Shown here: piece after piece, positions 1 through 64,000 of the stretch | Position numbering within the stretch: position 1 is the first letter of the stretch | How the letters are laid out: each line of letters opens with the position of its first letter | Source of the DNA: Pararhodobacter sp. | GTDB lineage: Bacteria; Pseudomonadota; Alphaproteobacteria; Rhodobacterales; Rhodobacteraceae | Direction: 5' to 3' | DNA: 64,000 bases | NCBI RefSeq assembly: GCF_034676545.1 | Contig: NZ_JAUCBZ010000011.1 | Coordinates: 47,433-111,432, forward strand | The notes under the pieces: generated by a model | The model's database searches: none | Seen by the model: the letters and a program-made list of their open reading frames with translations, nothing else | Told to the model about the DNA's origin: nothing | Position numbers and translations under genes: made by a program

Positions 1-953
1 ACTGGCCACTCGCGATCCAGCGGCTCCACCTTGTTCCAGCCGTTGGCTGAGTAGCTCTTGTAGAGCTGCGTACCGTAGTGCTCCGGGATGACTTCGAGGT
101 CCAGAAGCCGCCTGATTTGCGCCTTCACTGAAACCCGCCACCGCTCTTTTACGGACAGGAGCCCTGCTAAAGAATAATGCTGCACTTCATGCACGTAGGT
201 CGTCTCGGGCATTAGGAATGCACTGGCAAAACGGAAAGCCTGACGTTCGATCTCTTTGAGATCGGACTTCAGCTCTTCGTGGCTAACCCCCTTGTGCAGG
301 ATTGCATGACCAAGTTCGTGTGCGGCGTCCATTTGACGGCGGGGCAGGGACATCTTGTCAATTGCGAGCATGATATGCGGGCGTTCGTCACCCCGTGACC
401 AGCTGCAAAGCCCGTCCAGCTTCGACGTTCCCATCTCGATGGAGCCAACCACACAGCCGACCCGTTCAAGCAACGCCACCATGTCGATGATCGGACCTTG
501 GCCAAGCCGCCAATGGGATCGCAATTCCTGCGCGATGCCCTCGATGTCTTCATCACGCAGTTGGCGATAGGTTAGACCCTTCATGACATCAGGAATGTCG
601 ACTGCCGGAAAATCCACATAATGCTGCAAGACCGCAGAGATTTCCTGCAGCCACTGCATCTGGGCGTCCTGGTACGACGTGTCGCGCTTCAGGGCACTGG
701 ATAGCGAGCGAGAAAACATCGGGTGTTCACTGGCATGGACAGGTCGCAGAAAATACTCCCTACGCACACGAAGTTCACGCGCCAGGGCGGTGAGCGCCTC
801 TGCATCGGGAGCATGGGTGCCGCTTTCCCAGCGTGACACTGCACTGGGTGAAACCCCAATCATTTGTGCAAGCTCCTTCATGCTCAAAATTCGCCGAGCA
901 GCCCGCACTTCCGCTAGGCGTTCTGGCACGAAGCCAGGCGTTCCTACGCGCAT
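1..953 (-). CDS. XRE-type HTH fused to ImmA/IrrE (COG2856-like) Zn-metallopeptidase; 3' end runs off the left window edge
   Basis: Own translation of the minus strand from ATG at 953. I checked every in-frame triplet and the frame stays open to nt 3; it is absent from the ORF track because there is no stop in the window. N-terminus MRVGTPGFVPERLAEVRAARRILSMKELAQMIGVSPSAVSRWESG is an XRE-type HTH. HELGH (HExxH) is encoded at nt 320-306. The ATG directly abuts the TGA of the upstream ORF (TGAATG). Confidence 0.8.
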   Translation of the reverse strand, partial: MRVGTPGFVPERLAEVRAARRILSMKELAQMIGVSPSAVSRWESGTHAPDAEALTALARELRVRREYFLRPVHASEHPMFSRSLSSALKRDTSYQDAQMQWLQEISAVLQHYVDFPAVDIPDVMKGLTYRQLRDEDIEGIAQELRSHWRLGQGPIIDMVALLERVGCVVGSIEMGTSKLDGLCSWSRGDERPHIMLAIDKMSLPRRQMDAAHELGHAILHKGVSHEELKSDLKEIERQAFRFASAFLMPETTYVHEVQHYSLAGLLSVKERWRVSVKAQIRRLLDLEVIPEHYGTQLYKSYSANGWNKVEPLDREWP

Positions 954-1688
954 TCAATCCTCCCGCCGGTATCGCAAGATACCGATCATGCCTTCCCTGT
1001 TTCGTCGTCCACCTCCGGCGGCGACTCGGGGGGGGACAAACGGTTTCACCTTCGCCTTCAAGCGCACCAGCCCGGTCTCGGACGGCGACACAATCGAAGC
1101 GGGGACCGGTTCAGCGGCATCGGCATCATCAGCAAGGAACTTGTCAAGGCGTTCGTAAAACAGAAACTGCTCGTAGGTCGCATCAATCACGCCAATCGCA
1201 ATCTCATCCAGTTTGCCGGACTGTTCGCGGTCACGTGCAACCAAGAAGAGGACAAAGATGTCCCCGGGCTTCGGGCCGCTGCCGTCGAAGTCAAAACTTG
1301 GGGTCAGATTGAAGTTCAGCGTCACACCGGCCAGACGGGAACGGTTCTTGTTCGGCAACTTGCTGCGTTCGGGCATCGCGGCGAGGCCAAAGATGACACC
1401 CGGGCCATCACCGCCGAACCGCATGAACGGCTGGAAGATCTTCAGGCTGCTGTTCGGGATGACACCACCGACAAGCGGCTGACCGCCGAAAAGGACGCAG
1501 ACCTCTTCGAAGCCTTGCTCCACCATCCGAAAACGCGCCTGGCCTTCGAGTTCGCGCGCGCGCTTCTTGTCCAGCCCAGCATGGTCGCGCACCAGCAGGG
1601 AAGCCTTCAAGGTTTCCGCCCGTGTCCGATCCTCCAACGCGAGGATCAGGCCGCGCTTCAAGAGACGTTTCCAATCGAAGTCAGCCAT
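954..1688 (-). CDS. hypothetical 244-aa protein, first gene of a two-gene unit with the HTH-ImmA gene
   Basis: ORF track 954..1688. The stop is immediately followed by the ImmA ATG. No motif I recognise. A candidate sigma70-like promoter lies upstream. Confidence 0.6.
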   Translation of the reverse strand: MADFDWKRLLKRGLILALEDRTRAETLKASLLVRDHAGLDKKRARELEGQARFRMVEQGFEEVCVLFGGQPLVGGVIPNSSLKIFQPFMRFGGDGPGVIFGLAAMPERSKLPNKNRSRLAGVTLNFNLTPSFDFDGSGPKPGDIFVLFLVARDREQSGKLDEIAIGVIDATYEQFLFYERLDKFLADDADAAEPVPASIVSPSETGLVRLKAKVKPFVPPRVAAGGGRRNREGMIGILRYRRED

Positions 1689-1731
1689 CTAAGCGCCCGT
1701 CCGCAAGATTCCCTGATTGCGTTATAGCGGA

Positions 1732-1760
1732 ATCATATGCCATATTTTTGCGTAAAGCAA
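1732..1760 (-). promoter_or_regulatory. candidate sigma70-type promoter for the 244-aa/ImmA unit
   Basis: On the minus strand: TTGCTT (1760-1755), a 17-nt spacer, then TATGAT (1737-1732), about 45 nt upstream of the ATG at 1688. A small palindrome ATATG-C-CATAT overlaps the -10, and the direct repeat TTGCGT(T/A)A occurs twice nearby. Confidence 0.35.
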
Positions 1761-1856
1761 GTGGCAGAAATGATCCGACTGTGCCTGTCAGGTGAGGCGT
1801 ACTTTCGCTGGATGGCAAACATGCAAGCAGCTTGGCGACAATTCACCTAAACCGTT

Positions 1857-4800
1857 TCATGCCGGTATCGGCACAGCTCTCGCCAGCGCCATATCCGCCG
1901 GCGAGAGTCCGAACAGTGCTGTCACGAGCCCTTCAATCTGGTCGCGCAACGCGGCCGCGTTGCGCTCATGAAGCGTCTTCTGATGCGGCACCCGAGCCAC
2001 TTGAGCGGCATCGTTTGCAGCGATTAACTGCATGACAAGGGCTTCGATATTCGCCCGCTCTGGCGGCGTTGCCGGCGGAATGGGCAAATGCTCGATGAAC
2101 TGCTTGCCGTGCGAATAGTATCCACCCCGGAACGGACTGGTATGCGTCCGCACCATCGCTGCGCTCAATGGGTGGTGCAGGACGGCTAACAGGAAGAAGT
2201 TTGTCTCCGGTGCGCCATCGCGGGGCCGGATCAGATAATAGGGACCGTTCCCGCCGCCCGTCATCATGATGTTGGTATCATCGTAGGCATAGCGGGCTTC
2301 ACGGGACAGGATCGGCAGGATGATCTTGGGGCTATCGAACTTCGTCAGGCTCTGCGAGCGGCCAAACTGATAGAACTGCCTGGTAGCCGCCGTGCCGCCG
2401 ACGATATTGCGCCGTTGCAGATCAGCTTGACGCGCTGTCAGGTAAGCTAGGCAGAGCGGAAACCGCCGCGCCATGTCTGCGGGCTGGATCAACTGCGCTG
2501 TCGTGCGGGCACCGTTGACGATCTCGTAGGGGAAGATCATCCAGGTATTGGCCTCGGCGCGCGCGTAAGGGTGCAGCGTGACATCGAGTAGGCAAGGCCG
2601 GAGTATGTCCCGCTCGATCGGCCAATCACGGCCGTCCCACCGCAGCGTCACGGTGTTGGGTGTGCTGCTGACCTCGCGGAAGATGTAAATTGCATCGGCG
2701 CTGGTTTGGACGCCGACGAAGATTTCCGATGCTTCGCCCAGCTCACGGCCGCAAGCGGCGCGCACCCGCGCAAATAGCGCGCGCGTGGCCGCATCGGCGA
2801 ATTGCCATGGATCATCCGTTAACTCGGCCGCCGGCATCGTGCTTCTCGGCCCTGGCGTGCCATAGCGCCACAAATCCAAGGTATCGACTCGCTCCACGGT
2901 CACATCGGCCTTTCCCTGCCGGTCGAGGATCAACAGACAGGTGTAGTTGGTCGCCAAGCGTCCGAAGACCTGCTGCACGCCGAAATGCACGATCTCTTCG
3001 AGGGGATGCCCAGCCGTCACCAGCCGTCGAAGCGCCCGCCCGGCTTGAATCGTCATGAATTTATGCGGGACAATGAAGCCAAGCCGACCGTCTGGCCGCA
3101 CAAGGCCCAGCGAGCGTTCAATGAACAGCGCATATTTGTCGAAGTTGTCCTGACGCGCCGTTGTGTAAGGAGACCCCGCTGATTGGTAAAAGGCGGCTTC
3201 CTCCGGCGAGTATGTCTGCATGTTCTGGATGCGGATATAGGGCGGGTTTCCAACGATCACGTCGAAACCACCGCGTGTACTCTCCGCCGGGAACTCAGCC
3301 GCCCAGGAGAAAGGATTGACCTTATCCAGAAGCCGTGCCGGCAGCGCGCCGCGCGCCGCAACCCATTCCGCCTGGCTGACAAGGCTATTGCCTGCCCGCA
3401 GCGTTCCATCCAGCTCCGGTAGCGCCGGCGTTCCGGTACGATCGACATACTCTCGCAACCCGGCTTCGCTCTCGTCTTCGATCAGCTTCAAAAGAAGGCT
3501 GAACCGGGCGACCTCAACCGCATTAGTGTCAATATCGACGCCGCGCACATGCGCAAGCAGGATGCGCCGCTTTTCCTCGAACGTTAGACGCCACAGCCCT
3601 GCCCCGGCTTCATAGATCGTGCGGCCCACATGGTTTCCACGATCGTTCGCCAGATACCAGGACAGATAGTGGTCCGTCAGGAACTCGAAAACGGACAAGA
3701 GGAAAATGCCCGAGCCGCAGCAAATGTCGGCAACGGTGAAGGCCGCCAGATCAGCCGGAGACTGTCCTGCCAGTTTCGGCCCGAGCGTGCGCTGCACAAT
3801 CGCATCGACAATATAGCGCGGCGTCGGCACGACGCCGCCGCTGTCCCGCACCTCGGGCTTGCTGACGATCTCGACGTTGCCATGCGCGTCGATCGTGATG
3901 ATCTCGCCCAGAAACTGCTCGTAGATTTCCCCCAGGACTTCGGTTTCCACGACCGCGAAGGTGTAGGGGCTCTGCGGGTAGTAAAGCTCGTTGATAATCC
4001 CGCTCAATACATCGTCGCTGATGCGAATCCCGAGTCGGGCATCATCGAGCAGCCGGAACAGACCGGAATCATAGAAGGCATCCGCGCGCCGCAGCTCCTT
4101 CATAAGAGCATCGAAGCTGTTGCCGGCGGTCAGGCCCCGCAGGGTTTCATACCGCTCGATGTCGCGATCTTCACAGATACGCAAGAACACGATCCGCGAA
4201 AGGAATAGTTGCACCGCATAGGTCAGCTCGTCCGGCGACAGGCCGGGGACTTGCTGGTGAATATCTCGTGCGAGACGCTCGCGCCACGACCGCACCTGGC
4301 GCAAGAAAAAGTCGTCAAACTGATCGGCACCGTGCCGGGTCACATCGACGGCGAAGCGGCGATCAAAATCGCCAGAGTACACCGCCTCACGCGACAGAAG
4401 CGGCCACAGCTCGTCGAAGCGCGCTTCAAACTCTTCGTATCCGACAAGCAGAATACGCGCGACATGCGCTTCATCGGTGTTGTTTGGAGAGGGCCGGCAG
4501 TCATAGACCGCCAGCTGATGAAAGTTGGTCAGGATCGAGATCGGCAGGCTTGCCGAATAACCGTAGCGCCGCGTCTGGAAGGCGGCATCCCTACTCCGAT
4601 CAATGCGCACATTCGGCTTCTTGGCTTCGACGAAGAGCTTGCGCTGGCGTGCAAGGCGCAGCTCATAGTCCGGCTTCTTGGAAAGCCGCTCTTCGCCGAC
4701 TTCAACCGTTGCCTCTTCGATAACTTCCCGAAGCCCGAGCGGTTGGCCGGCGACGTTGTGTACGTCCCATCCAAATGCCGCGAGCAGCGGCGTGATAAAA

Positions 4801-4922
4801 TCCGTGCGCGCCTGCGTCTCATTATAGGCCGCACGCAGATAATCTGCTTCGTTGCGCCGGAAGTTCTGGACAAGATTAGCCACCCGAGCACGGGCAGCGT
4901 CCTTCGGGTCAACGGCTGTCAT
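1857..4922 (-). CDS. Type IIG restriction-modification enzyme (Eco57I-like fused endonuclease/N6-adenine methyltransferase)
   Basis: 1021 aa. N-terminal PD-(D/E)xK-like motif KKPDYELRLARQRKLFVEAKKP. Methyltransferase motif I DICCGSGIFLL and motif IV GNPPYIRIQ. ATGA overlap with the upstream methyltransferase gene (4919-4922). Confidence 0.85.
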   Translation of the reverse strand: MTAVDPKDAARARVANLVQNFRRNEADYLRAAYNETQARTDFITPLLAAFGWDVHNVAGQPLGLREVIEEATVEVGEERLSKKPDYELRLARQRKLFVEAKKPNVRIDRSRDAAFQTRRYGYSASLPISILTNFHQLAVYDCRPSPNNTDEAHVARILLVGYEEFEARFDELWPLLSREAVYSGDFDRRFAVDVTRHGADQFDDFFLRQVRSWRERLARDIHQQVPGLSPDELTYAVQLFLSRIVFLRICEDRDIERYETLRGLTAGNSFDALMKELRRADAFYDSGLFRLLDDARLGIRISDDVLSGIINELYYPQSPYTFAVVETEVLGEIYEQFLGEIITIDAHGNVEIVSKPEVRDSGGVVPTPRYIVDAIVQRTLGPKLAGQSPADLAAFTVADICCGSGIFLLSVFEFLTDHYLSWYLANDRGNHVGRTIYEAGAGLWRLTFEEKRRILLAHVRGVDIDTNAVEVARFSLLLKLIEDESEAGLREYVDRTGTPALPELDGTLRAGNSLVSQAEWVAARGALPARLLDKVNPFSWAAEFPAESTRGGFDVIVGNPPYIRIQNMQTYSPEEAAFYQSAGSPYTTARQDNFDKYALFIERSLGLVRPDGRLGFIVPHKFMTIQAGRALRRLVTAGHPLEEIVHFGVQQVFGRLATNYTCLLILDRQGKADVTVERVDTLDLWRYGTPGPRSTMPAAELTDDPWQFADAATRALFARVRAACGRELGEASEIFVGVQTSADAIYIFREVSSTPNTVTLRWDGRDWPIERDILRPCLLDVTLHPYARAEANTWMIFPYEIVNGARTTAQLIQPADMARRFPLCLAYLTARQADLQRRNIVGGTAATRQFYQFGRSQSLTKFDSPKIILPILSREARYAYDDTNIMMTGGGNGPYYLIRPRDGAPETNFFLLAVLHHPLSAAMVRTHTSPFRGGYYSHGKQFIEHLPIPPATPPERANIEALVMQLIAANDAAQVARVPHQKTLHERNAAALRDQIEGLVTALFGLSPADMALARAVPIPA

Positions 4923-6670
4923 GCTGTATGTTTCCGGGCACCACGCCGACGGGAGTTCCGCCGATTCCGCATCTGCGTCCAGACGCTCTTCAAAAGATCA
5001 CACTCTGCCGATGTCAGCCCCATGTGCTCGCGGAGGATGATCTTTGCATTCTCCTCCAGAACATCATCGAGCCGGCCGGCACGGACGAGCTGATCCACTT
5101 CGGTTAGCGGCATCGCGCCGTTGAGCTGGGCGGGCATAAGCAACCGTTCGGCTTCTGTCGGTTCAAGCTCCAGAACGCCGCCGCCATAGCTTCGCCCTTC
5201 GATTTCAGCCGAAGCAGCCGTGAGCCAGGTATAGGTATTGGCGATCACCCGTTCAGGCTTCGCGCCATGGCTGCGCATCCGGTGGATCGTATCAGTGGAC
5301 GTAGCCCCGGAAGAGTTCAGCACCATGCGGGGAAAGTCGTAAATCTGCCGGAACGCGAAACCGTCCGGCACCCAGACAGACGGCACCAGATACCAAGGCT
5401 CTCGGATCGAGCACTTGTACCCCATGTGAAATTCTTTCCGTTCGCCTTCCTCGATGTATCGGCGCAGTTTTGCGCTGAGCTTGCTGGCTTGCGCCTTCGA
5501 GATGTTGAGCAGGTGGACGCGATCACCGCCAGCGGACAGGGATCTCCAGTCGGCCTTCTCGATCTTGCTCCCCTTCAGCTGGGCGGAGCGCGATACGAGC
5601 GGCGTTGTGTAGCCCTCAAGGCCAAGATCTTCGACCTGATTGGCCGAGAGGACAAAAAATTCATTCTTCCCGGTGACAACCCCCACGTCGATGCTCGCGT
5701 GCGTGGACATGGGCGTGGTGATCGCCGCATCGCGCAGAGCGCGCATGAAGGTAATCTGCCGATTGTCGAGGAAGTATTTTAGCCACTTCTCGCTATCATG
5801 ACGGATGGTCTTGGGCTCCGCCCGATCGAGAATCAAGGCTGGTTTGACATCGGTAATATCGGCAACCGTTGCGGCGGCTGTCAGGGAAACGCGGCAGGTA
5901 TTGTCCTCGGACGCCGTTGCCAAAGCGCCGTCAGCAAGAAGCAGGACGACTTCCTGCTCCGCCTTCTCAAAGAACAGCTCATTGCAGGCAATTACGTCGA
6001 TCCGCTCGAAGTGATCGGTCAGATAGGAGCGCAACTGCGCCGCATAAGTGACTTGCAGGATTTCTGCAGGAAGCACGAGCGCGAGGCGGCCGCCAGCCTT
6101 GAGACTTGCCGTCGCGGCGACCACGAACGGCACCCAGATGTTGGTCAGGCGATTTGGCGTCAGCCCCTGATCGCCCATGATCTGCATGGCGATGGTGCGA
6201 TGCGGCTCAGGGAACGATTGGTAGCGGATGAACGGCGGGTTGCCGATGATCGCGTCAAAGGCGGGCTGAAGAGAGTCCGCCCACCACGCAAAAAAGTCCG
6301 AGTTTTGAACCACCTTTTCGGCAGACTTGCCGATCACGCCCTGAAGGCGCGTTGTTGCGGCTTCTGCCTCTGCTGGAATGATTTCGACACCTGTCAAATT
6401 CTGCCCAATTTTTTCGGGCGTTCCACCAAGTTCACGGAGCCGATGCGCGGCAGCTTCCAAAAAGGCACCGTCGCCGCAACTCGGCTCTAGTACGACATCC
6501 TCAGCGGATTGGATCGCCCAACCGCACAGCCATTCTGCGACCTTTGATGACGTGTAATAACCACCGCGCAACTTATCTTCGTCCAAATCGGCGAAGCGAC
6601 CACGCGGGGCAACATTCGAAGACTTGCCCTTGGGCGTGGTGGTGCGTGATTTGGTCCGCGCGACTTTCAT
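4919..6670 (-). CDS. stand-alone N6-adenine DNA methyltransferase (M.Eco57I-like partner of the Type IIG enzyme)
   Basis: 583 aa. Motif I EPSCGDGAFL and motif IV IIGNPPFIRYQ. Overlaps both neighbouring genes by 4 nt (ATGA). Confidence 0.85.
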   Translation of the reverse strand: MKVARTKSRTTTPKGKSSNVAPRGRFADLDEDKLRGGYYTSSKVAEWLCGWAIQSAEDVVLEPSCGDGAFLEAAAHRLRELGGTPEKIGQNLTGVEIIPAEAEAATTRLQGVIGKSAEKVVQNSDFFAWWADSLQPAFDAIIGNPPFIRYQSFPEPHRTIAMQIMGDQGLTPNRLTNIWVPFVVAATASLKAGGRLALVLPAEILQVTYAAQLRSYLTDHFERIDVIACNELFFEKAEQEVVLLLADGALATASEDNTCRVSLTAAATVADITDVKPALILDRAEPKTIRHDSEKWLKYFLDNRQITFMRALRDAAITTPMSTHASIDVGVVTGKNEFFVLSANQVEDLGLEGYTTPLVSRSAQLKGSKIEKADWRSLSAGGDRVHLLNISKAQASKLSAKLRRYIEEGERKEFHMGYKCSIREPWYLVPSVWVPDGFAFRQIYDFPRMVLNSSGATSTDTIHRMRSHGAKPERVIANTYTWLTAASAEIEGRSYGGGVLELEPTEAERLLMPAQLNGAMPLTEVDQLVRAGRLDDVLEENAKIILREHMGLTSAECDLLKSVWTQMRNRRNSRRRGARKHTA

Positions 6671-6858
6671 TCTTTCCCCACATGCAGTAGCGGCATGTCA
6701 TCCTTCAGGAGGCGGTCGATCGCTTCGCGCACGACCCATGCCACTGATACCCGGTTTTTTCGGGCTATTTCGTTAAGTTCGCGATGCTGCTCCGCCGTGA
6801 GGCTGACAGACAGGCGATGGACAGATTTGTCATCGTTGTAGGGGGCGTCGGCAGGCAT
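6667..6858 (-). CDS. ribbon-helix-helix (CopG/Arc-like) protein, probable controller of the R-M operon
   Basis: 63 aa. LSVSLTAEQHRELNEIARKNRVSVAWVVREAIDRLL fits the RHH pattern (beta strand then two helices). First gene of the operon, ATGA-coupled to the methyltransferase. Confidence 0.7.
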   Translation of the reverse strand: MPADAPYNDDKSVHRLSVSLTAEQHRELNEIARKNRVSVAWVVREAIDRLLKDDMPLLHVGKE

Positions 6859-6872
6859 GGCGACTACACTGT

Positions 6873-6899
6873 TGCATCATCTTGCATCACTATGCACCA
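6873..6899. promoter_or_regulatory. three direct repeats TGCA(T/C)CA with exact 10-bp phasing upstream of the RHH gene (candidate operator)
   Basis: gtTGCATCAtctTGCATCActaTGCACCAc at 6873-6879, 6883-6889 and 6893-6899, 15-41 nt upstream of the RHH start at 6858. Confidence 0.4.
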
Positions 6900-7168
6900 C
6901 GTTGGTGAAGCTGGCAATGTTCGATCGAGGATGGGTCGAACCAGAGCAGCCAGCCTAGGAAGCCCAGCGGTCTCGAGATCGTCTTAGTAGCCTCTCCGTT
7001 GCCGTTCGGTCGTTGACACCAGTGCGAGCAAGTTTGGCTGCCGATATTCCGGGCGAGGGACTTTTCGGCTCTGGCGCACCCGAGGTGACAATAGCCGTCG
7101 TCGAAGGGATGGTTGCTCGCGAACCAAAGATGTCTAAGCCCGGCTCGCGCGATTGCAGGCAAGGGCAC
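6890..7168 (-). pseudogene. possible degenerate Fic-domain remnant
   Basis: The ORF contains LRHLWFASNHPFDDGYCHLG. This resembles the Fic core (HPFxDGNGR) but has lost the GNGR residues. Short and lacking context. Confidence 0.3.
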
Positions 7169-7309
7169 TAGCTCGTCTGCCGCCGTGCGGTTGAACTATT
7201 CGACGAGTATGTCCATCTCGCCTCGAGCCTGCGCCGATGGTAGGTAAGGTATAGGCCTGATTGTCGGTTTGCGTGAAGCATCGGCATTGCGCGAACAGGG
7301 GGGATAAGG

Positions 7310-9328
7310 ATGCATTTGAAGAAGCTGGCCGTCCGCAACTTTCGTAGGTTGCAGGATGTCGTAATCGATCTTGCCTCCGATATCTCGATCTTCGTCGGTG
7401 CCAACAACAGTGGGAAGACCTCAGTCGGGCACGCGCTTCAGCTGTTCACCGGGCATGGCCGGTTTGACATCAATGATTTCGGCATGGGGTCGTGGCCGGA
7501 TATCATCGCGTTTGGCGCCGGTGCGGAAGGTGCGGTGCTGCCGACCATGGAAATCGATATCTGGCTGGAGATCGGCGCTGAGGACCTCCACCGCGCGATT
7601 GATCTACTGCCGAGCCTAGCATGGGACAGCACACTCGTTGGTATGCGCGTCGCCTATGCTCCAATCGACCCCGAGACCACGCGCGACAGATATATCCAAG
7701 CCCGCGAACTTGCCCTCGCCGCAGTTGAAGAGGACGAGCAAGGTTTGCCGGTGTTCGACCCGGCACCGCACCACCTTCGAGACTTCCTTCGCGATAACCT
7801 GAATACCGAATATGAACTACGATACTTCGTGCTCGATCCGGCGAGGTTCGACGCAAATATGTTAGCCGAAGCCGACTACGTCCCGTCATCACTTGCCGGA
7901 CGCGATCGGAGTGGACGTGAGATTTTGAACGGTATTCTCCGGATCGACTTTCTTAACGCTCAGCGCCATTTGTCGGATGGTACTGGCGGCGCCCGGGCGG
8001 AGGACCTTTCGCGCGTCCTCAGCCGGTTCTATGGTCGCAATCTCGAGCAGAAGGCGCACGACCTCGAGGCCCTCAGAGCGCTCGCGGCGTCCGAGGTTTC
8101 TCTCAACGAGCATCTGGAACGCGTATTTGAGCCAACTCTTAGGAGCCTCGCCAAGCTCGGCTATCCTGGCCTATCAAACCCCCGGATGATGATACGATCG
8201 GCGCTCGATCCGGCACAAATTATGAGCAGCGGTACGGGCGCGTTGGTCCACTATGCCCTTGGCCCTGATGATGGCACGCCCAATCCGCCGACGTTGCCCG
8301 ACCGCTACAATGGTCTGGGATTCAAGAACCTCATCTTCATGGTGGTTGAGCTTCTCGATCTGCACGCCCAGTGGTTGGCAATCGACGACAACCGCCCTCC
8401 GGTGCATCTCATCTTCATCGAGGAACCCGAGGCACATCTCCACGCCCAGTTGCAGCAGGCCTTCATCCGCAAGGTCCTGGACATCCTTACGCTCAAGGGT
8501 GCTGATCGCGTGGCCTATACCAGCCAGATCGTGGTCACCACGCATTCAACTCATATCCTCTATGAGCGCGGCTTTCGACCGGTCCGCTATTTCAGGCGTA
8601 GCCGGACAGAAGCAACCTCGACTTCAGACGTTCTTAATCTCTCCGCCTTCTACGACAGCACCGATCCCAAAGTCCGCACGTTTCTCGAGCGCTACCTCAA
8701 GCTCGCGCATTGTGATCTCTTTTTCGCCGATGCCACCGTGCTCGTCGAAGGCAACGTTGAGAGATTGCTGTTGCCGCAGATGATCGAAACCGCTGCGCCG
8801 CGCCTCCAGTCGACCTATCTGACGATCCTCGAGATCGGGGGCGCGTTCGGCTATCGTTTCAAGGTGCTTATTGAGTTCCTTGGTCTTACCACACTGGTCA
8901 TAACCGATCTTGACAGTGTTTTTGGCCCGCCAACTCAGCCAGGAACAGGTGTTGAGGTGACTGCAGCCGCCGGAGACGACCCCGCGCAGGAGGCCAATTC
9001 GGATGAAGACGAAGACGAAGACGAAGGAGCGGCTGGTCAGTTGGCGGCTGAAAAGCCGGGAAAGGCATGCATCGCCAGCCATCCGGGAGCCGTGACCTCC
9101 AATCAGACACTTCTGCACTGGCTCCCCAAATGTGAGACAGTCGCAGCGCTGTGGGAGGCGACGGCCGACGATAAGACGCAGGCGCGTGCGAACGAAAACG
9201 ACGCTCTCGTGCGCGTTGCATATCAATGCCGTACCGATGTGACCTGGGGTGGCAATACGCTCTCGTTGGCAGGCCGCACGTTCGAGGAAGCGTTCGCGCT
9301 CGAGAAATCTCGGCTGGTGCCAGCATAA
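7310..9328 (+). CDS. gajA: OLD-family ATP-dependent endonuclease (AAA ATPase + Toprim), GajA-like; reading frame apparently broken near 9305
   Basis: Walker A FVGANNSGKTS. IFIEEPEAHLH (Walker B region). Toprim-like DATVLVEGNVERLLLP and VITDLDS. Immediately followed by a UvrD-like helicase gene. See the continuation feature 9306..9644. Confidence 0.75.
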   Translation: MHLKKLAVRNFRRLQDVVIDLASDISIFVGANNSGKTSVGHALQLFTGHGRFDINDFGMGSWPDIIAFGAGAEGAVLPTMEIDIWLEIGAEDLHRAIDLLPSLAWDSTLVGMRVAYAPIDPETTRDRYIQARELALAAVEEDEQGLPVFDPAPHHLRDFLRDNLNTEYELRYFVLDPARFDANMLAEADYVPSSLAGRDRSGREILNGILRIDFLNAQRHLSDGTGGARAEDLSRVLSRFYGRNLEQKAHDLEALRALAASEVSLNEHLERVFEPTLRSLAKLGYPGLSNPRMMIRSALDPAQIMSSGTGALVHYALGPDDGTPNPPTLPDRYNGLGFKNLIFMVVELLDLHAQWLAIDDNRPPVHLIFIEEPEAHLHAQLQQAFIRKVLDILTLKGADRVAYTSQIVVTTHSTHILYERGFRPVRYFRRSRTEATSTSDVLNLSAFYDSTDPKVRTFLERYLKLAHCDLFFADATVLVEGNVERLLLPQMIETAAPRLQSTYLTILEIGGAFGYRFKVLIEFLGLTTLVITDLDSVFGPPTQPGTGVEVTAAAGDDPAQEANSDEDEDEDEGAAGQLAAEKPGKACIASHPGAVTSNQTLLHWLPKCETVAALWEATADDKTQARANENDALVRVAYQCRTDVTWGGNTLSLAGRTFEEAFALEKSRLVPA

Positions 9329-9644
9329 GGACCGAAAGCCACTCCAGCTCCGTATCGCAAAGAATGCGGAGAAAAATCTCAGTGAGCTGGCTGGCCGCAT
9401 TCACAAGCGCGTTCAGGCTAAGAGTTTTAGCAAGACCGACTTCGCCTTGGCGCTGCTCGCCGAAGATCCCGCGACCTGGATTGTTCCGCAATACATCGCT
9501 GACGGCCTTCGCTGGCTCGAAGCCGAAATTGCGCCGCCTGAACCCGAGCCTGAGCCTGACGACGAGGCAAACGCGGAAGAAGTGGCGGAGACCGATGGCG
9601 CCGCCATTGCTGCGCCTGGGCCAGATGGTGAGGCTGCGGCATGA
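9306..9644 (+). other. C-terminal continuation of the GajA-like gene in a different reading frame (frameshift or sequencing error)
   Basis: Removing one A from the AAA run at 9305-9307 joins ...FEEAFALE to NLGWCQHKDRKPLQLRIAKNAEKNLSELAGRIHKRV...WLEAEI. This frame ends in TGA at 9642-9644, overlapping the helicase ATG at 9641 (ATGA). Confidence 0.6.
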
Positions 9645-11518
9645 CCAGCCGCATCGGCAGCCCCGACACGCCAGCAGACATCGAGGTTCGCGCCTGTCTC
9701 GATCGTAAGGTCCCGAGATCGTTCGTGATGGTTGCGGGTGCTGGCTCGGGCAAGACAACATCGCTGATCAAGGCGCTGGAGCACCTCGCCCGGACCCGAG
9801 GTAAGGCGCTACGGCGCGCGGGGCAGCAAATTGCCTGCATCACCTATACCGATGTCGCGGTTGGCGAGATCTCCGGTGATGTAGGCGTCTCACCGCTGTT
9901 TCACATCTCCACGATCCACAGCTTCCTCTGGTCGGTGATCCGGCCATTCCAGAGCGACATCGCGGCCTGGGTAGGCGTTCGCATCGAGGAGAAGATCGCC
10001 GAGCGCCGCGAACATTACAACCGACCTCGCACTCAGATGCGAACGAAGGCACGGCTGGAGATTGAAATTGCCGAACTTGAAGCCCAGCTCGCCGCGATCA
10101 GTTCGGTCGAGAAATTCACATATGGTACCGGTAGCAGTTATGCTGAAGGCATTCTCGGCCATGACGATGTGCTGAAGTTGACGCCCTATTGCATCGGCGC
10201 CCATCCGTTGCTGCGCCGGGTTGTCGCCAGCCGCTTTCCGTTCATTTTCGTTGACGAAAGCCAGGACACCAATCCCGAAGTCATCGAAGCGCTGCGCACG
10301 ATCGCGGTCGAGCAGCCGCGCCTGTGCGTTGGGTTCTTCGGCGACCCGATGCAGAAGATCTATATGAGCGGCACTGGCGCCGTTCCACTCAGCGCTGACT
10401 GGGCCGAAATTAGCAAACCTGAGAATTTTCGTTGCCCTGCTTCTGTCCTCGGTGTGGTCAACGCTATCCGCGCAACAGGCGATGGCCTGGTTCAGACCCG
10501 TGGGCGCCGGATCAAGGTCGGTGATGTCGAACAGCCTGTGGCGGGCACAGCAAATCTTTTCGTTCTGCCGGCCGACGATCAGCGCAGTGCCCGCCTCTCT
10601 GCGGTCCGTGCCTGGCTCGCCGGAGAGACCGACGACGCGCTTTGGCTGAGCGACGTACGCGAAAGCGATGTTCGCCTACTAGTGCTGGTGCATCGCATGG
10701 CGGCAACTCGGCTCGGATTTCCAAACCTCTATTCTGCGCTAAGTGACCGCGCACCAACGAACCTAAGCGAAGGACTCGCCGACGGCTCGGCCTGGCCGTT
10801 ACGACCGGTCGCGCAGCATATTCTGCCTTTGGTCATGGCCGCTCGTGAAGGTGACCGCTTCACGGTCATGTCAATCTTGCGCAACGAAAGCCCGAAGCTC
10901 GAACCGGAGCGTCTACGCGGACTACCGGCGGCTCCGATCCTGACCGGTCTTCAACAGGCAATCGACGCGTTGGTCGCGATGCTCGCGGATGGTTCACAGG
11001 CCACCGTGCTACAGCTGATGCGGCATGTTCGTGACACCCAGGTGCTGCGCCTCGACGACCGGTTTGCGCCACATCTTGTGGACGAGCCGGTTGATGACGG
11101 TAGTAGCGGCTTTTCCAGCGTCCAGGCTTTTCTGTCCTGCCCAATCGGGGAGCTCTGGGCCTATCGGCGCTATTTTACCGAAGAATCACCGTTCGCCACC
11201 CACCACGGCGTTAAGGGGGCGCAGTTTGAACGTGTTCTGGTCGTGATCGACGACGAGGAGGCCGCGTTTCACCAATACTCCTACGGCAAGTACTTCGGCT
11301 ATGTGCCGCTGTCGGACAATGACCAGGCAAAAATCAACGCGGGAGAGGAAACGGTGCTCGATCGTACGAGGCGTCTCTTCTACGTTTGCTGTTCGCGCGC
11401 GGTTAAGGATCTCGCAGTCGTGATTTTCGTGCCCGACGTTGCCGCAGCTAGCGCTGCGATCGCCGCAAAAAACCTATTCCCGCAAGCCTCAATACGTGGC
11501 CCCGAAGTCTTGGCTTGA
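9641..11518 (+). CDS. gajB: UvrD/PcrA-like superfamily 1 helicase, GajB-like
   Basis: 625 aa. Walker A VAGAGSGKTTSL, DExQ-type box FIFVDESQDTN, C-terminal TTHHGVKGAQFERVLVV. Adjacent to the OLD-family gene, the arrangement of class 2 OLD/Gabija systems. Confidence 0.8.
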   Translation: MTSRIGSPDTPADIEVRACLDRKVPRSFVMVAGAGSGKTTSLIKALEHLARTRGKALRRAGQQIACITYTDVAVGEISGDVGVSPLFHISTIHSFLWSVIRPFQSDIAAWVGVRIEEKIAERREHYNRPRTQMRTKARLEIEIAELEAQLAAISSVEKFTYGTGSSYAEGILGHDDVLKLTPYCIGAHPLLRRVVASRFPFIFVDESQDTNPEVIEALRTIAVEQPRLCVGFFGDPMQKIYMSGTGAVPLSADWAEISKPENFRCPASVLGVVNAIRATGDGLVQTRGRRIKVGDVEQPVAGTANLFVLPADDQRSARLSAVRAWLAGETDDALWLSDVRESDVRLLVLVHRMAATRLGFPNLYSALSDRAPTNLSEGLADGSAWPLRPVAQHILPLVMAAREGDRFTVMSILRNESPKLEPERLRGLPAAPILTGLQQAIDALVAMLADGSQATVLQLMRHVRDTQVLRLDDRFAPHLVDEPVDDGSSGFSSVQAFLSCPIGELWAYRRYFTEESPFATHHGVKGAQFERVLVVIDDEEAAFHQYSYGKYFGYVPLSDNDQAKINAGEETVLDRTRRLFYVCCSRAVKDLAVVIFVPDVAAASAAIAAKNLFPQASIRGPEVLA

Positions 11519-11719
11519 CTGCAACAAGCATTTGCCATCCTCAGAAAAATGCAAATCCTACTGGGTGTCCCAGTTTGGGTCGTTAGTCGAAGGACTGCGG
11601 TTCGAATTTCCTGATCGCCGAAAAAGACGGTGCTTTGTGGCTGCGAACCCGGCATTTGTCTACGCGATAGCGAGCAACCGCTTTTCAACTGTCACAGAGA
11701 GCGGATTACATAATCAAAA

Positions 11720-12775
11720 TTATCGGAGCGAATACCAAGCCCCCCTCCCGGCTCCGTTCAGGCTCAGGTGGCCATCTGCCACCAGCGCGCGGAAGTGCTG
11801 CTTCAGTGTGTTGCGATTCTGGCCGGACAGGCGCTCGGCGTCGCCGATGGTCAAGCGACCGTGGTCTCGCACGAGGTCCAAGAGTTGCGCCGAAACTTCC
11901 GGGAGGCTACCCATCAAAAGTCGTTCACGCTCAATCTTCACGCGCAGACGATGCATCTGGCGCTGCAGCGCGGACAGGAAGAAGCCGAGCCAAGGTTCCC
12001 AGTCCGGACTGTCAGACCTGATCGTTCCCTGGGTCTGTCGAAGGGCCAGATAGTAGGCCTCCTTGCTTTGCTCGATCACGCTTTCGAGGGAGGAGTACGG
12101 TACATAGGCATAGCCTGCGCGCAGAAGCAGGAGGGTGGTAAGGATCCGACTGAGACGTCCGTTGCCGTCCTGGAACGGATGGATCTCGAGGAAGACCACG
12201 ACGAAGACTCCGATCAGCAGCAGCGGATGCAGTTCACGGTCCCGGGTGGCGGTGTTGTACCAGTCGATCAGTTCAACCATGCGGCCGGGGGTGTCGAAGG
12301 GGGTGGCGGTCTCGAACACGACGCCAATCTGCCGCCCTGTCTCGTCGAAAGCCGCGATCGAGTTTGGCGCGGTCTTCCAGGCTCCCCTGTGGCGCTGATC
12401 CTTGCCGCTGTGCCGCAGAAGGTCCCGGTGTAATTGGCGGATATGGTTTTCGGTCACGTCCATGTCGCGCCACGAGGCGAAGACCGCATCCATGACCTGG
12501 GCGTAGCCAGCGACCTCCTCTTCGTCTCGGGTCGAGAAGGTCTGGATGTCGAGGTTGGAGAGAAGACGCTGGACCTCCTGATCTGAGAGTCGGCTTCCTT
12601 CAATGCGGGTCGAAGAGCCGATGCTTTCGATCGTAGCGACGCGGCGCAAGGCGGACAGCCGCTCGGGGGCGAGACTTCCGAGCGCGCGCCATGCGCCCTT
12701 GAACTCGTCGATTTCGGCGATGATCGAAAGAAAGTTCGGGGTGATGCGGAGCGTATGGATTTGGATCATACCCAT
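11720..12775 (-). CDS. Fic family protein, class II (N-terminal inhibitory helix), with C-terminal winged-HTH-like tail
   Basis: Fic motif HPFQDGNGRLSR. Inhibitory motif [S/T]xxxE[G/N] present as STRIEG. C-terminus GQNRNTLKQHFRALVADGHLSLNG is HTH-like. Confidence 0.85.
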   Translation of the reverse strand: MGMIQIHTLRITPNFLSIIAEIDEFKGAWRALGSLAPERLSALRRVATIESIGSSTRIEGSRLSDQEVQRLLSNLDIQTFSTRDEEEVAGYAQVMDAVFASWRDMDVTENHIRQLHRDLLRHSGKDQRHRGAWKTAPNSIAAFDETGRQIGVVFETATPFDTPGRMVELIDWYNTATRDRELHPLLLIGVFVVVFLEIHPFQDGNGRLSRILTTLLLLRAGYAYVPYSSLESVIEQSKEAYYLALRQTQGTIRSDSPDWEPWLGFFLSALQRQMHRLRVKIERERLLMGSLPEVSAQLLDLVRDHGRLTIGDAERLSGQNRNTLKQHFRALVADGHLSLNGAGRGAWYSLR

Positions 12776-12834
12776 TTAAATACCCAATAACACCCATTTT
12801 CCGCAACCCATTTCTTGACCCAATTACACCCGAT
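12770..12834. promoter_or_regulatory. array of six ACCC(A/G)(A/T)T(T/A) repeats at and upstream of the Fic start codon
   Basis: ATACCCATTTAAATACCCAATAACACCCATTTTCCGCAACCCATTTCTTGACCCAATTACACCCGATT. Copies start at about 12770, 12782, 12792, 12806, 12818 and 12827 (spacing 9-14 bp). The first copy contains the ATG at 12775. Confidence 0.45.
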
Positions 12835-13376
12835 TAGCGGCGGAACCACAGGTCGCGCATGGGATCCGGACATGATGTCGGTCAACTCATACGCCGGACC
12901 CGAGCGTATCAAGCCATGTCTCCGTTGCCGGTTTCGGCAAGGCGGCCCAGATGAGCGCGCGCTTCGGTCGTAATAGACCCTCCCCTGCCGATGGGCCCCC
13001 AGGCATCAAAGGGAACGGCGAGGCGCAGCTTCATCTCGCCTTCGAACTGCTCATGCCTGAAGTTAGAAGTGAGATCAGTCAAGCTATTGCTCTCTTCGCG
13101 TTCCATCATCACCACCCTCGCTGCAAGTTCACCGGAATACCCTAGCCCTTCGTTTTCATCGTGGACAACACCAACCAACAGCCTGACGCACCCTCATGAG
13201 CGATTGGCGCAGGCTCTATTGCTCATGAGGGACGACCGGCGATGACCCTGGCCGGATGAGTTGTACAATGCGGAAGGCTGCCGCCCTTCTTCGGCGATCA
13301 CAGCGTCGCGTGTTGTCCTTTCGTTTCGATTCTGGTCCTGTCGTGCGGCACGAAGTTGAGCTGAGGCGGCACCAAG

Positions 13377-13739
13377 ATGAAGACCCCACATGGCGATCTA
13401 GACCGATGGCCGGACCCGGTAAGTCCGAACGCTCGCCGCAGCATCTTCGCGCAGGACCTTATTGTCGAAGGCGATGCCACCTCCAGTGGACCGATCGAGA
13501 TCCAAGGCAATGTCGTTGGCTCACTGCGAGCGCCGGAGATCAGCGTGGCTGGTTCAGGTCGCGTTGAAGGTTCCGTCGCCACCCACGACCTCGTCGTGCT
13601 TGGGGCTGTCTCTGGTATGATCTCGTCGCGAAACGTTCAGCTCGCGCCGAGTGCGGTCGTGCAGGCCGACGTCATCCATGAGCGGATCGCCATTGAGGCC
13701 GGTGCCGTGTTGGAAGGCAGGCTTCAACGGAAGGCCTGA
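13377..13739 (+). CDS. bactofilin-family (polymer-forming cytoskeletal, DUF583-like) protein
   Basis: 120 aa. Repetitive beta-helix pattern DLIVEGDATSSGPIEIQGNVVGSLRAPEISVAGSGRVEGSVATHDLVVLGAVSG...ERIAIEAGAVLEGRL. Confidence 0.7.
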   Translation: MKTPHGDLDRWPDPVSPNARRSIFAQDLIVEGDATSSGPIEIQGNVVGSLRAPEISVAGSGRVEGSVATHDLVVLGAVSGMISSRNVQLAPSAVVQADVIHERIAIEAGAVLEGRLQRKA

Positions 13740-13817
13740 CCGATCTCACACCGCAAGGTATGGCTGCGGCAACTGGCCGGACGGCCGATAGCCCCGCCGC
13801 ATCTTCTGGCGTAGGGT

Positions 13818-14024
13818 TTACGATGCTGCTCTCTCCGCTTCTTCAATGGAAGCACAGGTTTCGATGCTCGTCCGGCCGTGGGTCCCGATCCGGCCCCAGG
13901 TCCGCACGAATGAGACGTCCCCGAACAGTGTCGGCGCGATGTCGACGCAGTAATAGCGGGCCATATTGGCATCGGGATCGATGCGGTGCAGATGTGCCAG
14001 AACCATGTGGGCCTCCCAACACAA
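13818..14024 (-). CDS. WGR-domain protein
   Basis: ARYYCVDIAPTLFGDVSFVRTWGRIGTHGRT matches the WGR signature (ArfY...LFG...WGRiG). The true start may be the internal Met at 14006. Confidence 0.65.
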   Translation of the reverse strand: MCWEAHMVLAHLHRIDPDANMARYYCVDIAPTLFGDVSFVRTWGRIGTHGRTSIETCASIEEAERAAS

Positions 14025-14162
14025 ATCCTCCCTGCGTCGCAGCTAGTCCAATTACTTTTCTGAATCGAAACCAGCGGATCGATTCAGAAACTTCATGGCT
14101 TGCCCCCCCCGGTTCGCGCGCATTGGCCACCAAGGGGTTGCCCACGTTGCGACCTGTCATTG

Positions 14163-14399
14163 TCAGGTGGTCTCCTTTCCGAGCAACTGTAGGACCTCCA
14201 AAACAATGAAGCACTTCGCGCGCCGCTTGTTCGCTGTGTACCAAACCGTCTTGCGCTCGCCGGTATGGCTGAACTCATAGGTGACGCCGAGGATCTTCTC
14301 GCGATGATCCGGGTCGACCATCCATTCCACAGGCCTGCCAACATCAAACTTGGCTGCCGACGTGTCGTCGTCGAGGGCATTCGATTTCTGATCAGTCAT
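14163..14399 (-). CDS. hypothetical 78-aa protein, last gene of the parA operon
   Basis: ATGA overlap with the upstream ORF (14396-14399). No recognisable motif. Confidence 0.45.
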   Translation of the reverse strand: MTDQKSNALDDDTSAAKFDVGRPVEWMVDPDHREKILGVTYEFSHTGERKTVWYTANKRRAKCFIVLEVLQLLGKETT

Positions 14400-15109
14400 T
14401 TCTCTTCTCCCTCGGTTGTCGTGTGCAGCGGCGCCTTGTCCAAGGCGATGTCGAATGCCTCCTGGAACCGCGCGCGGAAGGCCGGGCCCATGACCCGCGC
14501 CAAACCAAGAACCCCAAGCGGATCGTGCCGGGCGGCCAGGTCGGCTGCAAAAGGCGGTCGCAGGGTCAAGGTCACGCTGGTCGGATGCTTGCCCCGTGCA
14601 CCGCGAGGTTCACTGACTTCGGGCATGCCATCGCGTTCCCAGTCGTCAAAGGCCTCGTCACGCAGTCCCTGCGCCACGCGACGGATCAGGAACTGGACCG
14701 AGCACCGCGCCACTGAGGCCCAGGCTTCAGCGAGATGGGCTTGCCTGGCGGTGAGCGACACCGCGACATAGACGACCTGACCCCGGGCCGTTGCGGATGG
14801 GGCAGGCACCGCATGGCGCTGCGCCAAGTGCAGTGGTGTCCGCGGTTCACCCTCCTCTTTCCGGGCTTCTTCTTGGCCGCGGATGGGCAACCCGCCATCA
14901 TCATCGCGTTGGGGCATGACATGTGCGGCGGCTGTCACGATTGCCGGTTGCTCGGGCTTCGATTCTGGCCGGGAGCAGACCGGCGCCGACGGCATCGCGC
15001 TCGGTCTTTCAACCTCCGCCGGGGGCGCGACCATCCCACCAAACCCAAGCTTCGCTGAAAAACCCGCATCCTGCCGGATGATCCGCATCTGATCTTTACG
15101 CGGTGCCAT
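14396..15109 (-). CDS. putative partition partner (ParB-function analogue) downstream of parA; no canonical ParB motif seen
   Basis: 237 aa. The start overlaps the parA stop (TAATG). Called from position only. Confidence 0.45.
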   Translation of the reverse strand: MAPRKDQMRIIRQDAGFSAKLGFGGMVAPPAEVERPSAMPSAPVCSRPESKPEQPAIVTAAAHVMPQRDDDGGLPIRGQEEARKEEGEPRTPLHLAQRHAVPAPSATARGQVVYVAVSLTARQAHLAEAWASVARCSVQFLIRRVAQGLRDEAFDDWERDGMPEVSEPRGARGKHPTSVTLTLRPPFAADLAARHDPLGVLGLARVMGPAFRARFQEAFDIALDKAPLHTTTEGEEK

Positions 15110-15855
15110 TATGCGACCACCGCCGGGGCCGCGATCAACTGATCGATTTCGTCGAGAAGCTCCCCGGCCTCCTTCACGGCTGTCTGCAGATGCGCCGCCA
15201 AGCCGCGATTTGGCGTCTTGTCCGCGATCGGGCCGAGGAGCCCTTCCTTGTCCATCCGGACATAGGCGCTGCGATTGGACAGCCAGGCCTCGCAGGCAGG
15301 CAGCGACCGGAAGAGTTCATCCGCCACCGCGCGCTCCGCTTCAGAGAGCCGGACCTGCACGCGACTGAACACCACGGAGAAGCCGGCAAGCTCATCCGGA
15401 TTGTCGACCCGCCCGCGCAGCTTCAAATACCAGTTGGCAGTCTCGAGCGTCTCGCTGAGATCGCCGCGCGACAGCATCATCGGGCAGATGATCCGGTGGG
15501 CGGCAACGGCCAGCACATCCTGTGCCTCTGACCCGCCGCCGAAAGTGTCGATCAGGATCAGATGCTCCTGGTCTGGCTGTTCATAGATATGGTCAATCGC
15601 CTCGACGACCCGGTGGGCATCAAGTGTGTGGATCACCTCAACATGGGGTGACCAGTTTCCGGCCTCTTGCCCCGCCTGCATCCACTTGAGGCAAGACTTC
15701 GAGGCATCCGTGTCGAAGATCGTGACCGTCTCGCCGCGACTTGCTGCGGCAGAGGCAAGGGCGCGGCAGAGCGTGCTCTTGCCCGATCCGCCCTTCCTGT
15801 TCATCACCAGCACAACCCGTATTCCGTAACCCATACCACCTTCCTCACCTCGCAT
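15109..15855 (-). CDS. parA: ParA/MinD-family partition ATPase
   Basis: Deviant Walker A VVLVMNRKGGSGKSTL and later LILIDTFGG. The start may be the Met at 15834. Confidence 0.85.
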   Translation of the reverse strand: MRGEEGGMGYGIRVVLVMNRKGGSGKSTLCRALASAAASRGETVTIFDTDASKSCLKWMQAGQEAGNWSPHVEVIHTLDAHRVVEAIDHIYEQPDQEHLILIDTFGGGSEAQDVLAVAAHRIICPMMLSRGDLSETLETANWYLKLRGRVDNPDELAGFSVVFSRVQVRLSEAERAVADELFRSLPACEAWLSNRSAYVRMDKEGLLGPIADKTPNRGLAAHLQTAVKEAGELLDEIDQLIAAPAVVA

Positions 15856-15963
15856 ATCGACTATCCCATTTTTCTGAATGCGGATCGCCGAAATCTTTTA
15901 TCCTAAATCACATCGCTTTATTCCGTAAGCCTGCGGTGAAGGCCGTCTGCTCTGATTGAGCAA

Positions 15964-16389
15964 ATGGTCGTAAGGCATTGCCTTATGGCATGCGCTTCAA
16001 CTGTTTCACCAATCGAGATCTTCGCCGCCGATGAGGGTGGCCGTCGTCGGCACTGGTCTGACGAGGACAAGATCCGGATCGTCGAAGAGAGCCTGCGCGG
16101 TTTCCGGCAGGGTTCGGCGACGGCGCGCCGGTATGGGATTTCCCGGTCGCTTCTTTCGATCTGGCGGCGCGAGTATCGCAGCGGGACACTTGGCGCGTCG
16201 GGGGCTGGTGGGGGCTTCGTGCCATTGGTGATTGCGGGCGCCCCGCCTACGCCAGCGGAGCAGCCATCGCGGGAAGCCGACGATGCCCGGATCGACATCA
16301 CGTTGACGAACGGGCGTCGCATGACGATCTCTGTGTCGCTGGCCCCTTCGCATCTTGCGGCGTTGCTGGCCGTGCTGGACCCGCGATGA
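15964..16389 (+). CDS. tnpA: IS66-family accessory protein TnpA (orf1)
   Basis: RRHWSDEDKIRIVEESLRGFRQGSATARRYGISRSLLSIWRREY (HTH). ATGA overlap with tnpB. Confidence 0.8.
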   Translation: MVVRHCLMACASTVSPIEIFAADEGGRRRHWSDEDKIRIVEESLRGFRQGSATARRYGISRSLLSIWRREYRSGTLGASGAGGGFVPLVIAGAPPTPAEQPSREADDARIDITLTNGRRMTISVSLAPSHLAALLAVLDPR

Positions 16390-16736
16390 TTGCCTTTCCG
16401 GCGGGGGCCCGCGTGTGGATTGCAGGCGGGGTAACGGACATGCGGTGCGGAATGAACAGTCTGGCGCTGAAGGTCCAGCAGGGGCTGGGGCGCGACCCGC
16501 ATGGTGGCGAGATCTTCTGCTTCCGGGGGCGCAAGGGTGACCTGATCAAGGTGCTGTGGCACGACGGGGTCGGCATGTCGCTGTATCTGAAGCGGCTGGA
16601 GGCCGGAAAGTTCATCTGGCCGGTGAGCCAGAATGGCTCAGCCGTTCCGGTTTCGGCAGCGCAGCTCGGCTATCTTCTGGAAGGAATTGATTGGCGCAAT
16701 CCGCGCTGGACACAGCGGCCAGCATCAGCGGGTTAA
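16386..16736 (+). CDS. tnpB: IS66-family TnpB (orf2)
   Basis: VWIAGGVTDMRCGMNSLALKVQQ...FCFRGRKGDLIKVLWHDGVGMSLYLKRLEAGKFIWP, the typical IS66 orf2 pattern. Confidence 0.85.
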   Translation: MIAFPAGARVWIAGGVTDMRCGMNSLALKVQQGLGRDPHGGEIFCFRGRKGDLIKVLWHDGVGMSLYLKRLEAGKFIWPVSQNGSAVPVSAAQLGYLLEGIDWRNPRWTQRPASAG

Positions 16737-16794
16737 TGGGTAAAATTCCCTTGTTTTATTGGACTATTCTTGGGTTCCGTGGTAGGTCTTCGGC

Positions 16795-18447
16795 ATGTCG
16801 GAGACCGCATCTGAGATCGCTGTTCTGCGCGCCGCACTCGCCGCGGCAGAGGCCCGCGCGTCTGCCGCAGAAGGCGCATTGGTCGCCGCCAAGGGGGAGT
16901 TGACCCAGGTTCAGGCGATCGTCTCGGCCTCCGAAGACATGATCCGGCACCTTCGACTGCAGATCGCCAAACTCCGCCGCGAGCAATATGGCCATAGCGC
17001 CGAACGCCATGCCCGGCTGATCGAACAACTGGAGATGCAGCTCGAGGACATCGAGACCGACATTGCCGATGACCGGGCCAAAACCGAGGCAACGGGCCCG
17101 GGGGCGATGGTCGCGGCCTTCGAGCGCCGCCGCCCCGCCCGCAAGCCGTTCCCCGAGCATCTGCCCCGCGAGCGCGTGGTGGTTGAGGCGCCGACGTCCT
17201 GCACCTGCTGTGGTTCCGCGCGCATCGTGAAGATGGGCGAGGACATCACCGAGACGCTGGAGGTGATCCCCCGGCAGTGGAAGGTCATCCAGACCGTCCG
17301 TGAGAAGTTCACCTGCCGCGACTGCGAGCGGATCAGCCAGCCGCCCGCGCCGTTTCATCCGACGCCTCGGGGCTGGGCGGGGCCCAATCTGCTGGCCATG
17401 ATCCTGTTCGAGAAGTTCGGCCAGCATCAGCCCCTGAACCGGCAGGCCGAGCGCTACGCGAAGGAAGGGGTTGAGATCAGCCTTTCCACCCTCGCCGACC
17501 AGGTCGGCGCCTGTGCCGTGGCGCTGCAGCCGATCCACGATCTGATCCGTGCTCATGTCCTCGGCACTGAACGATTGCATGCGGACGACACCACCGTGCC
17601 GCTTCTGGCCAAGGGAGGCACCAGGACCGCCCGCCTCTGGACCTATCTGCGCGATGACCGGCCCTTCGGGGGTGGGGCGCCTCCGGCTGCGCTCTACTAC
17701 TTCTCCACCGACCGCAGGAAAGAACACCCGACCCGGCATCTGACGGGCTGGACTGGCATCCTGCAAGCTGACGCCTATGGCGGCTACAACGATCTCTATC
17801 GCCATGATCACAAGCCCGCGCCGGTGCGCAGCGCGCTGTGCTGGGCGCATGCCCGGCGCAAGTTCTTCGAACTGGCGGATATCAAAGCCACGGCCCGCAA
17901 GGGCAAGAAGGTGGCCGAGGAGATCTCGCCTGTGGCGCTGGAAGCCGTTCAACGCTTTGACGCCATCTTCGATATCGAGCGCGAGATCAACGGCCTGACC
18001 GCCGAGGCCCGTCATGACGCCCGTCAGCGGCTGGTGCGTCCGATGGTCCAGGATCTACATGACTGGCTGCGATCCGAACGCGCCCGGATGTCGAAGCACA
18101 ACCCTGTCGCCAAGGCCATCAACTACATGTTCGAGGAAGACGGCCGCTGGGAAGCTTTCACCCGGTTCCTCGATGATGGCCGGATTTGCCTCACCAATAA
18201 TGCGGCCGAACGAGCCCTCCGCGGCGTCGCCCTCGGCCGGAAAGCCTGGCTCTTCGCCGGATCACCGCGCGGCGGCGACCGCGCTGCCTTCATGTATTCC
18301 CTGATCGTCACAGCCCGGATGAACGACATCGACCCGCAGGCTTGGCTGGCTGACGTCCTCGCGCGGACGCCAGAAATATCCCTCTCTCGTCTGCCGGAAC
18401 TGCTCCCTTGGAACTGGCGCCAAACTGATCGGAAGGTGGCCGCCTGA
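16795..18447 (+). CDS. tnpC: IS66-family transposase TnpC (orf3)
   Basis: 550 aa. N-terminal coiled coil, Zn-finger-like CTCCGS...CRDC, and DDE region HADDTTVPLL...LQADAYGGYN...ICLTNNAAERALR. Confidence 0.9.
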   Translation: MSETASEIAVLRAALAAAEARASAAEGALVAAKGELTQVQAIVSASEDMIRHLRLQIAKLRREQYGHSAERHARLIEQLEMQLEDIETDIADDRAKTEATGPGAMVAAFERRRPARKPFPEHLPRERVVVEAPTSCTCCGSARIVKMGEDITETLEVIPRQWKVIQTVREKFTCRDCERISQPPAPFHPTPRGWAGPNLLAMILFEKFGQHQPLNRQAERYAKEGVEISLSTLADQVGACAVALQPIHDLIRAHVLGTERLHADDTTVPLLAKGGTRTARLWTYLRDDRPFGGGAPPAALYYFSTDRRKEHPTRHLTGWTGILQADAYGGYNDLYRHDHKPAPVRSALCWAHARRKFFELADIKATARKGKKVAEEISPVALEAVQRFDAIFDIEREINGLTAEARHDARQRLVRPMVQDLHDWLRSERARMSKHNPVAKAINYMFEEDGRWEAFTRFLDDGRICLTNNAAERALRGVALGRKAWLFAGSPRGGDRAAFMYSLIVTARMNDIDPQAWLADVLARTPEISLSRLPELLPWNWRQTDRKVAA

Positions 18448-18779
18448 TGGCCCGCGTCACACACACCTACACGATCGACGAGGTCGCCAAAATGATCGGC
18501 GAAAGCCCCGAGCTCATCGAGATCACCAGCGCCAATTCCGACAACATCGATTACGGCGAGATGATCTGGGTCGACAACGGCACCGAGGAAGGGATCAAAA
18601 CCTTCACGGACCGCGGCATCGAATGCCTGCAGGAGCTCCTTGCAGACATTCGAACATGGGATGGCGGCATCCTCGAGTTCCTCCGATATGAGCAGTGTGA
18701 TCCGGCAGTTATCGAACGCATCATGGCTGACCAAAAAAATGATGAGCCGGAAAACCTTCGCCACAGCGAAGCAACATAA
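18447..18779 (+). CDS. acidic 110-aa passenger ORF inside IS66 copy 1
   Basis: The ATG overlaps the tnpC stop (TGATG). It lies inside the right inverted repeat of the element. No recognisable motif. Confidence 0.45.
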   Translation: MARVTHTYTIDEVAKMIGESPELIEITSANSDNIDYGEMIWVDNGTEEGIKTFTDRGIECLQELLADIRTWDGGILEFLRYEQCDPAVIERIMADQKNDEPENLRHSEAT

Positions 18780-18811
18780 CTGCGGCCTACGCCGGATGCT
18801 TACTTTATTCC

Positions 18812-19212
18812 GAACCCGGACAGCGGATATCAGAAACCATCTCGCGCAAACCCTATTGCGCAAGGCGTATCTCTTTAATCATTGGTCTGATTACTGGATG
18901 CGTATGTCTTTTATCTGATCGCGCAATGCGTGTATCATAAGGCGTAGCCCTGATCACACGTCGCTGATGCCACAAGACGCATCCCACACTTCCTTTCTCC
19001 GAACCCGCAACACTGAACGGTTGGGTCCGTACATCAAACAAAACAGGGCGTTACCGCCACTTCTGCCCGGGAAATGCCCTCCTGCCAAGGGCTTGGATGT
19101 GCACCTTCTCCGGTTGCGCCTTGTGCATTCAGCGATCAGCGAAGTGCACTCGGTGGCAGGTGAGTTACCCAAGGTTAACACAACCTGCAAGTGGTCATAT
19201 CGCGCATAGATT
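18812..19212. promoter_or_regulatory. candidate oriT/promoter region upstream of mobC
   Basis: Called from its position upstream of mobC-relaxase. Inverted repeat GCGCAA-N6-TTGCGC (18844-18861) containing ATTGCGC, and small hairpin GCCCT-cctgcca-AGGGC near 19074-19090. The nic site could not be assigned. Confidence 0.25.
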
Positions 19213-19824
19213 GTGCTTGATCAAGGGCTGAAAGAAGGGGATAGAGAAGGTGGCAGGAAATGCGATGTGTCTACAAATAATCGGTGGCGGAAGTTGGCAG
19301 AAAAATCAGAGCCGCGCAAAATACGACTTAAGTCTGGGTCCGGTGTTTCAGCCAAAGCGAATTGCGATCTGGCTGATTCTGCAGCGCAGCAACGGGCGCA
19401 CCGCGGGCGGCCGCGAGTCGAGAGCTTGGGCCAGGTTGTAAGTTGCCGTCTGCCTGCCGAAGAGCTTCAAGCCTTCGATGCGCTCTGCACCCAACTCGGC
19501 GCGAAATCCCGCTCTGACGGTGTGAGGTCGGTCGTGCGGATGGCCTCGGGCTTCCTCGAGTTCAGCCGGGAAGACAGCGCGCGGCTGGAAGAGATCCGCC
19601 ACGAGTTGGCGAAGATCGGTACCAACGTGAACCAGATTGCGCTGGCGGCAAACCGGGGCCGGGCGCCGATGGTGCGGGCGCAATGGGCATCGGTCGAAGA
19701 ATTGCGCCGGTCGCTGCCAATGGTGGCGAAGATGTTGAGCCAGATCATCGCGGAACGCCGGCGGCAGGGCGTGGCGCTGTTCCGCAAGTTTGTCGAAATC
19801 CAGGAGGGTGCGCGCCATGGTTAA
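19213..19824 (+). CDS. mobC: MobC-family relaxosome accessory protein
   Basis: VSCRLPAEELQAFDALCTQLGAKSRSDGVRSVV (RHH-like) followed by EIRHELAKIGTNVNQIALAANRG, typical of MobC. GTG start is uncertain. Confidence 0.75.
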   Translation: MLDQGLKEGDREGGRKCDVSTNNRWRKLAEKSEPRKIRLKSGSGVSAKANCDLADSAAQQRAHRGRPRVESLGQVVSCRLPAEELQAFDALCTQLGAKSRSDGVRSVVRMASGFLEFSREDSARLEEIRHELAKIGTNVNQIALAANRGRAPMVRAQWASVEELRRSLPMVAKMLSQIIAERRRQGVALFRKFVEIQEGARHG

Positions 19825-21643
19825 GCCCGGATCGCGTCCGATCGGGCTGGCAGAGGCTGTTCTAGGCGACCTCGACTTTCTGCGTCCCCAGTCAGGGCGC
19901 GTGAAACCCGGTCCCTCTTCTTCCTCTCGGCAGGGCTTTCGATTCTCGCCGCGCGCCAGCCAGCTGTGGCGGTTTTCGCTGGGATCGAACGCCGCGGTCA
20001 TCAAGAAGATCGGCAAGGGTGGCACGGCGAACGCGAAGGAGCTGGCGGCCCAGATGGATTATCTGTTCTCGAAGTCGGCATCGATCTTTGGCAACGGGGT
20101 CGTGCTGGATGCAGATGCCAAGGGGCTGACCAAGGACGAACGAAAAGACATCATCGGCGACTGGGTCGAAGATTGGCGTGGGTCGCCCAAGAACGGGCAC
20201 ACCAGCCATCTGCTGCTGAGCTTTCCGTCCCATGTGCGGCCGGAGAAGGCCAAGCTGATTGCCGAGGCCTGGGCCTTCGAGATGTTCCAGTCGGGCGACC
20301 ATCAGGACGATATCTGGTCCTATGTCGCGGCGCTGCACACCGACCGGGCGCATCCGCATGTCCATATTGTCGTGAACAACCGAGGCACCCTGAATGACAG
20401 CTGGTTCTTCATGGCGAGGGAACATGTGTTCAACCTCGACGTGATGAAAACGTGCATGGTGGCCATTGCGGCGGAAGAAGGGGTGTTTCTGGACGCGACC
20501 TCGCGCGCGGAACGGGGGCTTCTGACCTATGGCCCCTCGCGGGCAGAGATCGAACGGGCGCGGGAAGAAGGTAGGGCACCGGAGGAACGGCCGCGCAAGG
20601 GTAGGGCGCTGGAGGATGCACTTGCCACGATGGCACGCACGGCGGACACCATGCGCAACCTCAGTCATGTGGCGGCTCTGACCGGGCTGCCGGAGATCGC
20701 CGAGAAGATTGCCAAGGCTGAGGAAGTACTTCGGCAGGGAGGGGTACTTTCACCCTTCCCGGCCGAGGCGGCGACGCTGGAGCGTGCTGATCTGGAGCGG
20801 CATTTCAGCGGATGGATGACCGAGACCGAAGGCAGGATCCGCAAGGCGCCAATCGCGGAGCGGAAGGGCCTGCGGGATGAGCTTTATGGCTATGCCGTCG
20901 ACATCGCACGTGGGCTTGGCGATGCCCGCGGCGCGCAGCTTCTGCAGATGATGCCGCAGTCGGTGATTTACGGCATGGCGCTCGAAGGCGACGCCCTGAC
21001 GCGGGGGCGTGCGGAGACGACCCTGCAGCCCGGGGCGGCGGAGCGGCTGCGCGCGGAGATCGTGGCCGGCGCGAGTGCACTTGGCCTGAGCGGCGAGCGC
21101 ATCGCCATCCGTCTGGAAACGGGCGCGGCGAACGCCTGGGAAGAGCGGGATTGGGTGCGCAGCGATCTTCTGCTCCTCGCCGGACGGCGACGACTGGACC
21201 TGCGCGACCCGGAGCAGGGACGGCGCATGGCCGGGGAGCTGCAGGGGTTTTATGACCGAGCGGCGGCGGCGATTGACCATACCGTTACCCATGAAACCGC
21301 GCCTGAGAACGACCGGCTTGTGCGCGCGCTGCGGTCCATGGGACGCATCATGCAGGCCGAGGGGAAGGTCGGGTTCCGCAACGATACCCATGCCGGGCGG
21401 TTCGCGGCGGAATTGCGGGCGCGATATGGGGCGGGCATCGTGACAGACCTCGCCGCAGGCCGGACAGATGCGCTGGCGCAGGATGTCGGGGATCAGGCCG
21501 AACGCCACCGGATCGCCCGCGCAGTGGTCTCAGCCGCGAAATCGCATGTGGCCTTGGGACTGACTTTGCGGCAGGCGACGGTGGCGGAGCGCGAGTTGGC
21601 CGGACAATCGGAGCGCAAGGGCGTGACGGATTGGGAGCTGTGA
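19817..21643 (+). CDS. MOBQ/VirD2-type relaxase
   Basis: SHLLLSFP...ALHTDRAHPHVHIVVNNRG (HxDxxxPHxH histidine triad). ATG at 19817 has AGGAGG 8 nt upstream and overlaps the end of mobC. The ORF track starts at a TTG at 19790. Confidence 0.85.
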   Translation: MVKPGSRPIGLAEAVLGDLDFLRPQSGRVKPGPSSSSRQGFRFSPRASQLWRFSLGSNAAVIKKIGKGGTANAKELAAQMDYLFSKSASIFGNGVVLDADAKGLTKDERKDIIGDWVEDWRGSPKNGHTSHLLLSFPSHVRPEKAKLIAEAWAFEMFQSGDHQDDIWSYVAALHTDRAHPHVHIVVNNRGTLNDSWFFMAREHVFNLDVMKTCMVAIAAEEGVFLDATSRAERGLLTYGPSRAEIERAREEGRAPEERPRKGRALEDALATMARTADTMRNLSHVAALTGLPEIAEKIAKAEEVLRQGGVLSPFPAEAATLERADLERHFSGWMTETEGRIRKAPIAERKGLRDELYGYAVDIARGLGDARGAQLLQMMPQSVIYGMALEGDALTRGRAETTLQPGAAERLRAEIVAGASALGLSGERIAIRLETGAANAWEERDWVRSDLLLLAGRRRLDLRDPEQGRRMAGELQGFYDRAAAAIDHTVTHETAPENDRLVRALRSMGRIMQAEGKVGFRNDTHAGRFAAELRARYGAGIVTDLAAGRTDALAQDVGDQAERHRIARAVVSAAKSHVALGLTLRQATVAERELAGQSERKGVTDWEL

Positions 21644-21804
21644 TCAGGTCCCGGTGCGCGCCACCCCCGGTTTGCTCCGTCGGCTCTGGCCACGGTCGGC
21701 GGGCCCGCCATTCTGTCGCCAGACACGGCTGCCATCTCTTCCTGACAAGGGACAGCCACTTCGCTAGGCTGGTCGCTGAATTCGGACAGTACGGCGGGTG
21801 AGAC

Positions 21805-23898
21805 GTGGCAAAGAGTTGGATCGATGAGGCATTGGCCGCCCTTGCGGCGGCGGGCGCCGATGGCTTCGGCGCGCGGCGCGACGTTCTGGAACGCATGAGT
21901 TTCGACCTCTTGCATCGTCCGGCCCTGGGCGGCCAGATCGTCGCGCAACTATGTGCAATCGAAACCCCTTCGCCGAATGACGAGGGCCTTGTGGATCTTC
22001 TCGGTGCCGGCCTCGACGCCGCGCGTATCGCCAGAGAAAACGGCAAGTCGCGCGGCCAGACCTTTCTCAAGACTGTCGAAGACGCGCTTGATCTTGCGCG
22101 CCGGCAGGGGCGGATGACGCCTGCTCACAACCTCATCTTCGCCCAGCTCTGGACACGCAACGGCCTGACCGCCCCGGCTTCTCTGGAGTTGCAGCGCGAG
22201 GGCGTCATTTCGGAAACGGGGCGACGTACGGCCAATCCCGCCCAAGGCGAAGCCCTGCTTGAAGGGCTCTTCACCGAACTGATCCAGCAGGCGGAGGGCG
22301 AACCACTTGCATTGCACCATGCCCTGACCGAAAGCTTCCCGGCCATGCCCCCGGAGATGCGCGATCAGGTGGTTGCCTATTCGGTGGGTCGAAGCGATGC
22401 GCTCCATGCCGATCTGGCCTGTTTCTGGCTGCTTGACCCGGCTCCGCATATCCGCCTTGCCGCAGCGCAAGGCCTGGCGGATCGTCTTGTACGCGGCGAC
22501 CTTCCGGGGCGCATACTGGCGACATTGGTTGTTCTGCGCAGCTGGATGCCCGAGGATGCGGCACGGGGCAGGGTCGATCTGGTTCTCAAAGAGGCCATGC
22601 GCAAAGGCGTTATTGCCGACCCGGACGTGACCCCATGGAAGATCCATGGCATCCGCATGACCCTGCCGGATGGGGGTGGGGCGCAGAGCATCGGTGTCGC
22701 GCTGCAAGCAGGATCGCAACGCAAGATGGCGATGCTTCTTCTCAAGCAGGGGCAAGGCGTAAAGGACGCCTATACCATTCCCTGTACTACCGCCCGGGAG
22801 CAGAAGTCGATCATCGAGCGCATGTCGGAAGATGTCGGCGCATTGACCGGGACGGCCGACTGTTTGCGCCGGGCCGTGTCTCTCGCGCTCGCCGATGGCC
22901 TCGCCCATGGTCTGCCGCCGGTTCCGGGGTTGATTGAGGTGGCGCGCCTCTGCGGCCTCAACGGGCTGCGCCCGGAGGCCAGATCGACGCCGGATCTTAT
23001 TGCCGGCACGGGATCGTTCGCGGCAGTCAAGGAGCTGCCTTCACGTCAGCAGGGTGCCCTGATCATGGCCAGCGAAGACTGGTGGGATCGGCACGAGATC
23101 ATCGAGAGCTGGTTCGAGGACAGCGATGAAGCCCATGCGGCCCTCGACAAGGCGCGCAGTGCCCGCTCGGCGGAGGCCGCGCTCTGGAAATGGCTCGAGA
23201 CCCGGCGCGACTGGTGGGCCCGTATCATGGCCCGCAGCGCCGATGTGCTGGAGACAAGCCTTCATCCAGATGCGACCGGTTTTGTTGCTTGCGCCACCGC
23301 GCTTCTTGATGGTCGGGAGTTGAAGAGGATCCCGGTCATGCTCGATATACACGAACAGACGATCGAGGCCTGGGTGCGGGATGATCCGGACTTCGATCCG
23401 GAGGCCTCGCTCGAGGAACTGGCCGAAGCGGCCCCCGAGCCCGAGAAGAAGGGTGAAGTTGCCGCGCTGTTGCGCGGAACGGGCCTTTCGTCTGACTGGC
23501 TTGACGGTTACCTGACCGGGATCGTCATCGCGCCGAAAATCATCATGCCGAACCAGTGGCTGCCCCGGATTCTGGACGCCGTCCTGCCCCGGATCGACCC
23601 GTCCCGCTTCCAGCGGTTCATGGACCTTCTGATGATGCGTGCCCAGGCGGTTGCCGAAATAGCGTCCGAGCCCGCCGAGTTCGCGGCCTCGATTTCCAGT
23701 CGATCGAAGAAGGCGCAGGGCGATTGGGCATCCGGGTTTTCTGAGGCCCTGGACAGGTTCCAGTCGGCATGGCCGAAGAAGGGCATGACCAAGGAGGACC
23801 GCAGATTGATTGAAATTGGAGCGACTGGCCTGGCCGGTGCCGATCTGCCTGAACTCGCGGCTTTGATCGCGGAACGGCAGGAGAAAAACTCAGGGTGA
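21805..23898 (+). CDS. large hypothetical protein with C-terminal UPF0149 (YecA/YgfB-like) domain
   Basis: 697 aa, GTG start. C-terminal SSDWLDGYLTGIVIAPKIIMPNQWLPRILD...GDWASGFSEALDRFQSAW fits the UPF0149 pattern. The N-terminal ~520 aa are unassigned. Confidence 0.55.
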   Translation: MAKSWIDEALAALAAAGADGFGARRDVLERMSFDLLHRPALGGQIVAQLCAIETPSPNDEGLVDLLGAGLDAARIARENGKSRGQTFLKTVEDALDLARRQGRMTPAHNLIFAQLWTRNGLTAPASLELQREGVISETGRRTANPAQGEALLEGLFTELIQQAEGEPLALHHALTESFPAMPPEMRDQVVAYSVGRSDALHADLACFWLLDPAPHIRLAAAQGLADRLVRGDLPGRILATLVVLRSWMPEDAARGRVDLVLKEAMRKGVIADPDVTPWKIHGIRMTLPDGGGAQSIGVALQAGSQRKMAMLLLKQGQGVKDAYTIPCTTAREQKSIIERMSEDVGALTGTADCLRRAVSLALADGLAHGLPPVPGLIEVARLCGLNGLRPEARSTPDLIAGTGSFAAVKELPSRQQGALIMASEDWWDRHEIIESWFEDSDEAHAALDKARSARSAEAALWKWLETRRDWWARIMARSADVLETSLHPDATGFVACATALLDGRELKRIPVMLDIHEQTIEAWVRDDPDFDPEASLEELAEAAPEPEKKGEVAALLRGTGLSSDWLDGYLTGIVIAPKIIMPNQWLPRILDAVLPRIDPSRFQRFMDLLMMRAQAVAEIASEPAEFAASISSRSKKAQGDWASGFSEALDRFQSAWPKKGMTKEDRRLIEIGATGLAGADLPELAALIAERQEKNSG

Positions 23899-23985
23899 AG
23901 ATAGGGCGAGAGGCGTCGCGAAGGGCGGGAAGCGGAAGTTCGCCGCGCCCAAGACGAACGGCAGCAGTGCGGGACGGGGCCGCCG

Positions 23986-24609
23986 TCAATCTTCAGAAAG
24001 GCGATTGGGGATCAGCTCGGCCTTCATCCAGTGGGTTTTTGACTGAACATGCCCCTCCCTGACGTATTTTCCCATTTTTATTGGCATTTCAGCTTCTGCA
24101 AACGAAGCCGCGGTCCTTGCAACGAAACCTTCCTGTGTTGTCAGATCAATTGTCTGCATCAAGTGATCGAACAGGGTGGCGTGGTATGGACCGCGGTAAA
24201 GCGTCGGGACCGGCAGGATACCCAGCTCCTCGAACCGAGCGAGTGTCAGATCCCATGATTGAACTTCGTCCCCAACAATCCAGGAAAATCCAAGAAAGTA
24301 TGAGGGAAGAGCGCTATAATAGACCGAATGATGCGCATAGAGGTTTTCACCGACAATGCGTTCGCCGTCTGCCAGAAAGGGTGAAATCCCAGCAGCGAAG
24401 GCTTTGAGCCAGTCTCGGGAAGGATGGTAACGGCTGTCCGGGCTGCGCGCGTGGGAACCGTTGGCATGAATGGTTGTATTCTCGCCATCCATCTTTTCGG
24501 TGACGACGAGGTCGTCCACCATCAGCCCATCCAACGATGACATGATCTTGTCATCGCTGGTGGCACCGGGGGAGAAAGGTAGGTGAAACGTGCGACCATA
24601 TTTCTTCAT
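23986..24609 (-). CDS. ATP-dependent RNA ligase family protein (short, Rnl-like)
   Basis: MKKYGRTFHLPFSPGATSDD... then nucleotidyltransferase motif I EKMDGEN. Start taken at the Met at 24609. Confidence 0.65.
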   Translation of the reverse strand: MKKYGRTFHLPFSPGATSDDKIMSSLDGLMVDDLVVTEKMDGENTTIHANGSHARSPDSRYHPSRDWLKAFAAGISPFLADGERIVGENLYAHHSVYYSALPSYFLGFSWIVGDEVQSWDLTLARFEELGILPVPTLYRGPYHATLFDHLMQTIDLTTQEGFVARTAASFAEAEMPIKMGKYVREGHVQSKTHWMKAELIPNRLSED

Positions 24610-24817
24610 TTGGGTGAGATAACACATAAAGTTCCGGGGGAGCTATGGGCTCCGAGCCGCAGGCTGCGGCACGGAATCAGGTCACTTGGCTTGCTTATTC
24701 TTCCCGCTGGCCGGGGCAGGTGAGCGCGGCCCGTGTCTGCCGGTCGCCTTGCGCCAAACATCCGGCGAGAATGGCAGCTATGCGGGGGAAACCCGCCGAC
24801 ATCGCTGTTGAGTTCAC

Positions 24818-25831
24818 TTACAGGCCAAGACCCTCGGCGATGGTATCCACGATCGCTGCATGAACCGCTTCCCGATCCGTGCCCGAGGGGTCGGTGCAGA
24901 CCGGGTCATCCTGCTCGGCCTCAAGGATCGCCGCGCCTTTAGGCTGGCAGAGCGGCATCGCGGTGAAGTGGAAGGCCGGGGCAAGCTGCATGACCTTGGC
25001 ATCAGGGATCAGGGCGGCAAAACCGCTTTCGGTGAAGTTCGTGGCAGACATTTGCGTTTGGTGGTCGCCCAAGCCGATCAGCACAGCGTCCGGCACAAGG
25101 CCCACCACATCCGCCGCCTTAAGGCCCCAGATGAAACCGGGGTCGATGGCCACCACCGAGGTCACACGCGGATCGGCGTAGCTTGCGTTCCACAAGCCTT
25201 GGTCCTGCCGTTGCAATCCGACCTTGTCTGACAAGAACACGTCGCAAGCTTCCATCGTCTCGATCTGCGCAGTACAGGCCGCGACGATCCCGTCAAGATT
25301 GCCGGTCACGCCCCCCAGCGACAGCGCCGTCCAGCCGCCAAAGGAGAACCCCGCCGCCATCACCCGCGTCAGGTCAAGATGCGGGCCAAGGTCGGGGTCC
25401 TCCGTCAACACGTCCAGCGCCCGCGACAGGTCGGCCGCGCGGGTCCAGTGCCGCACGCCGCGCGCCATGTCATGATCGCCCCAGGTCGAGCCCAGATGGT
25501 TCACCATCACCACGATGGCGCCCCGCCCGGCCAGCGCCGAGGCGAGCCAGGCCTGCGCCCGGTCGGTGCCGCCCATCCCGTGACTGAACAGCACTACAGG
25601 GTGCAGGCCCGCGGCCGGTTCTGCATCGGTGAAGGCCTCAACCCCGCGAAAGACGGGGTTCTCGGCATAGACGGCTTCTGTGCCGCCCGTCGCGCGGGGA
25701 TACCAGATCGCCACACGGGTTTCGGCGTCATGATGGGGCATGTGCATCTGGGCGATCTTAAGGCCCGCACCTTCGGCAAGGGCGCCGCTGGCGAGGGTGG
25801 CAAGGGCAAGGGCAAGGGCGGTGGTTTTCAT
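24818..25831 (-). CDS. secreted alpha/beta hydrolase (dienelactone hydrolase/PAF-acetylhydrolase-like)
   Basis: Signal peptide MKTTALALALATLASGALA, nucleophile elbow GFSFGGW, VVLFSHGMGG. GGAGAG lies upstream of the ATG at 25831. Confidence 0.7.
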   Translation of the reverse strand: MKTTALALALATLASGALAEGAGLKIAQMHMPHHDAETRVAIWYPRATGGTEAVYAENPVFRGVEAFTDAEPAAGLHPVVLFSHGMGGTDRAQAWLASALAGRGAIVVMVNHLGSTWGDHDMARGVRHWTRAADLSRALDVLTEDPDLGPHLDLTRVMAAGFSFGGWTALSLGGVTGNLDGIVAACTAQIETMEACDVFLSDKVGLQRQDQGLWNASYADPRVTSVVAIDPGFIWGLKAADVVGLVPDAVLIGLGDHQTQMSATNFTESGFAALIPDAKVMQLAPAFHFTAMPLCQPKGAAILEAEQDDPVCTDPSGTDREAVHAAIVDTIAEGLGL

Positions 25832-25973
25832 CGGGGTCTCTCCGATCCGGGGTTTCAGGTGAGCCTTGCCTCGCCCGAATCCGCCGCGGCCTGCGTCCTG
25901 AATCCGGAAAAAGGTCGCCATGATCCGGATTTCGGACTAGGCGTGAGCTGTTCCCAACCGCCGTGACCCATAG

Positions 25974-26993
25974 ATGCCCACCCTTCCCATCCCCGTTTTT
26001 GTTTCCTTTCTGCTGGCCTTCGCCTGCCTGCGCCTCTGTGTGGAACAGCGGCGGCTGAGCGTCCTCGGGCTGCTTCTGGCGCTCTGCGCGGCGCAGTCCT
26101 TCATCATCGCGCTGGCGCAACACTACATGGTGCCGGGCCTGCGGTGGGTGCAGCCCGTCAGCGCCGCCCTTGTTCCGCCGGTGGCCTGGCTGGCCTATGT
26201 CGCCACCGCCCTGCGGCCAGCGGCGCGGGGCGATCTGCTGCATGGTCTGGTTCCGCTGGCGGCCCTGGCAGCGCTGCTGGTGGCGCCCGCCTTCCTTGAC
26301 GTGCTGCTGCCCGCGGCCTTCGTCGGCTACGGCATCGCGATCCTGATGCAGGCCCTGCGCGGTGCCGACGCGCAGCCCCAGGCCCTGCTGGCGCATGGCA
26401 ACCTGCCTGCGCGCATATGGCTGGTGATCGGCGCGGCCCTGGTCGCATCGGCATTGAGCGATGTGCTGATCGTGCTCGCGCAGGCCACTGGGCGGGCCGA
26501 AACGCGCGGCTGGATCATCACAGTCTTTTCGGTCGGCAACCTGCTGCTGATCGGCCTGTTCGCGCTGTCCCCATATCTGCGGGCAGAACCTCCGGAAGCA
26601 GAAGAGGCTGAAGAGGAAACCCCCGAGCCGGATATCGAGCTATGGCAGCGGCTGCAGGCCTTCAATGCGCGGGAAAGGCCATACCTCGACCCGAACCTGA
26701 CGCTCGCGCAACTTGCCCGGAGACTGCGTGTTCCGGCCAAGGCGCTGTCGGCCACGATAAACCGTTCAACCGGCGAGAACGTCTCGCGCTTTGTAAACGC
26801 CGAACGTATCCGTCATGCCCAATCCCTCCTCCTGCGCGGCGAGACAGTGACCGAGGCGATGCTGGCCTCGGGGTTTAACACCAAGTCGAACTTCAACCGC
26901 GAGTTCCTGCGCGTCGCCGGTGCCAGTCCAAGCGATTGGCTAAAGGCCAGTCGCACGACTGCAGAGGTGAACACTTCGCAGCCCCTGTCATGA
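25974..26993 (+). CDS. AraC-family transcriptional regulator with N-terminal multi-pass membrane domain
   Basis: About 200 aa of hydrophobic segments, then LTLAQLARRLRVPAKALSATI...AERIRHAQSLLL...VTEAMLASGFNTKSNFNREF (two HTH_18-type motifs). Confidence 0.8.
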   Translation: MPTLPIPVFVSFLLAFACLRLCVEQRRLSVLGLLLALCAAQSFIIALAQHYMVPGLRWVQPVSAALVPPVAWLAYVATALRPAARGDLLHGLVPLAALAALLVAPAFLDVLLPAAFVGYGIAILMQALRGADAQPQALLAHGNLPARIWLVIGAALVASALSDVLIVLAQATGRAETRGWIITVFSVGNLLLIGLFALSPYLRAEPPEAEEAEEETPEPDIELWQRLQAFNARERPYLDPNLTLAQLARRLRVPAKALSATINRSTGENVSRFVNAERIRHAQSLLLRGETVTEAMLASGFNTKSNFNREFLRVAGASPSDWLKASRTTAEVNTSQPLS

Positions 26994-27392
26994 CATTGGA
27001 TAGAACAGGCGCGTTGAAGCTGTGACCGCACCCGGGTGGCATTGATGTGCCAAGGTGGGTCTGTGAGGATCCACAAAGGAGGAGGTCACATCATCAACGC
27101 CAAGTGATAGGTTTCTTTTCGAGATAATCCTTGTCTCCTGAATTTGGAATTTCACAATGAACCTCGAAGCAGTCTCGCTCAAAGGACACAAAGACCATTT
27201 TGCCCAATTGGCGGCAGACTTGCTGCCAACTGATCCGCAGTGACAAGTGACAGAAAATCCCGCTTGATTTTCGCAAAGCGGTCGATCACAGATGTGCGAG
27301 GGGACAGCCTAGAGGTGAGCGGCCCCTGCCTGAAACCCGTCTGACTGGGGCGGCCATGCGGAGAAGACGGGTTAGGGAGCGCTGGTGGCTTA

Positions 27393-28025
27393 ATGACGAT
27401 TTACAATCTGCATAGCAGCGTCGTGGGCGCCCATCACAGCGGTGCGCATATATTGCCGCCTGATGGCAAGAATGAATGGGACGAAGACGCCGAGATCTTC
27501 GAATTTGACGTCAGTCTGAACGGCGCCCGCGCGTTGAACGAGGCGGAAATTGGACTGTTGCAGCGCTGCCGTGTCGAATTGATGCAAAAGCCAGAAAAGC
27601 CGCTTCATTGTGCCGGGATACAGGGCAGCTTGATGGTGGTCAGTGTTGAATTGGCTGACCTGATCGAGCAGCTTTGCCCCGCGCAACATCAGATCATACC
27701 CCTGTCAAATGTGTGGTTCAAACGCGCAAAAGAGCCGTCCCCCGGCCGGTATGCCGCGGTTCTGGTCATGGCCTACACGCGCACTGTCGATCTGGAGCGA
27801 TCGAATATCCATCGGTCCTACCTGCCGCATCTCGACAAGACGGCCGTTGTGTTCACCAGTTCGACACTCAACAGCCGTGTTGTCTTTGCTGCGGCAGAGA
27901 TGGGCAAGACCCTTTGGGCAGATGACGTGACAGGCGCGCTGTTTTGCTCTGATCGGTTCAAAGAGGCTGTCGAGGCTATGCCGGGCCTGTCGGGCTATCA
28001 TTTCGGTCCCTGCACCGAAGTGTGA
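27393..28025 (+). CDS. hypothetical 210-aa protein in a visibly lower-GC islet
   Basis: ORF track only. No motif assigned. Composition differs from the neighbours. Confidence 0.45.
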   Translation: MTIYNLHSSVVGAHHSGAHILPPDGKNEWDEDAEIFEFDVSLNGARALNEAEIGLLQRCRVELMQKPEKPLHCAGIQGSLMVVSVELADLIEQLCPAQHQIIPLSNVWFKRAKEPSPGRYAAVLVMAYTRTVDLERSNIHRSYLPHLDKTAVVFTSSTLNSRVVFAAAEMGKTLWADDVTGALFCSDRFKEAVEAMPGLSGYHFGPCTEV

Positions 28026-28065
28026 CATCAATCATATCGGTAGACGTTGACGTTGCCCCCAACTT

Positions 28066-28368
28066 TTATCCAGTGTGAACGAGACTCCGGGTTTGAGTTT
28101 TGCCTGTTTGGGCGGGTTGGGCAACGGGGGCTGGCGCGGAGTTTTGCGGGTTGCGCAGCGTGAGTCCCCGTTGCCGGGCGAAGGTTTGTGCAAACTCGGC
28201 TTGGGTCGGCCAGCCAAGGCGGGAGTGGGGGCGTTCGGTGTTATAGTCTTTGCGCGAGGCTGCCAGCGTGGCGCGGGCATGGTGCAGAGACGGGAACAGG
28301 GTCTCTTTCAACAGCTCATCGCGCAAATGACGGTTTTTGTCCTGAACCGAACGCGGCCTTAGTATCAA
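28066..28368 (-). pseudogene. C-terminal fragment of an IS3-family transposase (rve integrase core end)
   Basis: FPSLHHARATLAASRKDYNTERPHSRLGWPTQAEFAQ matches the conserved IS3 OrfB C-terminus. No N-terminal part adjoins it. Confidence 0.6.
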
Positions 28369-28487
28369 GATCTGGAACGTCCGAGATGCGTTCCTTCATC
28401 CTCCAAGAGTTCTGCGAGGCGCACGAATGGCAGCAATGGGGAAGCTGCGCCAAAGAGCGGAGACTGTACGTGAACGTCTGCTAAGGG

Positions 28488-28514
28488 CCGACCGGCGCAT
28501 GGCACGCCGGTCGG
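28488..28514. terminator. perfect 10-bp stem hairpin just downstream of the recombinase stop
   Basis: CCGACCGGCG-catggca-CGCCGGTCGG. There is no clear U-tract, so its function as an intrinsic terminator is uncertain. Confidence 0.35.
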
Positions 28515-28522
28515 CGGAGTTG

Positions 28523-28780
28523 TTACAGATCGATCCCTTCTGACAACGACAGCGCATCGTCCAGGTCAACCCCAAGATACCGAACGGTGCTGTCCATCTT
28601 GGTATGCCCGAGCAAAAGTTGAACAGCGCGAAGGTTGCCTGTCTTCTTGTAAATCTGGGCAACCTTGGTCCGTCGCATCGAATGGGTGCCATAGGCGCTC
28701 GGTTCCAGCCCAATCGACAGAACCCAGTCGCGCATGATCCGCGCATATTGTCGTGTCGACAGGTGCGGGCTCGCATGAAC
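28523..28780 (-). pseudogene. 3' part of a short tyrosine recombinase gene interrupted by IS66 copy 2
   Basis: YGTHSMRRTKVAQIYKKTGNLRAVQLLLGHTKMDSTVRYLGV (catalytic H..R...H/Y region). It joins in frame to 31143..31588 once the IS and one target duplication are removed. Confidence 0.8.
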
Positions 28781-28860
28781 GTAACCGTCCGGTCTGACCG
28801 CTCTGCCGCGGCGCGATGGTGCCGGTTAGTGTCCACCAAGGATAGTGGACACTATGGTGC

Positions 28861-29220
28861 TTGATGGCGCGGCGAACGAGGCGGCTTTGGACGGATGAGG
28901 AGAAGCGTTCGATCTGCTTGCAGACGACGGCGCCCGGCGTCTCCGTGGCTCAGGTGGCGCTTCGCTACACGGTGAATGCGAACCTGATCTTCAAGTGGCT
29001 GCGCGATCCCAAGTATCGGCCCGCACCCCGGTCTGGGGCAGAGGATCCCGGTTTGCGCTTTCTGCCGGTGGAGATCGTCGCAGAGGCGAAGGGGCCGATT
29101 GCGATGCCCGCCGCATTGAACCACATCGAGATCGAGGTGGCGGGCGGTCACCGGATGCGGATCAGCGGCAGCTATGATCCTGAGGCGCTGGCGCGGCTTA
29201 TCCGGGGCCTGACAGCGTGA
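28861..29220 (+). CDS. tnpA: IS66-family TnpA (orf1)
   Basis: [43 protein letters not shown]. Overlaps tnpB by 4 nt. Confidence 0.8.
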
Positions 29221-29564
29221 TCCCGGTCCCGGCCAACACGCGGGTCTGGCTGGCGGCCGGAGTGACCGACATGCGCAAGGGCTTTGCGGCACTGGCCGCG
29301 CAGGCCGAGGCGGTGCTGAAGCAGGATCCGTTTGCCGGGCATCTCTTCGTCTTCCGTGGCCGTCGGGGCGATCTGGTGAAGGTCATCTGGTGGGATGGCC
29401 AAGGGGCCTGCATGTTCATGAAGCGGCTGGAGAAGGGCCGCTTCGTCTGGCCCTCGGCCAAGGAGGGCAAGGTGGCTTTGTCGCCTGCGCAACTGTCGAT
29501 GCTCTTGGAAGGCATCGATTGGCGGGCCCCGGAACGGACGTGGCGGCCTCTGGCTGCGGGATAA
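29217..29564 (+). CDS. tnpB: IS66-family TnpB (orf2)
   Basis: [22 protein letters not shown]...[36 protein letters not shown]. Confidence 0.85.
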
Positions 29565-29622
29565 TCGCCTGCCCCGCGCGAGAAGGATTCCCACAAGGAA
29601 TACAGTGGGATAAACTCCTTAC

Positions 29623-31122
29623 ATGCTCGATCAGACCCTGAATTTGCCGGAAGACCCCGAGGAGCTGCGCAGCTTCACAACGCGGCTCTTGGCCGAGGTC
29701 AAGGCGCAAGCGATCCTGATCGAGAAGCTGCGCCATCAGCTCGCGGGACACCGGGCGCATCGGTTCGGGGCCTCCTCCGAGACAGCGGAGCAGCTTCAGT
29801 TGGCGCTGGAGACGAGTGAGATTGCCGCCGCTGCGATGACCGCACGAATGAAGCTGCCAGACGTCGAAGAGAAGGACAAACCGAAGCGCCGTCCGATCCC
29901 CGACCGCATCCCGCGGATGGAGGTGGAACTCAGCCCAGGCGCAGATGCCTGTGCCGATTGCGGCGGGCGCCTGCGCCGGATCGGCGAAGACGTGACGGAA
30001 GAGCTGGAATACGTTCCGGGCCGCTTCATTGTGAACCGCATTGTCCGCCCTCGACTAACCTGTGCCTGCTGCGAGAAGTTTGTTCAGTCTCCGCTGCCAT
30101 CGCGGCCCATCGAGCGCGGTCGTCCCGGGCCGGGTCTGCTGGCCCATGTGCTGGTCAGCAAGTATGCGGACCACCTGCCGCTTTACCGCCAGAGCCAGAT
30201 CTTCGACCGCGAAGGGCTGGACCTCGACCGGTCCACCCTGGCCGATTGGGTTGGCAAGACCACCGCCCTGCTTGAACCCGTCGCAGACGCCATCGGCCGC
30301 CATGTCCTGTCGGCCGAGGCGATCTTTGCCGATGACACGCCCATCAGCATGCTCGCGCCCGGCACCGGCAAGACCCAGACCGCCCGGCTGTGGACCTATG
30401 CTCGTGACGAACGCCCCTGGGGTGGAACGGCACCGCCCGCGGCCTGGTATCGCTTCTCCGGCGACCGCAAAGGCCAGCACCCCAAAGACCACCTCGCCCG
30501 ATACCGCGGCTGGATGCATGCCGATGGCTATGCTGGCTTCGAGGACCTCTACCGTTCCGGGGCCATCCGCGAGGTCGCCTGCATGGCCCATGTCCGGCGC
30601 AAGTTCGTCGACATCCACCGGTCGCAGGGCTCCCCCATCGCCGAAGACGCCATCGGCCGGATAGCCCAACTCTACGCCGTGGAAAAGGAAGCCAGAGGTT
30701 CGCCACCGGATGTCCGCGTCGAACTTCGAAAGGCACATGCGGCCCCGGTGTTCGACGATCTCGAGGGCTGGCTGGCCCTGCAACTCACCACGATCTCGGG
30801 AAAATCCCCGCTCGCCGCCGCCATCCGCTATGCCCTGACCCGCATGGAACGCATGCGTCCCTACCTCGACCACGGCATCCTTGAGCTCGACAACAACGCA
30901 GCCGAACGCGGCATGCGCACCATCGCCCTCGGCCGCAAGAATTACCTCTTCGTCGGATCGGAAGCGGGCGGCAAGGCCGCTGCCATCGCCTACACGCTGA
31001 TCGAAACGGCCAAACTCAACGCCATCGATCCCCACGCCTGGCTCGCCGACACCCTCGCCCGCATCCCGGAATACAAGATCACGAAGGTCGATGACCTGCT
31101 GCCTTGGCGCTGGAACGGATAG
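29623..31122 (+). CDS. tnpC: IS66-family transposase TnpC (orf3)
   Basis: 499 aa. CADCGG...CACCEK, FADDTPISML, HADGYAGFEDLY, LELDNNAAERGMR. Confidence 0.9.
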   Translation: MLDQTLNLPEDPEELRSFTTRLLAEVKAQAILIEKLRHQLAGHRAHRFGASSETAEQLQLALETSEIAAAAMTARMKLPDVEEKDKPKRRPIPDRIPRMEVELSPGADACADCGGRLRRIGEDVTEELEYVPGRFIVNRIVRPRLTCACCEKFVQSPLPSRPIERGRPGPGLLAHVLVSKYADHLPLYRQSQIFDREGLDLDRSTLADWVGKTTALLEPVADAIGRHVLSAEAIFADDTPISMLAPGTGKTQTARLWTYARDERPWGGTAPPAAWYRFSGDRKGQHPKDHLARYRGWMHADGYAGFEDLYRSGAIREVACMAHVRRKFVDIHRSQGSPIAEDAIGRIAQLYAVEKEARGSPPDVRVELRKAHAAPVFDDLEGWLALQLTTISGKSPLAAAIRYALTRMERMRPYLDHGILELDNNAAERGMRTIALGRKNYLFVGSEAGGKAAAIAYTLIETAKLNAIDPHAWLADTLARIPEYKITKVDDLLPWRWNG

Positions 31123-31142
31123 CGGTCAGACCGGACGGTTAC

Positions 31143-31588
31143 GCATGAACTCGGCTGGGCCAAAGATATTCGCAACCGATCATTTCTGGATCACGGATCC
31201 AACGCTCCACCGACAGTCGCGTGGTTTCGGTGATCTCAAAGCGCACGGGCTTGCGCGTCTTGCTTTGCGTGACTGAAGCACGTTCCTTAACGCGGCCTGC
31301 GGCGTAAACATCGTTCACTTTCAGGCAGACCAGATCGCAACCCCGGAGCTTGCAATCGATAGCCATGTTGAACAGCGCGAGATCGCGCTTGTTGTCCGCC
31401 ATTTCCAGCCGCACACGGATCGACCAGACATGTTTGGGCAACAGCGGGCGTTTCTGGCCGACGATGCGGCCCTTGTTCCAAGGCGCGCGTGTGGGACGAA
31501 GGGCGGGAAGTGTTTCGATGGACATAGCTTCTCTCCTGTCCACCATGCCCGCCACGTCTTCGGCTTTGCCGACAAGGCAATATAACAT
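31143..31588 (-). pseudogene. 5' part of the IS66-interrupted tyrosine recombinase gene
   Basis: MSIETLPALRPTRAPWNKGRIVGQKRPLLPKHVW...RGCDLVCLKV...EYLWPSRVHA. The frame then runs into the IS end and stops. Likely start is the Met at 31525. Confidence 0.8.
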
Positions 31589-31702
31589 CGACCACCGCTT
31601 ATATACTGATAAATCGTATCGGGCGGAAAGCAGCCCTTGGCTTGTGAAGAAACGACGTCCGCTTTCCGGGTCGAGTCAGAACTGCGGTTCAGTTCCCTCT
31701 TC

Positions 31703-32008
31703 TCACCGGACCTGTATGGAATCGAGATAGGCGATCAGTGCCAGGACCTCGTCATGCTCCAGCACGAACTCCGGCATTTCGTGACTGACCATGATCCCTT
31801 CTGCCAGTGCCTCTTCCAGGCTCTCGATCGGATAGAGCCTGCCAAGGAAGCGGAACGGTATTGCCCGAGGATTGGGGCTGTGATCCTCGGCGGTGACGCC
31901 GTGGCAGCGGGCGCAGTTCTCCTGCACCAGGTCAGAGCCATCGCCTATCGGGTCGGCACTGACCGGGGCCGCAAGGACAACCAGCGCTGCGGCGAGGTAT
32001 CGCATCAT
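31703..32008 (-). CDS. small periplasmic c-type cytochrome
   Basis: Signal peptide MMRYLAAALVVLAAPVSA and heme motif CARCH. GGAGG lies 7 nt upstream of the ATG at 32008. Confidence 0.7.
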   Translation of the reverse strand: MMRYLAAALVVLAAPVSADPIGDGSDLVQENCARCHGVTAEDHSPNPRAIPFRFLGRLYPIESLEEALAEGIMVSHEMPEFVLEHDEVLALIAYLDSIQVR

Positions 32009-32189
32009 CTCTGCGCCTCCCGTGCGTTCAGAAGGAACTGGTAGCGGGTTATGTCTCGAAAACTGAGGCAACAGCACAATCGGACCCAAACCGAGATAGA
32101 CGGATGACGCATGAAGTTTGGGCGCTTCTGCGCTGTTGTCGGTGCAGATCTGCGCGCTCGTCAACCGCTTGGCCCTGCGTATTACCGCG

Positions 32190-32505
32190 TCACCCATCAT
32201 TTCCGATGCTCCTGCAACCCGAGTTCTGCCCGGATCCAGCCGAAGGCGTAGTCGCCCATCGGATCGTCACCATGCCGCCTGACGCGGGGATTTGCCCCCC
32301 AAGGCAGGGATCGCCGCGATCGCTGTGGAAGATGCAGCCCCGAAGCGGGGACCGCGGGGCGATGGACATTTTCAGTGCCCGGATCGCCAGATCGCGTTTC
32401 ATGCGGTTGCTGACGGCCCAGCATGATTACGTGCCGCGAAAGCCCACTCGTCAACGCGATCCGCACCGCATCCCTGCAAAATTCATCCGTCCTGCCTGTG
32501 TCCAT
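32190..32505 (-). pseudogene. frameshifted IS3-family transposase remnant (orfA HTH piece plus orfB catalytic piece)
   Basis: One frame reads EFCRDAVRIALTSGLSR (orfA-like). Another reads RDLAIRALKMSIAPRSPLRGCIFHSDRG (orfB DDE region). Neither is intact. Confidence 0.5.
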
Positions 32506-32599
32506 GGTTCATCTCCTTTGCTGCACATTACGTGATCAAAGCAGCGGCACCAATCCGCAACAGGTCCAGGCACATCGCAGGAAGGTGACGCGCTCCGCA

Positions 32600-33785
32600 C
32601 GTTGAGGAACGTCTGATCAACGGCTTTGGCTGCGCCAAGATGGCCGCGTGACTCGTTGTGCCACCCGAATACCTGCGTCCGTAGACTGTTTTCGTGCATT
32701 TCGAGCCGCCTGAGCGGCCCTTTCGTGGGTTTCAGGCAGGCTCGTCCTCATGCCATCAGCCTCCGTCGCACCAGGAACAGGTTGCCGAGGGCGAAGAGTG
32801 TGAACAGCTGGGCGCGGTTCTTGGCGAGGCCGCGGTAACGGGTCTTCACGTGGCCGAACTGACGCTTGATGATGCGGAAAGGATGCTCGACCTTCGCGCG
32901 CACCATGGCGATGATCCGGTTGATCCGTTCGTCGACCGGGTGCAGCGAGCCACCCTTCGGGGCCTTGCGCATGACGCCCCAGACCTTGCCCGGCCCCGCG
33001 AATGCGGCCTCCCGGTCGGCGCTGACATAGCCCTTGTCGGCCCAGACCGAGGTTTCTTCGCCGTGCAGCAGTTCGTCCCAGACCTGGCTGTCGTGCAACT
33101 TGGCGGTCGAGGTTTCCAGACTGTGGGTCACGCCGCTGTCCGCATCCACGCCGACATGTGCTTTCATGCCGAAATACCAGTCGTTGCCCTTCTTCGTGGA
33201 CGACATCTCGGGGTCGCGGGCCTTGGCCTTGTTCTTGGTCGATGACGGCGCGTCGATGATCGTCGCGTCCACCAGCGTGCCCGAGCGCAGCGTGATACCC
33301 TTGTCGGCCAGATGGGCGTTGACGTCGGCAAAGATTGCCTCGGTCAGCCCGTGCCGTTCCAGCAGGTGCCGGAAATTCAGGATCGTGGTCTCGTCGGGAA
33401 TGCGGTCGTCACCCAGTTCGATCCCGGAGAACCGACGCATCGCCTCACTGTCGTATAGGATTTCCTCGGCCATCGGGTCGCTCAGCGCATACCAGTGCTG
33501 AAGAAAGTAGACCCGCAGCATCGTTTCCAGCGGCATCGGCGGGCGCCCGCCCTTAGGTCCGACCTTGGGGTAATGCGGCGCGATGAGCGCCAGCAGCCGC
33601 CCCCACGGAACAACCGCCTCCATCTCCGTCAGGAACTGCTCGCGCCGCGTTACCTTCTTCTTCATCGCGTCTCGAAGACCGGGAAAGGCAGGCTATTTCG
33701 GCATCGGCGGGGCTCCTCGTCGCGCCCCGCAAATCCTATCAGATCACGCCAAAACGCGCAGGTTTTTCAGACGTTCCTTGAAGCT
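32600..33785 (-). mobile_element. IS5-family insertion sequence (about 1.19 kb); ends approximate
   Basis: Single DDE transposase ORF flanked by imperfect inverted repeats sharing GGAACGTCTGA (32606-32616 and the reverse complement at 33768-33778). No target duplication could be identified. Confidence 0.7.
32748..33665 (-). CDS. IS5-family DDE transposase
   Basis: 305 aa. GGRPPMPLETMLRVYFLQHWYALSDP..., LVDATIIDAPSSTKN, GMKAHVGVDADSG, ADKGY, VEHPFRIIKRQFGHVKTRYRGLAKN. Confidence 0.9.
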   Translation of the reverse strand: MKKKVTRREQFLTEMEAVVPWGRLLALIAPHYPKVGPKGGRPPMPLETMLRVYFLQHWYALSDPMAEEILYDSEAMRRFSGIELGDDRIPDETTILNFRHLLERHGLTEAIFADVNAHLADKGITLRSGTLVDATIIDAPSSTKNKAKARDPEMSSTKKGNDWYFGMKAHVGVDADSGVTHSLETSTAKLHDSQVWDELLHGEETSVWADKGYVSADREAAFAGPGKVWGVMRKAPKGGSLHPVDERINRIIAMVRAKVEHPFRIIKRQFGHVKTRYRGLAKNRAQLFTLFALGNLFLVRRRLMA

Positions 33786-33972
33786 TCCATTGGACGGCTC
33801 CGCCGTAACCACCGATCTCCGGGCCCAGTCTTCTGTCGAGGAGTCGCGGGCGGATTGATCCACGTCATTGCTAAATTCTTAGCATCTGCAAACATTCTCA
33901 AATCTCGGAGGACGGTCGGTGTGGACTTGGCAATCAAGATCGTCCCTGCCTCGGCCGATCGCGGGGTGTGAT

Positions 33973-34680
33973 ATGAGCGAGATAATCACGTTGAGTTGGC
34001 CCACGGGAAAAGGAGCTTCGGAGATCGCGTTGCGTACTGTCGTGGCGGCACTCTTCTGTCTATCAGCCAGTGTCTCAGGCACGGCTCCTCTCTGGACGGT
34101 CATGCTCGGGTTTGCGTCCGGCCTGGCGCTATACATCCTCTGGCCGAAAGCCCGGTTCCCTGCGGGGACAAGCACGATGCACCGCGGCAGCGCGGTCATC
34201 GGGCCGGACATCATCGGCGTCGGGCTGCTTGCCCTGTTCGTGGCGCTTCCGGTCTGGATCGGCCGGGCCGAAGGCGCCGAGGGGCTGCACGGTTCGGCGC
34301 TGCTGATCTGGCCACTTCTGCCTGCGCCACTGGCCCTGCTGTTCGTCGCGGCGTCAAACGCCTGTTTCGGGCTTTGGGTCGGTCCTGCCGGGCTGAGCAT
34401 CAGCAGCCTGCGGAGAACCGAACGGATAGGCTGGGACGAGATCATCGGCTGGCGGCCCTGGCGGCGCGACCGGTTGAGGGTATTTCGTGCCGTGGCACCG
34501 TTCCTGCCGCCGGGTGCTGCCGGTGCGGTGCTGCTGGCGCGGGCCAGCACGGGGGTCGAGATCGTGCTACGGACCGGCCGCAGCCGGCGCCTTCCCCGGG
34601 AAGGGTTCGAAAACGGGCTTGCCCGTGTCCAGCGCGCACTGACCGAACGCGGCCTGCCAAGGCTGGAGCCGGCACATTGA
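33973..34680 (+). CDS. multi-pass membrane protein of unknown function (first gene of the secreted-protein operon)
   Basis: Several hydrophobic segments, then a soluble C-terminal part (LSISSLRRTERIGWDEIIGWRPW...). Ends 16 nt before the next ORF. Start taken at MSEIITL. Confidence 0.5.
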   Translation: MSEIITLSWPTGKGASEIALRTVVAALFCLSASVSGTAPLWTVMLGFASGLALYILWPKARFPAGTSTMHRGSAVIGPDIIGVGLLALFVALPVWIGRAEGAEGLHGSALLIWPLLPAPLALLFVAASNACFGLWVGPAGLSISSLRRTERIGWDEIIGWRPWRRDRLRVFRAVAPFLPPGAAGAVLLARASTGVEIVLRTGRSRRLPREGFENGLARVQRALTERGLPRLEPAH

Positions 34681-34696
34681 GGAGACGCATCTGACG

Positions 34697-37600
34697 ATGA
34701 AAGGTTTTCTGGCCATGACTCTTCTGCGGGCGTTCTGCCTGGCGGTCTTCCTTCCTGCGGCGGCTTGGGCGCAGGCGCTGCACACCTTGGGCGAAGCCGA
34801 GGCGCAGGTTCCCGCCGACTGGGCCGAGGCGGGCCGGCGGGGTGATCGCGAGGTCGATTTCACCGGTCCCGGCGGGGCTTATCTGATGGTCCGCTGGTGG
34901 TTCCCGGACGAGCCGCTGACTGGCCACGATGGAGAGCTGTCGGCCGAGACGCGCAGCTTTCCTGCCGGGCCCGCGCTGGTCAGGCAATCGCGCACCGGGC
35001 CGCTGGTGCAGGTTACCATCGCGTTCGAGAGACTGAACCGGAATGGTGAACGGCTGCTGCTGACGGTGGGAGGCAGCGATGCCGATCCGCAGGCGCTGGA
35101 GGCGCTGCTGCTGCCGATCGCCGAGTCGGTGCGATTTGCCGGCGACCCGGCCTCGGCCGCGACGGTCGTGCCGCAGGCTTCGCCGGGCACCGCGGCATCG
35201 GGCGGCCGGAACCATCACGCCGAAGGTGGGTTTTCGCTGGCCATTCCGGCGGGCTGGACCATCCATCCGGTCAGTCCTGACGAGGGGCATGGTCTGGTGG
35301 CGCTGTCGCCGGCGGGTGATGCGCTGCTGCATGTCGCGGTGTTCGATCTGGCGACGGCCGACACGGTGCTGCTGTGGTGGGACCGTTTTCTGGCCGAAAC
35401 CGCAATCCCCACCGATATCCTCGGCGAAAGCCATGATCCCTTCGCCGGGATCGAGGGGGTGGCTGTCACGCTGGAGGCCGAGGTCTATCCCTTTGCCGGC
35501 ATCACCCTGCCGTTCCGACGTGGCAATGCCTGGATCTTCACCGGCAGCGCGTCGGAGGGCAACGTGATGCTGGCTTCCCTGCACGCCGCCGACGCACCGC
35601 CCGCCTTGCGGCAGGAACTGGCGGACATGGCGGCGAGCTTTGCCTTCGGTCAGCCGGCGCCGACAGCAACAGCCGAAGCGCCCCCTCCCGCGCCCGCACC
35701 TGCCGCCCCCGCGGCGGCGCTGTCGGCGGCCGAGACGCTGGCGCTGGTGGCCAGCGGCTTCGAGGGCGGATGCACCGCGCGCGACGTGGCGGGCGATGCC
35801 TTTGCCGGTGCGCTGGCCGCGATGGCCCTTGCGCCGCAGGTGGTGGCGGGCTGCGCGGCTGGCACGATCGAAGCGGCCGTCGTCTCGCTGCCGCAGGACC
35901 CGCGCCAACCGCAAGCCGCGATGCTGTGGCTCCGAGCATTGACGGCGGCGGGTGGCAGGGACGTGGCGCTGGCCGACCCCGCGCGCCGCCTTCTGGTCCT
36001 GCTGCGTGCCGATGGCGCCGCCGGGTTCCGCATCGAGGTTGCGGATCTGGCCGCTACAGCGCCCGCCGCGCATGCTGCTGCCAAATCCACGGCCGAGCCC
36101 GCAGAGCCGCCGGGCCAGCTGTTCGCGGGCGTGGAATCCCCCGACTGGGCGCTGCATCTTGCGCGGCGCGGGCAGGCGGAGTGGACCCGGTTCGAGGGCG
36201 GGGCCTTTGTCGCCGAGGTGCCGGCCGGCCCGGATTTCCGCGTTACGGGCTTGCGCACCACGGCGCCGATAGTGCGGCTGCCTTCGGCATCGGACGGCTT
36301 TGCCACGCGGCTGTCGATCGACCTCGACACCGCGCGGCTGGACAACATCGTCATCGCGCTGGTTGAACCGGGGCTGGAAGACCAGCGTGACTGGCACGAC
36401 CACGAAGTCTGGCTGGCGGTGGAACGGGACGGCGATGTCGTGCCCGAACTGGTGCTTGCGGTGCAGCAGAAGATGCAGGGCCGCATGCCGCTGCCCGACG
36501 CGACGGCGCTTGCCGGCCTGCAGATCGAGATGCGGCCCGACGGGCTGATCCTTGTCTCGAACGGTACCGGCGCGGTGCTGCTGGAGGGGCGGCTTGCCGC
36601 CCTGCCGGGCGATGGCCCCTTCCATCTGCAGATCTCGGCCACCGCGCCGTCGGGTGAGGTTACCGCACTGCTGGCCCTGCGCGGTGTGCGGATGGAGGAT
36701 GTGGCGGTCGCCGCCGATGCCGACCCGGGCGCGCTGTTGGCCGATGCGCCCCAAGAGGTGGAGCTGTTCGACGGCCGCACCCCCGGCCCGCATTTCGCGC
36801 TGCACGGCCCCAAGGGCTCGGCCCCGCTGATCAGTGTTGGCGACGGCCTGCACGTTGACGCCGCGGGAGCAGCGCTGCAGGGCCTCGGGCTGTTTTCGCC
36901 TGAACCGGTCATCTGGCTTGACCGCTTCGGCCCCGGCGCCAGCGCCCGCCTGCGGCTGGAGTTCGACCCGGCTGCGACGCAGGGGGTGCAGGTGGCGCTG
37001 GCGGCGTCGATGTCCTACGCCGATCAGGAGCCGCACCGCCCGCGCGCCCTGCTGCACTGGCGCAAGGTGGGCGATGCGCATTACCTGACCCGCACCATCG
37101 ACACGGCCGAACCGCTGCACGCGGTCGTGCCAGGCATCCCCGCCGTGGTTGATCTGGTGCTGACGCCCGAAGGGGTGCAGATCGTGGCCGAAGGCTTCCC
37201 CGACGACGTGCTGCCCTGGCCCGTGCTGCAATCGGGTGCCGGCCTGCGGCTTTATGTGCTGGCGATGGGCGACCATGACAGCCAGGCCGCGCAGATGGCC
37301 ATGCGCCGGATTACCCTCTTGCGCATGCCCGCCGCACCCGCGGTTGCCGACGACCTGCCCCCCTCTGCCCTAGAGCCGCTTCCGGTGGTGCGCCTGTTCC
37401 CAGATCCCGCCGCCCCTTGGGAAGGCCACGGCGTCGCCGGCCTGACCTTCGAAGAGGCGGGGCAGTTCACCGCAGATGGCGCGGTGGTGGTCCTAGCGCC
37501 CGAGGGGTATCAGGGCGGCCGCGCCGGGGTGCTGTCGTCGGCCCCGGTGGCGGTGCTGGACCGTCGGCTTGACCGCACGGCCTATCGCCTTGACTTCGCC

Positions 37601-38107
37601 TTCGATCCTGCCGCCACGGATGGCGCATATGTCACCCTGTCGCAGACGCCCCAGCCAGACATGGACGACAGCGGCGAGATCTTCATCTCCCTCGTTCGGC
37701 AGGCGAAGGGGCGGCTGGCGGAGGACTGGCTCTTGCATGTGCAAGGCGGGTTCTACGCCACCTGGACCCGCCGCATCCCAGCGGCCAAGATGGCGGGCTG
37801 GGACGGGCGGCTGACCCTGCGCATCGACAGGGGGGCCGCGACCGTCTCGCTGCCTGGCATCACCGATCTTCACGCGCCCGATTTAATCGGGTTTCGCAAG
37901 GGCGTGTCGCTGTTCGCCACCGTCCAGTCGCGGTCCTTCGATCCTTATGGCGCCGCGAAGATGACGCTGCGGTCTGTGGACGGCGGCTGGATCACCCCGT
38001 CAGGCATGACGGCGCGGTCGCGGCTGCTGCTGATGGGCACCAGGGACTTCGATGCCGAAGAATATGTGCGGCTGTTGCGCGCCGAGCTTGAGGAGACCGT
38101 GCCATGA
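34697..38107 (+). CDS. 1136-aa secreted protein of unknown function with internal repeat modules
   Basis: Signal peptide MKGFLAMTLLRAFCLAVFLPAAAWAQA. Recurring xPxGW modules (QVPADWAEAG, LAIPAGWTIHPV). Internal duplication RLRLEFDPAATQGVQVAL / YRLDFAFDPAATDGAYVTL. Long antisense ORFs here are high-GC artefacts. Confidence 0.65.
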   Translation: MKGFLAMTLLRAFCLAVFLPAAAWAQALHTLGEAEAQVPADWAEAGRRGDREVDFTGPGGAYLMVRWWFPDEPLTGHDGELSAETRSFPAGPALVRQSRTGPLVQVTIAFERLNRNGERLLLTVGGSDADPQALEALLLPIAESVRFAGDPASAATVVPQASPGTAASGGRNHHAEGGFSLAIPAGWTIHPVSPDEGHGLVALSPAGDALLHVAVFDLATADTVLLWWDRFLAETAIPTDILGESHDPFAGIEGVAVTLEAEVYPFAGITLPFRRGNAWIFTGSASEGNVMLASLHAADAPPALRQELADMAASFAFGQPAPTATAEAPPPAPAPAAPAAALSAAETLALVASGFEGGCTARDVAGDAFAGALAAMALAPQVVAGCAAGTIEAAVVSLPQDPRQPQAAMLWLRALTAAGGRDVALADPARRLLVLLRADGAAGFRIEVADLAATAPAAHAAAKSTAEPAEPPGQLFAGVESPDWALHLARRGQAEWTRFEGGAFVAEVPAGPDFRVTGLRTTAPIVRLPSASDGFATRLSIDLDTARLDNIVIALVEPGLEDQRDWHDHEVWLAVERDGDVVPELVLAVQQKMQGRMPLPDATALAGLQIEMRPDGLILVSNGTGAVLLEGRLAALPGDGPFHLQISATAPSGEVTALLALRGVRMEDVAVAADADPGALLADAPQEVELFDGRTPGPHFALHGPKGSAPLISVGDGLHVDAAGAALQGLGLFSPEPVIWLDRFGPGASARLRLEFDPAATQGVQVALAASMSYADQEPHRPRALLHWRKVGDAHYLTRTIDTAEPLHAVVPGIPAVVDLVLTPEGVQIVAEGFPDDVLPWPVLQSGAGLRLYVLAMGDHDSQAAQMAMRRITLLRMPAAPAVADDLPPSALEPLPVVRLFPDPAAPWEGHGVAGLTFEEAGQFTADGAVVVLAPEGYQGGRAGVLSSAPVAVLDRRLDRTAYRLDFAFDPAATDGAYVTLSQTPQPDMDDSGEIFISLVRQAKGRLAEDWLLHVQGGFYATWTRRIPAAKMAGWDGRLTLRIDRGAATVSLPGITDLHAPDLIGFRKGVSLFATVQSRSFDPYGAAKMTLRSVDGGWITPSGMTARSRLLLMGTRDFDAEEYVRLLRAELEETVP

Positions 38108-38442
38108 CGACCCGTCCCCGCCTTGCCCTTGCGGCCCTGATCGCGCTGGCCCAGCCGGCGCTGGCGCAGACGGTGGCCGATCCGGCGAACATCTTCGGCC
38201 TGCCGGGCGGCGACGGCACCGCCGGCATCGAATCCGGCACGGCGGTTATCGACAACTCGGCCGCCGTGGCCGAACTTGTCCCGCTGCGCCAACGCTTTGC
38301 CGAGTTTCGCGCCGCGGGCTTTCCGCTGCCGGATGTGGCCGATCTTGATGCCTACAACCCCGAAACCCTGCTTCAGGCGGCGCGGCTGATCGAGGGGCAG
38401 GAAATCCCTGCACCGCAGCGGCCGACCTGTCGATGTTCCTGA
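38104..38442 (+). CDS. 112-aa signal-peptide protein (possibly the N-terminus of the next ORF)
   Basis: MTTRPRLALAALIALAQPALAQT. ATGA overlap with the upstream gene and a 10-nt overlap with the downstream ORF. Confidence 0.5.
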   Translation: MTTRPRLALAALIALAQPALAQTVADPANIFGLPGGDGTAGIESGTAVIDNSAAVAELVPLRQRFAEFRAAGFPLPDVADLDAYNPETLLQAARLIEGQEIPAPQRPTCRCS

Positions 38443-39704
38443 ACGCGCGCATCGCCGATACCAACCTGCGCGACAGCCTGGGCACGGTGGACCGCCCGCT
38501 GTGGATGACGACGAAGGTTCTGGCGACCATGACGCTGCCCGATCCCGTGGGGCTGGGCGGTGACTTTACCGACTGGCTGGCGGGCCTGAAGAACCGCTTC
38601 TCGCGTATTGGCCCGCTCTACAACGCCTGGCAGTCGGCCGAGATCGTCAAGGAACACTGGGGCGATACCATCGCGGTCAAGCACGGCAACTGGGCGCAGC
38701 AGGTCTATGACGAGGCCCGCCGCGAGGACTGGTCCGCCGAGGAGATCGGCACCGAGATCGTCAACCTGCAGGCCCAAAGCAACAGGATCCTGGCCGAGAT
38801 CAACCGCGACACCACCGCCTTCGAGGCTGCCGTCAAGGCCGAGGAGGACCGCCACGCCGCCGCAGACGCCGAACAGGACGCCGCATATCAGGCCAAGCTG
38901 GCCGCCATCGCCGAGGACGAGGCCACCGGCGGCGAACGCAAGCGGCGCGAGCAATGGCTGCGCGAACATGCCGACAGCGGCGAGCCGAAACCCGGCATGG
39001 GCCGGATCATCGACCCGATGCCCGGGCCGGGCAGCGTGTTCGAGCCGACGCGCAATCCGTCCGAGATCAGCTATGAATGGGCGATCACCGAAACCGAACC
39101 GGGCGGCGCCTACTACCGCGAGGAGCGGGCGCGGGCGCTTCAGGAACTGCAACTGGCCCGCCTGGCCGAAAAGCTGCAATACGAGGCGACGCTGACCAAA
39201 CTCGGCTTCGATTTCGACATGACGATGGAGGATCGGCTTGAAACACTCGCCGAGCTGCAGGTCGAGCGAGAGACGCTACACCGGATGAACCTGCCGATGG
39301 CGAACGGCAACTGCAAGGACATCGCCAAGCCGGGCAAAGTCAAGGAAAAGCTGCCCGAGATCGGGATGGAGACGCTGATCGCCCTGCCGCATGACGAACT
39401 GCTGAACGTGCTGAGCGTGCTGAAGATCCTGCCGCCGGACGACATGATGACCTGCATCTGCCAGCGCGCAGCCTATGGCCAGATGGGCACGACGCAGATC
39501 TACCACCCCGACACCTACGGCGAATACGACCCGCGCTATGAATGCAACAAGCCCGGCCCGCCCTGCATCGTCTCGGGCTATGGCTGCACGCGCAACCCGT
39601 TGCCGTCCGACCCCGCCATCTGGAAAGACTGCGCCATCGGCACCGACGTGGACGGCATGACCGTGCCGCAGGCGATCATCGAGCGATTGAACAACGGCGA
39701 ATGA
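38433..39704 (+). CDS. 423-aa protein: acidic coiled-coil centre and Cys-rich C-terminus; no signal peptide of its own
   Basis: Central AEEDRHAAADAEQDAAYQAKLAAIAEDE... Seven Cys fall in the last ~110 aa (NCKD, TCIC, YECNKPGPPCIVSGYGC, KDC). Confidence 0.55.
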   Translation: MFLNARIADTNLRDSLGTVDRPLWMTTKVLATMTLPDPVGLGGDFTDWLAGLKNRFSRIGPLYNAWQSAEIVKEHWGDTIAVKHGNWAQQVYDEARREDWSAEEIGTEIVNLQAQSNRILAEINRDTTAFEAAVKAEEDRHAAADAEQDAAYQAKLAAIAEDEATGGERKRREQWLREHADSGEPKPGMGRIIDPMPGPGSVFEPTRNPSEISYEWAITETEPGGAYYREERARALQELQLARLAEKLQYEATLTKLGFDFDMTMEDRLETLAELQVERETLHRMNLPMANGNCKDIAKPGKVKEKLPEIGMETLIALPHDELLNVLSVLKILPPDDMMTCICQRAAYGQMGTTQIYHPDTYGEYDPRYECNKPGPPCIVSGYGCTRNPLPSDPAIWKDCAIGTDVDGMTVPQAIIERLNNGE

Positions 39705-39732
39705 CCGGCCGGCGCAGGAAAAGGATCCCATC

Positions 39733-42312
39733 ATGACCACACAAGCAACCCGTCTTGCCTGCACCGCCGCGGTGGCTCTCGCGCTGTCGCTGGGCCTTGC
39801 CGCGCCCCTTGCGGCCCAATCGTCGACCGACACCGTCGCCATCGCCCGCAGCGAGGCGCCCGCGGGCTGGTCGGGGCAGATGTTCCGCGGCATCGCCTTC
39901 GCGCTGCCCCCCGGCTGGCAGGAAATGGGCCGCAGCGACGAGAACGTGATCTACTTCGGCGGCGATGTCGCCACCCGCACCGGTCCCGGCTTCGGCCTGA
40001 TGCTGGAAGACGACCCGGACCAGACCTTTTCGGGCAGCACGATCGTCGAATTGGGGCAGGTGACGTTCGAGAACGGGCGGGTCTTCCGTCGCATTTCCTC
40101 TTCGGTCACCGAATCCGGCGTGGAGATGTGGGCCGAGATCCTGATCTCGAAGGTCCCGGTGTCCGGAGACGATCATCTGGTCATCGTGCAAAGCGCCTAT
40201 GGCGACGCACTTGACCCGTATCGGTCGGTGCATGCCGGCATCCTCGCCTCGCTGGACCTGCCCGCGCCGGGGTCCGTGCTGCGCGAGCCGGTGCTGGGCG
40301 GTGCCTTTGTCGCCCCGGTCGAAGGCACATGGGACACGAAAAGCCACAGCGACGACGAGGTGCTGACCTACGAACAGCGCGACCTGGCCGGCGAGGTCAC
40401 GCTTTACCGCTATGCCGCCGATCCGGCAACGGGCCATTTGAACAGGTGGTATCTGCCGTCGGATGTCGCGGGCCAGCCGGTCACGCTCATGGACCAGCCG
40501 GCGCTGCTTTACGAATGGACCCAGCGGTCGAACCGGTTCTCCGACGGCAGCGACGCCGATACCACCACCCGCATCTTCGTGTTCGAAACCTGCCTGCCGG
40601 GCCCCGATACGCTGGCCATCGGGTTCGAGGGGCTGCCCTCGTTTTACCGGTCGGAACAGGTGGCGCAGCTTGTGGACGCGATAGAACCGGCGCGCGGCGA
40701 TGCCGCTTGCGGCGCGGCGAACCTGCCAGCCGGGGCCGTTGCCGGTTCCCCGGGAGCCCGCCCGGACGGGCTGGCGGGTTTCCAGGCCGTTGGTGTGCCG
40801 GCCCCCACCGCGCCGGCCGCAAAGGCCGAAGGGACGGCGCTGAATGGCATCCTGACCTACAGCGCCCGCGAGGGATGGATCGCCATGTCGGGCGAGGGCA
40901 CGCTGACGCTGATGCACCCGGACGGGCGGGGGGTGGTCACGGTGGCGCGCGGCGCCGCGGTCCTGCCGCCAAACGGCCTCGCCGCGCTGGTGCCGCCCGG
41001 CCGCCTGCCCAGTTTCTTCGGCGACTATTACATGGAGTGGACCCAGTTCGGCTGGCCCTCGACTTCGGCCGAGTTCATGGACAACGGCCAGCCGGTCACC
41101 GGCTGGCACTTCCTGAACATCTCACGCAACTGCCTGCCGGGGCAAGAGCCGGTGGCGTTGTATTGGGCCGGGATCAACAGGTTCCTCAGCGGAGACACGC
41201 TGCGCGACTTGCTGATGGGCCTGCGGTTCAACTGGCCCGAGGGGATGGAGGAATGCGCCCTGAAGGATGCGGGAGTGGGCGCCGCCTTCTCTGGCCTGCC
41301 CGCAGAGCCCGCGCCCGAGCACTCGGCCGCGCCCGAACCCGCGCCCCAACCCCAGCCGCCCGTCGCCGCAGAGGCCGAACTGCTGCTGCCCCCGCCGCCG
41401 CCCCCGGTCATGCCCGTAGAGGAACCGGCCGAAGACCCGGACGCCTTCATCGAAGGCGAGGCCGGCTACACGCTTTACCGCAACGGGCGCTATGGCACCT
41501 TCATCGAATACCCCGCCAGCTACTTCCGCGCTGAGCCGCCGCCGGACAGCGGCGACGGCCGCACCTTCGTGTCGGCGGACGGCCAGTCGCAGTTCTATGT
41601 CTTCGCGCAGTACAACGCCCTTGGGCTGACACAGGACGAGATGATGCGCCAGGATATCGAACAGGGTGGCACCGACAGCGTGACCTACCGCAAGTCGGGC
41701 GAAGGCTGGTATGTGCTGTCGGGCTATGGCGATGGGGGCGTGATCTACTACCGCAAGGTCATCCTCGATCCCTCGGGCCTGGTTCAGGTGTTCGAGATCG
41801 CCTATCCGCCGTCCCTGAAGGAGGCGTTCGATCCGGTCGTAACCTACATGGCCAACAGTTTCGGCCCCGGAACCTCGACCGGCGACTGGACCCAAGGTGT
41901 CGATCCGGCCTGGGATGACGAGGTCACGAAAGAACCTGTTCGGGTGGACCGCCTGACGAGCCCCGCCCGCGGCACAGACTTGCGCAAGGCGCTGATGGCG
42001 GCCGCGCGCGGACCCATCGAGGCGGAAATCGGCCTAAGCATCGTCTTCGTCGCCTCGGTCCTGCGCACCGACGGGACCTGGGCCTATCTGCAGGCCGTCC
42101 CGCACAACCCCGACGGCAGCAGGATCAACTGGGCGAATACACCCTACGCCGCCGAGATGAAGAAGGGCGTCATGAGCGATACCGCCATGGTCCTGATGCG
42201 GAAGGTGCAGGGGGAATGGACCGTCGTCGACCACATCTTTGGGCCGACCGACGTCTACTGGCTGAACTGGGCCAATGCCTACGAACTGGACGAGGCGCTG
42301 TTCACGCCCTGA
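39733..42312 (+). CDS. 859-aa secreted protein of unknown function
   Basis: Signal peptide MTTQATRLACTAAVALALSLGLAAPLAAQS. xPxGW modules (EAPAGWSGQ, FALPPGWQEMG). Pro-rich linker PEPAPQPQPPVAAEAELLLPPPPPPVMP. C-terminal module GYTLYRNGRYGTFIEYPASYF...GDGRTFVSADGQSQFYVFAQYN. Confidence 0.65.
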   Translation: MTTQATRLACTAAVALALSLGLAAPLAAQSSTDTVAIARSEAPAGWSGQMFRGIAFALPPGWQEMGRSDENVIYFGGDVATRTGPGFGLMLEDDPDQTFSGSTIVELGQVTFENGRVFRRISSSVTESGVEMWAEILISKVPVSGDDHLVIVQSAYGDALDPYRSVHAGILASLDLPAPGSVLREPVLGGAFVAPVEGTWDTKSHSDDEVLTYEQRDLAGEVTLYRYAADPATGHLNRWYLPSDVAGQPVTLMDQPALLYEWTQRSNRFSDGSDADTTTRIFVFETCLPGPDTLAIGFEGLPSFYRSEQVAQLVDAIEPARGDAACGAANLPAGAVAGSPGARPDGLAGFQAVGVPAPTAPAAKAEGTALNGILTYSAREGWIAMSGEGTLTLMHPDGRGVVTVARGAAVLPPNGLAALVPPGRLPSFFGDYYMEWTQFGWPSTSAEFMDNGQPVTGWHFLNISRNCLPGQEPVALYWAGINRFLSGDTLRDLLMGLRFNWPEGMEECALKDAGVGAAFSGLPAEPAPEHSAAPEPAPQPQPPVAAEAELLLPPPPPPVMPVEEPAEDPDAFIEGEAGYTLYRNGRYGTFIEYPASYFRAEPPPDSGDGRTFVSADGQSQFYVFAQYNALGLTQDEMMRQDIEQGGTDSVTYRKSGEGWYVLSGYGDGGVIYYRKVILDPSGLVQVFEIAYPPSLKEAFDPVVTYMANSFGPGTSTGDWTQGVDPAWDDEVTKEPVRVDRLTSPARGTDLRKALMAAARGPIEAEIGLSIVFVASVLRTDGTWAYLQAVPHNPDGSRINWANTPYAAEMKKGVMSDTAMVLMRKVQGEWTVVDHIFGPTDVYWLNWANAYELDEALFTP

Positions 42313-42439
42313 GGCCAGCGTCGCCAGACGCGGCCTTGCCGGCACATTACCTGTGCGCAGGGGCTGGTTCCCGGTCCTTGAACCTGACCGTTGCCGCCCC
42401 GAAATCGGCTTCTGGATACTGAAACGAAAGGAAATCGAC

Positions 42440-43237
42440 ATGGAAAGAGCGCCCCCCGGACCAGAGACGTTCCCCGTCATGAAGGGCAAGGTGGCGATCG
42501 TCACCGGTGCCGCAATGGGCATGGGCGAGGCGACGGCGCGACTGTTCGCCCGGGCGGGCGCCAAGGTCGTGCTGACCGACTTCAACGCCGAGGTGGGCGA
42601 GAAGGTTGCGCAATCGATCCTGGACGCCGGTGACGAAGCTGCCTTTGTCCGCACCGACGTGTCGATCTCCGACGAGGTGAAGCAGACGGTGGCCTTTGCC
42701 GTCGAACGCTTCGGGCGCCTTGACGCTGCGGTGAACAATGCCGCGCTGAGGCCCGACAACGCTCCAGCCGCCGAATTCGACGAGGCTTACTGGGACCGGC
42801 TGATGTCGGTTGACCTCAAGGGCACTGCACTGTGCATGAAGCACGAACTGGCACAGATGGTGGCGCAGGGCGGCGGCGGGTCGATCATCAACATCTCGTC
42901 GGTCTCGGGCTTCCGCCCGCAGCCCAACACGATGGCATATGTCGCCGCCAAGCACGGCGTGAACGGCCTGACCAAGAACGCGGCGATGGAATACGGCCGC
43001 CACAACATCCGCGTGAACGCCATCGCGCCGGGTGCCATCGACACGCCGATGCTCAAGGCCTTGCTTGACGAGATGGGGCTGGACCGGGGTGAGTTCGCGA
43101 AAAAGCTCAGTGTGCTGGAGCGTTTCGGCCAGCCCGAGGAAGTGGCGCAGGGCAGCCTGTGGCTGGCGTCCGACGCGTCGTCCTTCGTGACCGGCACGGT
43201 GCTGTTCGTTGACGGGGGATACACTGGCGCGATGTGA
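42440..43237 (+). CDS. short-chain dehydrogenase/reductase (SDR) family oxidoreductase
   Basis: VTGAAMGMGEA (TGxxxGxG), NNAA, catalytic YVAAKHG (YxxxK). ATG at 42440 follows AAGGAAA. Confidence 0.85.
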   Translation: MERAPPGPETFPVMKGKVAIVTGAAMGMGEATARLFARAGAKVVLTDFNAEVGEKVAQSILDAGDEAAFVRTDVSISDEVKQTVAFAVERFGRLDAAVNNAALRPDNAPAAEFDEAYWDRLMSVDLKGTALCMKHELAQMVAQGGGGSIINISSVSGFRPQPNTMAYVAAKHGVNGLTKNAAMEYGRHNIRVNAIAPGAIDTPMLKALLDEMGLDRGEFAKKLSVLERFGQPEEVAQGSLWLASDASSFVTGTVLFVDGGYTGAM

Positions 43238-43515
43238 CCGCCAATGGCAGACCTACGGCACGCCGCAGGGCAGATTGGATTTCCCGCCGTGCCCGCAGGG
43301 CTATCTTGGGAGGCCATATTGCGCCACGAGCCACCGGGCGAAGGCTGGAGAAGGTCGGCTTTCAGACCCGTCCCCTCCAGCAGCCGGTGCTTGTGGAGGG
43401 GAGGCACCATGGTTCCTCAAAAGCTGCCGTGACATCCTTCGTGGCGACCGTCCGCTAAGGGCCGGGCCCGGCACTGCTGGATGCCACTGGCCCAGCCGGT
43501 GCTCCGCCAAGGAAT

Positions 43516-43740
43516 TCAATCGAGCCACGGAAGGCGAAGTTGTGTAGGCCCCCAGATCCAGCCGCTCTCGATCCAGAATTTACCTCCGTTCTTCGGCCCC
43601 CAGATCCAGTTACTGTCTATCCAGTACTTTCCGCTATTCTTTGGCCCCCAAATCCACCCGTCTTGTATCCAAAATTTACCCGACATTTCCGGACCGTAAA
43701 TGAATCCATTCTCGATCCAAAATTTGCCGCTATGCCCCAC
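43516..43740 (-). CDS. 74-aa Trp-rich tandem-repeat miniprotein: four copies of GK(F/Y)WIxxxxIxGP with 3-aa linkers
   Basis: MGHS-GKFWIENGFIYGP-EMS-GKFWIQDGWIWGP-KNS-GKYWIDSNWIWGP-KNG-GKFWIESGWIWGP-TQLRLPWLD. GTG start at 43740 with GGAGGAG 8 nt upstream. Confidence 0.55.
   Translation of the reverse strand: MGHSGKFWIENGFIYGPEMSGKFWIQDGWIWGPKNSGKYWIDSNWIWGPKNGGKFWIESGWIWGPTQLRLPWLD
43546..43728 (-). repeat. four tandem ~48-nt coding repeats (16-aa unit)
   Basis: The periodicity is visible in the nucleotide sequence (...ggcccccagatccag...tccagaatttacc...), and the translation preserves G-K-aromatic-W-I...G-P. Confidence 0.75.
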
Positions 43741-44181
43741 GCTTCTATCTCCTCCGTCAATGGAGTAGCATCATAATGCGCCCGCGCGGGTCTGAGAAGA
43801 GCTTCAGCTTCAACGCGATGCCGCGTCCCTCGCTGACTGGCCGCTTCGGGGAACGCGGCGGTGCGGCAGTCTGCGAGGTCGAAGATCCGGTAAGGGCCGG
43901 ATTGGCTGAACGGGGTGGCACAACCTCCATCATACCCCCTCGGATCGCGCTTGCAGCCTTTCACCTCCTGGTGAGGCAAATGCACGTTGGCGGCACGCGA
44001 GCACGATACAAGTATCGTACCACTGCTTCGCAGCATTTCCCCTGAATAGCCGTCACACGAAACGTCCGCGCGGAGGTTTGCCCGCAAGTCGACGGACAAG
44101 AAATTCGAGTTAATCATCGTGGATCTGGCCTCGGTGCGTTATGCTGGAGCCGTCCGACATGAATGATTTGGAGCACACTCG

Positions 44182-45558
44182 GTGCCTACAGAGCAAACGC
44201 TACGCGAGCATTTCTTTTACGTTGCTGTAGCCCGGTTCGTTTTCCTGCACCCGCAACATGGCGTCGTTTCCGTGCGGGATCCGATCAGACTTGCAGACGC
44301 AGAGCAACTTGGCCTTTCCCCGCTGTTGATCTACGGCCTCAGCGTAGCAGGCCTTCCCCTGCGTTGGATGACCTTTTCAACAGTTGTTGAGCCCAGGCCC
44401 ATCTTGTCCGTGCTGCAGGAGGCATGGTCGCAGGCTGACGGCCTGCGCGGCCTGCCGGACACGCTGCGGGTCAACCGCCATCTCGCCGCCGCCTGCCCCG
44501 ATTTGACCTCAAGCCTGGCAAAGATCGGCGTGAATCTCAGGATTACCAATGCCGCGGATAAGACCCATCCGGCTGCATTGCGATCAGCGCAGGACGCCGC
44601 CCGCTGGTTGCTGGACCGCAGCAGTGGCAAATCCGCTGATAGAGACCCGGTGCTGGCGCTCAATGAAAATGCTGCGCATGACCATCGTTACGACAGTCAG
44701 GGCGGCGCGCTCACCACAGCCCCCGCAAAAACACGGCCGCAGATTGAAGAGTGGCTTGCGCTCCCGGTTCAGGAAGCCGGGTTGCTCCCCTTGGAAAAGA
44801 TGGACTGGACACCCGGGCCATGGCTCTTTCCCCAAGAGACCTCAATACCACCGAAGCAACCGCGGTACTTTCACCCCGACGGCTTCGGCGGGAGGGTTTG
44901 GCTGCTTACCGGTCAAGGGGATGACGTCGACCAGACGGAGGTTGACGATGATCCGATCAGCGACGGTCTTGAAGAAGTTGCTGCGCTGGCTCGCAACCTC
45001 GTTGAGTGCTGGCCAAACCCTCCCGCCGAAATCGCAAGCGAAGTCGGGATCACGCTTCGACAACTCCAGTGGTTCCTCTCGGGCCGGGCTGATCTTTCTA
45101 GCAGCCAGCGCTACCGCCTCGAAGAGCTTCTCGGCATAGGCATGGATGAGCGCTCAGGCTACCTAACCGCACGTGGCCCCTATGTGCTGATCGCGCGCAA
45201 GCCCCAGGCACTGGAGGCCGTCTATACCGAGATTTCTCACGGGGGTGACGCAAACCCCTGGGAGCTGCTTCCCAGCACTGGTGCAGCCGATCCAAGCTGG
45301 CGATATATCCTGATCAATACCTATGGGGCCCCACCCAGCTTCGTCATGGTTCCCAGGGGCGATCGGATTGCGGATCGGCTCGAGGATCTGATCCTCAACT
45401 TCGCCGGCCCCCTCTCCGTCGCCCGACCATTCTACCAAGAGGTCGTCACAACCTGCGCTCGCGCTTGCCGCAACCCTAAAGCGAACGTTACGTCGATGAC
45501 CGAGTTCGTGCTGCGCTACCAGCGGCACTGGACAGATTGTGCCTGGCAGCCGGTGTAG
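44182..45558 (+). CDS. 458-aa hypothetical protein with an internal XRE-like HTH
   Basis: GTG start with GGAG upstream. Segment PAEIASEVGITLRQLQWFLSGRADLSSSQRYRLEELLGI looks like HTH_3. The rest is unassigned. Confidence 0.55.
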   Translation: MPTEQTLREHFFYVAVARFVFLHPQHGVVSVRDPIRLADAEQLGLSPLLIYGLSVAGLPLRWMTFSTVVEPRPILSVLQEAWSQADGLRGLPDTLRVNRHLAAACPDLTSSLAKIGVNLRITNAADKTHPAALRSAQDAARWLLDRSSGKSADRDPVLALNENAAHDHRYDSQGGALTTAPAKTRPQIEEWLALPVQEAGLLPLEKMDWTPGPWLFPQETSIPPKQPRYFHPDGFGGRVWLLTGQGDDVDQTEVDDDPISDGLEEVAALARNLVECWPNPPAEIASEVGITLRQLQWFLSGRADLSSSQRYRLEELLGIGMDERSGYLTARGPYVLIARKPQALEAVYTEISHGGDANPWELLPSTGAADPSWRYILINTYGAPPSFVMVPRGDRIADRLEDLILNFAGPLSVARPFYQEVVTTCARACRNPKANVTSMTEFVLRYQRHWTDCAWQPV

Positions 45559-45803
45559 CGGAGCGGTCGACCGACATGACTGCGAACTTCCCCTTAGGCC
45601 TGCGTACGCACCACAATCCTTGACTCTCTGCGCCCAACCACTATCTTTGCCATGTGCCATAAAGAGCATCTTGGGCCGGGTTAGCTTGGATATCGCCCCG
45701 CCCATTTGGATGATGGTTCTGCCAGGAGAGCCATTTGCAGGACACGTAAGGGTGGCGTCCGATCCCTTGAGCTAAGGACGCGCTGCTACTGCGAGCACAT
45801 CGA

Positions 45804-46223
45804 TCAACGCACGGTTCCCACACGGGTACCGTGCGTTTTCGTTCCTGAAAAGGCGGTAATCACCGACCAATGCGCTTCTTCACCACGCGGCGTACGGTGC
45901 TCAACAATAGCCGTCCCCGTCCGCGAGCGGACAGCCATAACCCTCAAAGACCGCCAGCTGTGATCCCCAAAGAACACAGGAGTGCCCTCGCGGACTATGG
46001 TCGCCACATACCCCGCCACGTTTCCGAACTCGGCAAACCCGGCCGCGATCATCTCGCGCTCGTGTTCAGCCCAGATATGCGCGGCACCGAAGCCACGGTT
46101 GGGACCGGTGTGCCGACCGTGGAAGAGGCGGATCTCGCCGGCCGGCAGGATGATGCCCGGCGCGCGCATCTCCAGCAGCCGCCCGAAAGCGATGGCACCC
46201 GAAGGATGCAGGATCGGAGTCAT
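45804..46223 (-). CDS. 139-aa hypothetical protein downstream of the HTH gene
   Basis: Start taken at MTPILHPSG, 10 nt after the stop of the upstream ORF. Contains GFGAAHIWAEHEREM. No family assigned. Confidence 0.45.
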   Translation of the reverse strand: MTPILHPSGAIAFGRLLEMRAPGIILPAGEIRLFHGRHTGPNRGFGAAHIWAEHEREMIAAGFAEFGNVAGYVATIVREGTPVFFGDHSWRSLRVMAVRSRTGTAIVEHRTPRGEEAHWSVITAFSGTKTHGTRVGTVR

Positions 46224-46233
46224 CGACACGGTC

Positions 46234-46767
46234 TCAGCCCTCGGTCTTTGCAGCTGCCGTGCGCTGCCTGGCGGCGGCGGCTCGGGCGTTTGCGCGTGCA
46301 TTCGGGCGCTCGGTCATCTGCCGCGCGGCCTCACGCTCAGCCCGCTCATCGTCGAAATCCGGAGCAAGCTTCTGCAACTTCTCGACCAACCCGTCGAGGT
46401 GATAGATGTTGGAGCCAAAATCCCCTGCCGCGGTCGTCTGCTGCTCACGCCGCAGAAACCCCTGCGCCTCGAGGTCGCGAATGTGCTTCTGCAAGGTCGT
46501 CTCGGACATCTGCAGACGCTCCAGCAGATTCCGCTTCGACGGGAAGGGTGGCTTTGCCGGGTCCATCCAGTAACTCAGCAGCTGAACCAGAATGTTGAAC
46601 TGGGCCGTGTTCAACCCAAGACGCTTCTGGCCCCGAACGAGGATGTTCGGAACTCCGGTAAAACCATGGCTCATCACGGCGGGGCCGAAGATCCTTTCGG
46701 TCGAGGACTTCTGACGCCTTGCCTGGCCAGCTTCTGCCTTTTGTGGCGGTGTCTTCTTCTGGGGCAT
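46234..46767 (-). CDS. winged-HTH DNA-binding protein (HTH_36-like)
   Basis: GFTGVPNILVRGQKRLGLNTAQFNILVQLLSYWMDPAKPPFPSKRNLLERLQMSETTLQKHIRDLEAQGFLRRE...SNIYHLDGL matches the HTH_36 pattern as I recall it. Confidence 0.55.
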   Translation of the reverse strand: MPQKKTPPQKAEAGQARRQKSSTERIFGPAVMSHGFTGVPNILVRGQKRLGLNTAQFNILVQLLSYWMDPAKPPFPSKRNLLERLQMSETTLQKHIRDLEAQGFLRREQQTTAAGDFGSNIYHLDGLVEKLQKLAPDFDDERAEREAARQMTERPNARANARAAAARQRTAAAKTEG

Positions 46768-47266
46768 GGCTCGCGCCTCCTTTCGGCATTGGATCTACGA
46801 GCCACGTTTCCCTGGAACAAGGCGCTCCAAAGGGTTGGCGGTGTGCAGTTTCTACGCCCACCTGTATTCCGGTATCCCGGTGACTGCTGCTTCCCGTTGA
46901 CTGGATGACGGTACTTAGCTGTCCAGCTTCTTGGGTCAGGTGGACCGAGATCTACACCTACCCGTGGGGGCAAATATTTGCCATCGCGAAACGCCCGTGA
47001 ATCCCGGAAATCTTCCGGATCCTCTCGCCAGAATAGCGCCGCTTATCGGCAAGCGCCACACCGGTAGCCCGCGCGCGTTCGTCGAATGTGCGAACCCGCA
47101 GCTCCATCAAAGATGGTGTTGCAACGAGCACGACTCACCACTACGTTCAGCTTCCAAGGGTGAATCCCGTAGCTGTCGCCGGCTGAAACCTTCATCTCCT
47201 GATACTGCAACTGACCTCGATCTCTCACTCGATGGTCGTGTCTAACCGGCGATCACGGCCCTGGAG

Positions 47267-48055
47267 ATGAGCATGATCGACGCCACCATTCCGTTTCACC
47301 TGTCCGCAGCCGACTTGCCTACACTGAAAAAGGCAGAGGCACTGCATCTGCCAGATATTGCTCCCAGCCTCCGCCCTGAGTTCGTTGCGCGCGCGTTTGG
47401 CTTTCGAACAGCCACCGGTTTCCGGAAAACGCTCGAAGTGGTTCCTGATCGCGAGCATGAAATCAGTCTCTCCTTCCAGTCGGCGGCGGACTTCACCCGT
47501 GCTCGTGGTCTCACCGTGACGGCTCGGCGCGTCTATGATATTCTCGCTACGACCGTGATGGTGAAGGAAGCATCACGGGATCCCGAGATCAACGACATGG
47601 GTTACGGCAACAGATATCTGTGGCCGGAAAACCGACACATCCGCGACGAACTGGCTGCTGTGCCCGTCCATATGCAGGGCGGTGTCCGGTCGGCAATCTG
47701 GCGCAAGCGGATCAGCGAGTCTCGTGCCAAGGTAACGGACATCGCGAAACGTGACAGCCTCCTTCATGCGCTAGCCTATGCGTCCTGCCTGGAGAAGATC
47801 AAGACGACGCAAGAAAAAGGTGCCTACTTCCTGAAGCACCGAGCCGAAGAAACGCCCTTCCGGCTCTTCGGAGACGTGGTGATTGGACACAATTACGTAT
47901 CAAATACGGATATGATCATCGCCATGCTGCATCTCGGCTTCCAGATGGATGGTCGGCACCGGATGGAGGAAAGGCTCCACCCACGGTTCAACTATTCCAT
48001 GAAGTCGGTCAACTCTATGAAGCCGTACTCCGTCCGTTACAAAGACGCAGCTTAA
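47267..48055 (+). CDS. 262-aa hypothetical protein
   Basis: ORF track only. Lower GC than the flanking T4SS genes. No motif assigned. Confidence 0.45.
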   Translation: MSMIDATIPFHLSAADLPTLKKAEALHLPDIAPSLRPEFVARAFGFRTATGFRKTLEVVPDREHEISLSFQSAADFTRARGLTVTARRVYDILATTVMVKEASRDPEINDMGYGNRYLWPENRHIRDELAAVPVHMQGGVRSAIWRKRISESRAKVTDIAKRDSLLHALAYASCLEKIKTTQEKGAYFLKHRAEETPFRLFGDVVIGHNYVSNTDMIIAMLHLGFQMDGRHRMEERLHPRFNYSMKSVNSMKPYSVRYKDAA

Positions 48056-48300
48056 GCTGATTCTGCACCAGCCACACCGGGAAGCGGTGATCGCTGTGAT
48101 TAGCGCCTGCAACATTGGATGGTGAGCGCTTAGCGTTCACCATCCAAGCCGTGGACATCAACCATTTAACGTCCGCGCCCTGCCTGCCGTGACATATGTC
48201 TACGCTTCCTGTTCGATCGAGACAGAACTGAACCGGCAACCGCTTTCGTCTTTTCCGAGTAACGATCACTGCGCAGAAGGGCCCGTTCCGCCAGAGGTCT

Positions 48301-50283
48301 TCAAACCTCCATGCCTGTGAGCTTCTGAGAAAACTTGCTCATCTTGGCAACTGCGATCGAGACGGATGGCTTCAGGGCATCGAGATCAACCTCGGGCGAG
48401 GCGACCGCTTTTCCTTCGGCCTGCACTTCGGCATCGGTTTCTGCCCGCGCCGCCTTCGCTGACTTTTCCTGCCGCGACACAACCTCGGCTGCCAATTTCG
48501 GCTCAGGCTCCACCGGGGTGTCCGGCTTCGCCTTCTCAGGTCGCACAAAATCGACCACTATCCTTTCGGCCAATCGGCGCTCCAGCGCTTCCATCCGCGC
48601 GGTCAGCACCTGAACTGCGGCAGCTTCCTTGGGCGGATAGGGCAAGGGCCCGGACTGCGCCTCAAATAGCGCCTTGAAGGTCGGGTCCTGGAAATACACG
48701 ATCCGATGGACGAGGAGCGGGTTTTGCCGTTCCGGGATGAGGACGGCCTGATCCGGGTTCAGCCGCCGGACTTCGTCGGGGGTCAGGAGGGGACGCTCCT
48801 CCATTCGCCGGCTGACCGAGCGTCGCTGCATGAAGTCCCGATCCCGGGAAACACTGTCCGACACCGAGAGCTTCGTCGTCTTCCCCAACGCATCCGAAAT
48901 CTCCCCCGCCGTCTTTTTGTCGTTGGCCGCGAGGTAGAGCTTCATGCCGGCAGCGGACTCGAGGGACATCCGGACGTTTTCGCCATAGATGTTGTCGAGG
49001 CCGGGGATCGACTGGGTGATGATCGACACTCGCGCGCCGTGACCGGCGAGCTGCTTCAGTGCCTGCTCGACGATGGGCATCGGCCCAAGCTGGTCGAATT
49101 CATCCAGCATGACCATGACGGGCCAGGGTTCGGATTTTGGGTCGGGGAGGGTGGAACGCATCGTGGCGATGAGCTCGCCGAAAAACAGACGAACGAGCGG
49201 CGACAGGGTGCGGATGTCATCGGCGTTGACGACGACATAGATCGACATCGGGTGCTTGCGGAGATCCGTGAAGGAGAAGTCGTTGCCGGAGGTGGCGCGA
49301 TCTACCGCCGGGTTGTTCCAGAGCGTCATGCCCGCGCCGCCCAAGACCGAGGCATGAGAGGACAAGGTCCGGTCGGAGTAGCCTGCAAACTTGCGGAAAG
49401 TCTGGGCAGCGTTGGGGTGCTTCACCTCCTCGGCATGCTCGCCGTAAACCTCCTGGGTAGCGCCCCGGCCAAAGAGGATGCGGCTGATCTCGCCGATGGT
49501 GGGCTTGCCCCGTTCAATGGCCAGAAGGCCAGCAGCCACGAACAGCTCGCGCCCTTCGGTCAGGAAGTCGCCCGCCGTCCCCTTGTCCGAAACTGTCAGG
49601 AAGTAGTCCGAGATCTTGGCGAGTTCCGTGTAGCGCTGTTCCAAGTTTTCAATGCGGGCAACGCGTTCGAGCGGGTTGTAGCGATGGGTCGGATGTTCAA
49701 AATCGAATGGTGAGAAGCGATAGACCGCATCGCCCTCCGCTTGCCGGTGCCGAGACGTTGCTTCGAAAATCTCCCCCTTCACGTCGAGGACGACGATGCT
49801 GCCATTGAAGAGGAGGGTGTTCGGGATGACATAGCCCACGCCCTTGCCGGCGCGGGTGGGCGCGACAACCAGACAATGCGGGAACTTCTGGAACGTGGCG
49901 CTGACGTAAGGCGCGCGCTTTGAAGGTGCCCCGAGCTTGCCGAAGACCATGCCGGCGCCCAAGGGCTGCAAGAGACCATTCGCCTTCATTTCAGGGCGGG
50001 CCTGGAACTTGGCCTGACCATAGCCTGTGAGCTGCTGGCGGAAGGTCAGGGCGACGGCGGCAATCGTGAAGAGAACGGTCGAGGCACCGACGATCTGCCA
50101 GGGCAGAACCCAAGGCACGGACGACAACCGCGCGAAACCCGGGAATTCTTCGATCAGGACGAAGATGCCGGTCGCGTTCGGATCGCGGCCCAAGATCAGG
50201 TTCAGAGCGAGGCCGCCGGCAATGAGGCCCACGAGGAGCCCGGCCGACAGACCGAGCGGGAGCAACAGCGCGATACGGTGCAT
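48301..50283 (-). CDS. virD4: type IV coupling protein VirD4/TraG
   Basis: N-terminal TM segments, Walker A VVAPTRAGKGVGYVIPN, Walker B VMVMLDEFDQLG. Confidence 0.9.
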   Translation of the reverse strand: MHRIALLLPLGLSAGLLVGLIAGGLALNLILGRDPNATGIFVLIEEFPGFARLSSVPWVLPWQIVGASTVLFTIAAVALTFRQQLTGYGQAKFQARPEMKANGLLQPLGAGMVFGKLGAPSKRAPYVSATFQKFPHCLVVAPTRAGKGVGYVIPNTLLFNGSIVVLDVKGEIFEATSRHRQAEGDAVYRFSPFDFEHPTHRYNPLERVARIENLEQRYTELAKISDYFLTVSDKGTAGDFLTEGRELFVAAGLLAIERGKPTIGEISRILFGRGATQEVYGEHAEEVKHPNAAQTFRKFAGYSDRTLSSHASVLGGAGMTLWNNPAVDRATSGNDFSFTDLRKHPMSIYVVVNADDIRTLSPLVRLFFGELIATMRSTLPDPKSEPWPVMVMLDEFDQLGPMPIVEQALKQLAGHGARVSIITQSIPGLDNIYGENVRMSLESAAGMKLYLAANDKKTAGEISDALGKTTKLSVSDSVSRDRDFMQRRSVSRRMEERPLLTPDEVRRLNPDQAVLIPERQNPLLVHRIVYFQDPTFKALFEAQSGPLPYPPKEAAAVQVLTARMEALERRLAERIVVDFVRPEKAKPDTPVEPEPKLAAEVVSRQEKSAKAARAETDAEVQAEGKAVASPEVDLDALKPSVSIAVAKMSKFSQKLTGMEV

Positions 50284-50285
50284 GG

Positions 50286-52496
50286 TCAGAATTCCCGGTC
50301 CTTGGCATGTGTCCGGTCATGAACAGGCGCGCGCGCATGTTCCGGCGGCTTGTTCGCGGCCTCGGCAGCCATCCGGCGCTCTGCAGCTTCGACCTCATGG
50401 GCGCTGAGGCCGAGGGAAGGGTGTTCCTTTGCCGCGGAAACAACGGCCGCTGCCATAGCCTGGCGGGCGCTCGCGTCGGGAACATCCTTGGCCAAGGCAT
50501 CGGTGCGCCCGGCGGCCATGTCTTTCAGGACGGAAGCGCCATAACGCTCCTTCATCTCCTCAGTGAAATCCCGTGCTTGCGTCTCATTGCGGAAGACGAC
50601 GGAGCCTTGCTGGGCATGGAGTTTCGCCATCTTGTCCAGGGCCTCGACCATGGGATCACGGGCTCGCGACAGATCGACGCCGCGAGCGGACTGGATCATC
50701 TCAGCGGCGCGTTCGTAGAAGCGATCCAGGCGTTCGGCGGCCGCGCTGCGGCCTTGCGGGTTGTCGAGGTCATAGCCATGACGCTTGGCGACGTCGCTGA
50801 GATCGGATTTCACCCAGGCTTCTTCTTGGCGGGCGTTGGCGGCACCAGTTTCGAGACGCTTGCCAAGTTTTTCGGCGTCGATGCCTGCGAGGCCGGCGTT
50901 GAGGGCCAGACTTGCCTGCAGATTGCCGGCACCGCCGGTTTGAAGTGCCGTTTCTTCGCCTGCTATCGACAACGTCGTTGGGTTGATCGCCGTGCTGTAG
51001 AGTGTCGAACGTGGAGGGGCCTCGCGCCCGGCCTGATCTCTGTCGAGACCAAAGGCTGCCGCGGCTTCCTTGGCGATACCCAGCATTTCGGATCGCAGCT
51101 CTTCCTGTTGCTCGGACGGCAGTCGGTCGATCCGGGCATCCGACTGCGCCACCCAGGCGGAGATCGTCCGCGCGGGATCAGCCGTGAAGTCGCTGTGCAA
51201 CCTTTCGTCTTCGACATGGGCCGTGAGAACCGGGCTCTCGGCCAAATGCTTGGCCAAGGTCTCACTCAGGGGCCCTTCATCCGGGAACTTGGCCAACACC
51301 TCAACACTCCCATCGCGGCCATAGGAGGTGACGGCCAGGAGTTCATCGGGCAGAAAGCCTCTCGAACCTTCGCCGTCGACAAACCGGCCGGTGCCAAGGG
51401 TGGCTTCGGCATCGGCGATATGCTCGGCCACGACCTGCCGAAACGCGGTATCGGCGACCAGACGTTCGGCAAGATCGCGACTCGCTTCCGTGTCTCGGCC
51501 AAGGGTCAGGACGAGTTGGGCCTCTTCGCCCGCGTAGATCGCGGTTTCCGGGCGGGGGAGTTCCGGCTGTTCGCGATGCTCCAATACGAGGCCCGAGGGC
51601 ACGCGGTCCGCATCATCGTCCGTGTCATGCTCCATCGCCGCGGCCCGGCTGATGGCAATCTCGAGCCCCTCTTCGCCGCCTTCGTAGAAATCCCAGGCGT
51701 GGCGCAGGGCATCGCGGCTGGTCGCAAAGGCCCGGTCCGAAAAGCTGATCTCCGTCTCTCCTTCCGGCACCCTTGCCTCAAAGCCTGCATGTAGACCCCT
51801 GTCGGTTGCGACAGTCACTGGGCGCAATTCAACATTCCGGTCAGTGGTCACCCAATCTCCGGTCGCAACCACTTGCGGCTTCTCCGCCGTGATCACCTGA
51901 CCAACCTGCGCTTCCGCTTCCACCACCCCTTCCCGCGCCTTCACTGCCGCCTGCAAAATGGGTCCCGGTGCAGGTTCCTCCGTCCGATCTGACCAAAGGC
52001 TTGCTGCCTTCTCGGGTTCGCGGCGTGCGTAGGCCTCGAGGTCATCTTTCAGCACGGCATCCAGCCGCTCGACAACGGTTTCACCGTCCCGACCGGCTTG
52101 GACCCTCTCAAGACGCTCGGAGATCGAAGCCTCCATCGCCGCCAGGAACCCGGCCCGGAATTCCGCATCCGGGGCATGCGAGTCCGGCAGCGATTTGAAA
52201 TACCGCGTTTCGCCGCCTTCGTGTGTCCCATGGAGTTCCGTGCGGGCCATGGTCCGGGCGGTGTTGCCGTCGACATGGGTCACCGAAGGCCGCTCAACCG
52301 GATCGGCCCGGAAGAAGGCCTCGCCGGCAAGACGCGGGTCTTCGAACTCCTGTGAAGACCCGGAGAAGGTCAAGCGGACGGAGAAGTATTCCTTCTTCCG
52401 CTCCGCGGCCCCAATGGTTGCACCTGCTTCGGGTTCTTGGGTCGCGGCGCGAACTGCGGACTCTTTCAGATGCTGGGCGTCAATGTCCTGATCCAT
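50286..52496 (-). CDS. 736-aa T4SS-operon protein sharing only the C-terminal module of the MOBQ relaxase (no nuclease domain)
   Basis: C-terminus RLETGAANA...FYERAAEMI...FRNETQARDFTEEMKERYGASVLKDMAAGRTDALAKDV...AVVSAAKEH aligns by eye with relaxase residues encoded at about 21100-21600. The N-terminal ~500 aa lack an HUH/His-triad motif. The stop lies 2 nt before the virD4 ATG. Confidence 0.65.
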   Translation of the reverse strand: MDQDIDAQHLKESAVRAATQEPEAGATIGAAERKKEYFSVRLTFSGSSQEFEDPRLAGEAFFRADPVERPSVTHVDGNTARTMARTELHGTHEGGETRYFKSLPDSHAPDAEFRAGFLAAMEASISERLERVQAGRDGETVVERLDAVLKDDLEAYARREPEKAASLWSDRTEEPAPGPILQAAVKAREGVVEAEAQVGQVITAEKPQVVATGDWVTTDRNVELRPVTVATDRGLHAGFEARVPEGETEISFSDRAFATSRDALRHAWDFYEGGEEGLEIAISRAAAMEHDTDDDADRVPSGLVLEHREQPELPRPETAIYAGEEAQLVLTLGRDTEASRDLAERLVADTAFRQVVAEHIADAEATLGTGRFVDGEGSRGFLPDELLAVTSYGRDGSVEVLAKFPDEGPLSETLAKHLAESPVLTAHVEDERLHSDFTADPARTISAWVAQSDARIDRLPSEQQEELRSEMLGIAKEAAAAFGLDRDQAGREAPPRSTLYSTAINPTTLSIAGEETALQTGGAGNLQASLALNAGLAGIDAEKLGKRLETGAANARQEEAWVKSDLSDVAKRHGYDLDNPQGRSAAAERLDRFYERAAEMIQSARGVDLSRARDPMVEALDKMAKLHAQQGSVVFRNETQARDFTEEMKERYGASVLKDMAAGRTDALAKDVPDASARQAMAAAVVSAAKEHPSLGLSAHEVEAAERRMAAEAANKPPEHARAPVHDRTHAKDREF

Positions 52497-52561
52497 GAAT
52501 GCAACCTTTCAGCCCGCTGGCCGATCAAAAGTGGAATGGGAGGGGCGAAGACCGCAGCCCG

Positions 52562-53548
52562 TCAGTCCTCGAGCCCGGGGAAATACATCTCCATGATCCC
52601 GCGGCGGTCGCCTTGGCGGCCCATCTGCAAGATCACGTCGATCGAGGTCTCGAGGTACCGGATGACCTCGGCGAAGCTGAGTTTGGTTCCCTGCGCCATG
52701 ACGAGAAGCGCCAGCCGGTCCATTGCTTTCCTCGCCGAATGGGCGTGGAGCGTCGTGAACGAACCCGAGTGCCCGGTATTGATCGCATCGAGAAACGTCG
52801 CGGCCTCCGCCCCGCGCAGTTCGCCGAGGATGATCCGGTCGGGCCGAAGCCGTAAGGTCGCCTGCAACAGTTTGTCTGCGGAGCGGGGCGAGGCCTCGTC
52901 GCGCTGCGCGATGAGGCTCACCGTATTGGGCTGGCCCGGCAAGAGTTCTAGGGAATCCTCGATTGTGATGATGCGCTCGTCTGACGCAACCATCTCCAGA
53001 AGCTTGCGGCCAAGCTCGGTCTTGCCTGTCGAGGTGCCGCCCGAGACGATGACGTTCAGCCGTTCTGTGACGAGACGCCCGAGGAAGGCATCGACATCCG
53101 CCCCCTCCGACCCGGCGCGGATTTCCGCGATCATGACCCGCCGCTCTTCTTCCAGGGATTTTTCTTGGCCCCGCAAGAAGCTGAAGGATCGCGGCGCGCG
53201 CTTTTGGGCGCCCTGCCGGGACCGGAACACCCGGATGCCAATGACCGTGCCGCCGGAGACGGCGGGCGTGCCAACCACCTGACAGCGCAGCATCAGATCT
53301 CGGTAGCGCACCGCCGCCGACACGAGGGGTGCGGCTTCCGTGAAGGTGTTCGCGGTTGAATTGGCGATCTGGGCGGCGAGATCGCGCACCGAACGCGCGG
53401 GTAGGGGCGGAAGCCCGCTCGGGCCCATGTGAATTTGCCCCGACCGTTCCACCCAGATCGTGCCATCAGCATTGATCGCAAGCTCCATGACGGCCGGGTC
53501 AGAGAGTGCCGCGTCGAGCTGCCCGAGATAGGTATCGAGGTAGCTCAT
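52562..53548 (-). CDS. virB11: VirB11 secretion ATPase
   Basis: Walker A VSGGTSTGKTELGRKL. RPDRIILGELRG and TGHSGSFTTLHA are characteristic boxes. Confidence 0.9.
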   Translation of the reverse strand: MSYLDTYLGQLDAALSDPAVMELAINADGTIWVERSGQIHMGPSGLPPLPARSVRDLAAQIANSTANTFTEAAPLVSAAVRYRDLMLRCQVVGTPAVSGGTVIGIRVFRSRQGAQKRAPRSFSFLRGQEKSLEEERRVMIAEIRAGSEGADVDAFLGRLVTERLNVIVSGGTSTGKTELGRKLLEMVASDERIITIEDSLELLPGQPNTVSLIAQRDEASPRSADKLLQATLRLRPDRIILGELRGAEAATFLDAINTGHSGSFTTLHAHSARKAMDRLALLVMAQGTKLSFAEVIRYLETSIDVILQMGRQGDRRGIMEMYFPGLED

Positions 53549-54870
53549 CAGTAGAACTCGATGTCGGCATCGACCCGGACCATGACGACAGCCCCCTGAT
53601 TGACGCTGATCGTCGGCGGAATGCGGAGGTAATCGGCCATGACATCATTCACGGCTTCGCCAAGGTCATTGCCGACATTCTCGGCGGTGTCGGATGCCAC
53701 CTCGTCGCCCTCGTACCGGGCAGCCGCGATCGCAGGGACGGCCCCGATCACCGAGATCAGGGCGGCGGTGCCGAAGCGCTGCAGGAAGTGGTTGCGCACC
53801 TTGCCGGGCAGGCCGGAGCGCCCGATCCGGTCCGTGCCGTAAGCCGCGATTTCCACGGATTGGCCATCCGTCGTCACGATCCGGTCCCAGGCAATCAGCA
53901 CCCGGCGCTGACCGGCATCGACCTCGGAATCGTAGCGGCCGAAGAGGCGGGAGCCGCGTGGGATGAGGACGCGGGACATATCGAAGGACCAGACATCGTG
54001 GCTGACGATGGCAGCGACATTGCCGGAAAGATCGGTGCTGACGGCGGTCTCGAGCGAGGCCTCGATCAGGGTGCCCTGCATCACGGTATAGGCTGGGTTG
54101 GCGATCACCTCCGCCTGACGGACCTCGGCCGATTTGGCGCCCGCGCGTCGGAAGGCCTCATCGCCCGTGACAGCGGCCCCTCCACCTCCGGGACCGGCCG
54201 CCGGGGCTGCGCCACCCGACTCCCCGCCCATATCCATGGAAGAGCGCATCGCGACCATGTCGGAATGGATCTGGGCTTCCTTCAGCATCTCGGCTTCCTG
54301 GCGCTTGCGCGCCAGTTCCTCTTCGCGGGCTCGTGCCGCTTCGGCCTCCGCGTCACCCTCGACGAGCGCCTTGGTCTCAAGTTCGGTCTGGAGACGGATG
54401 TTCTCGCGTTCGAGGTCAGAGAGGGCGGCCTCCCGCGCCTTGGCTTCGGCATCGAGGGCAGCCACTTGTGCTTTCAGGTCCGCGAGCGCCGCCTCATCGG
54501 TGACGGTTACGGGATTGGCTTTCAGATCGGCGATCTGGGCATTCAGCGCCTCGATCTCGGCCTTGAGCCGATCCGCTTCGGAAGTATCCGGGACGGCCGG
54601 GACGATCTGCGGCTTTTCCTTCGTGATTGAAAAACCGTCGGCACCTTGCGCTCCTTGGAAGTCACTGACCGAAGCGGTTTCGAGCGCGGGTGCCGGGGCA
54701 GGGGCATCCGGTGCGGCGAGGACAAGCCAGGCCCCAACGCCGACGCCCGCCACGGCGGTCACCACTGAGAGGGCGTAAGGGTTCACGCCGCGTCGGCGTT
54801 TTGGGAGCTCGGAGGGTTTCATACGAGCCATGCGCGCGGCGAGTTTTCCGTCCAGATCCTCTTCGCTCAT
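53548..54870 (-). CDS. virB10: VirB10/TrbI
   Basis: N-terminal TM segment, Pro/Ala-rich and coiled-coil linker. C-terminal TrbI domain GTLIEASLETAVSTDLSG...RVLIAWDRIVTTDGQSV...GLPGKVRNHF. Confidence 0.85.
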   Translation of the reverse strand: MSEEDLDGKLAARMARMKPSELPKRRRGVNPYALSVVTAVAGVGVGAWLVLAAPDAPAPAPALETASVSDFQGAQGADGFSITKEKPQIVPAVPDTSEADRLKAEIEALNAQIADLKANPVTVTDEAALADLKAQVAALDAEAKAREAALSDLERENIRLQTELETKALVEGDAEAEAARAREEELARKRQEAEMLKEAQIHSDMVAMRSSMDMGGESGGAAPAAGPGGGGAAVTGDEAFRRAGAKSAEVRQAEVIANPAYTVMQGTLIEASLETAVSTDLSGNVAAIVSHDVWSFDMSRVLIPRGSRLFGRYDSEVDAGQRRVLIAWDRIVTTDGQSVEIAAYGTDRIGRSGLPGKVRNHFLQRFGTAALISVIGAVPAIAAARYEGDEVASDTAENVGNDLGEAVNDVMADYLRIPPTISVNQGAVVMVRVDADIEFY

Positions 54871-55583
54871 TGGCCGATCCCCGCTTCCGCGGTCACGCAG
54901 ACATACTCATCGCCGTAGCGCAGGACCCAGCGTTCGGAGCGGGTGCTGACGGTGATCGTGGTGCCGCGCACGGCGGAGTTGACCGAATATTCCTGCCCCT
55001 TGGCATCGGCCCGGAAGATCGTCGGCATTGGGGCACCGGGCGGGATGACGAAGGTGGTCTTCCGCCCATCATCCGAGATCGACACCGGCGCGAAGTCGGG
55101 GAGCCGCTTGCCCTTTTTCATGACCTTGTAGGTCATCGGCAGGGCCGCCGGGATCTCGGTTCCGGCCGAGGTGCCGCGGGAGTTGCCCGGCACGGTGAAC
55201 TTCACCGAATAGTTCGGACTGCCCTTGGCGCTTTCCGTCACTTGCAGGAAATAGATGTTCTTCTGGGTCTCGACCGTCAGGTTGGTCGTGGCACCCGCTA
55301 CCACCGGCTTGATGATGAAGAGGTTAGACCGCTCGAGCTTGTCGATCTTGAAGCTTTCGAGATCGCCGATGGCGATGGACTGGATCTTCTCGCCGTCGCC
55401 CAGCTCGACAAGGGTCACGGTCCGGAGCCGCGTGGTGATCCGGTAGACCTGACCCTCCTGATAGGTGGCATAGGTTACCCGGGCATCATGGCTGCCTGAT
55501 TTCGGGGCGGTCTCGGCAAAGGCGGGCAGGGCCGCGAGGCTGGCCACAAGACCCGCCGTGAGGAATGTGAAGCGTCGGGTCAT
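54867..55583 (-). CDS. virB9: VirB9/TrbG outer-membrane core component
   Basis: Signal peptide MTRRFTFLTAGLVASLAALPAFA. VTYATYQEGQVYRITTRLRTVTLVEL...NLFIIKP...TNLTV. Start at 55583, just after the virB8 stop. Confidence 0.85.
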   Translation of the reverse strand: MTRRFTFLTAGLVASLAALPAFAETAPKSGSHDARVTYATYQEGQVYRITTRLRTVTLVELGDGEKIQSIAIGDLESFKIDKLERSNLFIIKPVVAGATTNLTVETQKNIYFLQVTESAKGSPNYSVKFTVPGNSRGTSAGTEIPAALPMTYKVMKKGKRLPDFAPVSISDDGRKTTFVIPPGAPMPTIFRADAKGQEYSVNSAVRGTTITVSTRSERWVLRYGDEYVCVTAEAGIGQ

Positions 55584-55584
55584 G

Positions 55585-56265
55585 TCAGCCTTCCGAAGGG
55601 GTGAGGGCCTCGGATGTGAGGCGATAATCGGTGACGAGGAATCCGGTCGGGTTTTGCCAGACGAGATCGAGGGCGGTCTGTTTGGTGGGCTCAAACCGGA
55701 AGGTGACGGTCGCGGTAAACTTGCCTTCCCGGTCGGGGATGCCCTCGCCATCCGAGACCCAGGTCTTGGTGAAGCGGACCTGCGCGGTGGTCTCGGTCAC
55801 CGGCGTGATCGAGAGAATGTCGACCCGGACCTTGGAGCTCTCGCCGTAAAGCTTCGGCGGGTAATTGGGGTGGCCCTCGGTCCAGAGCGCCACGAGGGAC
55901 GACTTCGCATTGGCCTCGGACCAGGTGTAGGCGCGGAGGATCCGTTCCTCGTTGTCGTGCTGGTCATAGGTTTCGCGGTCGGTGACATAGGCGAAGAGGA
56001 GGCTTTGCCGGATGGCCTCGGCCTGTTCCATTCCGGCCTTCTCGACGGCGACCACCCGCTCGGCAACGCCGGTATCCTTGTCGACGATGGCGAGGAAGGC
56101 CTCGGTCTCTTTCAGGGGCAGGAGGGTCACAACGGCGATCATGCCCATGAGGCCGATGGCGAGCCCGCCGCCCGCCACCGCATAGGCGATGCGCTCGCGT
56201 TTCTTCACGCCGAAAAACATCTCGGCTTCGAGAAAACTTCTCAGTTCAGGGGGTGAACCTGTCAT
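55585..56265 (-). CDS. virB8: VirB8
   Basis: Single TM segment. C-terminal WQNPTGFLVTDYRLTSE matches the NPxGF signature of VirB8. Confidence 0.8.
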   Translation of the reverse strand: MTGSPPELRSFLEAEMFFGVKKRERIAYAVAGGGLAIGLMGMIAVVTLLPLKETEAFLAIVDKDTGVAERVVAVEKAGMEQAEAIRQSLLFAYVTDRETYDQHDNEERILRAYTWSEANAKSSLVALWTEGHPNYPPKLYGESSKVRVDILSITPVTETTAQVRFTKTWVSDGEGIPDREGKFTATVTFRFEPTKQTALDLVWQNPTGFLVTDYRLTSEALTPSEG

Positions 56266-56313
56266 GGTCTTGCTCCGGGAAAGGGGGTTTGGCGCGGCTG
56301 GCGGGTGGCTGGT

Positions 56314-57312
56314 TCAGCTGTCGCGGATGAACTGGCCGAGCCGTAGCCGCGCGGCATGTCCACGTTCGGCATCCGACCTCGCCTGATCGCGCAAATGGTG
56401 GTGTTCGGTCTTGCCGGTCATGAAGCCGGAGCGGAACTCGTTCATGCGCCGGGCGGAATAGTCGCTGGCTTTTTCCAGAGGCTTGCCCGCAACTCGAAGG
56501 GCCTGCGGCGCGATGCTGGCGAGGCTGATCTGGCCGGTGATATGCGTCACGGCATTCGGTATGGCCATCAGGGCGAAGATGCCGACAAAGACGATGACGA
56601 AGAAACCGAGGATCGAGCCGAGATCGGTGACCGCATCTGCGTTCCGAAACACATCATGCGCGACGGTCACGACGGCAACGATGATCCCTGCGGAGGCAAC
56701 CGGGTACATCAGGTAGCCGATCATCGCCGAGAGCCAGGCCTCGAAGATGCCTTTGGTCTTCTCGAAGATCGTGGCCCCGATGGCGAGCGGGGCGACACCC
56801 AGAAGGAAGGCGATCATCAGCTTGGCGAAGCCGACGATGAAAACATAGACCGCCATCAGGATGCCGAGGACCACATAGAGGATGGCGGCAACGAACCCCC
56901 GCATGATCGAGGACATGGCAGAGGAAACGCTATCGACGTTCCCGGCCATCATGTTGGCCATGTCATCCATGGCTGCTGTGGCGGAGGTCGCGACACCGCT
57001 GCCGCCAAGGCGGAAATATTCCAGCGCCAGATCGCTCAGACCATTGCTGGCGGCCTGATAGATCTGGCTGAAGTTCGACCAGGTAAGACCGAACATCAGC
57101 ACCATCACGATGCGGAAAGCGAGCTGCACAGCATCGCGCATGGCGATCCGGTAGACGTTGAGGGCGGCATTGATCCCGACCATGACGAGGAGGAGGGCAA
57201 GGAGGCTCGAATAGATCGGGCCGACGGCGCTGGCCGTTGCTTCGAAAAACCGTTGGCCCGCCGCCGTGATCGCCGCATCCAAAGTCGTCAGAATGGTCGA
57301 GACGCTGTCCAT
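56314..57312 (-). CDS. virB6: VirB6/TrbL polytopic inner-membrane protein
   Basis: Multiple TM helices. Called partly from its position between virB5 and virB8. Start taken at MDSVSTIL (TGATG overlap with the upstream ORF). Confidence 0.75.
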   Translation of the reverse strand: MDSVSTILTTLDAAITAAGQRFFEATASAVGPIYSSLLALLLVMVGINAALNVYRIAMRDAVQLAFRIVMVLMFGLTWSNFSQIYQAASNGLSDLALEYFRLGGSGVATSATAAMDDMANMMAGNVDSVSSAMSSIMRGFVAAILYVVLGILMAVYVFIVGFAKLMIAFLLGVAPLAIGATIFEKTKGIFEAWLSAMIGYLMYPVASAGIIVAVVTVAHDVFRNADAVTDLGSILGFFVIVFVGIFALMAIPNAVTHITGQISLASIAPQALRVAGKPLEKASDYSARRMNEFRSGFMTGKTEHHHLRDQARSDAERGHAARLRLGQFIRDS

Positions 57313-57797
57313 CAGAAAGAACCGCCACACATGGTCTCGGCGATGGGAAACAGCTCATTCGAGGCGTCGAAGACCGCCTTGGTGTCCTGCCAGCTCAGAG
57401 GCTCTGTTCCGGTTTCTTTGCGGATAGATGCTGCAATGAGGTCCACGTCGGACCAGGCTGCAACTTTCCCTGCACAGGTGCAGTCGCTTGTGGCGATCAC
57501 GTTCCGCACCTTCACGTAGCCATAGATATCCCGATATGCGCGTGCCTCCGGCCCTTTCTGGCTCAGGGCATATTCCGGCGGCCACTGGGCCTCGCAGTTG
57601 CGGAACTCTTCGTTCACCGCACCCGGGATCGGCTGGACATCGTCCGGCAAAACGACCTTCGGCAGGACGTCGAGAAAGGACTCTTCCTGCACCAGATCGG
57701 CCGGGGCAGGGGTCTCGGCCGAGGCCATCCCCGTCCACAGGGTCGCCAGGATCAGGGCCGCACTGAACGGCTTCTGTTGGAGCTTGCCCATTTTCAT
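57312..57797 (-). CDS. 161-aa secreted Cys-containing protein of unknown function inside the virB operon
   Basis: Signal peptide ...FSAALILATLWTGMASA. Four Cys. Overlaps the virB5 stop by 4 nt. Confidence 0.5.
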   Translation of the reverse strand: MKMGKLQQKPFSAALILATLWTGMASAETPAPADLVQEESFLDVLPKVVLPDDVQPIPGAVNEEFRNCEAQWPPEYALSQKGPEARAYRDIYGYVKVRNVIATSDCTCAGKVAAWSDVDLIAASIRKETGTEPLSWQDTKAVFDASNELFPIAETMCGGSF

Positions 57798-58591
57798 TCC
57801 TTCCGGATCACTTTGATGAACTTCTCTTCCTCGGCAGCCGTCGCGGCATCCATGACGCCGGCTTCCCCCATGCCCATGAGCTGCGCAGATTCCATGTTCC
57901 AGATATTGGCCATGGCGATGGACAGCTCGGCCGTGACCCTCGTGTTGAGGTCGATGGCTTCCTTCAGCCCCTCGGTGTCCGGGATCTCCTGGACAAGTTC
58001 GTGCACCCGTTCGAGGCTTTCGGACGCCTTGACCGAGGATGTTTCCGCCGCGGCCGACAGGAAGGCGGCCGTGTTGGCCTGCGTGCCGATCCGCGCCGCG
58101 CCCGGATCCTCGCTTTTCGAAAGCGTGTCGACGGTGGCGGTGTCCAAACCGACCGAGGCGAAGAAATCCGACACATATTGCCCGGCCGGCTTGTCGCCGA
58201 CCTTGCCCGAAGTCGTCATCAGCGAATACTTCCCGTCCTTCGCCGCGATGAGACCGCCGGTCAGGTCAGCGACATCTGGCAGGATGTCGTCAAAGAACGT
58301 GTCAGGGTCCGGAATGCCCAAGGCCTCCAGCGTCAGCCCGTTCCGGAGCGCATCGAGCTGTGCCTTCAGTGTGGCTATCTGTTCGATCTGCTTCAGGATC
58401 TGCTCGTCGAGCTTCAGGTTCGAGGCGATCATCTCGCGCACCTGCAGCTTGGCCTCGGTCAGCACCTCTCCGATCTTGGCGATGCTGGTGAGGTCGATGG
58501 TGGGCACGCCTTGGCCTGCCACTGGGAGCGGTAGCGCCAGTGCTGCGGTGAAGAGAAAGGGGCCGATGCCCCGGATGCGCTTGGGGATCAT
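57794..58591 (-). CDS. virB5: VirB5-like minor pilus/adhesin subunit
   Basis: Signal peptide followed by GQGVPTIDLTSIAKIGEVL... and a largely helical protein. Called partly from operon position. Confidence 0.7.
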   Translation of the reverse strand: MIPKRIRGIGPFLFTAALALPLPVAGQGVPTIDLTSIAKIGEVLTEAKLQVREMIASNLKLDEQILKQIEQIATLKAQLDALRNGLTLEALGIPDPDTFFDDILPDVADLTGGLIAAKDGKYSLMTTSGKVGDKPAGQYVSDFFASVGLDTATVDTLSKSEDPGAARIGTQANTAAFLSAAAETSSVKASESLERVHELVQEIPDTEGLKEAIDLNTRVTAELSIAMANIWNMESAQLMGMGEAGVMDAATAAEEEKFIKVIRKE

Positions 58592-59730
58592 TCCGAACCA
58601 GCCTTTACCTTGATGAATGTTGCGTCGCGGGCGTAAGCTTCGATCCAGAGCGCGTAGCGTGCCTGGTCGACCTTGACCCTTGCGGCCTTGACCCGGTCTA
58701 CCATCAGCGCGATCCGCACGGCCTCGGCCCGGGCATAGGTATTGAGATCCAGCGCTTCCTTGGCCGACTTGGTGGTCGGGATCTTCTCGATGAGGACGCG
58801 GAGCCGTTTCAGCGAAGCCTCGATCTCGAGGCTTGCTTCCATGCCATAGTGCAACCCTGCGTCCGAGACATTGGAGGCCGTGGCGATTGCCATGTCGCGC
58901 GGATCGAAGGTGCCGACCTGATCGATGCCGCTGATCTTTGCTGCATAGGCGTTGAAGAACCCGGTAATGCGGACCACGTAGTCCTGAGTTTCCTTGAAGG
59001 GCGGGATGCCACCGTATTTCGAGACATTGCCGGGACCGGCGTTGTAGGCGGCGAGCGCCAGCGGGACTGAGCCAAACTTGTTGAGCTGTGTCAGGAAATA
59101 CCGGGCACCCCCATCAAGCTGCAGCATCGGGTCGTCATAGTAGGCCGGATAGATGCCGAGATCCTTGGCAGTATCCGGCATCACCTGCGTCAGGCCGAAG
59201 GCACCGACGGGTGACCGCGCACCGATGGAAAACCCGGATTCCTGTTTCACGAGGCTCTGGAACCAGATGCGGAATTCGACGGGGTTGAGACCGGCCCGCG
59301 CGAGGCCCGGATGGCCCGCGTACTTCTTCGCGGTAGTGACGATCATCTCCTCGATGCCGGTCTTGCCATCTCCGAACAGCCGCGCTGCATAGGGGCTGTC
59401 GTCCTCGACATCATAGAGGACTTCCGCCTCGGCTCCGGGGATCACTTCCAGATCACCGATCCATGGTGTGTTGCCCGTCATCATCGCCAGCGTGGCGTCG
59501 AGCGCATCGAGCTGTTCCTGATGCAACTCGGCAATCCGCGCCTTCTTGTCGGCCTCAAGCTCCCGCGCGCCGGTCAGATAGGACATCTGCGCGATCTCGA
59601 GGCTGTGCTGGATGATCGATTTGCCGTCGGCAATCGGCACGCCTTGTGCGAAGGCCGCCAGCGGCAGCGCTGTCGCCATCAGGACGAGCGCCCTGACAGA
59701 ACGGGAAGATTTAGCGGCAGGGAATGACAT
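58588..59730 (-). CDS. lytic transglycosylase (SLT domain) embedded between VirB5-like N- and C-terminal segments
   Basis: SLT core LVKQESGFSIGARSPVGAFGLTQVMP...AAYNAGPGNVSKYGGIPPFKETQDYV. N-terminal QGVPIADGKSIIQHSLEIAQ and C-terminal SLKRLRVLIEKIPTTKSAKEALDLNTYARAEAV...ATFIKV parallel the adjacent VirB5. Start 59730 or 59769. Confidence 0.75.
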   Translation of the reverse strand: MSFPAAKSSRSVRALVLMATALPLAAFAQGVPIADGKSIIQHSLEIAQMSYLTGARELEADKKARIAELHQEQLDALDATLAMMTGNTPWIGDLEVIPGAEAEVLYDVEDDSPYAARLFGDGKTGIEEMIVTTAKKYAGHPGLARAGLNPVEFRIWFQSLVKQESGFSIGARSPVGAFGLTQVMPDTAKDLGIYPAYYDDPMLQLDGGARYFLTQLNKFGSVPLALAAYNAGPGNVSKYGGIPPFKETQDYVVRITGFFNAYAAKISGIDQVGTFDPRDMAIATASNVSDAGLHYGMEASLEIEASLKRLRVLIEKIPTTKSAKEALDLNTYARAEAVRIALMVDRVKAARVKVDQARYALWIEAYARDATFIKVKAGSE

Positions 59731-59914
59731 CGACGGGCGAGGTGTTGCCGCGGGAGACAAGGCCCGCATCCGGGCTTGCGCCCTTGGTGGAAGTCGTCAC
59801 AGTGGACCCAGCGGTGGCCCAGCAATTGGTCTTGGTGATCGGCACTTCAGCGCAGCCCGCGAGGCTGGAACATCCGAGTCCGATAAGCAAAGTTATGTAA
59901 TATATTGATTTCAT
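59711..59914 (-). CDS. small lipoprotein, VirB7-like by position
   Basis: MKSIYYITLLIGLGCSSLAGCAEV with lipobox LAGC. 67 aa, lying between virB4 and the SLT gene. Confidence 0.5.
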   Translation of the reverse strand: MKSIYYITLLIGLGCSSLAGCAEVPITKTNCWATAGSTVTTSTKGASPDAGLVSRGNTSPVDVIPCR

Positions 59915-59921
59915 TTGGTAA

Positions 59922-62264
59922 TCATTCCTTCCAGAATTTGGGCCGCGCGGCATAGTCAGCGCCGAAGGCATTGATCCCGGCCTGACCGCCGCCAAGCGCT
60001 GTCAGCAAAGGCCCGAGCGCCTTCAGATCGACGTTCAGAACGGTCGAACCGCGTGGGGAGCGCGACAGAACCAGCCGCTGGCCTGGGATCGGGTTCAGGA
60101 CGAAGTCGAGCTCGCCATCGGTCAGGCGGAAACTTTCGTAGTCGGCCGAGGCCGCCTCGCCGTTCGGGAACAGGAGCTGGTTCGGCAGCGCTTCCAGGAT
60201 CGACCGGGCTTTCGATCCCCGGATCTGGCTTGGGAACTGGGTCATCATGACGACGACCACATTCTTCTTCCGGGCCGTCACCAGCCATTCGGCGAGCTTC
60301 TTCGCGAAGTATTCGTCGTCGAGGACCTTCCAGGCCTCGTCGATCAGGATCAGCGTCGGGCGCTTTTCCTCGATCAGCATTTCGATGCGGCGGAAGAGAT
60401 AGCCGAGGATCGCGGTGCGCTCGGTGCCGAGATCGAGGATTTCGGTGAGATCGACCGCCGTCACATCATGGCTGGTGAAATCCACCACCGGCTCTTTCGC
60501 CTCTCCGAAGACCCAACCATAGCGGCCGTCCGGTCCCCATTCGCGGAGGCGCTGTGCCAGATCGAGGCCATCACCGACATCGCCGAATAGCTCCTGGAAA
60601 CTCTGGAAGTTCCGCAAACCCTCGCGTGCCTTGCCATTCTGCGCGATGGCAGACTTGAGCGCCTCGGACTGCAGCGGTGTCATGGGCCCGGAGCGGGATT
60701 CAAGGAGAGCAACCAGCCAGTCGAGAAGCCAGGCTTCCCCGCGCTCACCAGCCTCCGTCGCAAGTGGGTTAAGTCCTGTCGGGCGTCCCGCGCGGACTTC
60801 GGCATAGCGACCCCCGAGGGCATGCACGGCCATCTTCAATCCGGCTTCCTTGTCGAAGATGATCGTCCGGCCCCCTACCCTTTGGGCCTGGGCGGCAAGG
60901 AAGGCGACGGTCGTGGTCTTGCCCCCGCCAGATTTTCCGAGAACGAGGGTATGGCCGTTGGTCGGCTCCGCAGTCGGGTCCCCTGGCTCATGGAAGCTGA
61001 AACGGTGGAGTGATCCCTGCAGCGTCTGGAAAGCAGTGATCGGCGTCGCCCAAGGCAGGCGCGCCTTTTCCGTGCCGGTGTCCGCGGCATGAAGGGCCGC
61101 CATGTCCGCGAAATTGATCGACGACACTGTCATGTCGCGCGCCCGGTAGTCCATGTTGCCGGGATGCATGGCGAAGAAAGCCGCTTCGAGCGCCGTGACC
61201 TCGCGCACGAGCCGCATGCCATTCTGATGCGCGATGCCGCGGATGCGGGCGACCTCAGAGTCGAGCGCGGTTTCGGTTTCCGCAAAGACCGTGATTGTCA
61301 TCTGATGCACGCCAAAACCCAGCGTCCCGCTCTCGGCTTTGTCGGCCGCCTCGAAAAGCTGCGCCTCAACTGTGGCAGCGATATCCTCGGCCGAGCGCAT
61401 TTGCGCGACGCGGCGTTTCACCCGCTCGGCGATACTGCCGCGCTCGATGGGCGTGTAGCTGTGGGTGATGATCGTGTCCTGCGCGGCCCCAAGAGCATCA
61501 AGCATTCCGGGCCAGGTCGCATTGGCATAGGATTTGACATAGAGGACGGCGGCGAGTTTTGGGGTGGACGTCCCCTCTTCGATTTCGACCACGCCCTTGC
61601 CAAACTGCACGGATGCACCGGCGGCGTCTTCCGCAAGGAGGCAGTACGGGCTGCGCGGATGGTCCCGCAACTCACCGGTCAGAAGCGAGGCGTAAAAGCC
61701 GATCAGGCTTCCATCACTGATCTTCATCCTGCGGGTCTTGATGCCAAGACCGGTCTCAAGGATGGAGGCCACCTCGCGCAGTTCTTCCAGACGGCGGGCG
61801 GTGTCTTCGCCCCAGACCCGGGCCGCGGCCTTGCCGAACAATGGCACGGCCAGCGGCGCCACTTGCCGCCGGACGACCGTCAGGATCAGCACCGAGTCCT
61901 GCAGATTGCGGCGTGTAAGCTCCCGGCTCCAAGCCTTGTCGATGTCGGCCGCAAAGCTGAGCCCATGGATGGGCACGATGCCGGTGTCCGCTGGTCGCAT
62001 CATCCGGTGCAGATAGAAGGTGAACCGCTCGTCGAGCGTGTCGAGGAGATGCGCAAATCCCGCCCGAAGGGCTGAGACCGCAGCCGCGCCTGACGTGACG
62101 CCGTCGATGCCCGTCACTTCAAGTGACAGCATCAGCGCATTGTCCCGGGTTCGGACGACCTCGTCATCAAGCTCGATGACGTAAGGCAGATGGGCATAGA
62201 TCTTAGGGCTGGCCGGGATCAACCGCCCTGCCCTGCCCTTTGGCTGGTCCCGCTCAAGAAACAT
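59922..62264 (-). CDS. virB4: VirB4 ATPase
   Basis: 780 aa. Walker A LVLGKSGGGKTT, Walker B TLILIDEAWKVLD. Confidence 0.92.
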   Translation of the reverse strand: MFLERDQPKGRAGRLIPASPKIYAHLPYVIELDDEVVRTRDNALMLSLEVTGIDGVTSGAAAVSALRAGFAHLLDTLDERFTFYLHRMMRPADTGIVPIHGLSFAADIDKAWSRELTRRNLQDSVLILTVVRRQVAPLAVPLFGKAAARVWGEDTARRLEELREVASILETGLGIKTRRMKISDGSLIGFYASLLTGELRDHPRSPYCLLAEDAAGASVQFGKGVVEIEEGTSTPKLAAVLYVKSYANATWPGMLDALGAAQDTIITHSYTPIERGSIAERVKRRVAQMRSAEDIAATVEAQLFEAADKAESGTLGFGVHQMTITVFAETETALDSEVARIRGIAHQNGMRLVREVTALEAAFFAMHPGNMDYRARDMTVSSINFADMAALHAADTGTEKARLPWATPITAFQTLQGSLHRFSFHEPGDPTAEPTNGHTLVLGKSGGGKTTTVAFLAAQAQRVGGRTIIFDKEAGLKMAVHALGGRYAEVRAGRPTGLNPLATEAGERGEAWLLDWLVALLESRSGPMTPLQSEALKSAIAQNGKAREGLRNFQSFQELFGDVGDGLDLAQRLREWGPDGRYGWVFGEAKEPVVDFTSHDVTAVDLTEILDLGTERTAILGYLFRRIEMLIEEKRPTLILIDEAWKVLDDEYFAKKLAEWLVTARKKNVVVVMMTQFPSQIRGSKARSILEALPNQLLFPNGEAASADYESFRLTDGELDFVLNPIPGQRLVLSRSPRGSTVLNVDLKALGPLLTALGGGQAGINAFGADYAARPKFWKE

Positions 62265-62520
62265 GGCGCCGCCTGCGGTTCAGGATGGCAAGCGGCGTGG
62301 TTTCGATCATGACCGCAAGTACATGGTGGCCGTTCGGGTTGATTTTTGCGGACGCGCGGGCAACTCCGTACCAGACCGGGGCGGTCAGGAACCACCAGAC
62401 CGGCTTGAAGAGGATGAAGGGCAGCACGGTCATCGCTCCCACTGCCATGGCATAGGGCATCGGCAGGCCGAGAAACTTGGCTTGCCGCGAAAGCCCGAGG
62501 ATGACCGCGCTTTTCTCCAT
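62254..62520 (-). CDS. virB3: VirB3
   Basis: 88 aa. LGLSRQAKFLGLPMPY followed by hydrophobic helices. Overlaps virB4. Confidence 0.75.
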   Translation of the reverse strand: MEKSAVILGLSRQAKFLGLPMPYAMAVGAMTVLPFILFKPVWWFLTAPVWYGVARASAKINPNGHHVLAVMIETTPLAILNRRRRHVS

Positions 62521-62533
62521 CTACCGCCCCCGA

Positions 62534-62833
62534 TCAGCTGAAGGAAGAGCGGAGATTGGCAACGATGGTCGGCCCTGCGAACACCAGAAACGCCCCCACG
62601 ACAACCAAGGCCACCCATGCCCAGCTGATGCGATTGAACGCCGCGAGGAAGCCGGTCACCACAAAGGCAATGCCGAAGAAGGCAGTCGCAAACACGCCCC
62701 GGAAAGATGCGAGAAGGCCGGTCGCGACCCTTTCAGCTTTCGTGAACACAACTTGTGCCGCAGCGGGTTCTGCCTGAGCCAGCAACAGGGTGCAAAAGGT
62801 CAGGCCCAGAAGAGCCAGTGTGGAAGTGCGCAT
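62534..62833 (-). CDS. virB2: VirB2/TrbC pilin
   Basis: 99 aa. Long signal peptide ending AEPAAAQ, then two hydrophobic helices. Confidence 0.75.
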   Translation of the reverse strand: MRTSTLALLGLTFCTLLLAQAEPAAAQVVFTKAERVATGLLASFRGVFATAFFGIAFVVTGFLAAFNRISWAWVALVVVGAFLVFAGPTIVANLRSSFS

Positions 62834-62853
62834 AGTTTGGTTTGTCCTTTTGA

Positions 62854-63537
62854 TCAGAGATCGGCGAGGAGGCGGTCGTAAGCCGCCATCACCTTTACGA
62901 TGTGGGATTGGGTTTCGTCATAGGGCGGGATGCCGTCATACTTGCGCACGGCTTCCGGCCCAGCATTATAGGCGGCAAGCGCAAGCTCGAGGCTGCCGAA
63001 CTCGGCCATCTGCTCAAGAAGGTAGCGCGCACCACCGTCAAGGTTTTCGATGGGGTCGGCCGGATCGACGCGCAGATAGTCCGCTGTTCCGGGCATCAGT
63101 TGCGCGAGGCCAAGGGCGCCGGCATGGCTCACCGCCCCTTGGGTGTAATTGCTCTCGACCTTGATCATCGCCTGAAAAAACGCGGCCCATTCGGCCGGTG
63201 ACAGGTCGATGGCGGCCAGAGCCGGATCGTCCTGATAGCGCGCGGCGATCAGCCGGATCGAGGGCAACACTTCCGCGGGTGCTGCGACACCCTTTGTGCT
63301 ATAGGAGACCTTCTCCCCCTCCCGTTCCCGGGGTTCTTCTTCGGGCTCCGGGCGAACATGAACGATCAGCTTCCCCTGCCCGTCGTAGTGCAGGACGGAT
63401 GTATCGAGTGCGGCAAGCTCGATCTCTGCCCCCTGCCCTTCCCGTTCATTCCACCGGATCACCTCGGCCTGCGAGGCTCCGCATGCCGCGCCGGACATCG
63501 CCAGCGACAGCAGGCACGTCGAGATGATCGAGGGCAA
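62854..63537 (-). CDS. virB1: VirB1 lytic transglycosylase (start uncertain)
   Basis: SLT motif [25 protein letters not shown]...[27 protein letters not shown] at 63537 would give the signal peptide [19 protein letters not shown]. The ORF track opens at 63768. Confidence 0.75.
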
Positions 63538-63784
63538 GTTTGCCGAAGGCGAGGCCGAACATCCCGATCGGCGAGTTGACGATCCGTTCCCGTGCAAGGG
63601 CCGTGACCAGCATGAAGCGTTCGCCTGAGGCGTTGACGACATAGAACAGCCACTCGCCGGAAAAGCGCCCCTCGGGGTCCGGAGCTGACACACACTCGAT
63701 CTCAACCGTTGCTCCTTCCGTTGCCGCCATCTTGCGGAAATCGCGTTCCAGCAAGACGGGCAAAGCACGTCTTCTTGTCGTCAT
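63446..63784 (-). CDS. 112-aa hypothetical protein, first ORF of the virB operon
   Basis: ATG at 63784 is preceded by GAGGGGAA. The ORF overlaps the 5' region of virB1, so one of the two boundaries is wrong. Confidence 0.4.
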
Positions 63785-63823
63785 GGGTTCCCCTCGGGTT
63801 CGATCTGTCGGGGATCGTTGTAA

Positions 63824-63837
63824 CGGAAAGTTTTCCG
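63824..63837. promoter_or_regulatory. perfect palindrome CGGAAA-gt-TTTCCG upstream of the virB operon (candidate operator)
   Basis: Located 40-53 nt upstream of the ATG at 63784. An AT-rich stretch (63860-63910) lies further upstream. Confidence 0.3.
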
Positions 63838-64000
63838 TGCGGCGATGCCTAACAGAAAGTCTGGCGTATACAACGTAAAAATGACAAACACGATAAAATA
63901 AGTCTTCAGTTGCGATCGACAACGGTCGCACCTCGTCGGCCAGACGAGCGGGCGGATGCCGGAGGAAGGATCAAAAGTGTCGATGAAATCCGATGGCCGA

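Follow-up and report, generated by a model that had tools for sequence, protein, structure and literature searches.

Uncharacterised operons of exported proteins are common, and the one considered here raises the question of what a set of tightly packed genes for proteins with no recognisable domains, some of them very large, may do for the cell that carries it. The operon lies in a 64,000-nucleotide stretch of a Pararhodobacter sp. contig (NZ_JAUCBZ010000011.1, positions 47,433 to 111,432), referred to below as the window. A preliminary description had listed five same-strand genes, joined by a 16-nt gap (A/B), an ATGA overlap (B/C), a 10-nt overlap (C/D) and a 28-nt gap (D/E). All four junctions are present, as are the three AxA-type Sec signal peptides (on B, CD and E), but the genes number four, as ORFs C and D proved to be the halves of a single gene (Table 1).

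Table 1. Features of the operon and its surroundings, in window coordinates.
Feature	Position	Strand	Basis or remark
IS5-family insertion (context, not part of the system)	32533..33842	-	DDE_Tnp_1 + DUF772 transposase at 32748-33665
Transferred 8.6-kb block	33843..42478	+	blastn boundaries against L003, L006, L014 and L016
ORF A (235-aa polytopic inner-membrane protein)	33973-34680	+	ORF call
ORF B (1136 aa, exported)	34697-38107	+	ORF call
Three homologous ~200-aa domains of B (residues 470-675, 676-885, 886-1136)	36104..38104	+	hhalign
Gene CD (one ~533-aa gene, split here into 112 + 423 aa)	38104..39704	+	orthologues with the intact gene are single genes
ORF C (112 aa)	38104-38442	+	ORF call
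Frameshift site (1 base missing between 38402 and 38403)	38400..38406	+	DNA alignment with L006 and L003
ORF D (423 aa)	38433-39704	+	ORF call
ORF E (859 aa, exported)	39733-42312	+	ORF call
Three tandem alpha/beta domains of E (residues ~30-525)	39820..41307	+	Foldseek, hhalign
Pro/Ala-rich disordered spacer of E, including PPPPPP	41308..41442	+	pLDDT <50 at residues 511-566
E4 domain (residues ~571-715; GYxxYxNxRYGTxIxYP...GDGR)	41443..41877	+	profile search
E5 domain (residues ~745-859)	41965..42309	+	profile search

Frames as long as these might be supposed to be chance open frames in high-GC DNA, and numerous overlapping antisense ORFs of 200-900 aa do occur in the region. However, GC3 is 0.75-0.88 against a GC2 of 0.44-0.59 in the called frames of the operon ORFs, the bias is confined to these frames, and dN/dS against orthologues is 0.21-0.40, so that the operon ORFs are real genes under purifying selection. 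Homologues down to 25% identity also keep the domain boundaries and the invariant cysteines, and the AF2 models contain folded domains. The preliminary description had named a lack of homologues and of GC3 bias as the marks of an artefact; both homologues and bias were found, and the chance-frame explanation, now of negligible probability, is already refuted. Shine-Dalgarno sequences precede the starts of B, C and E, and none precedes D. A promoter scan returned no promoters and terminator-like sites in the number expected from shuffling, which is uninformative, and neither an Rfam nor a tRNA scan had a match anywhere in the window.

In every intact orthologue examined, CD is a single protein of 464-572 aa. 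The gene product combines a signal peptide with a helical domain, a coiled coil and a C-terminal module rich in cysteines. The sequence GGAAGATCC or GGACGATCC of the orthologues has become GGAAATCC in the window through a 1-nt deletion at about 38402/38403, which is seen in this window only, the frame being intact in L014-L017. Thus, C and D are one gene, because the orthologues are single genes, a base is missing here, and D also has no Shine-Dalgarno sequence of its own. Programmed frameshifting at the junction was considered and rejected, since there is no slippery heptamer and the extra base is found in every orthologue. The seven cysteines noted earlier near the C-terminus of D are present (residues 294-400); the CD alignment has a conserved CxC...C...C...C...C pattern, and the module, of about 80 aa, reads CxC...YHPDT...PCxVxGxGC...PLP. 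As the frameshift parts the signal peptide of CD from its Cys-rich domain, and also because the IS5 element lies 130 bp upstream of gene A, the operon in this particular window is probably inactive.

Sequence comparison places the operon in no known protein family or system. Only sub-threshold noise came from the searches of Pfam, NCBIfam and PADLOC with the five ORFs, and no PADLOC anti-phage model matched any of them at E<=1; Pfam searches with every member of the B and CD alignments, and with 30 distant relatives, gave no match for B and CD, and phmmer and profile searches against PDB sequences with B, CD, E, E4 and E5 yielded nothing beyond chance or coiled-coil matches. The earlier observation that enzyme, adhesin, RHS, autotransporter and toxin motifs are missing was borne out across 30 diverse relatives, among which the one RTX match was at chance level (E=4e-4, 1 member). 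No catalytic family was found in these relatives or in the window proteins, nor was any autotransporter, RHS, RTX or two-partner signature domain found in the latter. A catalytic domain invisible to sequence search could lie in CD, in the N-terminal 470 residues of B or in E4.

In protein B, the signal peptide (cleavage after AWA) is followed by N-terminal modules, a two-Cys segment in which C359 and C386 are invariant, and three tandem domains predicted to be beta-sandwiches. Only seven clusters of B homologues were returned by a word search of 5.8 billion proteins. The internal duplication reported in the preliminary description (residues 753 and 964) is real, and is actually a triplication of ~200-aa domains, with hhalign probabilities of 97.3, 96.8 and 88.2% between the three. 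An AF2 model of residues 470-1136 (the C-terminal 667 aa, ~60% of the protein), built from an 8-sequence alignment, was all-beta with a mean pLDDT of 58.6, which is low confidence. Foldseek searches of the PDB with this model gave 111 matches at E<=1e-3, including laminin LG, neurexin LNS and tandem-repeat galectins, with E down to 6.5e-9, as well as clostridial neurotoxin binding domains and PL7 lyases. With low confidence, therefore, the C-terminal domains of B may be LamG/galectin/ConA-like beta-sandwiches; since the model pLDDT is 58.6, it is on the convergence of the Foldseek matches only that this fold call is based. Neither B nor any member of its alignment matched Pfam Laminin_G or Gal-bind_lectin. 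The N-terminal modules contain a single IPAGW motif and a weak match to TIGR03931 (E=0.0015, below the cut-off). The suggestion that B and E share recurring xPxGW modules was not upheld, the motif occurring once in B and twice in E. Homology of the two proteins through this motif was likewise rejected, with a profile-profile probability of 5% in hhalign and no domain pair above 20% (all comparisons of B1 and B2 with E1-E4 fell below that value).

For protein E, the AF2 model had a mean pLDDT of 71.5, with values of 80-90 in the first domain and 53-88 in the second and third, the latter two being homologous to each other (hhalign E2-E3 probability 95.7%). Cysteines 287, 467 and 508 are invariant and Cys 326 nearly so, making two conserved Cys pairs. 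Foldseek searches of the PDB with the whole E model matched PsbP, CyanoP, TplEi/Tli4 (TplEi being a two-domain protein), Tsi3, SciW/EagT6, LpqN and DcrB, with a probability of 1.0 for most, 0.93-0.94 for LpqN and DcrB, and target TM scores of 0.38-0.67 for those other than TplEi/Tli4. On the strength of this model, the N-terminal region of E is predicted to consist of PsbP/Mog1/DcrB-like domains. The early impression of a PsbP/DcrB-like fold thus held for E; it did not hold for the large repeats of B, which are modelled as LamG/galectin/ConA-like. No match at E<=1 was obtained between E and the Pfam/NCBIfam profiles of PsbP, DcrB/DUF1795 and LpqN, and the E profile matched no PDB sequence.

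The poly-Pro linker seen earlier in E is present, with its run at residue 553, and the spacer differs in length among homologues. The distinct C-terminal module seen beyond it also exists, GYTLYRNGRYG starting at residue 578. Here E4 has invariant Y, N, R, D and G residues, exists elsewhere as stand-alone secreted versions, and matches neither Pfam nor PDB sequences; almost every match listed for E5 has this domain at its very C-terminal end. In a profile search of 1.84 billion representatives, E4 and E5 occurred in 4273 proteins; they are widespread families for which Pfam has no model. The domains co-occurring with them included SH3_3/SH3_4 (6/54), Sel1 (5), PG_binding_1 (5), PG_binding_2 (2), WSC and CBM96. 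Searches of phages by tblastn with E4-E5 gave no match, and those of plasmids matched only 'hypothetical protein' entries.

Protein A has about four hydrophobic segments between residues 16 and 139 (by hydropathy), followed by a C-terminal domain resembling bacterial PH domains. Its match to bPH_6 (PF10756) scores 17.2 bits, below the Pfam gathering cut-off of 22. The resemblance is probably real, because the sub-threshold match recurs in 4 of 6 A homologues (best E=4e-4).

The block that carries the operon is 92-99% identical at the nucleotide level to loci from other Paracoccaceae and 96-99% identical in four genera, and it has a GC content of ~0.70 versus ~0.60 in its flanks. This block is a unit moving between genomes and, since it is near-identical in four genera, its transfer was recent. 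The IS5 segment upstream, with 17-nt inverted repeats at 32605 and 33778, is missing at the same site in L003 and L014. The possibility that L003 is a circular element was rejected by self-blast. A B-type gene adjoins a gene with the Cys module in all 22 related loci, which are diverse (GC 36-70%), and the B and CD genes are often translationally coupled. Homologues of A and of E are each found in 9 of the 22 loci, many of those contigs being incomplete, and the order A-B-CD-E recurs in more than 10 independent loci. All-against-all clustering of ORFs from the 22 loci revealed no conserved fifth component, only antisense shadows of the four genes. The neighbours of the related clusters are Moco, two-component-system, kdsAB and cell-division/cell-wall genes.

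An extracytoplasmic multiprotein unit, as had been proposed, remains the best reading of the operon, on account of the Sec signal peptides, the Cys pairs (invariant in the alignments of B, CD and E), the translational coupling and the conserved synteny. The signal peptides are also visible in distant homologues, and export of B, CD and E with conserved cysteines fits an oxidising compartment. We tentatively propose, as quite possible if short of probable, that the four genes encode a non-catalytic binding scaffold outside the cytoplasm, either periplasmic or cell-wall-associated. B and CD would form its obligate core complex, in which the lectin-like domains of B may bind a glycan or protein ligand and CD may contribute a disulfide-rich module carried by a stalk of helical or coiled-coil type. 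E would be an accessory tether with E4 and E5 in the cell-wall compartment, where they are placed because a minority of the proteins that have them elsewhere also contain fused SH3b, PG_binding and Sel1 modules; the proline spacer would keep the PsbP-like domains off the wall for partner binding. A may anchor or regulate the complex at the inner membrane via its cytoplasmic PH-like domain. The net role in the envelope would be structural, protective or recognition-related, and not catalytic.

Other roles must be weighed against this scaffold. The surroundings described earlier, an IS5 neighbour and a conjugative element, are real, with the IS5-family transposase upstream and a relaxase, VirD4 and VirB4 in the window, in a T4SS region ~80% identical to Gemmobacter plasmids, and the cluster might accordingly be thought a conjugation accessory (mating-pair stabilisation, surface or entry exclusion). 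Nevertheless, the Gemmobacter and Rhodobacter plasmids with the same T4SS region do not carry the cluster, which also gave no megablast match to plasmids; homologous clusters occur in varied contexts, and their recovered flanks contain no T4SS genes; and the block is bounded at 33843 and 42478, with IS elements on its flanks. The link to the conjugative element is thus incidental, and this reading is very improbable, being largely refuted by distribution. Gabija, SoFic and a type IIG restriction-modification system are also encoded in the window. A protective or immunity module of the periplasm, whose PsbP-like arrays would sequester periplasm-acting toxins (T6SS, CDI or bacteriocin) in the manner of the T6SS immunity proteins Tli4/TplEi, Tli5 and Tsi3, and which would spread on mobile elements with defence cargo, would fit the presence of these three in the same window, the recent transfer and the top Foldseek matches of E, to TplEi/Tli4 (5h7z, 4r1d), Tsi3 and PA3488. 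We consider it quite unlikely: binding in general is what the PsbP fold serves, and PsbP itself, DcrB and LpqN have similar scores; E exceeds the known immunity proteins 2-3 times in size, B and CD rather than E make up the conserved core, no effector, T6SS or lipase gene adjoins the operon in any locus, and PADLOC gave no match.

An assembly beyond the outer membrane, with B and E acting as a secreted or cell-surface adhesin or matrix in attachment, aggregation or biofilm (the surface option of the preliminary description), is also unlikely, even though adhesive or receptor-binding proteins typically have tandem LamG/galectin-like domains and the proteins here are of large size and modular build, a Pro-rich spacer included. 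To judge by isolate names, relatives stem from activated-sludge MAGs, and many large secreted proteins have E5 at their very C-terminal end, which is the behaviour of sorting or anchoring domains. Against this, none of the 22 loci has a conserved partner such as an outer-membrane translocator, T1SS, T2SS, T5SS or sortase-like protein, E4 and E5 partner with peptidoglycan-binding modules, which are periplasmic in diderms, and the Ig-like, cadherin or RTX repeats typical of adhesins are missing.

The operon is thus unclassified at the sequence level, although it is conserved, selection acts on it and genera actively exchange it. At least four families without a Pfam model are defined by it, namely the putative triple beta-sandwich protein B, the Cys-rich CD module, E4 and E5; the more than 4,000 proteins bearing E4/E5 include lipase-, hemopexin- and CBM-containing secreted proteins, and characterising these families would annotate a sizeable block of the 'dark matter' of the bacterial envelope. 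In this context, 'new' means unclassified as a system: the parts appear to be known binding folds, and no novel mechanism is demonstrated. A bolder interpretation, speculative and somewhat improbable as a whole, is that B and CD together form the core of a so far undescribed system outside the cytoplasm, present in phylogenetically diverse bacteria (GC 36-70%), in which the disulfide-rich module and the triple lectin-like protein would form a ligand-receptor or effector-carrier pair for envelope defence or cell-cell recognition, and that E4 and E5 are two new abundant domains targeting the cell-wall compartment, E5 serving as a C-terminal anchoring or sorting signal.

Among known systems, the closest likeness of the whole E model is to the PsbP/Mog1p/DcrB (DUF1795)/LpqN folds (PsbP, CyanoP, Salmonella DcrB and mycobacterial LpqN, Apa and MTC28), the best target TM, 0.67, being that of 2vu4; E shares with most bacterial members its export and the lack of a catalytic motif. 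The likeness is at the fold level only, as E has no PsbP/DUF1795 match in Pfam, and its architecture of at least three domains in tandem, a poly-Pro spacer and two further domains is absent from the Foldseek matches. The best of these matches, Tli4/TplEi (5h7z, 4r1d) and Tli5/PA3488 (5xmg), have alignments of 330-390 columns, longer than one PsbP domain, and therefore probably cover two tandem domains, with a TM of only ~0.24 that points to a different arrangement of domains. They differ from E in sequence (12-15% identity) and in size (~300-380 aa versus 859 aa), and no Tle effector, lipase, VgrG or T6SS family occurs in the window flanks or the related loci. For residues 470-1136 of B, the best matches are the tandem arrays of laminin LG1-3, neurexin-1alpha and galectin-8/-9, of the ConA-like lectin/glucanase superfamily (E 6.5e-9 to 1e-6), from which B is set apart by its low-confidence model, the missing Pfam match and its bacterial, putatively periplasmic context. 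Finally, although its matches lie below the gathering score and it has no bacteriocin or ABC-transporter partner, protein A resembles the bacterial PH-domain membrane proteins (bPH_2/bPH_6, YdbS/YdbT-like, and those implicated in enterocin DD14 transport, PMC8657885), in that it likewise has transmembrane helices followed by a PH-like domain.

The ORFs of the operon lie on one strand and are joined, in the order A to E, by a 16-nt gap, an ATGA overlap, a 10-nt overlap and a 28-nt gap, just as had been read from the sequence. In the called frames, GC3 is 0.75-0.88 versus 0.44-0.59 for GC2, and comparison with orthologues that diverge by 8-40% gives dN/dS values of 0.21-0.40 (NG86). By these two measures the ORFs are genuine genes, and there is practically no chance that they are artefacts of high-GC DNA. 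The G + C content of the cluster is about 0.70, against about 0.60 in its flanks. Inspection of the start sites of B, C, D and E found Shine-Dalgarno motifs (GAGGAG or AGGA) for B, C and E and none for D. The signal peptides named in the preliminary description were all recovered, together with the internal duplication of B (residues 753 and 964), the PPPPPP run of E (residue 553), its GYTLYRNGRYG module (residue 578) and all seven cysteines of D.

The five same-strand ORFs do not, however, represent five genes, since every orthologous locus with an intact copy carries one gene (464-572 aa) between B and E in place of C and D. In a three-frame translation of the window, the orthologous protein passes from frame 0 to frame 2 at the junction of ...EGQE and DPCTAAADLSMFLNAR, and DNA alignment places one missing base between 38402 and 38403, where orthologues read GGAAGATCC or GGACGATCC and the window reads GGAAATCC. 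The site is intact in all four nearly identical copies from reference genomes. As D, as written in the window, lacks a signal peptide, the operon has probably been inactivated here, or the assembly is wrong within this single gene, CD. A second disrupted gene occurs in a related locus from a MAG (L012), whose E orthologue is frameshifted into two ORFs.

Four sources share, at 96-99% identity, an 8.6-kb block containing the operon: Phaeovulum veldkampii DSM 11550, Tabrizicola sp. SY72 and two MAGs, one of Albidovulum and one of Paracoccaceae. This points to a recent transfer between genera. In the window, an SDR gene comes after the block. The window itself is a VirB-type conjugative element with relaxase, VirD4 and VirB4, and the placement of the cluster on it, next to an IS5 element, stands as originally described. 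Its T4SS region is about 80% identical to Gemmobacter plasmids, but these plasmids lack the cluster, and no T4SS genes were found in the recovered flanks of related clusters; the link to conjugation is therefore that of cargo, and a conjugation accessory is a very improbable role for the operon. The same element carries a defence island (1857-12775), and its relaxase lies in a mosaic region flanked by the two IS66-family elements and the IS5 element. In three related loci (L003, L006 and L014), a diverged copy of the cytochrome c cluster (87% nucleotide identity) lies downstream of the operon, and a remnant of the 102-aa gene lies upstream as well. The arrangement suggests that duplicated cytochrome c loci have recombined around the block.

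Coordinates of the operon, of its surroundings in the window and of features in related loci
Feature	Sequence	Position	Strand	Remark
Type IIG REase-MTase	window	1857-4922	-	defence island
Type II MTase	window	4919-6670	-	defence island
Gabija GajA	window	7310-9328	+	E=6e-226
Gabija GajB	window	9641-11518	+	E=7e-233
SoFic-like Fic protein	window	11720-12775	-	defence island
IS66-family element	window	15964-18447		TnpB-like orf2 + DDE transposase
Relaxase	window	19790-21643
697-aa protein	window	21805-23898		C-terminal UPF0149 domain; adjoins relaxase
IS66-family element	window	28861-31122		TnpB-like orf2 + DDE transposase
Small cytochrome c gene cluster	window	31139-32505	-	upstream of operon, also in L015 and L017
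IS5-family transposase	window	32748-33665		element precedes block; absent at same site in L003 and L014
Transferred block	window	33843-42478
ORF A	window	33973-34680		membrane protein; same strand as B-E
ORF B	window	34697-38107		1136-aa exported protein; same strand as A, C-E
ORF C	window	38104-38442		112 aa, part of CD; same strand as A, B, D, E
ORF D	window	38433-39704		423 aa, part of CD; same strand as A-C, E
ORF E	window	39733-42312		859-aa exported protein; same strand as A-D
736-aa protein	window	50286-52496		no Pfam or PADLOC match; adjoins VirD4
Diverged cytochrome c copy	L003	8932-9892		downstream of operon
Diverged cytochrome c copy	L006	8488-9059		downstream of operon
Disrupted E orthologue	L012	9583-12592		ORFs of 129 and 863 aa
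Operon	L018	14383-21360		chromosomal-type flanks
Gene with Cys-rich module	L029	561-2693
Gene with Cys-rich module	L032	2319-3557
Gene with Cys-rich module	L037	3105-5255

The order A-B-CD-E is kept in two Paracoccaceae clades, between which B is about 40% identical, and the flanks vary by locus (LysR and molybdenum-cofactor genes; TetR and a two-component system; UreD). Word-based searches of 5.8 billion proteins yielded no more than 7 clusters of B, 14 of CD and 16 of E. Scanning metagenomes with the CD profile gave 25 loci. Synteny was counted by tblastn and all-against-all ORF clustering over 22 loci, namely the window and 21 non-redundant related loci. A B-like gene adjoins a gene with a Cys-rich module in all 22, A and E were each found in nine, and the clustering yielded no further conserved neighbour family. 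The G + C content of the loci spans 36-70%, and the B-CD pair is therefore not restricted to a single lineage. B precedes CD, with two exceptions ordered CD, (A), B, and two loci have E in divergent orientation. Most of the distant members have a visible signal peptide. The Cys-rich module (LPHD...CxC..AGYG...) directly follows the signal peptide, and is itself followed by a long unrelated region, in three loci (L029, L032 and L037) and in the paralogue P0037 of R. aestuarii; as it is thus not always C-terminal, it is a mobile domain. In L018, the single case adjoining cell-envelope genes, one flank holds kdsA, kdsB and an ABC transporter; on the other side, the operon converges with a gene for a 347-aa protein, which looks SGNH/GDSL-like by its GGSNS and DGLHY motifs, followed by mraY-murF-murE-ftsI.

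Searches of Pfam, NCBIfam, PADLOC and the sequences of the PDB gave no significant match to any operon protein, either as a single sequence or as a family profile, in keeping with the initial impression that recognisable domains are lacking; nor did a match turn up with the individual members of the B and CD alignments or with 30 distant B-like and CD-like proteins. The sole recurrent weak signal was bPH_6 in A, below threshold but present in four of six homologues; in A, about four hydrophobic segments precede this PH-like domain. The xPxGW modules said to recur in both B and E did not hold up, B having a single copy of the motif and E two. Profile-profile comparison gave a probability of 5% for the two families and none above 20% for any pairing of a B domain with an E domain, and B and E are, at this level, without detectable relatedness. 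Within each protein, the same method found homologous domains: three in B (residues 470-675, 676-885 and 886-1136; 97.3, 96.8 and 88.2%) and two in E (residues 179-325 and 360-525; 95.7%).

The AF2 model of E (17 input sequences; mean pLDDT 71.5, with 10-residue blocks within domains at 53-91) matched PsbP, CyanoP, the T6SS immunity proteins TplEi/Tli4, Tsi3 and PA3488, as well as Eag chaperones, LpqN, Apa, MTC28 and DcrB in the PDB, with single-domain probabilities of 0.93-1.0 and target TM up to 0.67. These matches bear out the earlier PsbP/DcrB impression for E, which the model assigns at fold level to the PsbP/Mog1/DUF1795 superfamily. A disordered Pro-rich spacer (residues 511-566) is followed in the model by two more folded domains, E4 (about 571-715; beta6-alpha-beta4-alpha) and E5 (about 745-859; alpha-beta2-alpha-beta2-alpha). 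The best viral match to the E model in BFVD, a 392-aa 'Lipoprotein' of Siphoviridae sp. ctezl47 (A0A8S5QKN3; E=1.9e-9, 24% identity, rmsd 3.2 A over 152 columns), suggests that one E domain has a relative encoded by a phage; a tblastn search of GenBank phages with E4-E5 returned no match. The model of B, restricted to residues 470-1136 and built from eight close sequences (mean pLDDT 58.6), is all-beta, and its 111 Foldseek matches at E<=1e-3 converge on tandem arrays of beta-sandwiches of the LamG/LNS and galectin types (E from 6.5e-9), making a ConA-like or LamG-like fold probable, though not proven.

An exhaustive profile HMM search with E against 1.84 billion representatives returned 4273 matches (E<=1e-3), and most of the best 150 cover E4 and/or E5 alone. 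Neither domain (window 41443-42309; proteins P0044-P0185) matched Pfam, NCBIfam or PDB sequences, and both represent widespread, abundant families without existing models. Each also stands alone, in proteins of about 140-190 aa with signal peptides. In nearly all matches listed, E5 reaches to within a few residues of the host's C-terminus, the hosts ranging from 106 to 1992 aa; such a position would be consistent with a role in anchoring or sorting. Host proteins contain lipase or esterase, CarboxypepD_reg, hemopexin, PAN and CBM96 domains, and the commonest partners in a census of 54 proteins (SH3_3/SH3_4, 6; Sel1, 5; PG_binding_1, 5; PG_binding_2, 2) point to the peptidoglycan compartment. 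Every named member bears the annotation 'hypothetical protein', and the named ones in the protein collection are Rhodobacterales; tblastn matches on plasmids reach Skermanella, Rhizobium, Shinella, Methylobacterium, Cetobacterium and Mycolicibacterium.

All three exported proteins carry conserved cysteines, the B-CD pair is obligate and frequently translationally coupled, and the operon proteins show binding-type folds, with no catalytic family detected among them; in other proteins, E4 and E5 are fused to cell-wall-binding modules. Our preferred reading, held with somewhat less than even confidence, is a non-enzymatic scaffold in the periplasm. At its core would be the lectin-like domains of B together with the disulfide-rich module of CD, E would tether the complex to the wall via E4 and E5 and present its PsbP-like domains across the polyproline spacer, and A would link the complex to the inner membrane. 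A surface adhesin or matrix assembly built on the lectin-like domains seems unlikely, and a shield conferring immunity against effectors, of the kind that the T6SS immunity proteins matched by E might bring to mind, slightly more so.

The value of this work lies in four newly defined families without models, two of them abundant, and in a host that can be cultured, Phaeovulum veldkampii DSM 11550, whose copy of the operon is intact and 98.8% identical. At neither the sequence level nor the system level did the operon qualify for membership of a named family or system, and it is therefore rated as unclassified: new as a system, and built from familiar binding folds.

Follow-up and report, generated by a model that had tools for sequence, protein, structure and literature searches.

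Introduction

To our knowledge, the recognition of VirD2-type relaxases by coupling proteins is poorly defined beyond a few models, which include the Arg-rich tails of Agrobacterium, the BID domain in Rhizobiales and TSA/TSB in F-like plasmids. The BID domain, about 100-140 aa long, folds as a four-helix bundle with a hook on top (PDB 4YK1-3). In RSF1010/R1162, the C-terminal part of MobA is also made from an internal start as a separate polypeptide, the primase RepB', and in Agrobacterium a poorly conserved gene, virD3, lies between virD2 and virD4, directly upstream of virD4.

In alpha-proteobacteria, the BID domain is common to relaxases and to the VbhT or PezT toxins found by VirB-like T4SSs, which has been proven experimentally (PMC6509941, PMC5675462). 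Relaxase-derived BID domains also occur on proteins other than relaxases, encoded immediately downstream of VirB-like T4SSs, and these proteins are transferred in conjugation (PMC5675462, PMC6509941); among the Beps, some are made up of BID domains alone (PMC6509941). In the Xanthomonas VirB/VirD4 T4SS, the proteins recruited by VirD4 are marked by the XVIPCD, a C-terminal domain that is conserved and at least about 120 aa long (PMC8740702), and folded relaxase domains, internal or C-terminal, recruit to the T4SS in the case of TSA/TSB of F/R1 TraI and of the internal TrwC/MobA signals (PMC3912908). The polyvalent proteins of conjugative elements, which are delivered together with the DNA, carry several recognisable enzymatic or anti-defence domains per polypeptide (PMC5512222).

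Here we analysed a stretch of 64,000 nucleotides from a Pararhodobacter sp., referred to below as the window. Two otherwise unrelated proteins of this conjugative plasmid, one of them locked to virD4, carry a common module followed by a common four-residue end, a combination that constitutes a testable candidate signal. Such a signal would concern the T4SS plasmids that abound in Paracoccaceae and roseobacters and that, by their transfer, shape gene flow among aquatic bacteria.

Results

The gene under study, termed X (50286..52496, minus strand, from the ORF listing), encodes a 736-aa acidic protein without nuclease, with a net charge of -50 and a pI of 4.84. It adjoins virB11 on its upstream side (52562..53548, minus strand; Pfam T2SSE, E 4.1e-33), with virB10, B9, B8, B6, a B5-like gene, two SLT genes and virB4 farther upstream, and it is followed by virD4, encoding the type IV coupling protein (48301..50283, minus strand; Pfam T4SS-DNA_transf, E 5.6e-96, together with TraG-D_C and TrwB_AAD_bind). 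With virB genes upstream and virD4 downstream, X is the penultimate cistron of the virB/virD4 operon, and the distance from its stop codon to the virD4 ATG is exactly 2 nt (...GAC CGG GAA TTC TGA CC ATG...); both the gene order and the junction agree with what an earlier note on this DNA had described. A ribosome-binding site, GAAAGG, is located 9 nt 5' of the X ATG, and neither a promoter-like nor a convincing terminator-like site was found within the virB11-X-virD4 stretch. Purifying selection acts over every part of X, the tail included (dN/dS about 0.09-0.18).

The C-terminal part of X is related to that of the relaxase encoded in the window. A BLASTP comparison of X with the 617-aa relaxase gave one strong segment, in which residues 439-716 of X aligned with residues 333-610 of the relaxase (113/279 identical residues (41%), 57% positives, 2 gaps, E = 9e-50). 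The segment defines a C module in X (50349..51182, minus strand) that is paralogous to the C-terminal half of the relaxase (20786..21619, plus strand). A pairwise alignment of both C-termini had been set beforehand as the test of a likeness noticed by eye, and it proved highly significant; the likeness is longer than the 170-230 aa first proposed, extending over about 280 aa, and all the matching blocks quoted at the time lie inside the BLASTP segment.

The C module is made of two mostly helical subdomains, and the AlphaFold model of the copy in X (pLDDT 88.8, pTM 0.60) is mostly helical with one 3-strand meander. Conserved residues of the module include G108, A122, A125, E128, D135, F205, G223, G233, L238 and D241, in the numbering of alignment A3. 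No PDB match to the module was obtained by fold (Foldseek) or by profile search. The BID fold gave no Foldseek PDB match at E < 1 and was absent from the 50 matches listed, a comparison of limited sensitivity for short helical bundles, and Pfam and PDB profile searches of the module were negative for BID as well; no XVIPCD or TraI TSA fold was matched in the PDB at Foldseek sensitivity. The module is rare, with 105 matches among 1.84 billion representative proteins. Its long matches are nearly all either relaxases with HxDxxxPHxH or proteins of the same type as X, hereafter slot proteins, and tblastn against 72,556 plasmids yielded Rhodobacterales matches only. A protein of 3486 aa with 24 module 'repeats' (P0194) was discarded as a spurious match to a tandem-repeat translation. 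The net charge of the module has a median of -9 in slot copies and of -3 to -5 in relaxase copies. Charge complementarity between an acidic slot module and a basic relaxase module is seen in the pair in the window (pI 5.2 vs 9.05), but it is not general and was not retained.

Beyond the module, X continues with a linker and ends in ...KDREF (50289..50348, minus strand), whereas the relaxase ends in ...GVTDWEL directly after its C module (21620-21640, plus strand). The pLDDT falls below 50 over the last 13 residues of X, and the model suggests that the low-confidence linker before the end motif is probably disordered. Among the 609 ORFs in the window, X and the relaxase are the only two with D-[W/R]-E-[R/L/F] at the C-terminus. 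The motif recurs in the relatives of both: in slot tails (n=26), D is found at -4 in 25, R at -3 in 23, E at -2 in 25 and F at -1 in 18, and in relaxase tails (n=39), D at -4 in 31, W at -3 in 23, E at -2 in 32 and R or L at -1 in 33. The net charge of the X tail is 0 over the last 20 aa and +2 over the last 30 aa, and that of the relaxase is -1 over the last 30 aa.

The relaxase (19790..21643, plus strand) is VirD2-like, with a Pfam Relaxase match at aa 113-198 (E 2.5e-10) and the motif HTDRAHPHVH. The best NCBIfam scores of its nuclease domain are for VirD2 (E 6.7e-24) and TraI_MobP, and homologous Gemmobacter and Paracoccus plasmids are typed MOBP (PLSDB/MOB-suite), so that 'VirD2-like/MOBP' fits better than the label 'MOBQ' given to it previously. 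A MobC/VirD1-like relaxosome accessory gene lies upstream (19213..19824, plus strand; Pfam VirD1, E 3e-6, and MobC, E 5e-6), and such a mobC-like gene adjoins the relaxase in most of 37 relaxase loci. The Dtr cassette also includes a VirC1/ParA-like gene (15109..15855, minus strand; Pfam VirC1, E 4.5e-25), a conserved gene that is also found in divergent orientation to mobC at related loci. As UniRef calls some relatives 'large polyvalent protein-associated domain', LPD7 (PF18821) was considered and rejected, no member matching it: none was detected on X, on the C module of X or of the relaxase, or on 5 relatives, even at E <= 10. In a 947-aa relaxase of Roseinatronobacter, a homologue of subdomain A (aa 420-497) is followed by LPD7 (aa 593-683) and not by subdomain B, which indicates that the two subdomains are separable.

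Relatives of X, annotated as 'hypothetical proteins', fall into about 340 Paracoccaceae clusters with 68-93% identity. Using a loci search pattern built from a two-sequence alignment, the order virB11-X-virD4 was found in 21/21 genome loci; it is present as well in Gemmobacter fulvus p3 and Rhodobacter xanthinilyticus pEJ01. Metagenomic module-only or shorter forms lie directly before virD4 in 8/8 cases (P0254, P0252, P0167, P0161, P0251, P0256, P0263 and P0262). X is the longest form of these 'virB11-virD4 slot proteins' on the VirB/VirD4 (MPF_T) plasmids of Paracoccaceae. Across the family, only the relaxase-type module with its tail is constant, the N-terminus being composed of 0 to 5 variable modules. 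The earlier note had pictured a signal attached to a cargo of 500 aa; as module-only proteins of 312-340 aa occupy the virB11-virD4 slot, the module itself rather forms the gene's core, to which an acidic N-terminus is optionally added.

The position upstream of virD4 is not always filled by a slot gene. Whether a full relaxase is normally encoded there had been raised in the earlier note, and the answer is mixed: in Roseinatronobacter, a full relaxase gene is found directly upstream of virD4 and overlaps it, and in a Paracoccus yeei plasmid nothing occupies the position. The P. yeei relaxase keeps the module and a DRER end without any slot gene, and the slot protein is therefore not the receptor of that determinant. 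The C module is conserved over its full length across lineages whose VirD4 proteins are just 55-72% identical. In the Gemmobacter/Tabrizicola group, slot copies and relaxase copies form two separate orthologous sets, and the duplication of the module is, as judged from these comparisons, old. The modules of X and of the relaxase are 35-41% identical within a replicon, which does not exceed the identity across replicons; the test is a weak one. In the Gemmobacter group, gene conversion or concerted evolution of the two copies on a replicon was looked for and not seen. A neighbour-joining tree of all modules, possible fragments included, gave no clean relaxase/slot split at depth.

No Pfam, NCBIfam or PHROG match was obtained for X. 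The N-terminal region is acidic and without relaxase motif, as initially reported: residues 1-438 carry a net charge of -42, Pfam Relaxase does not match X, and the HUH nuclease feature of MobA/VirD2-type relaxases is absent from it; HxDxxxPHxH was also absent from the family member P0129 in a regular expression search. A divergent relaxase fold was sought in this region and not found, the AlphaFold model of residues 1-440 giving no relaxase or HUH match in the PDB with Foldseek. The best-conserved N-terminal module, N-dom (aa 35-131, FFRADPAERPSVTHVDGNTARTMARTE..KSLPDSHAPD; 52104..52394, minus strand), was delimited by alignments and has a dN/dS of 0.086 and a pLDDT of about 85-92; it is present in P0148, P0149, P0164 and P0176 and not in P0256 or the module-only forms. 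Optional middle modules follow (51183..52103, minus strand), namely M1 (aa 132-200), M2 (201-295), M3a (296-362) and M3b (363-438), each predicted by AlphaFold to be a beta-sheet plus helix unit and each present or absent independently among relatives. No structural match was found for M1-M3, BFVD viral structures gave nothing informative for the N-terminal modules, and hhalign comparisons of N-dom, M1, M2 and M3 with one another detected no internal repeats (probabilities <=7.5%). PUR-alpha/Whirly-like ssDNA-binding repeats were considered for the N-terminus and set aside, the Foldseek matches being weak (E 0.3-1.4, probability <=0.38). A protein search with the N-terminal 438 aa returned the same close family alone among the 120 matches listed. 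Set beside the polyvalent proteins of conjugative elements (PMC5512222), X carries a modular stack of up to five N-terminal units, of which none matches a known domain.

Discussion

The C module shares several properties with the BID domain. As with BID (VbhT, PezT/Zeta-BID and Beps on one side, TraA relaxases on the other), a C-terminal domain of a relaxase is also carried by a non-relaxase protein, and the C module occurs both on relaxases and on other proteins whose genes are linked to an alpha-proteobacterial VirB/VirD4-like T4SS. BID substrates, like X, are encoded right after the virB genes, beside the coupling protein. The BID signal is bipartite, with a folded helical domain and a short terminal tail, as the candidate signal in X would be; there are BID relaxases with two units (BID1 + tBID2), and the C module has two subdomains; signal-only proteins exist in both cases, as BID-only forms and as module-only slot proteins. 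However, the C module has no sequence or fold similarity to BID, and the tail is a positively charged stretch in BID whereas X and the relaxase have an acidic D-x-E. Moreover, BID systems have a large TraA and not a 617-aa VirD2-like relaxase, and the putative N-terminal 'cargo' of X is no toxin or known enzyme, in contrast to the toxin cargo of BID proteins. The XVIPCD sits on antibacterial toxins and is not shared with a relaxase, whereas the C module is; TSA and TSB are 2B/2B-like helicase-associated folds of MOBF relaxases with no duplicate on a separate protein, whereas the C module has one. Unlike RepB', X comes from a paralogous gene of its own, which has diverged, lies in the T4SS operon and shows no primase signature, and it resembles virD3 in position, with no homology detected by tblastn of the C module. 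X probably engages the secretion machinery through the docking module of the relaxase, a kind of reuse that is known for BID and is not known for the C module.

The explanation that we favour, although we would put it slightly short of probable, is that the module and tail would form a VirD4 recruitment determinant and that X would be a second VirD4 ligand, most likely a transferred protein. The coupling protein VirD4 would recognise the relaxase-DNA complex via the module and tail; X would be made together with VirD4 through translational coupling, would show VirD4 the same determinant and would most likely pass into the recipient alongside the DNA, with the optional acidic N-terminal modules as cargo that might act on the nucleic-acid defences of the recipient. 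Transfer of X would follow what has been proven for VbhT and other BID-domain proteins, and a modular and variable N-terminus is as expected of exchangeable cargo. In favour of this explanation are also the strong similarity between the two copies of a rare module, the constant place of the slot gene before virD4, the terminal motif common to relaxases and slot proteins, the P. yeei plasmid, by which the slot protein is not the receptor, and the purifying selection throughout X. Several observations count against it. The C module is unlike the proven T4SS recruitment domains (BID, XVIPCD and TraI TSA), the tail of X, with no net charge over its last 20 aa and an acidic end, departs from the positive tail typical of VirB/D4 substrates, and the P. 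yeei T4SS does without a slot gene, by gene content. As the N-terminal modules match nothing known, an activity on the recipient side is pure conjecture, and module-only proteins would be a signal without cargo, which is odd for a substrate and would better fit a VirD4 partner on the donor side. It is indeed quite possible, if on the less likely side, that X stays in the donor as an accessory protein, adaptor or regulator, either mimicking the relaxase at VirD4 (to prime, gate or compete) or pairing with the relaxase module and handing the relaxosome over to VirD4, with the N-terminal modules tuning this function. Coupling protein partners such as TraM, TrwA and IcmSW/LvgA work on the donor side, the slot gene has no conserved core other than the module, X is acidic as many secretion chaperones and adaptors are, and its apparent translational coupling to the adjoining virD4 suggests matched amounts of the two proteins. 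An adaptor is nevertheless not obligatory given the P. yeei-type plasmids, which have the relaxase module and tail and no slot gene; a slot protein that keeps the same free C-terminal motif as the relaxase is expected of a fellow ligand and not of a bridge; and the within-replicon identities give no sign of co-evolving partners, weak as this test is.

Readings in which VirD4 is not the target of the module appear less likely. The C-terminal halves of MOBP/MOBQ relaxases are often DNA-related, the RSF1010 MobA primase being an example, and the C module might serve in DNA processing (oriT or ssDNA binding, oligomerisation or strand re-joining), X then being a relaxosome subunit encoded before virD4 by chance. 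The association of subdomain A with LPD7 in the 947-aa relaxase, which shows the subdomains to be separable, is in line with this, but we consider it improbable: the mostly acidic to neutral modules are ill suited to binding DNA, in all the loci examined the slot gene strictly accompanied virD4 and never the mobC-relaxase cassette, and conserved peptide motifs at a free C-terminus typically serve protein-protein docking. X could also be the leftover of a relaxase gene once present before virD4, in a mobC-relaxase-virD4 order, and kept just for virD4 translation, for which the arrangement in Roseinatronobacter and the 2 nt between X and virD4 can be cited. This is very improbable in view of the purifying selection on all regions of X, of a module that stays full-length while VirD4 diverges, and of the gain of new conserved N-terminal modules.

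Should recruitment by VirD4 be the function of the module, the module with D-[W/R]-E-[R/L/F] might represent a new, non-BID VirD4 signal and the slot proteins a new class of proteins transferred in a conjugation-coupled manner, N-dom, M1, M2 and M3 acting in the recipient, for instance as nucleic-acid mimics or in anti-defence, and module-only forms serving as channel gatekeepers; taken as a whole, this extended proposal is rather doubtful. A portable signal could be used to deliver proteins through the T4SSs of Paracoccaceae and roseobacters. The slot family is annotated as 'hypothetical protein' in all the databases consulted and has no Pfam, NCBIfam or PHROG model, and its definition would improve plasmid annotation as well as MOB/MPF typing. 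Some database entries of about 265-302 aa that appear as 'stand-alone' modules (P0154, P0155, P0158, P0163 and P0147) cluster with relaxases and may be truncated gene calls.

X shares a C-terminal module with the relaxase

X (50286..52496, minus strand, 736 aa) lies inside a complete VirB/VirD4 operon on the same strand, after VirB11 (52562-53548, minus) and before VirD4 (48301-50283, minus); the other members are VirB4 (59922-62264, minus), two SLT transglycosylases, a VirB5-like gene, VirB6, VirB8, VirB9 and VirB10. The X stop is 2 nt from the virD4 start (junction GAA TTC TGA CC ATG), the X ATG is preceded by the ribosome-binding site GAAAGG, and simple scans from virB11 to the end of virD4 detected no promoter-like site and no terminator-like site above shuffle expectation. 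No part of X matched Pfam, including a search at E <= 10 on five relatives, or NCBIfam, PHROGs or PDB sequences. The net charge of X is -50 (pI 4.84), and aa 1-438 are strongly acidic (-42).

The Dtr cassette, about 29 kb from X, comprises a VirC1/ParA-like gene (15109-15855, minus), a MobC/VirD1-like gene (19213-19824, plus), the 617-aa relaxase (19790-21643, plus), which has a VirD2-like nuclease domain (NCBIfam VirD2 E 6.7e-24), and a 697-aa UPF0149-domain protein (21805-23898); PLSDB types homologous plasmids as MOBP. BLASTP aligned X 439-716 with relaxase 333-610 (41% identity over 279 aa, 57% positives, 2 gaps, E = 9e-50), which excludes chance. The resemblance between the two C-termini claimed in the earlier note is real, and at 279 aa it is longer than had been seen there. 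This C module has two subdomains, A and B.

An AlphaFold model of X aa 431-736, built from an alignment of 26 slot and relaxase sequences, had a mean pLDDT of 88.8 and a pTM of 0.60. It consists of helices and one three-stranded meander; confidence is low in a loop at model residues 178-182, and the last 13 residues are disordered. The best Foldseek match in the PDB was at E about 1 (designed helical repeats), and BID, XVIPCD and TraI were absent among the 50 matches listed. The N-terminal 440 aa were modelled as five sheet-plus-helix units (pLDDT 72.7), hhalign found no internal repeats in this region, and the best PDB and BFVD matches of the model were insignificant. Judged by this predicted structure, the N-terminal part is no cryptic relaxase. 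A likeness to PUR-alpha, the sole recurring theme, was rejected as insignificant (probability 0.38 or less).

Both protein classes end in a conserved motif

Past the module, relaxases and slot proteins alike carry a variable R/D/H-rich linker followed by a conserved extreme end. Among 39 distinct relaxase tails, D is found at -4 in 31, W at -3 in 23, E at -2 in 32 and R or L at -1 in 33; the slot tails have D at -4 (25/26), R at -3 (23/26), E at -2 (25/26) and F or R at -1 (25/26). Of 609 window ORFs (stop-to-stop, at least 60 aa), just two end in D-x-E-[RLFIM]: the relaxase (..TDWEL) and X (..KDREF). Judged from its sequence, this end has the features expected of a docking motif, being a conserved peptide, free at the C-terminus, on a flexible linker.

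The slot between virB11 and virD4 is conserved

A profile of the two window copies of the module retrieved only 105 matches from 1.84 billion representative proteins; one of them, P0194, was rejected as a spurious tandem-repeat translation. The long matches fall into two classes, HxDxxxPHxH relaxases with a C-terminal module and nuclease-less proteins. In the latter the N-terminus is modular, with units defined on X as N-dom (aa 35-131), M1 (132-200), M2 (201-295), M3a (296-362) and M3b (363-438). The architectures are C only (312-340 aa), M3a-M3b-C (about 445 aa), M2-M3a-M3b-C (about 545 aa), N-dom-M1-C (488 aa), N-dom-M1-M3-C (677 aa), N-dom-M2-M3-C (651 aa) and the full set N-dom-M1-M2-M3-C, including X (727-736 aa). 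Full-length relatives of X comprise about 340 cluster representatives (68-93% identity, all labelled 'hypothetical') from Gemmobacter, Tabrizicola, Cereibacter, related Paracoccaceae and metagenomes.

A pattern scan that covered a single genome of each species gave 57 loci, which were annotated by BLAST against the window proteins. Wherever flanks exist, the order virB9-virB10-virB11-X-virD4 was kept at X-type loci (21/21). The 37 relaxase loci show virC1 (minus) divergent from mobC and the module-bearing relaxase, often with a UPF0149 gene next. Both cassettes occur on the same contig at five loci (L002, L013, L017, L053 and L055). Complete plasmids are arranged alike, as judged by annotation for Gemmobacter fulvus p3 and Rhodobacter xanthinilyticus pEJ01 and by the features under the DNA match for G. 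aquarius. The contigs of eight nuclease-less module proteins were also examined, neighbours being labelled by BLAST: P0254 (312 aa), P0252 (335 aa), P0167 (340 aa) and P0256 (548 aa) have virB11 on one side and virD4 on the other; for P0161 (312 aa), P0251 (534 aa), P0263 (492 aa) and P0262 (at least 440 aa), whose contigs break off upstream, virD4 is the gene that immediately follows. The module-only forms belong to distinct plasmid lineages, since the VirB11 and VirD4 beside them share only about 58-72% identity with those of the window. Combined, the slot contexts and module-only forms establish the slot gene as a conserved feature of this T4SS group, with the relaxase-type module, not the acidic N-terminus, as its invariant core.

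The limits of this arrangement were seen on three plasmids. On Paracoccus yeei NZ_CP020444 (locus L075) the virB11-virD4 gap is 32 nt and holds no slot gene, and the relaxase carries the module and ends in ...DRDRER; a RelE/RelB toxin-antitoxin pair lies between relaxase and virD4. In the 351-aa protein that fills the virB11-virD4 slot of P. pantotrophus NZ_CP058692 (L077 11917-12972), the module is reduced to 42 aa of subdomain A (hhalign E 1.6e-4), accompanied by an M2-like stretch, so the mosaic family of slot proteins is wider than what a search with the module picks up. On a Roseinatronobacter plasmid, mobC, a 947-aa relaxase and virD4 are contiguous in that order; because this relaxase matches subdomain A only (35% over 82 aa, E 2e-10), with an LPD7 domain further along, the module halves are separable, which fits the high pLDDT but moderate pTM of the AlphaFold model.

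Possible roles of the slot protein

In alpha-proteobacteria, a BID domain and a short tail together make up a bipartite T4SS signal, found in relaxases, in toxins encoded beside VirB-like systems and in Bartonella effectors; VbhT, which bears a BID of relaxase origin and whose gene directly follows the vbh T4SS genes, is transferred during conjugation, and some Beps are BID domains alone (PMC6509941, PMC5675462). Reuse of a relaxase recruitment domain on a T4SS-linked non-relaxase protein is thus a known kind of arrangement. The logic is alike for X, whereas its domain is different and unannotated and the tail of X and the relaxase is of another kind. This case adds as new elements the domain, the motif at its protein ends, a slot strictly between virB11 and virD4, proteins made of the module alone and a stack of N-terminal modules; the slot family is unannotated in every database searched, and a literature search on it found nothing. 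By analogy, VirD4 would recognise the relaxase through module and tail, and the slot protein would be a second VirD4 ligand, since it would show the same determinant and be made together with VirD4. Its likeliest fate, put forward tentatively, may be co-transfer with an optional N-terminal cargo. A role on the donor side, as regulator or adaptor, comes a close second; the existence of module-only forms is the chief point in its favour.

Two other readings are less likely than co-transfer or a donor-side role. It is improbable that the module serves DNA processing unrelated to VirD4, and very improbable that X is a mere relic; the module charge, the slot linkage and the selection data, taken together, make these two readings less likely. 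Pairwise Nei-Gojobori dN/dS over 16 X orthologues (the window and 15 loci) was lowest in N-dom (0.086) and M3 (0.10), intermediate in M2 and the tail (0.13 each) and the C module (0.14), and highest in M1 (0.18). By these estimates selection maintains all parts of X, a result that speaks against its being a decaying relic. In the Gemmobacter/Tabrizicola/Stagnihabitans group, identity is 48-71% among slot modules and 68% among relaxase modules, against 33-41% between slot and relaxase modules, on the same or different replicons alike. Because identity within each class exceeds that between them whatever the replicon, the comparison indicates an old duplication with two stable orthologous lines. 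A deeper neighbour-joining tree, which includes unverified fragments, did not cleanly split the two classes.

Other genes in the window

The relaxase is directly followed by a 697-aa protein with a C-terminal UPF0149/YecA-like domain (21805-23898), kept in many related Dtr cassettes (73-94% identity); in other lineages a DUF6880 (L072) or DUF1186 (L074) protein lies near the relaxase in its place. Just past the cassette is an RNA-ligase-family protein (23986-24627; Pfam RNA_ligase E 6.8e-23). An IS66-family element of ~2.9 kb (15926-18808; transposase 16795-18447) splits the virC1-mobC intergenic region ~70 nt upstream of the virC1-like start. This region, unbroken in related loci L021 and L058 (~430 nt), is probably the site of divergent promoters and oriT, and the insertion may alter virC1 expression or transfer.

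Pfam gave no match for the long ORFs 34697-38107 (1136 aa), 38433-39704 (423 aa), 39733-42312 (859 aa) and 44182-45558 (458 aa). A Fic-family protein (11720-12775) lacks both the module and the D-x-E end, which sets it apart from the Bartonella Fic-BID effectors. The window also encodes a 1021-aa Eco57I/MmeI-like type IIG restriction-modification enzyme (1857-4922) adjoining an M.Eco57I-like methyltransferase (4919-6670), and a Gabija-like defence pair (7310-11518), in which the first gene encodes an OLD-family ATPase bearing AAA_15 and TOPRIM domains (7310-9328) and the next a UvrD-like helicase (9641-11518).
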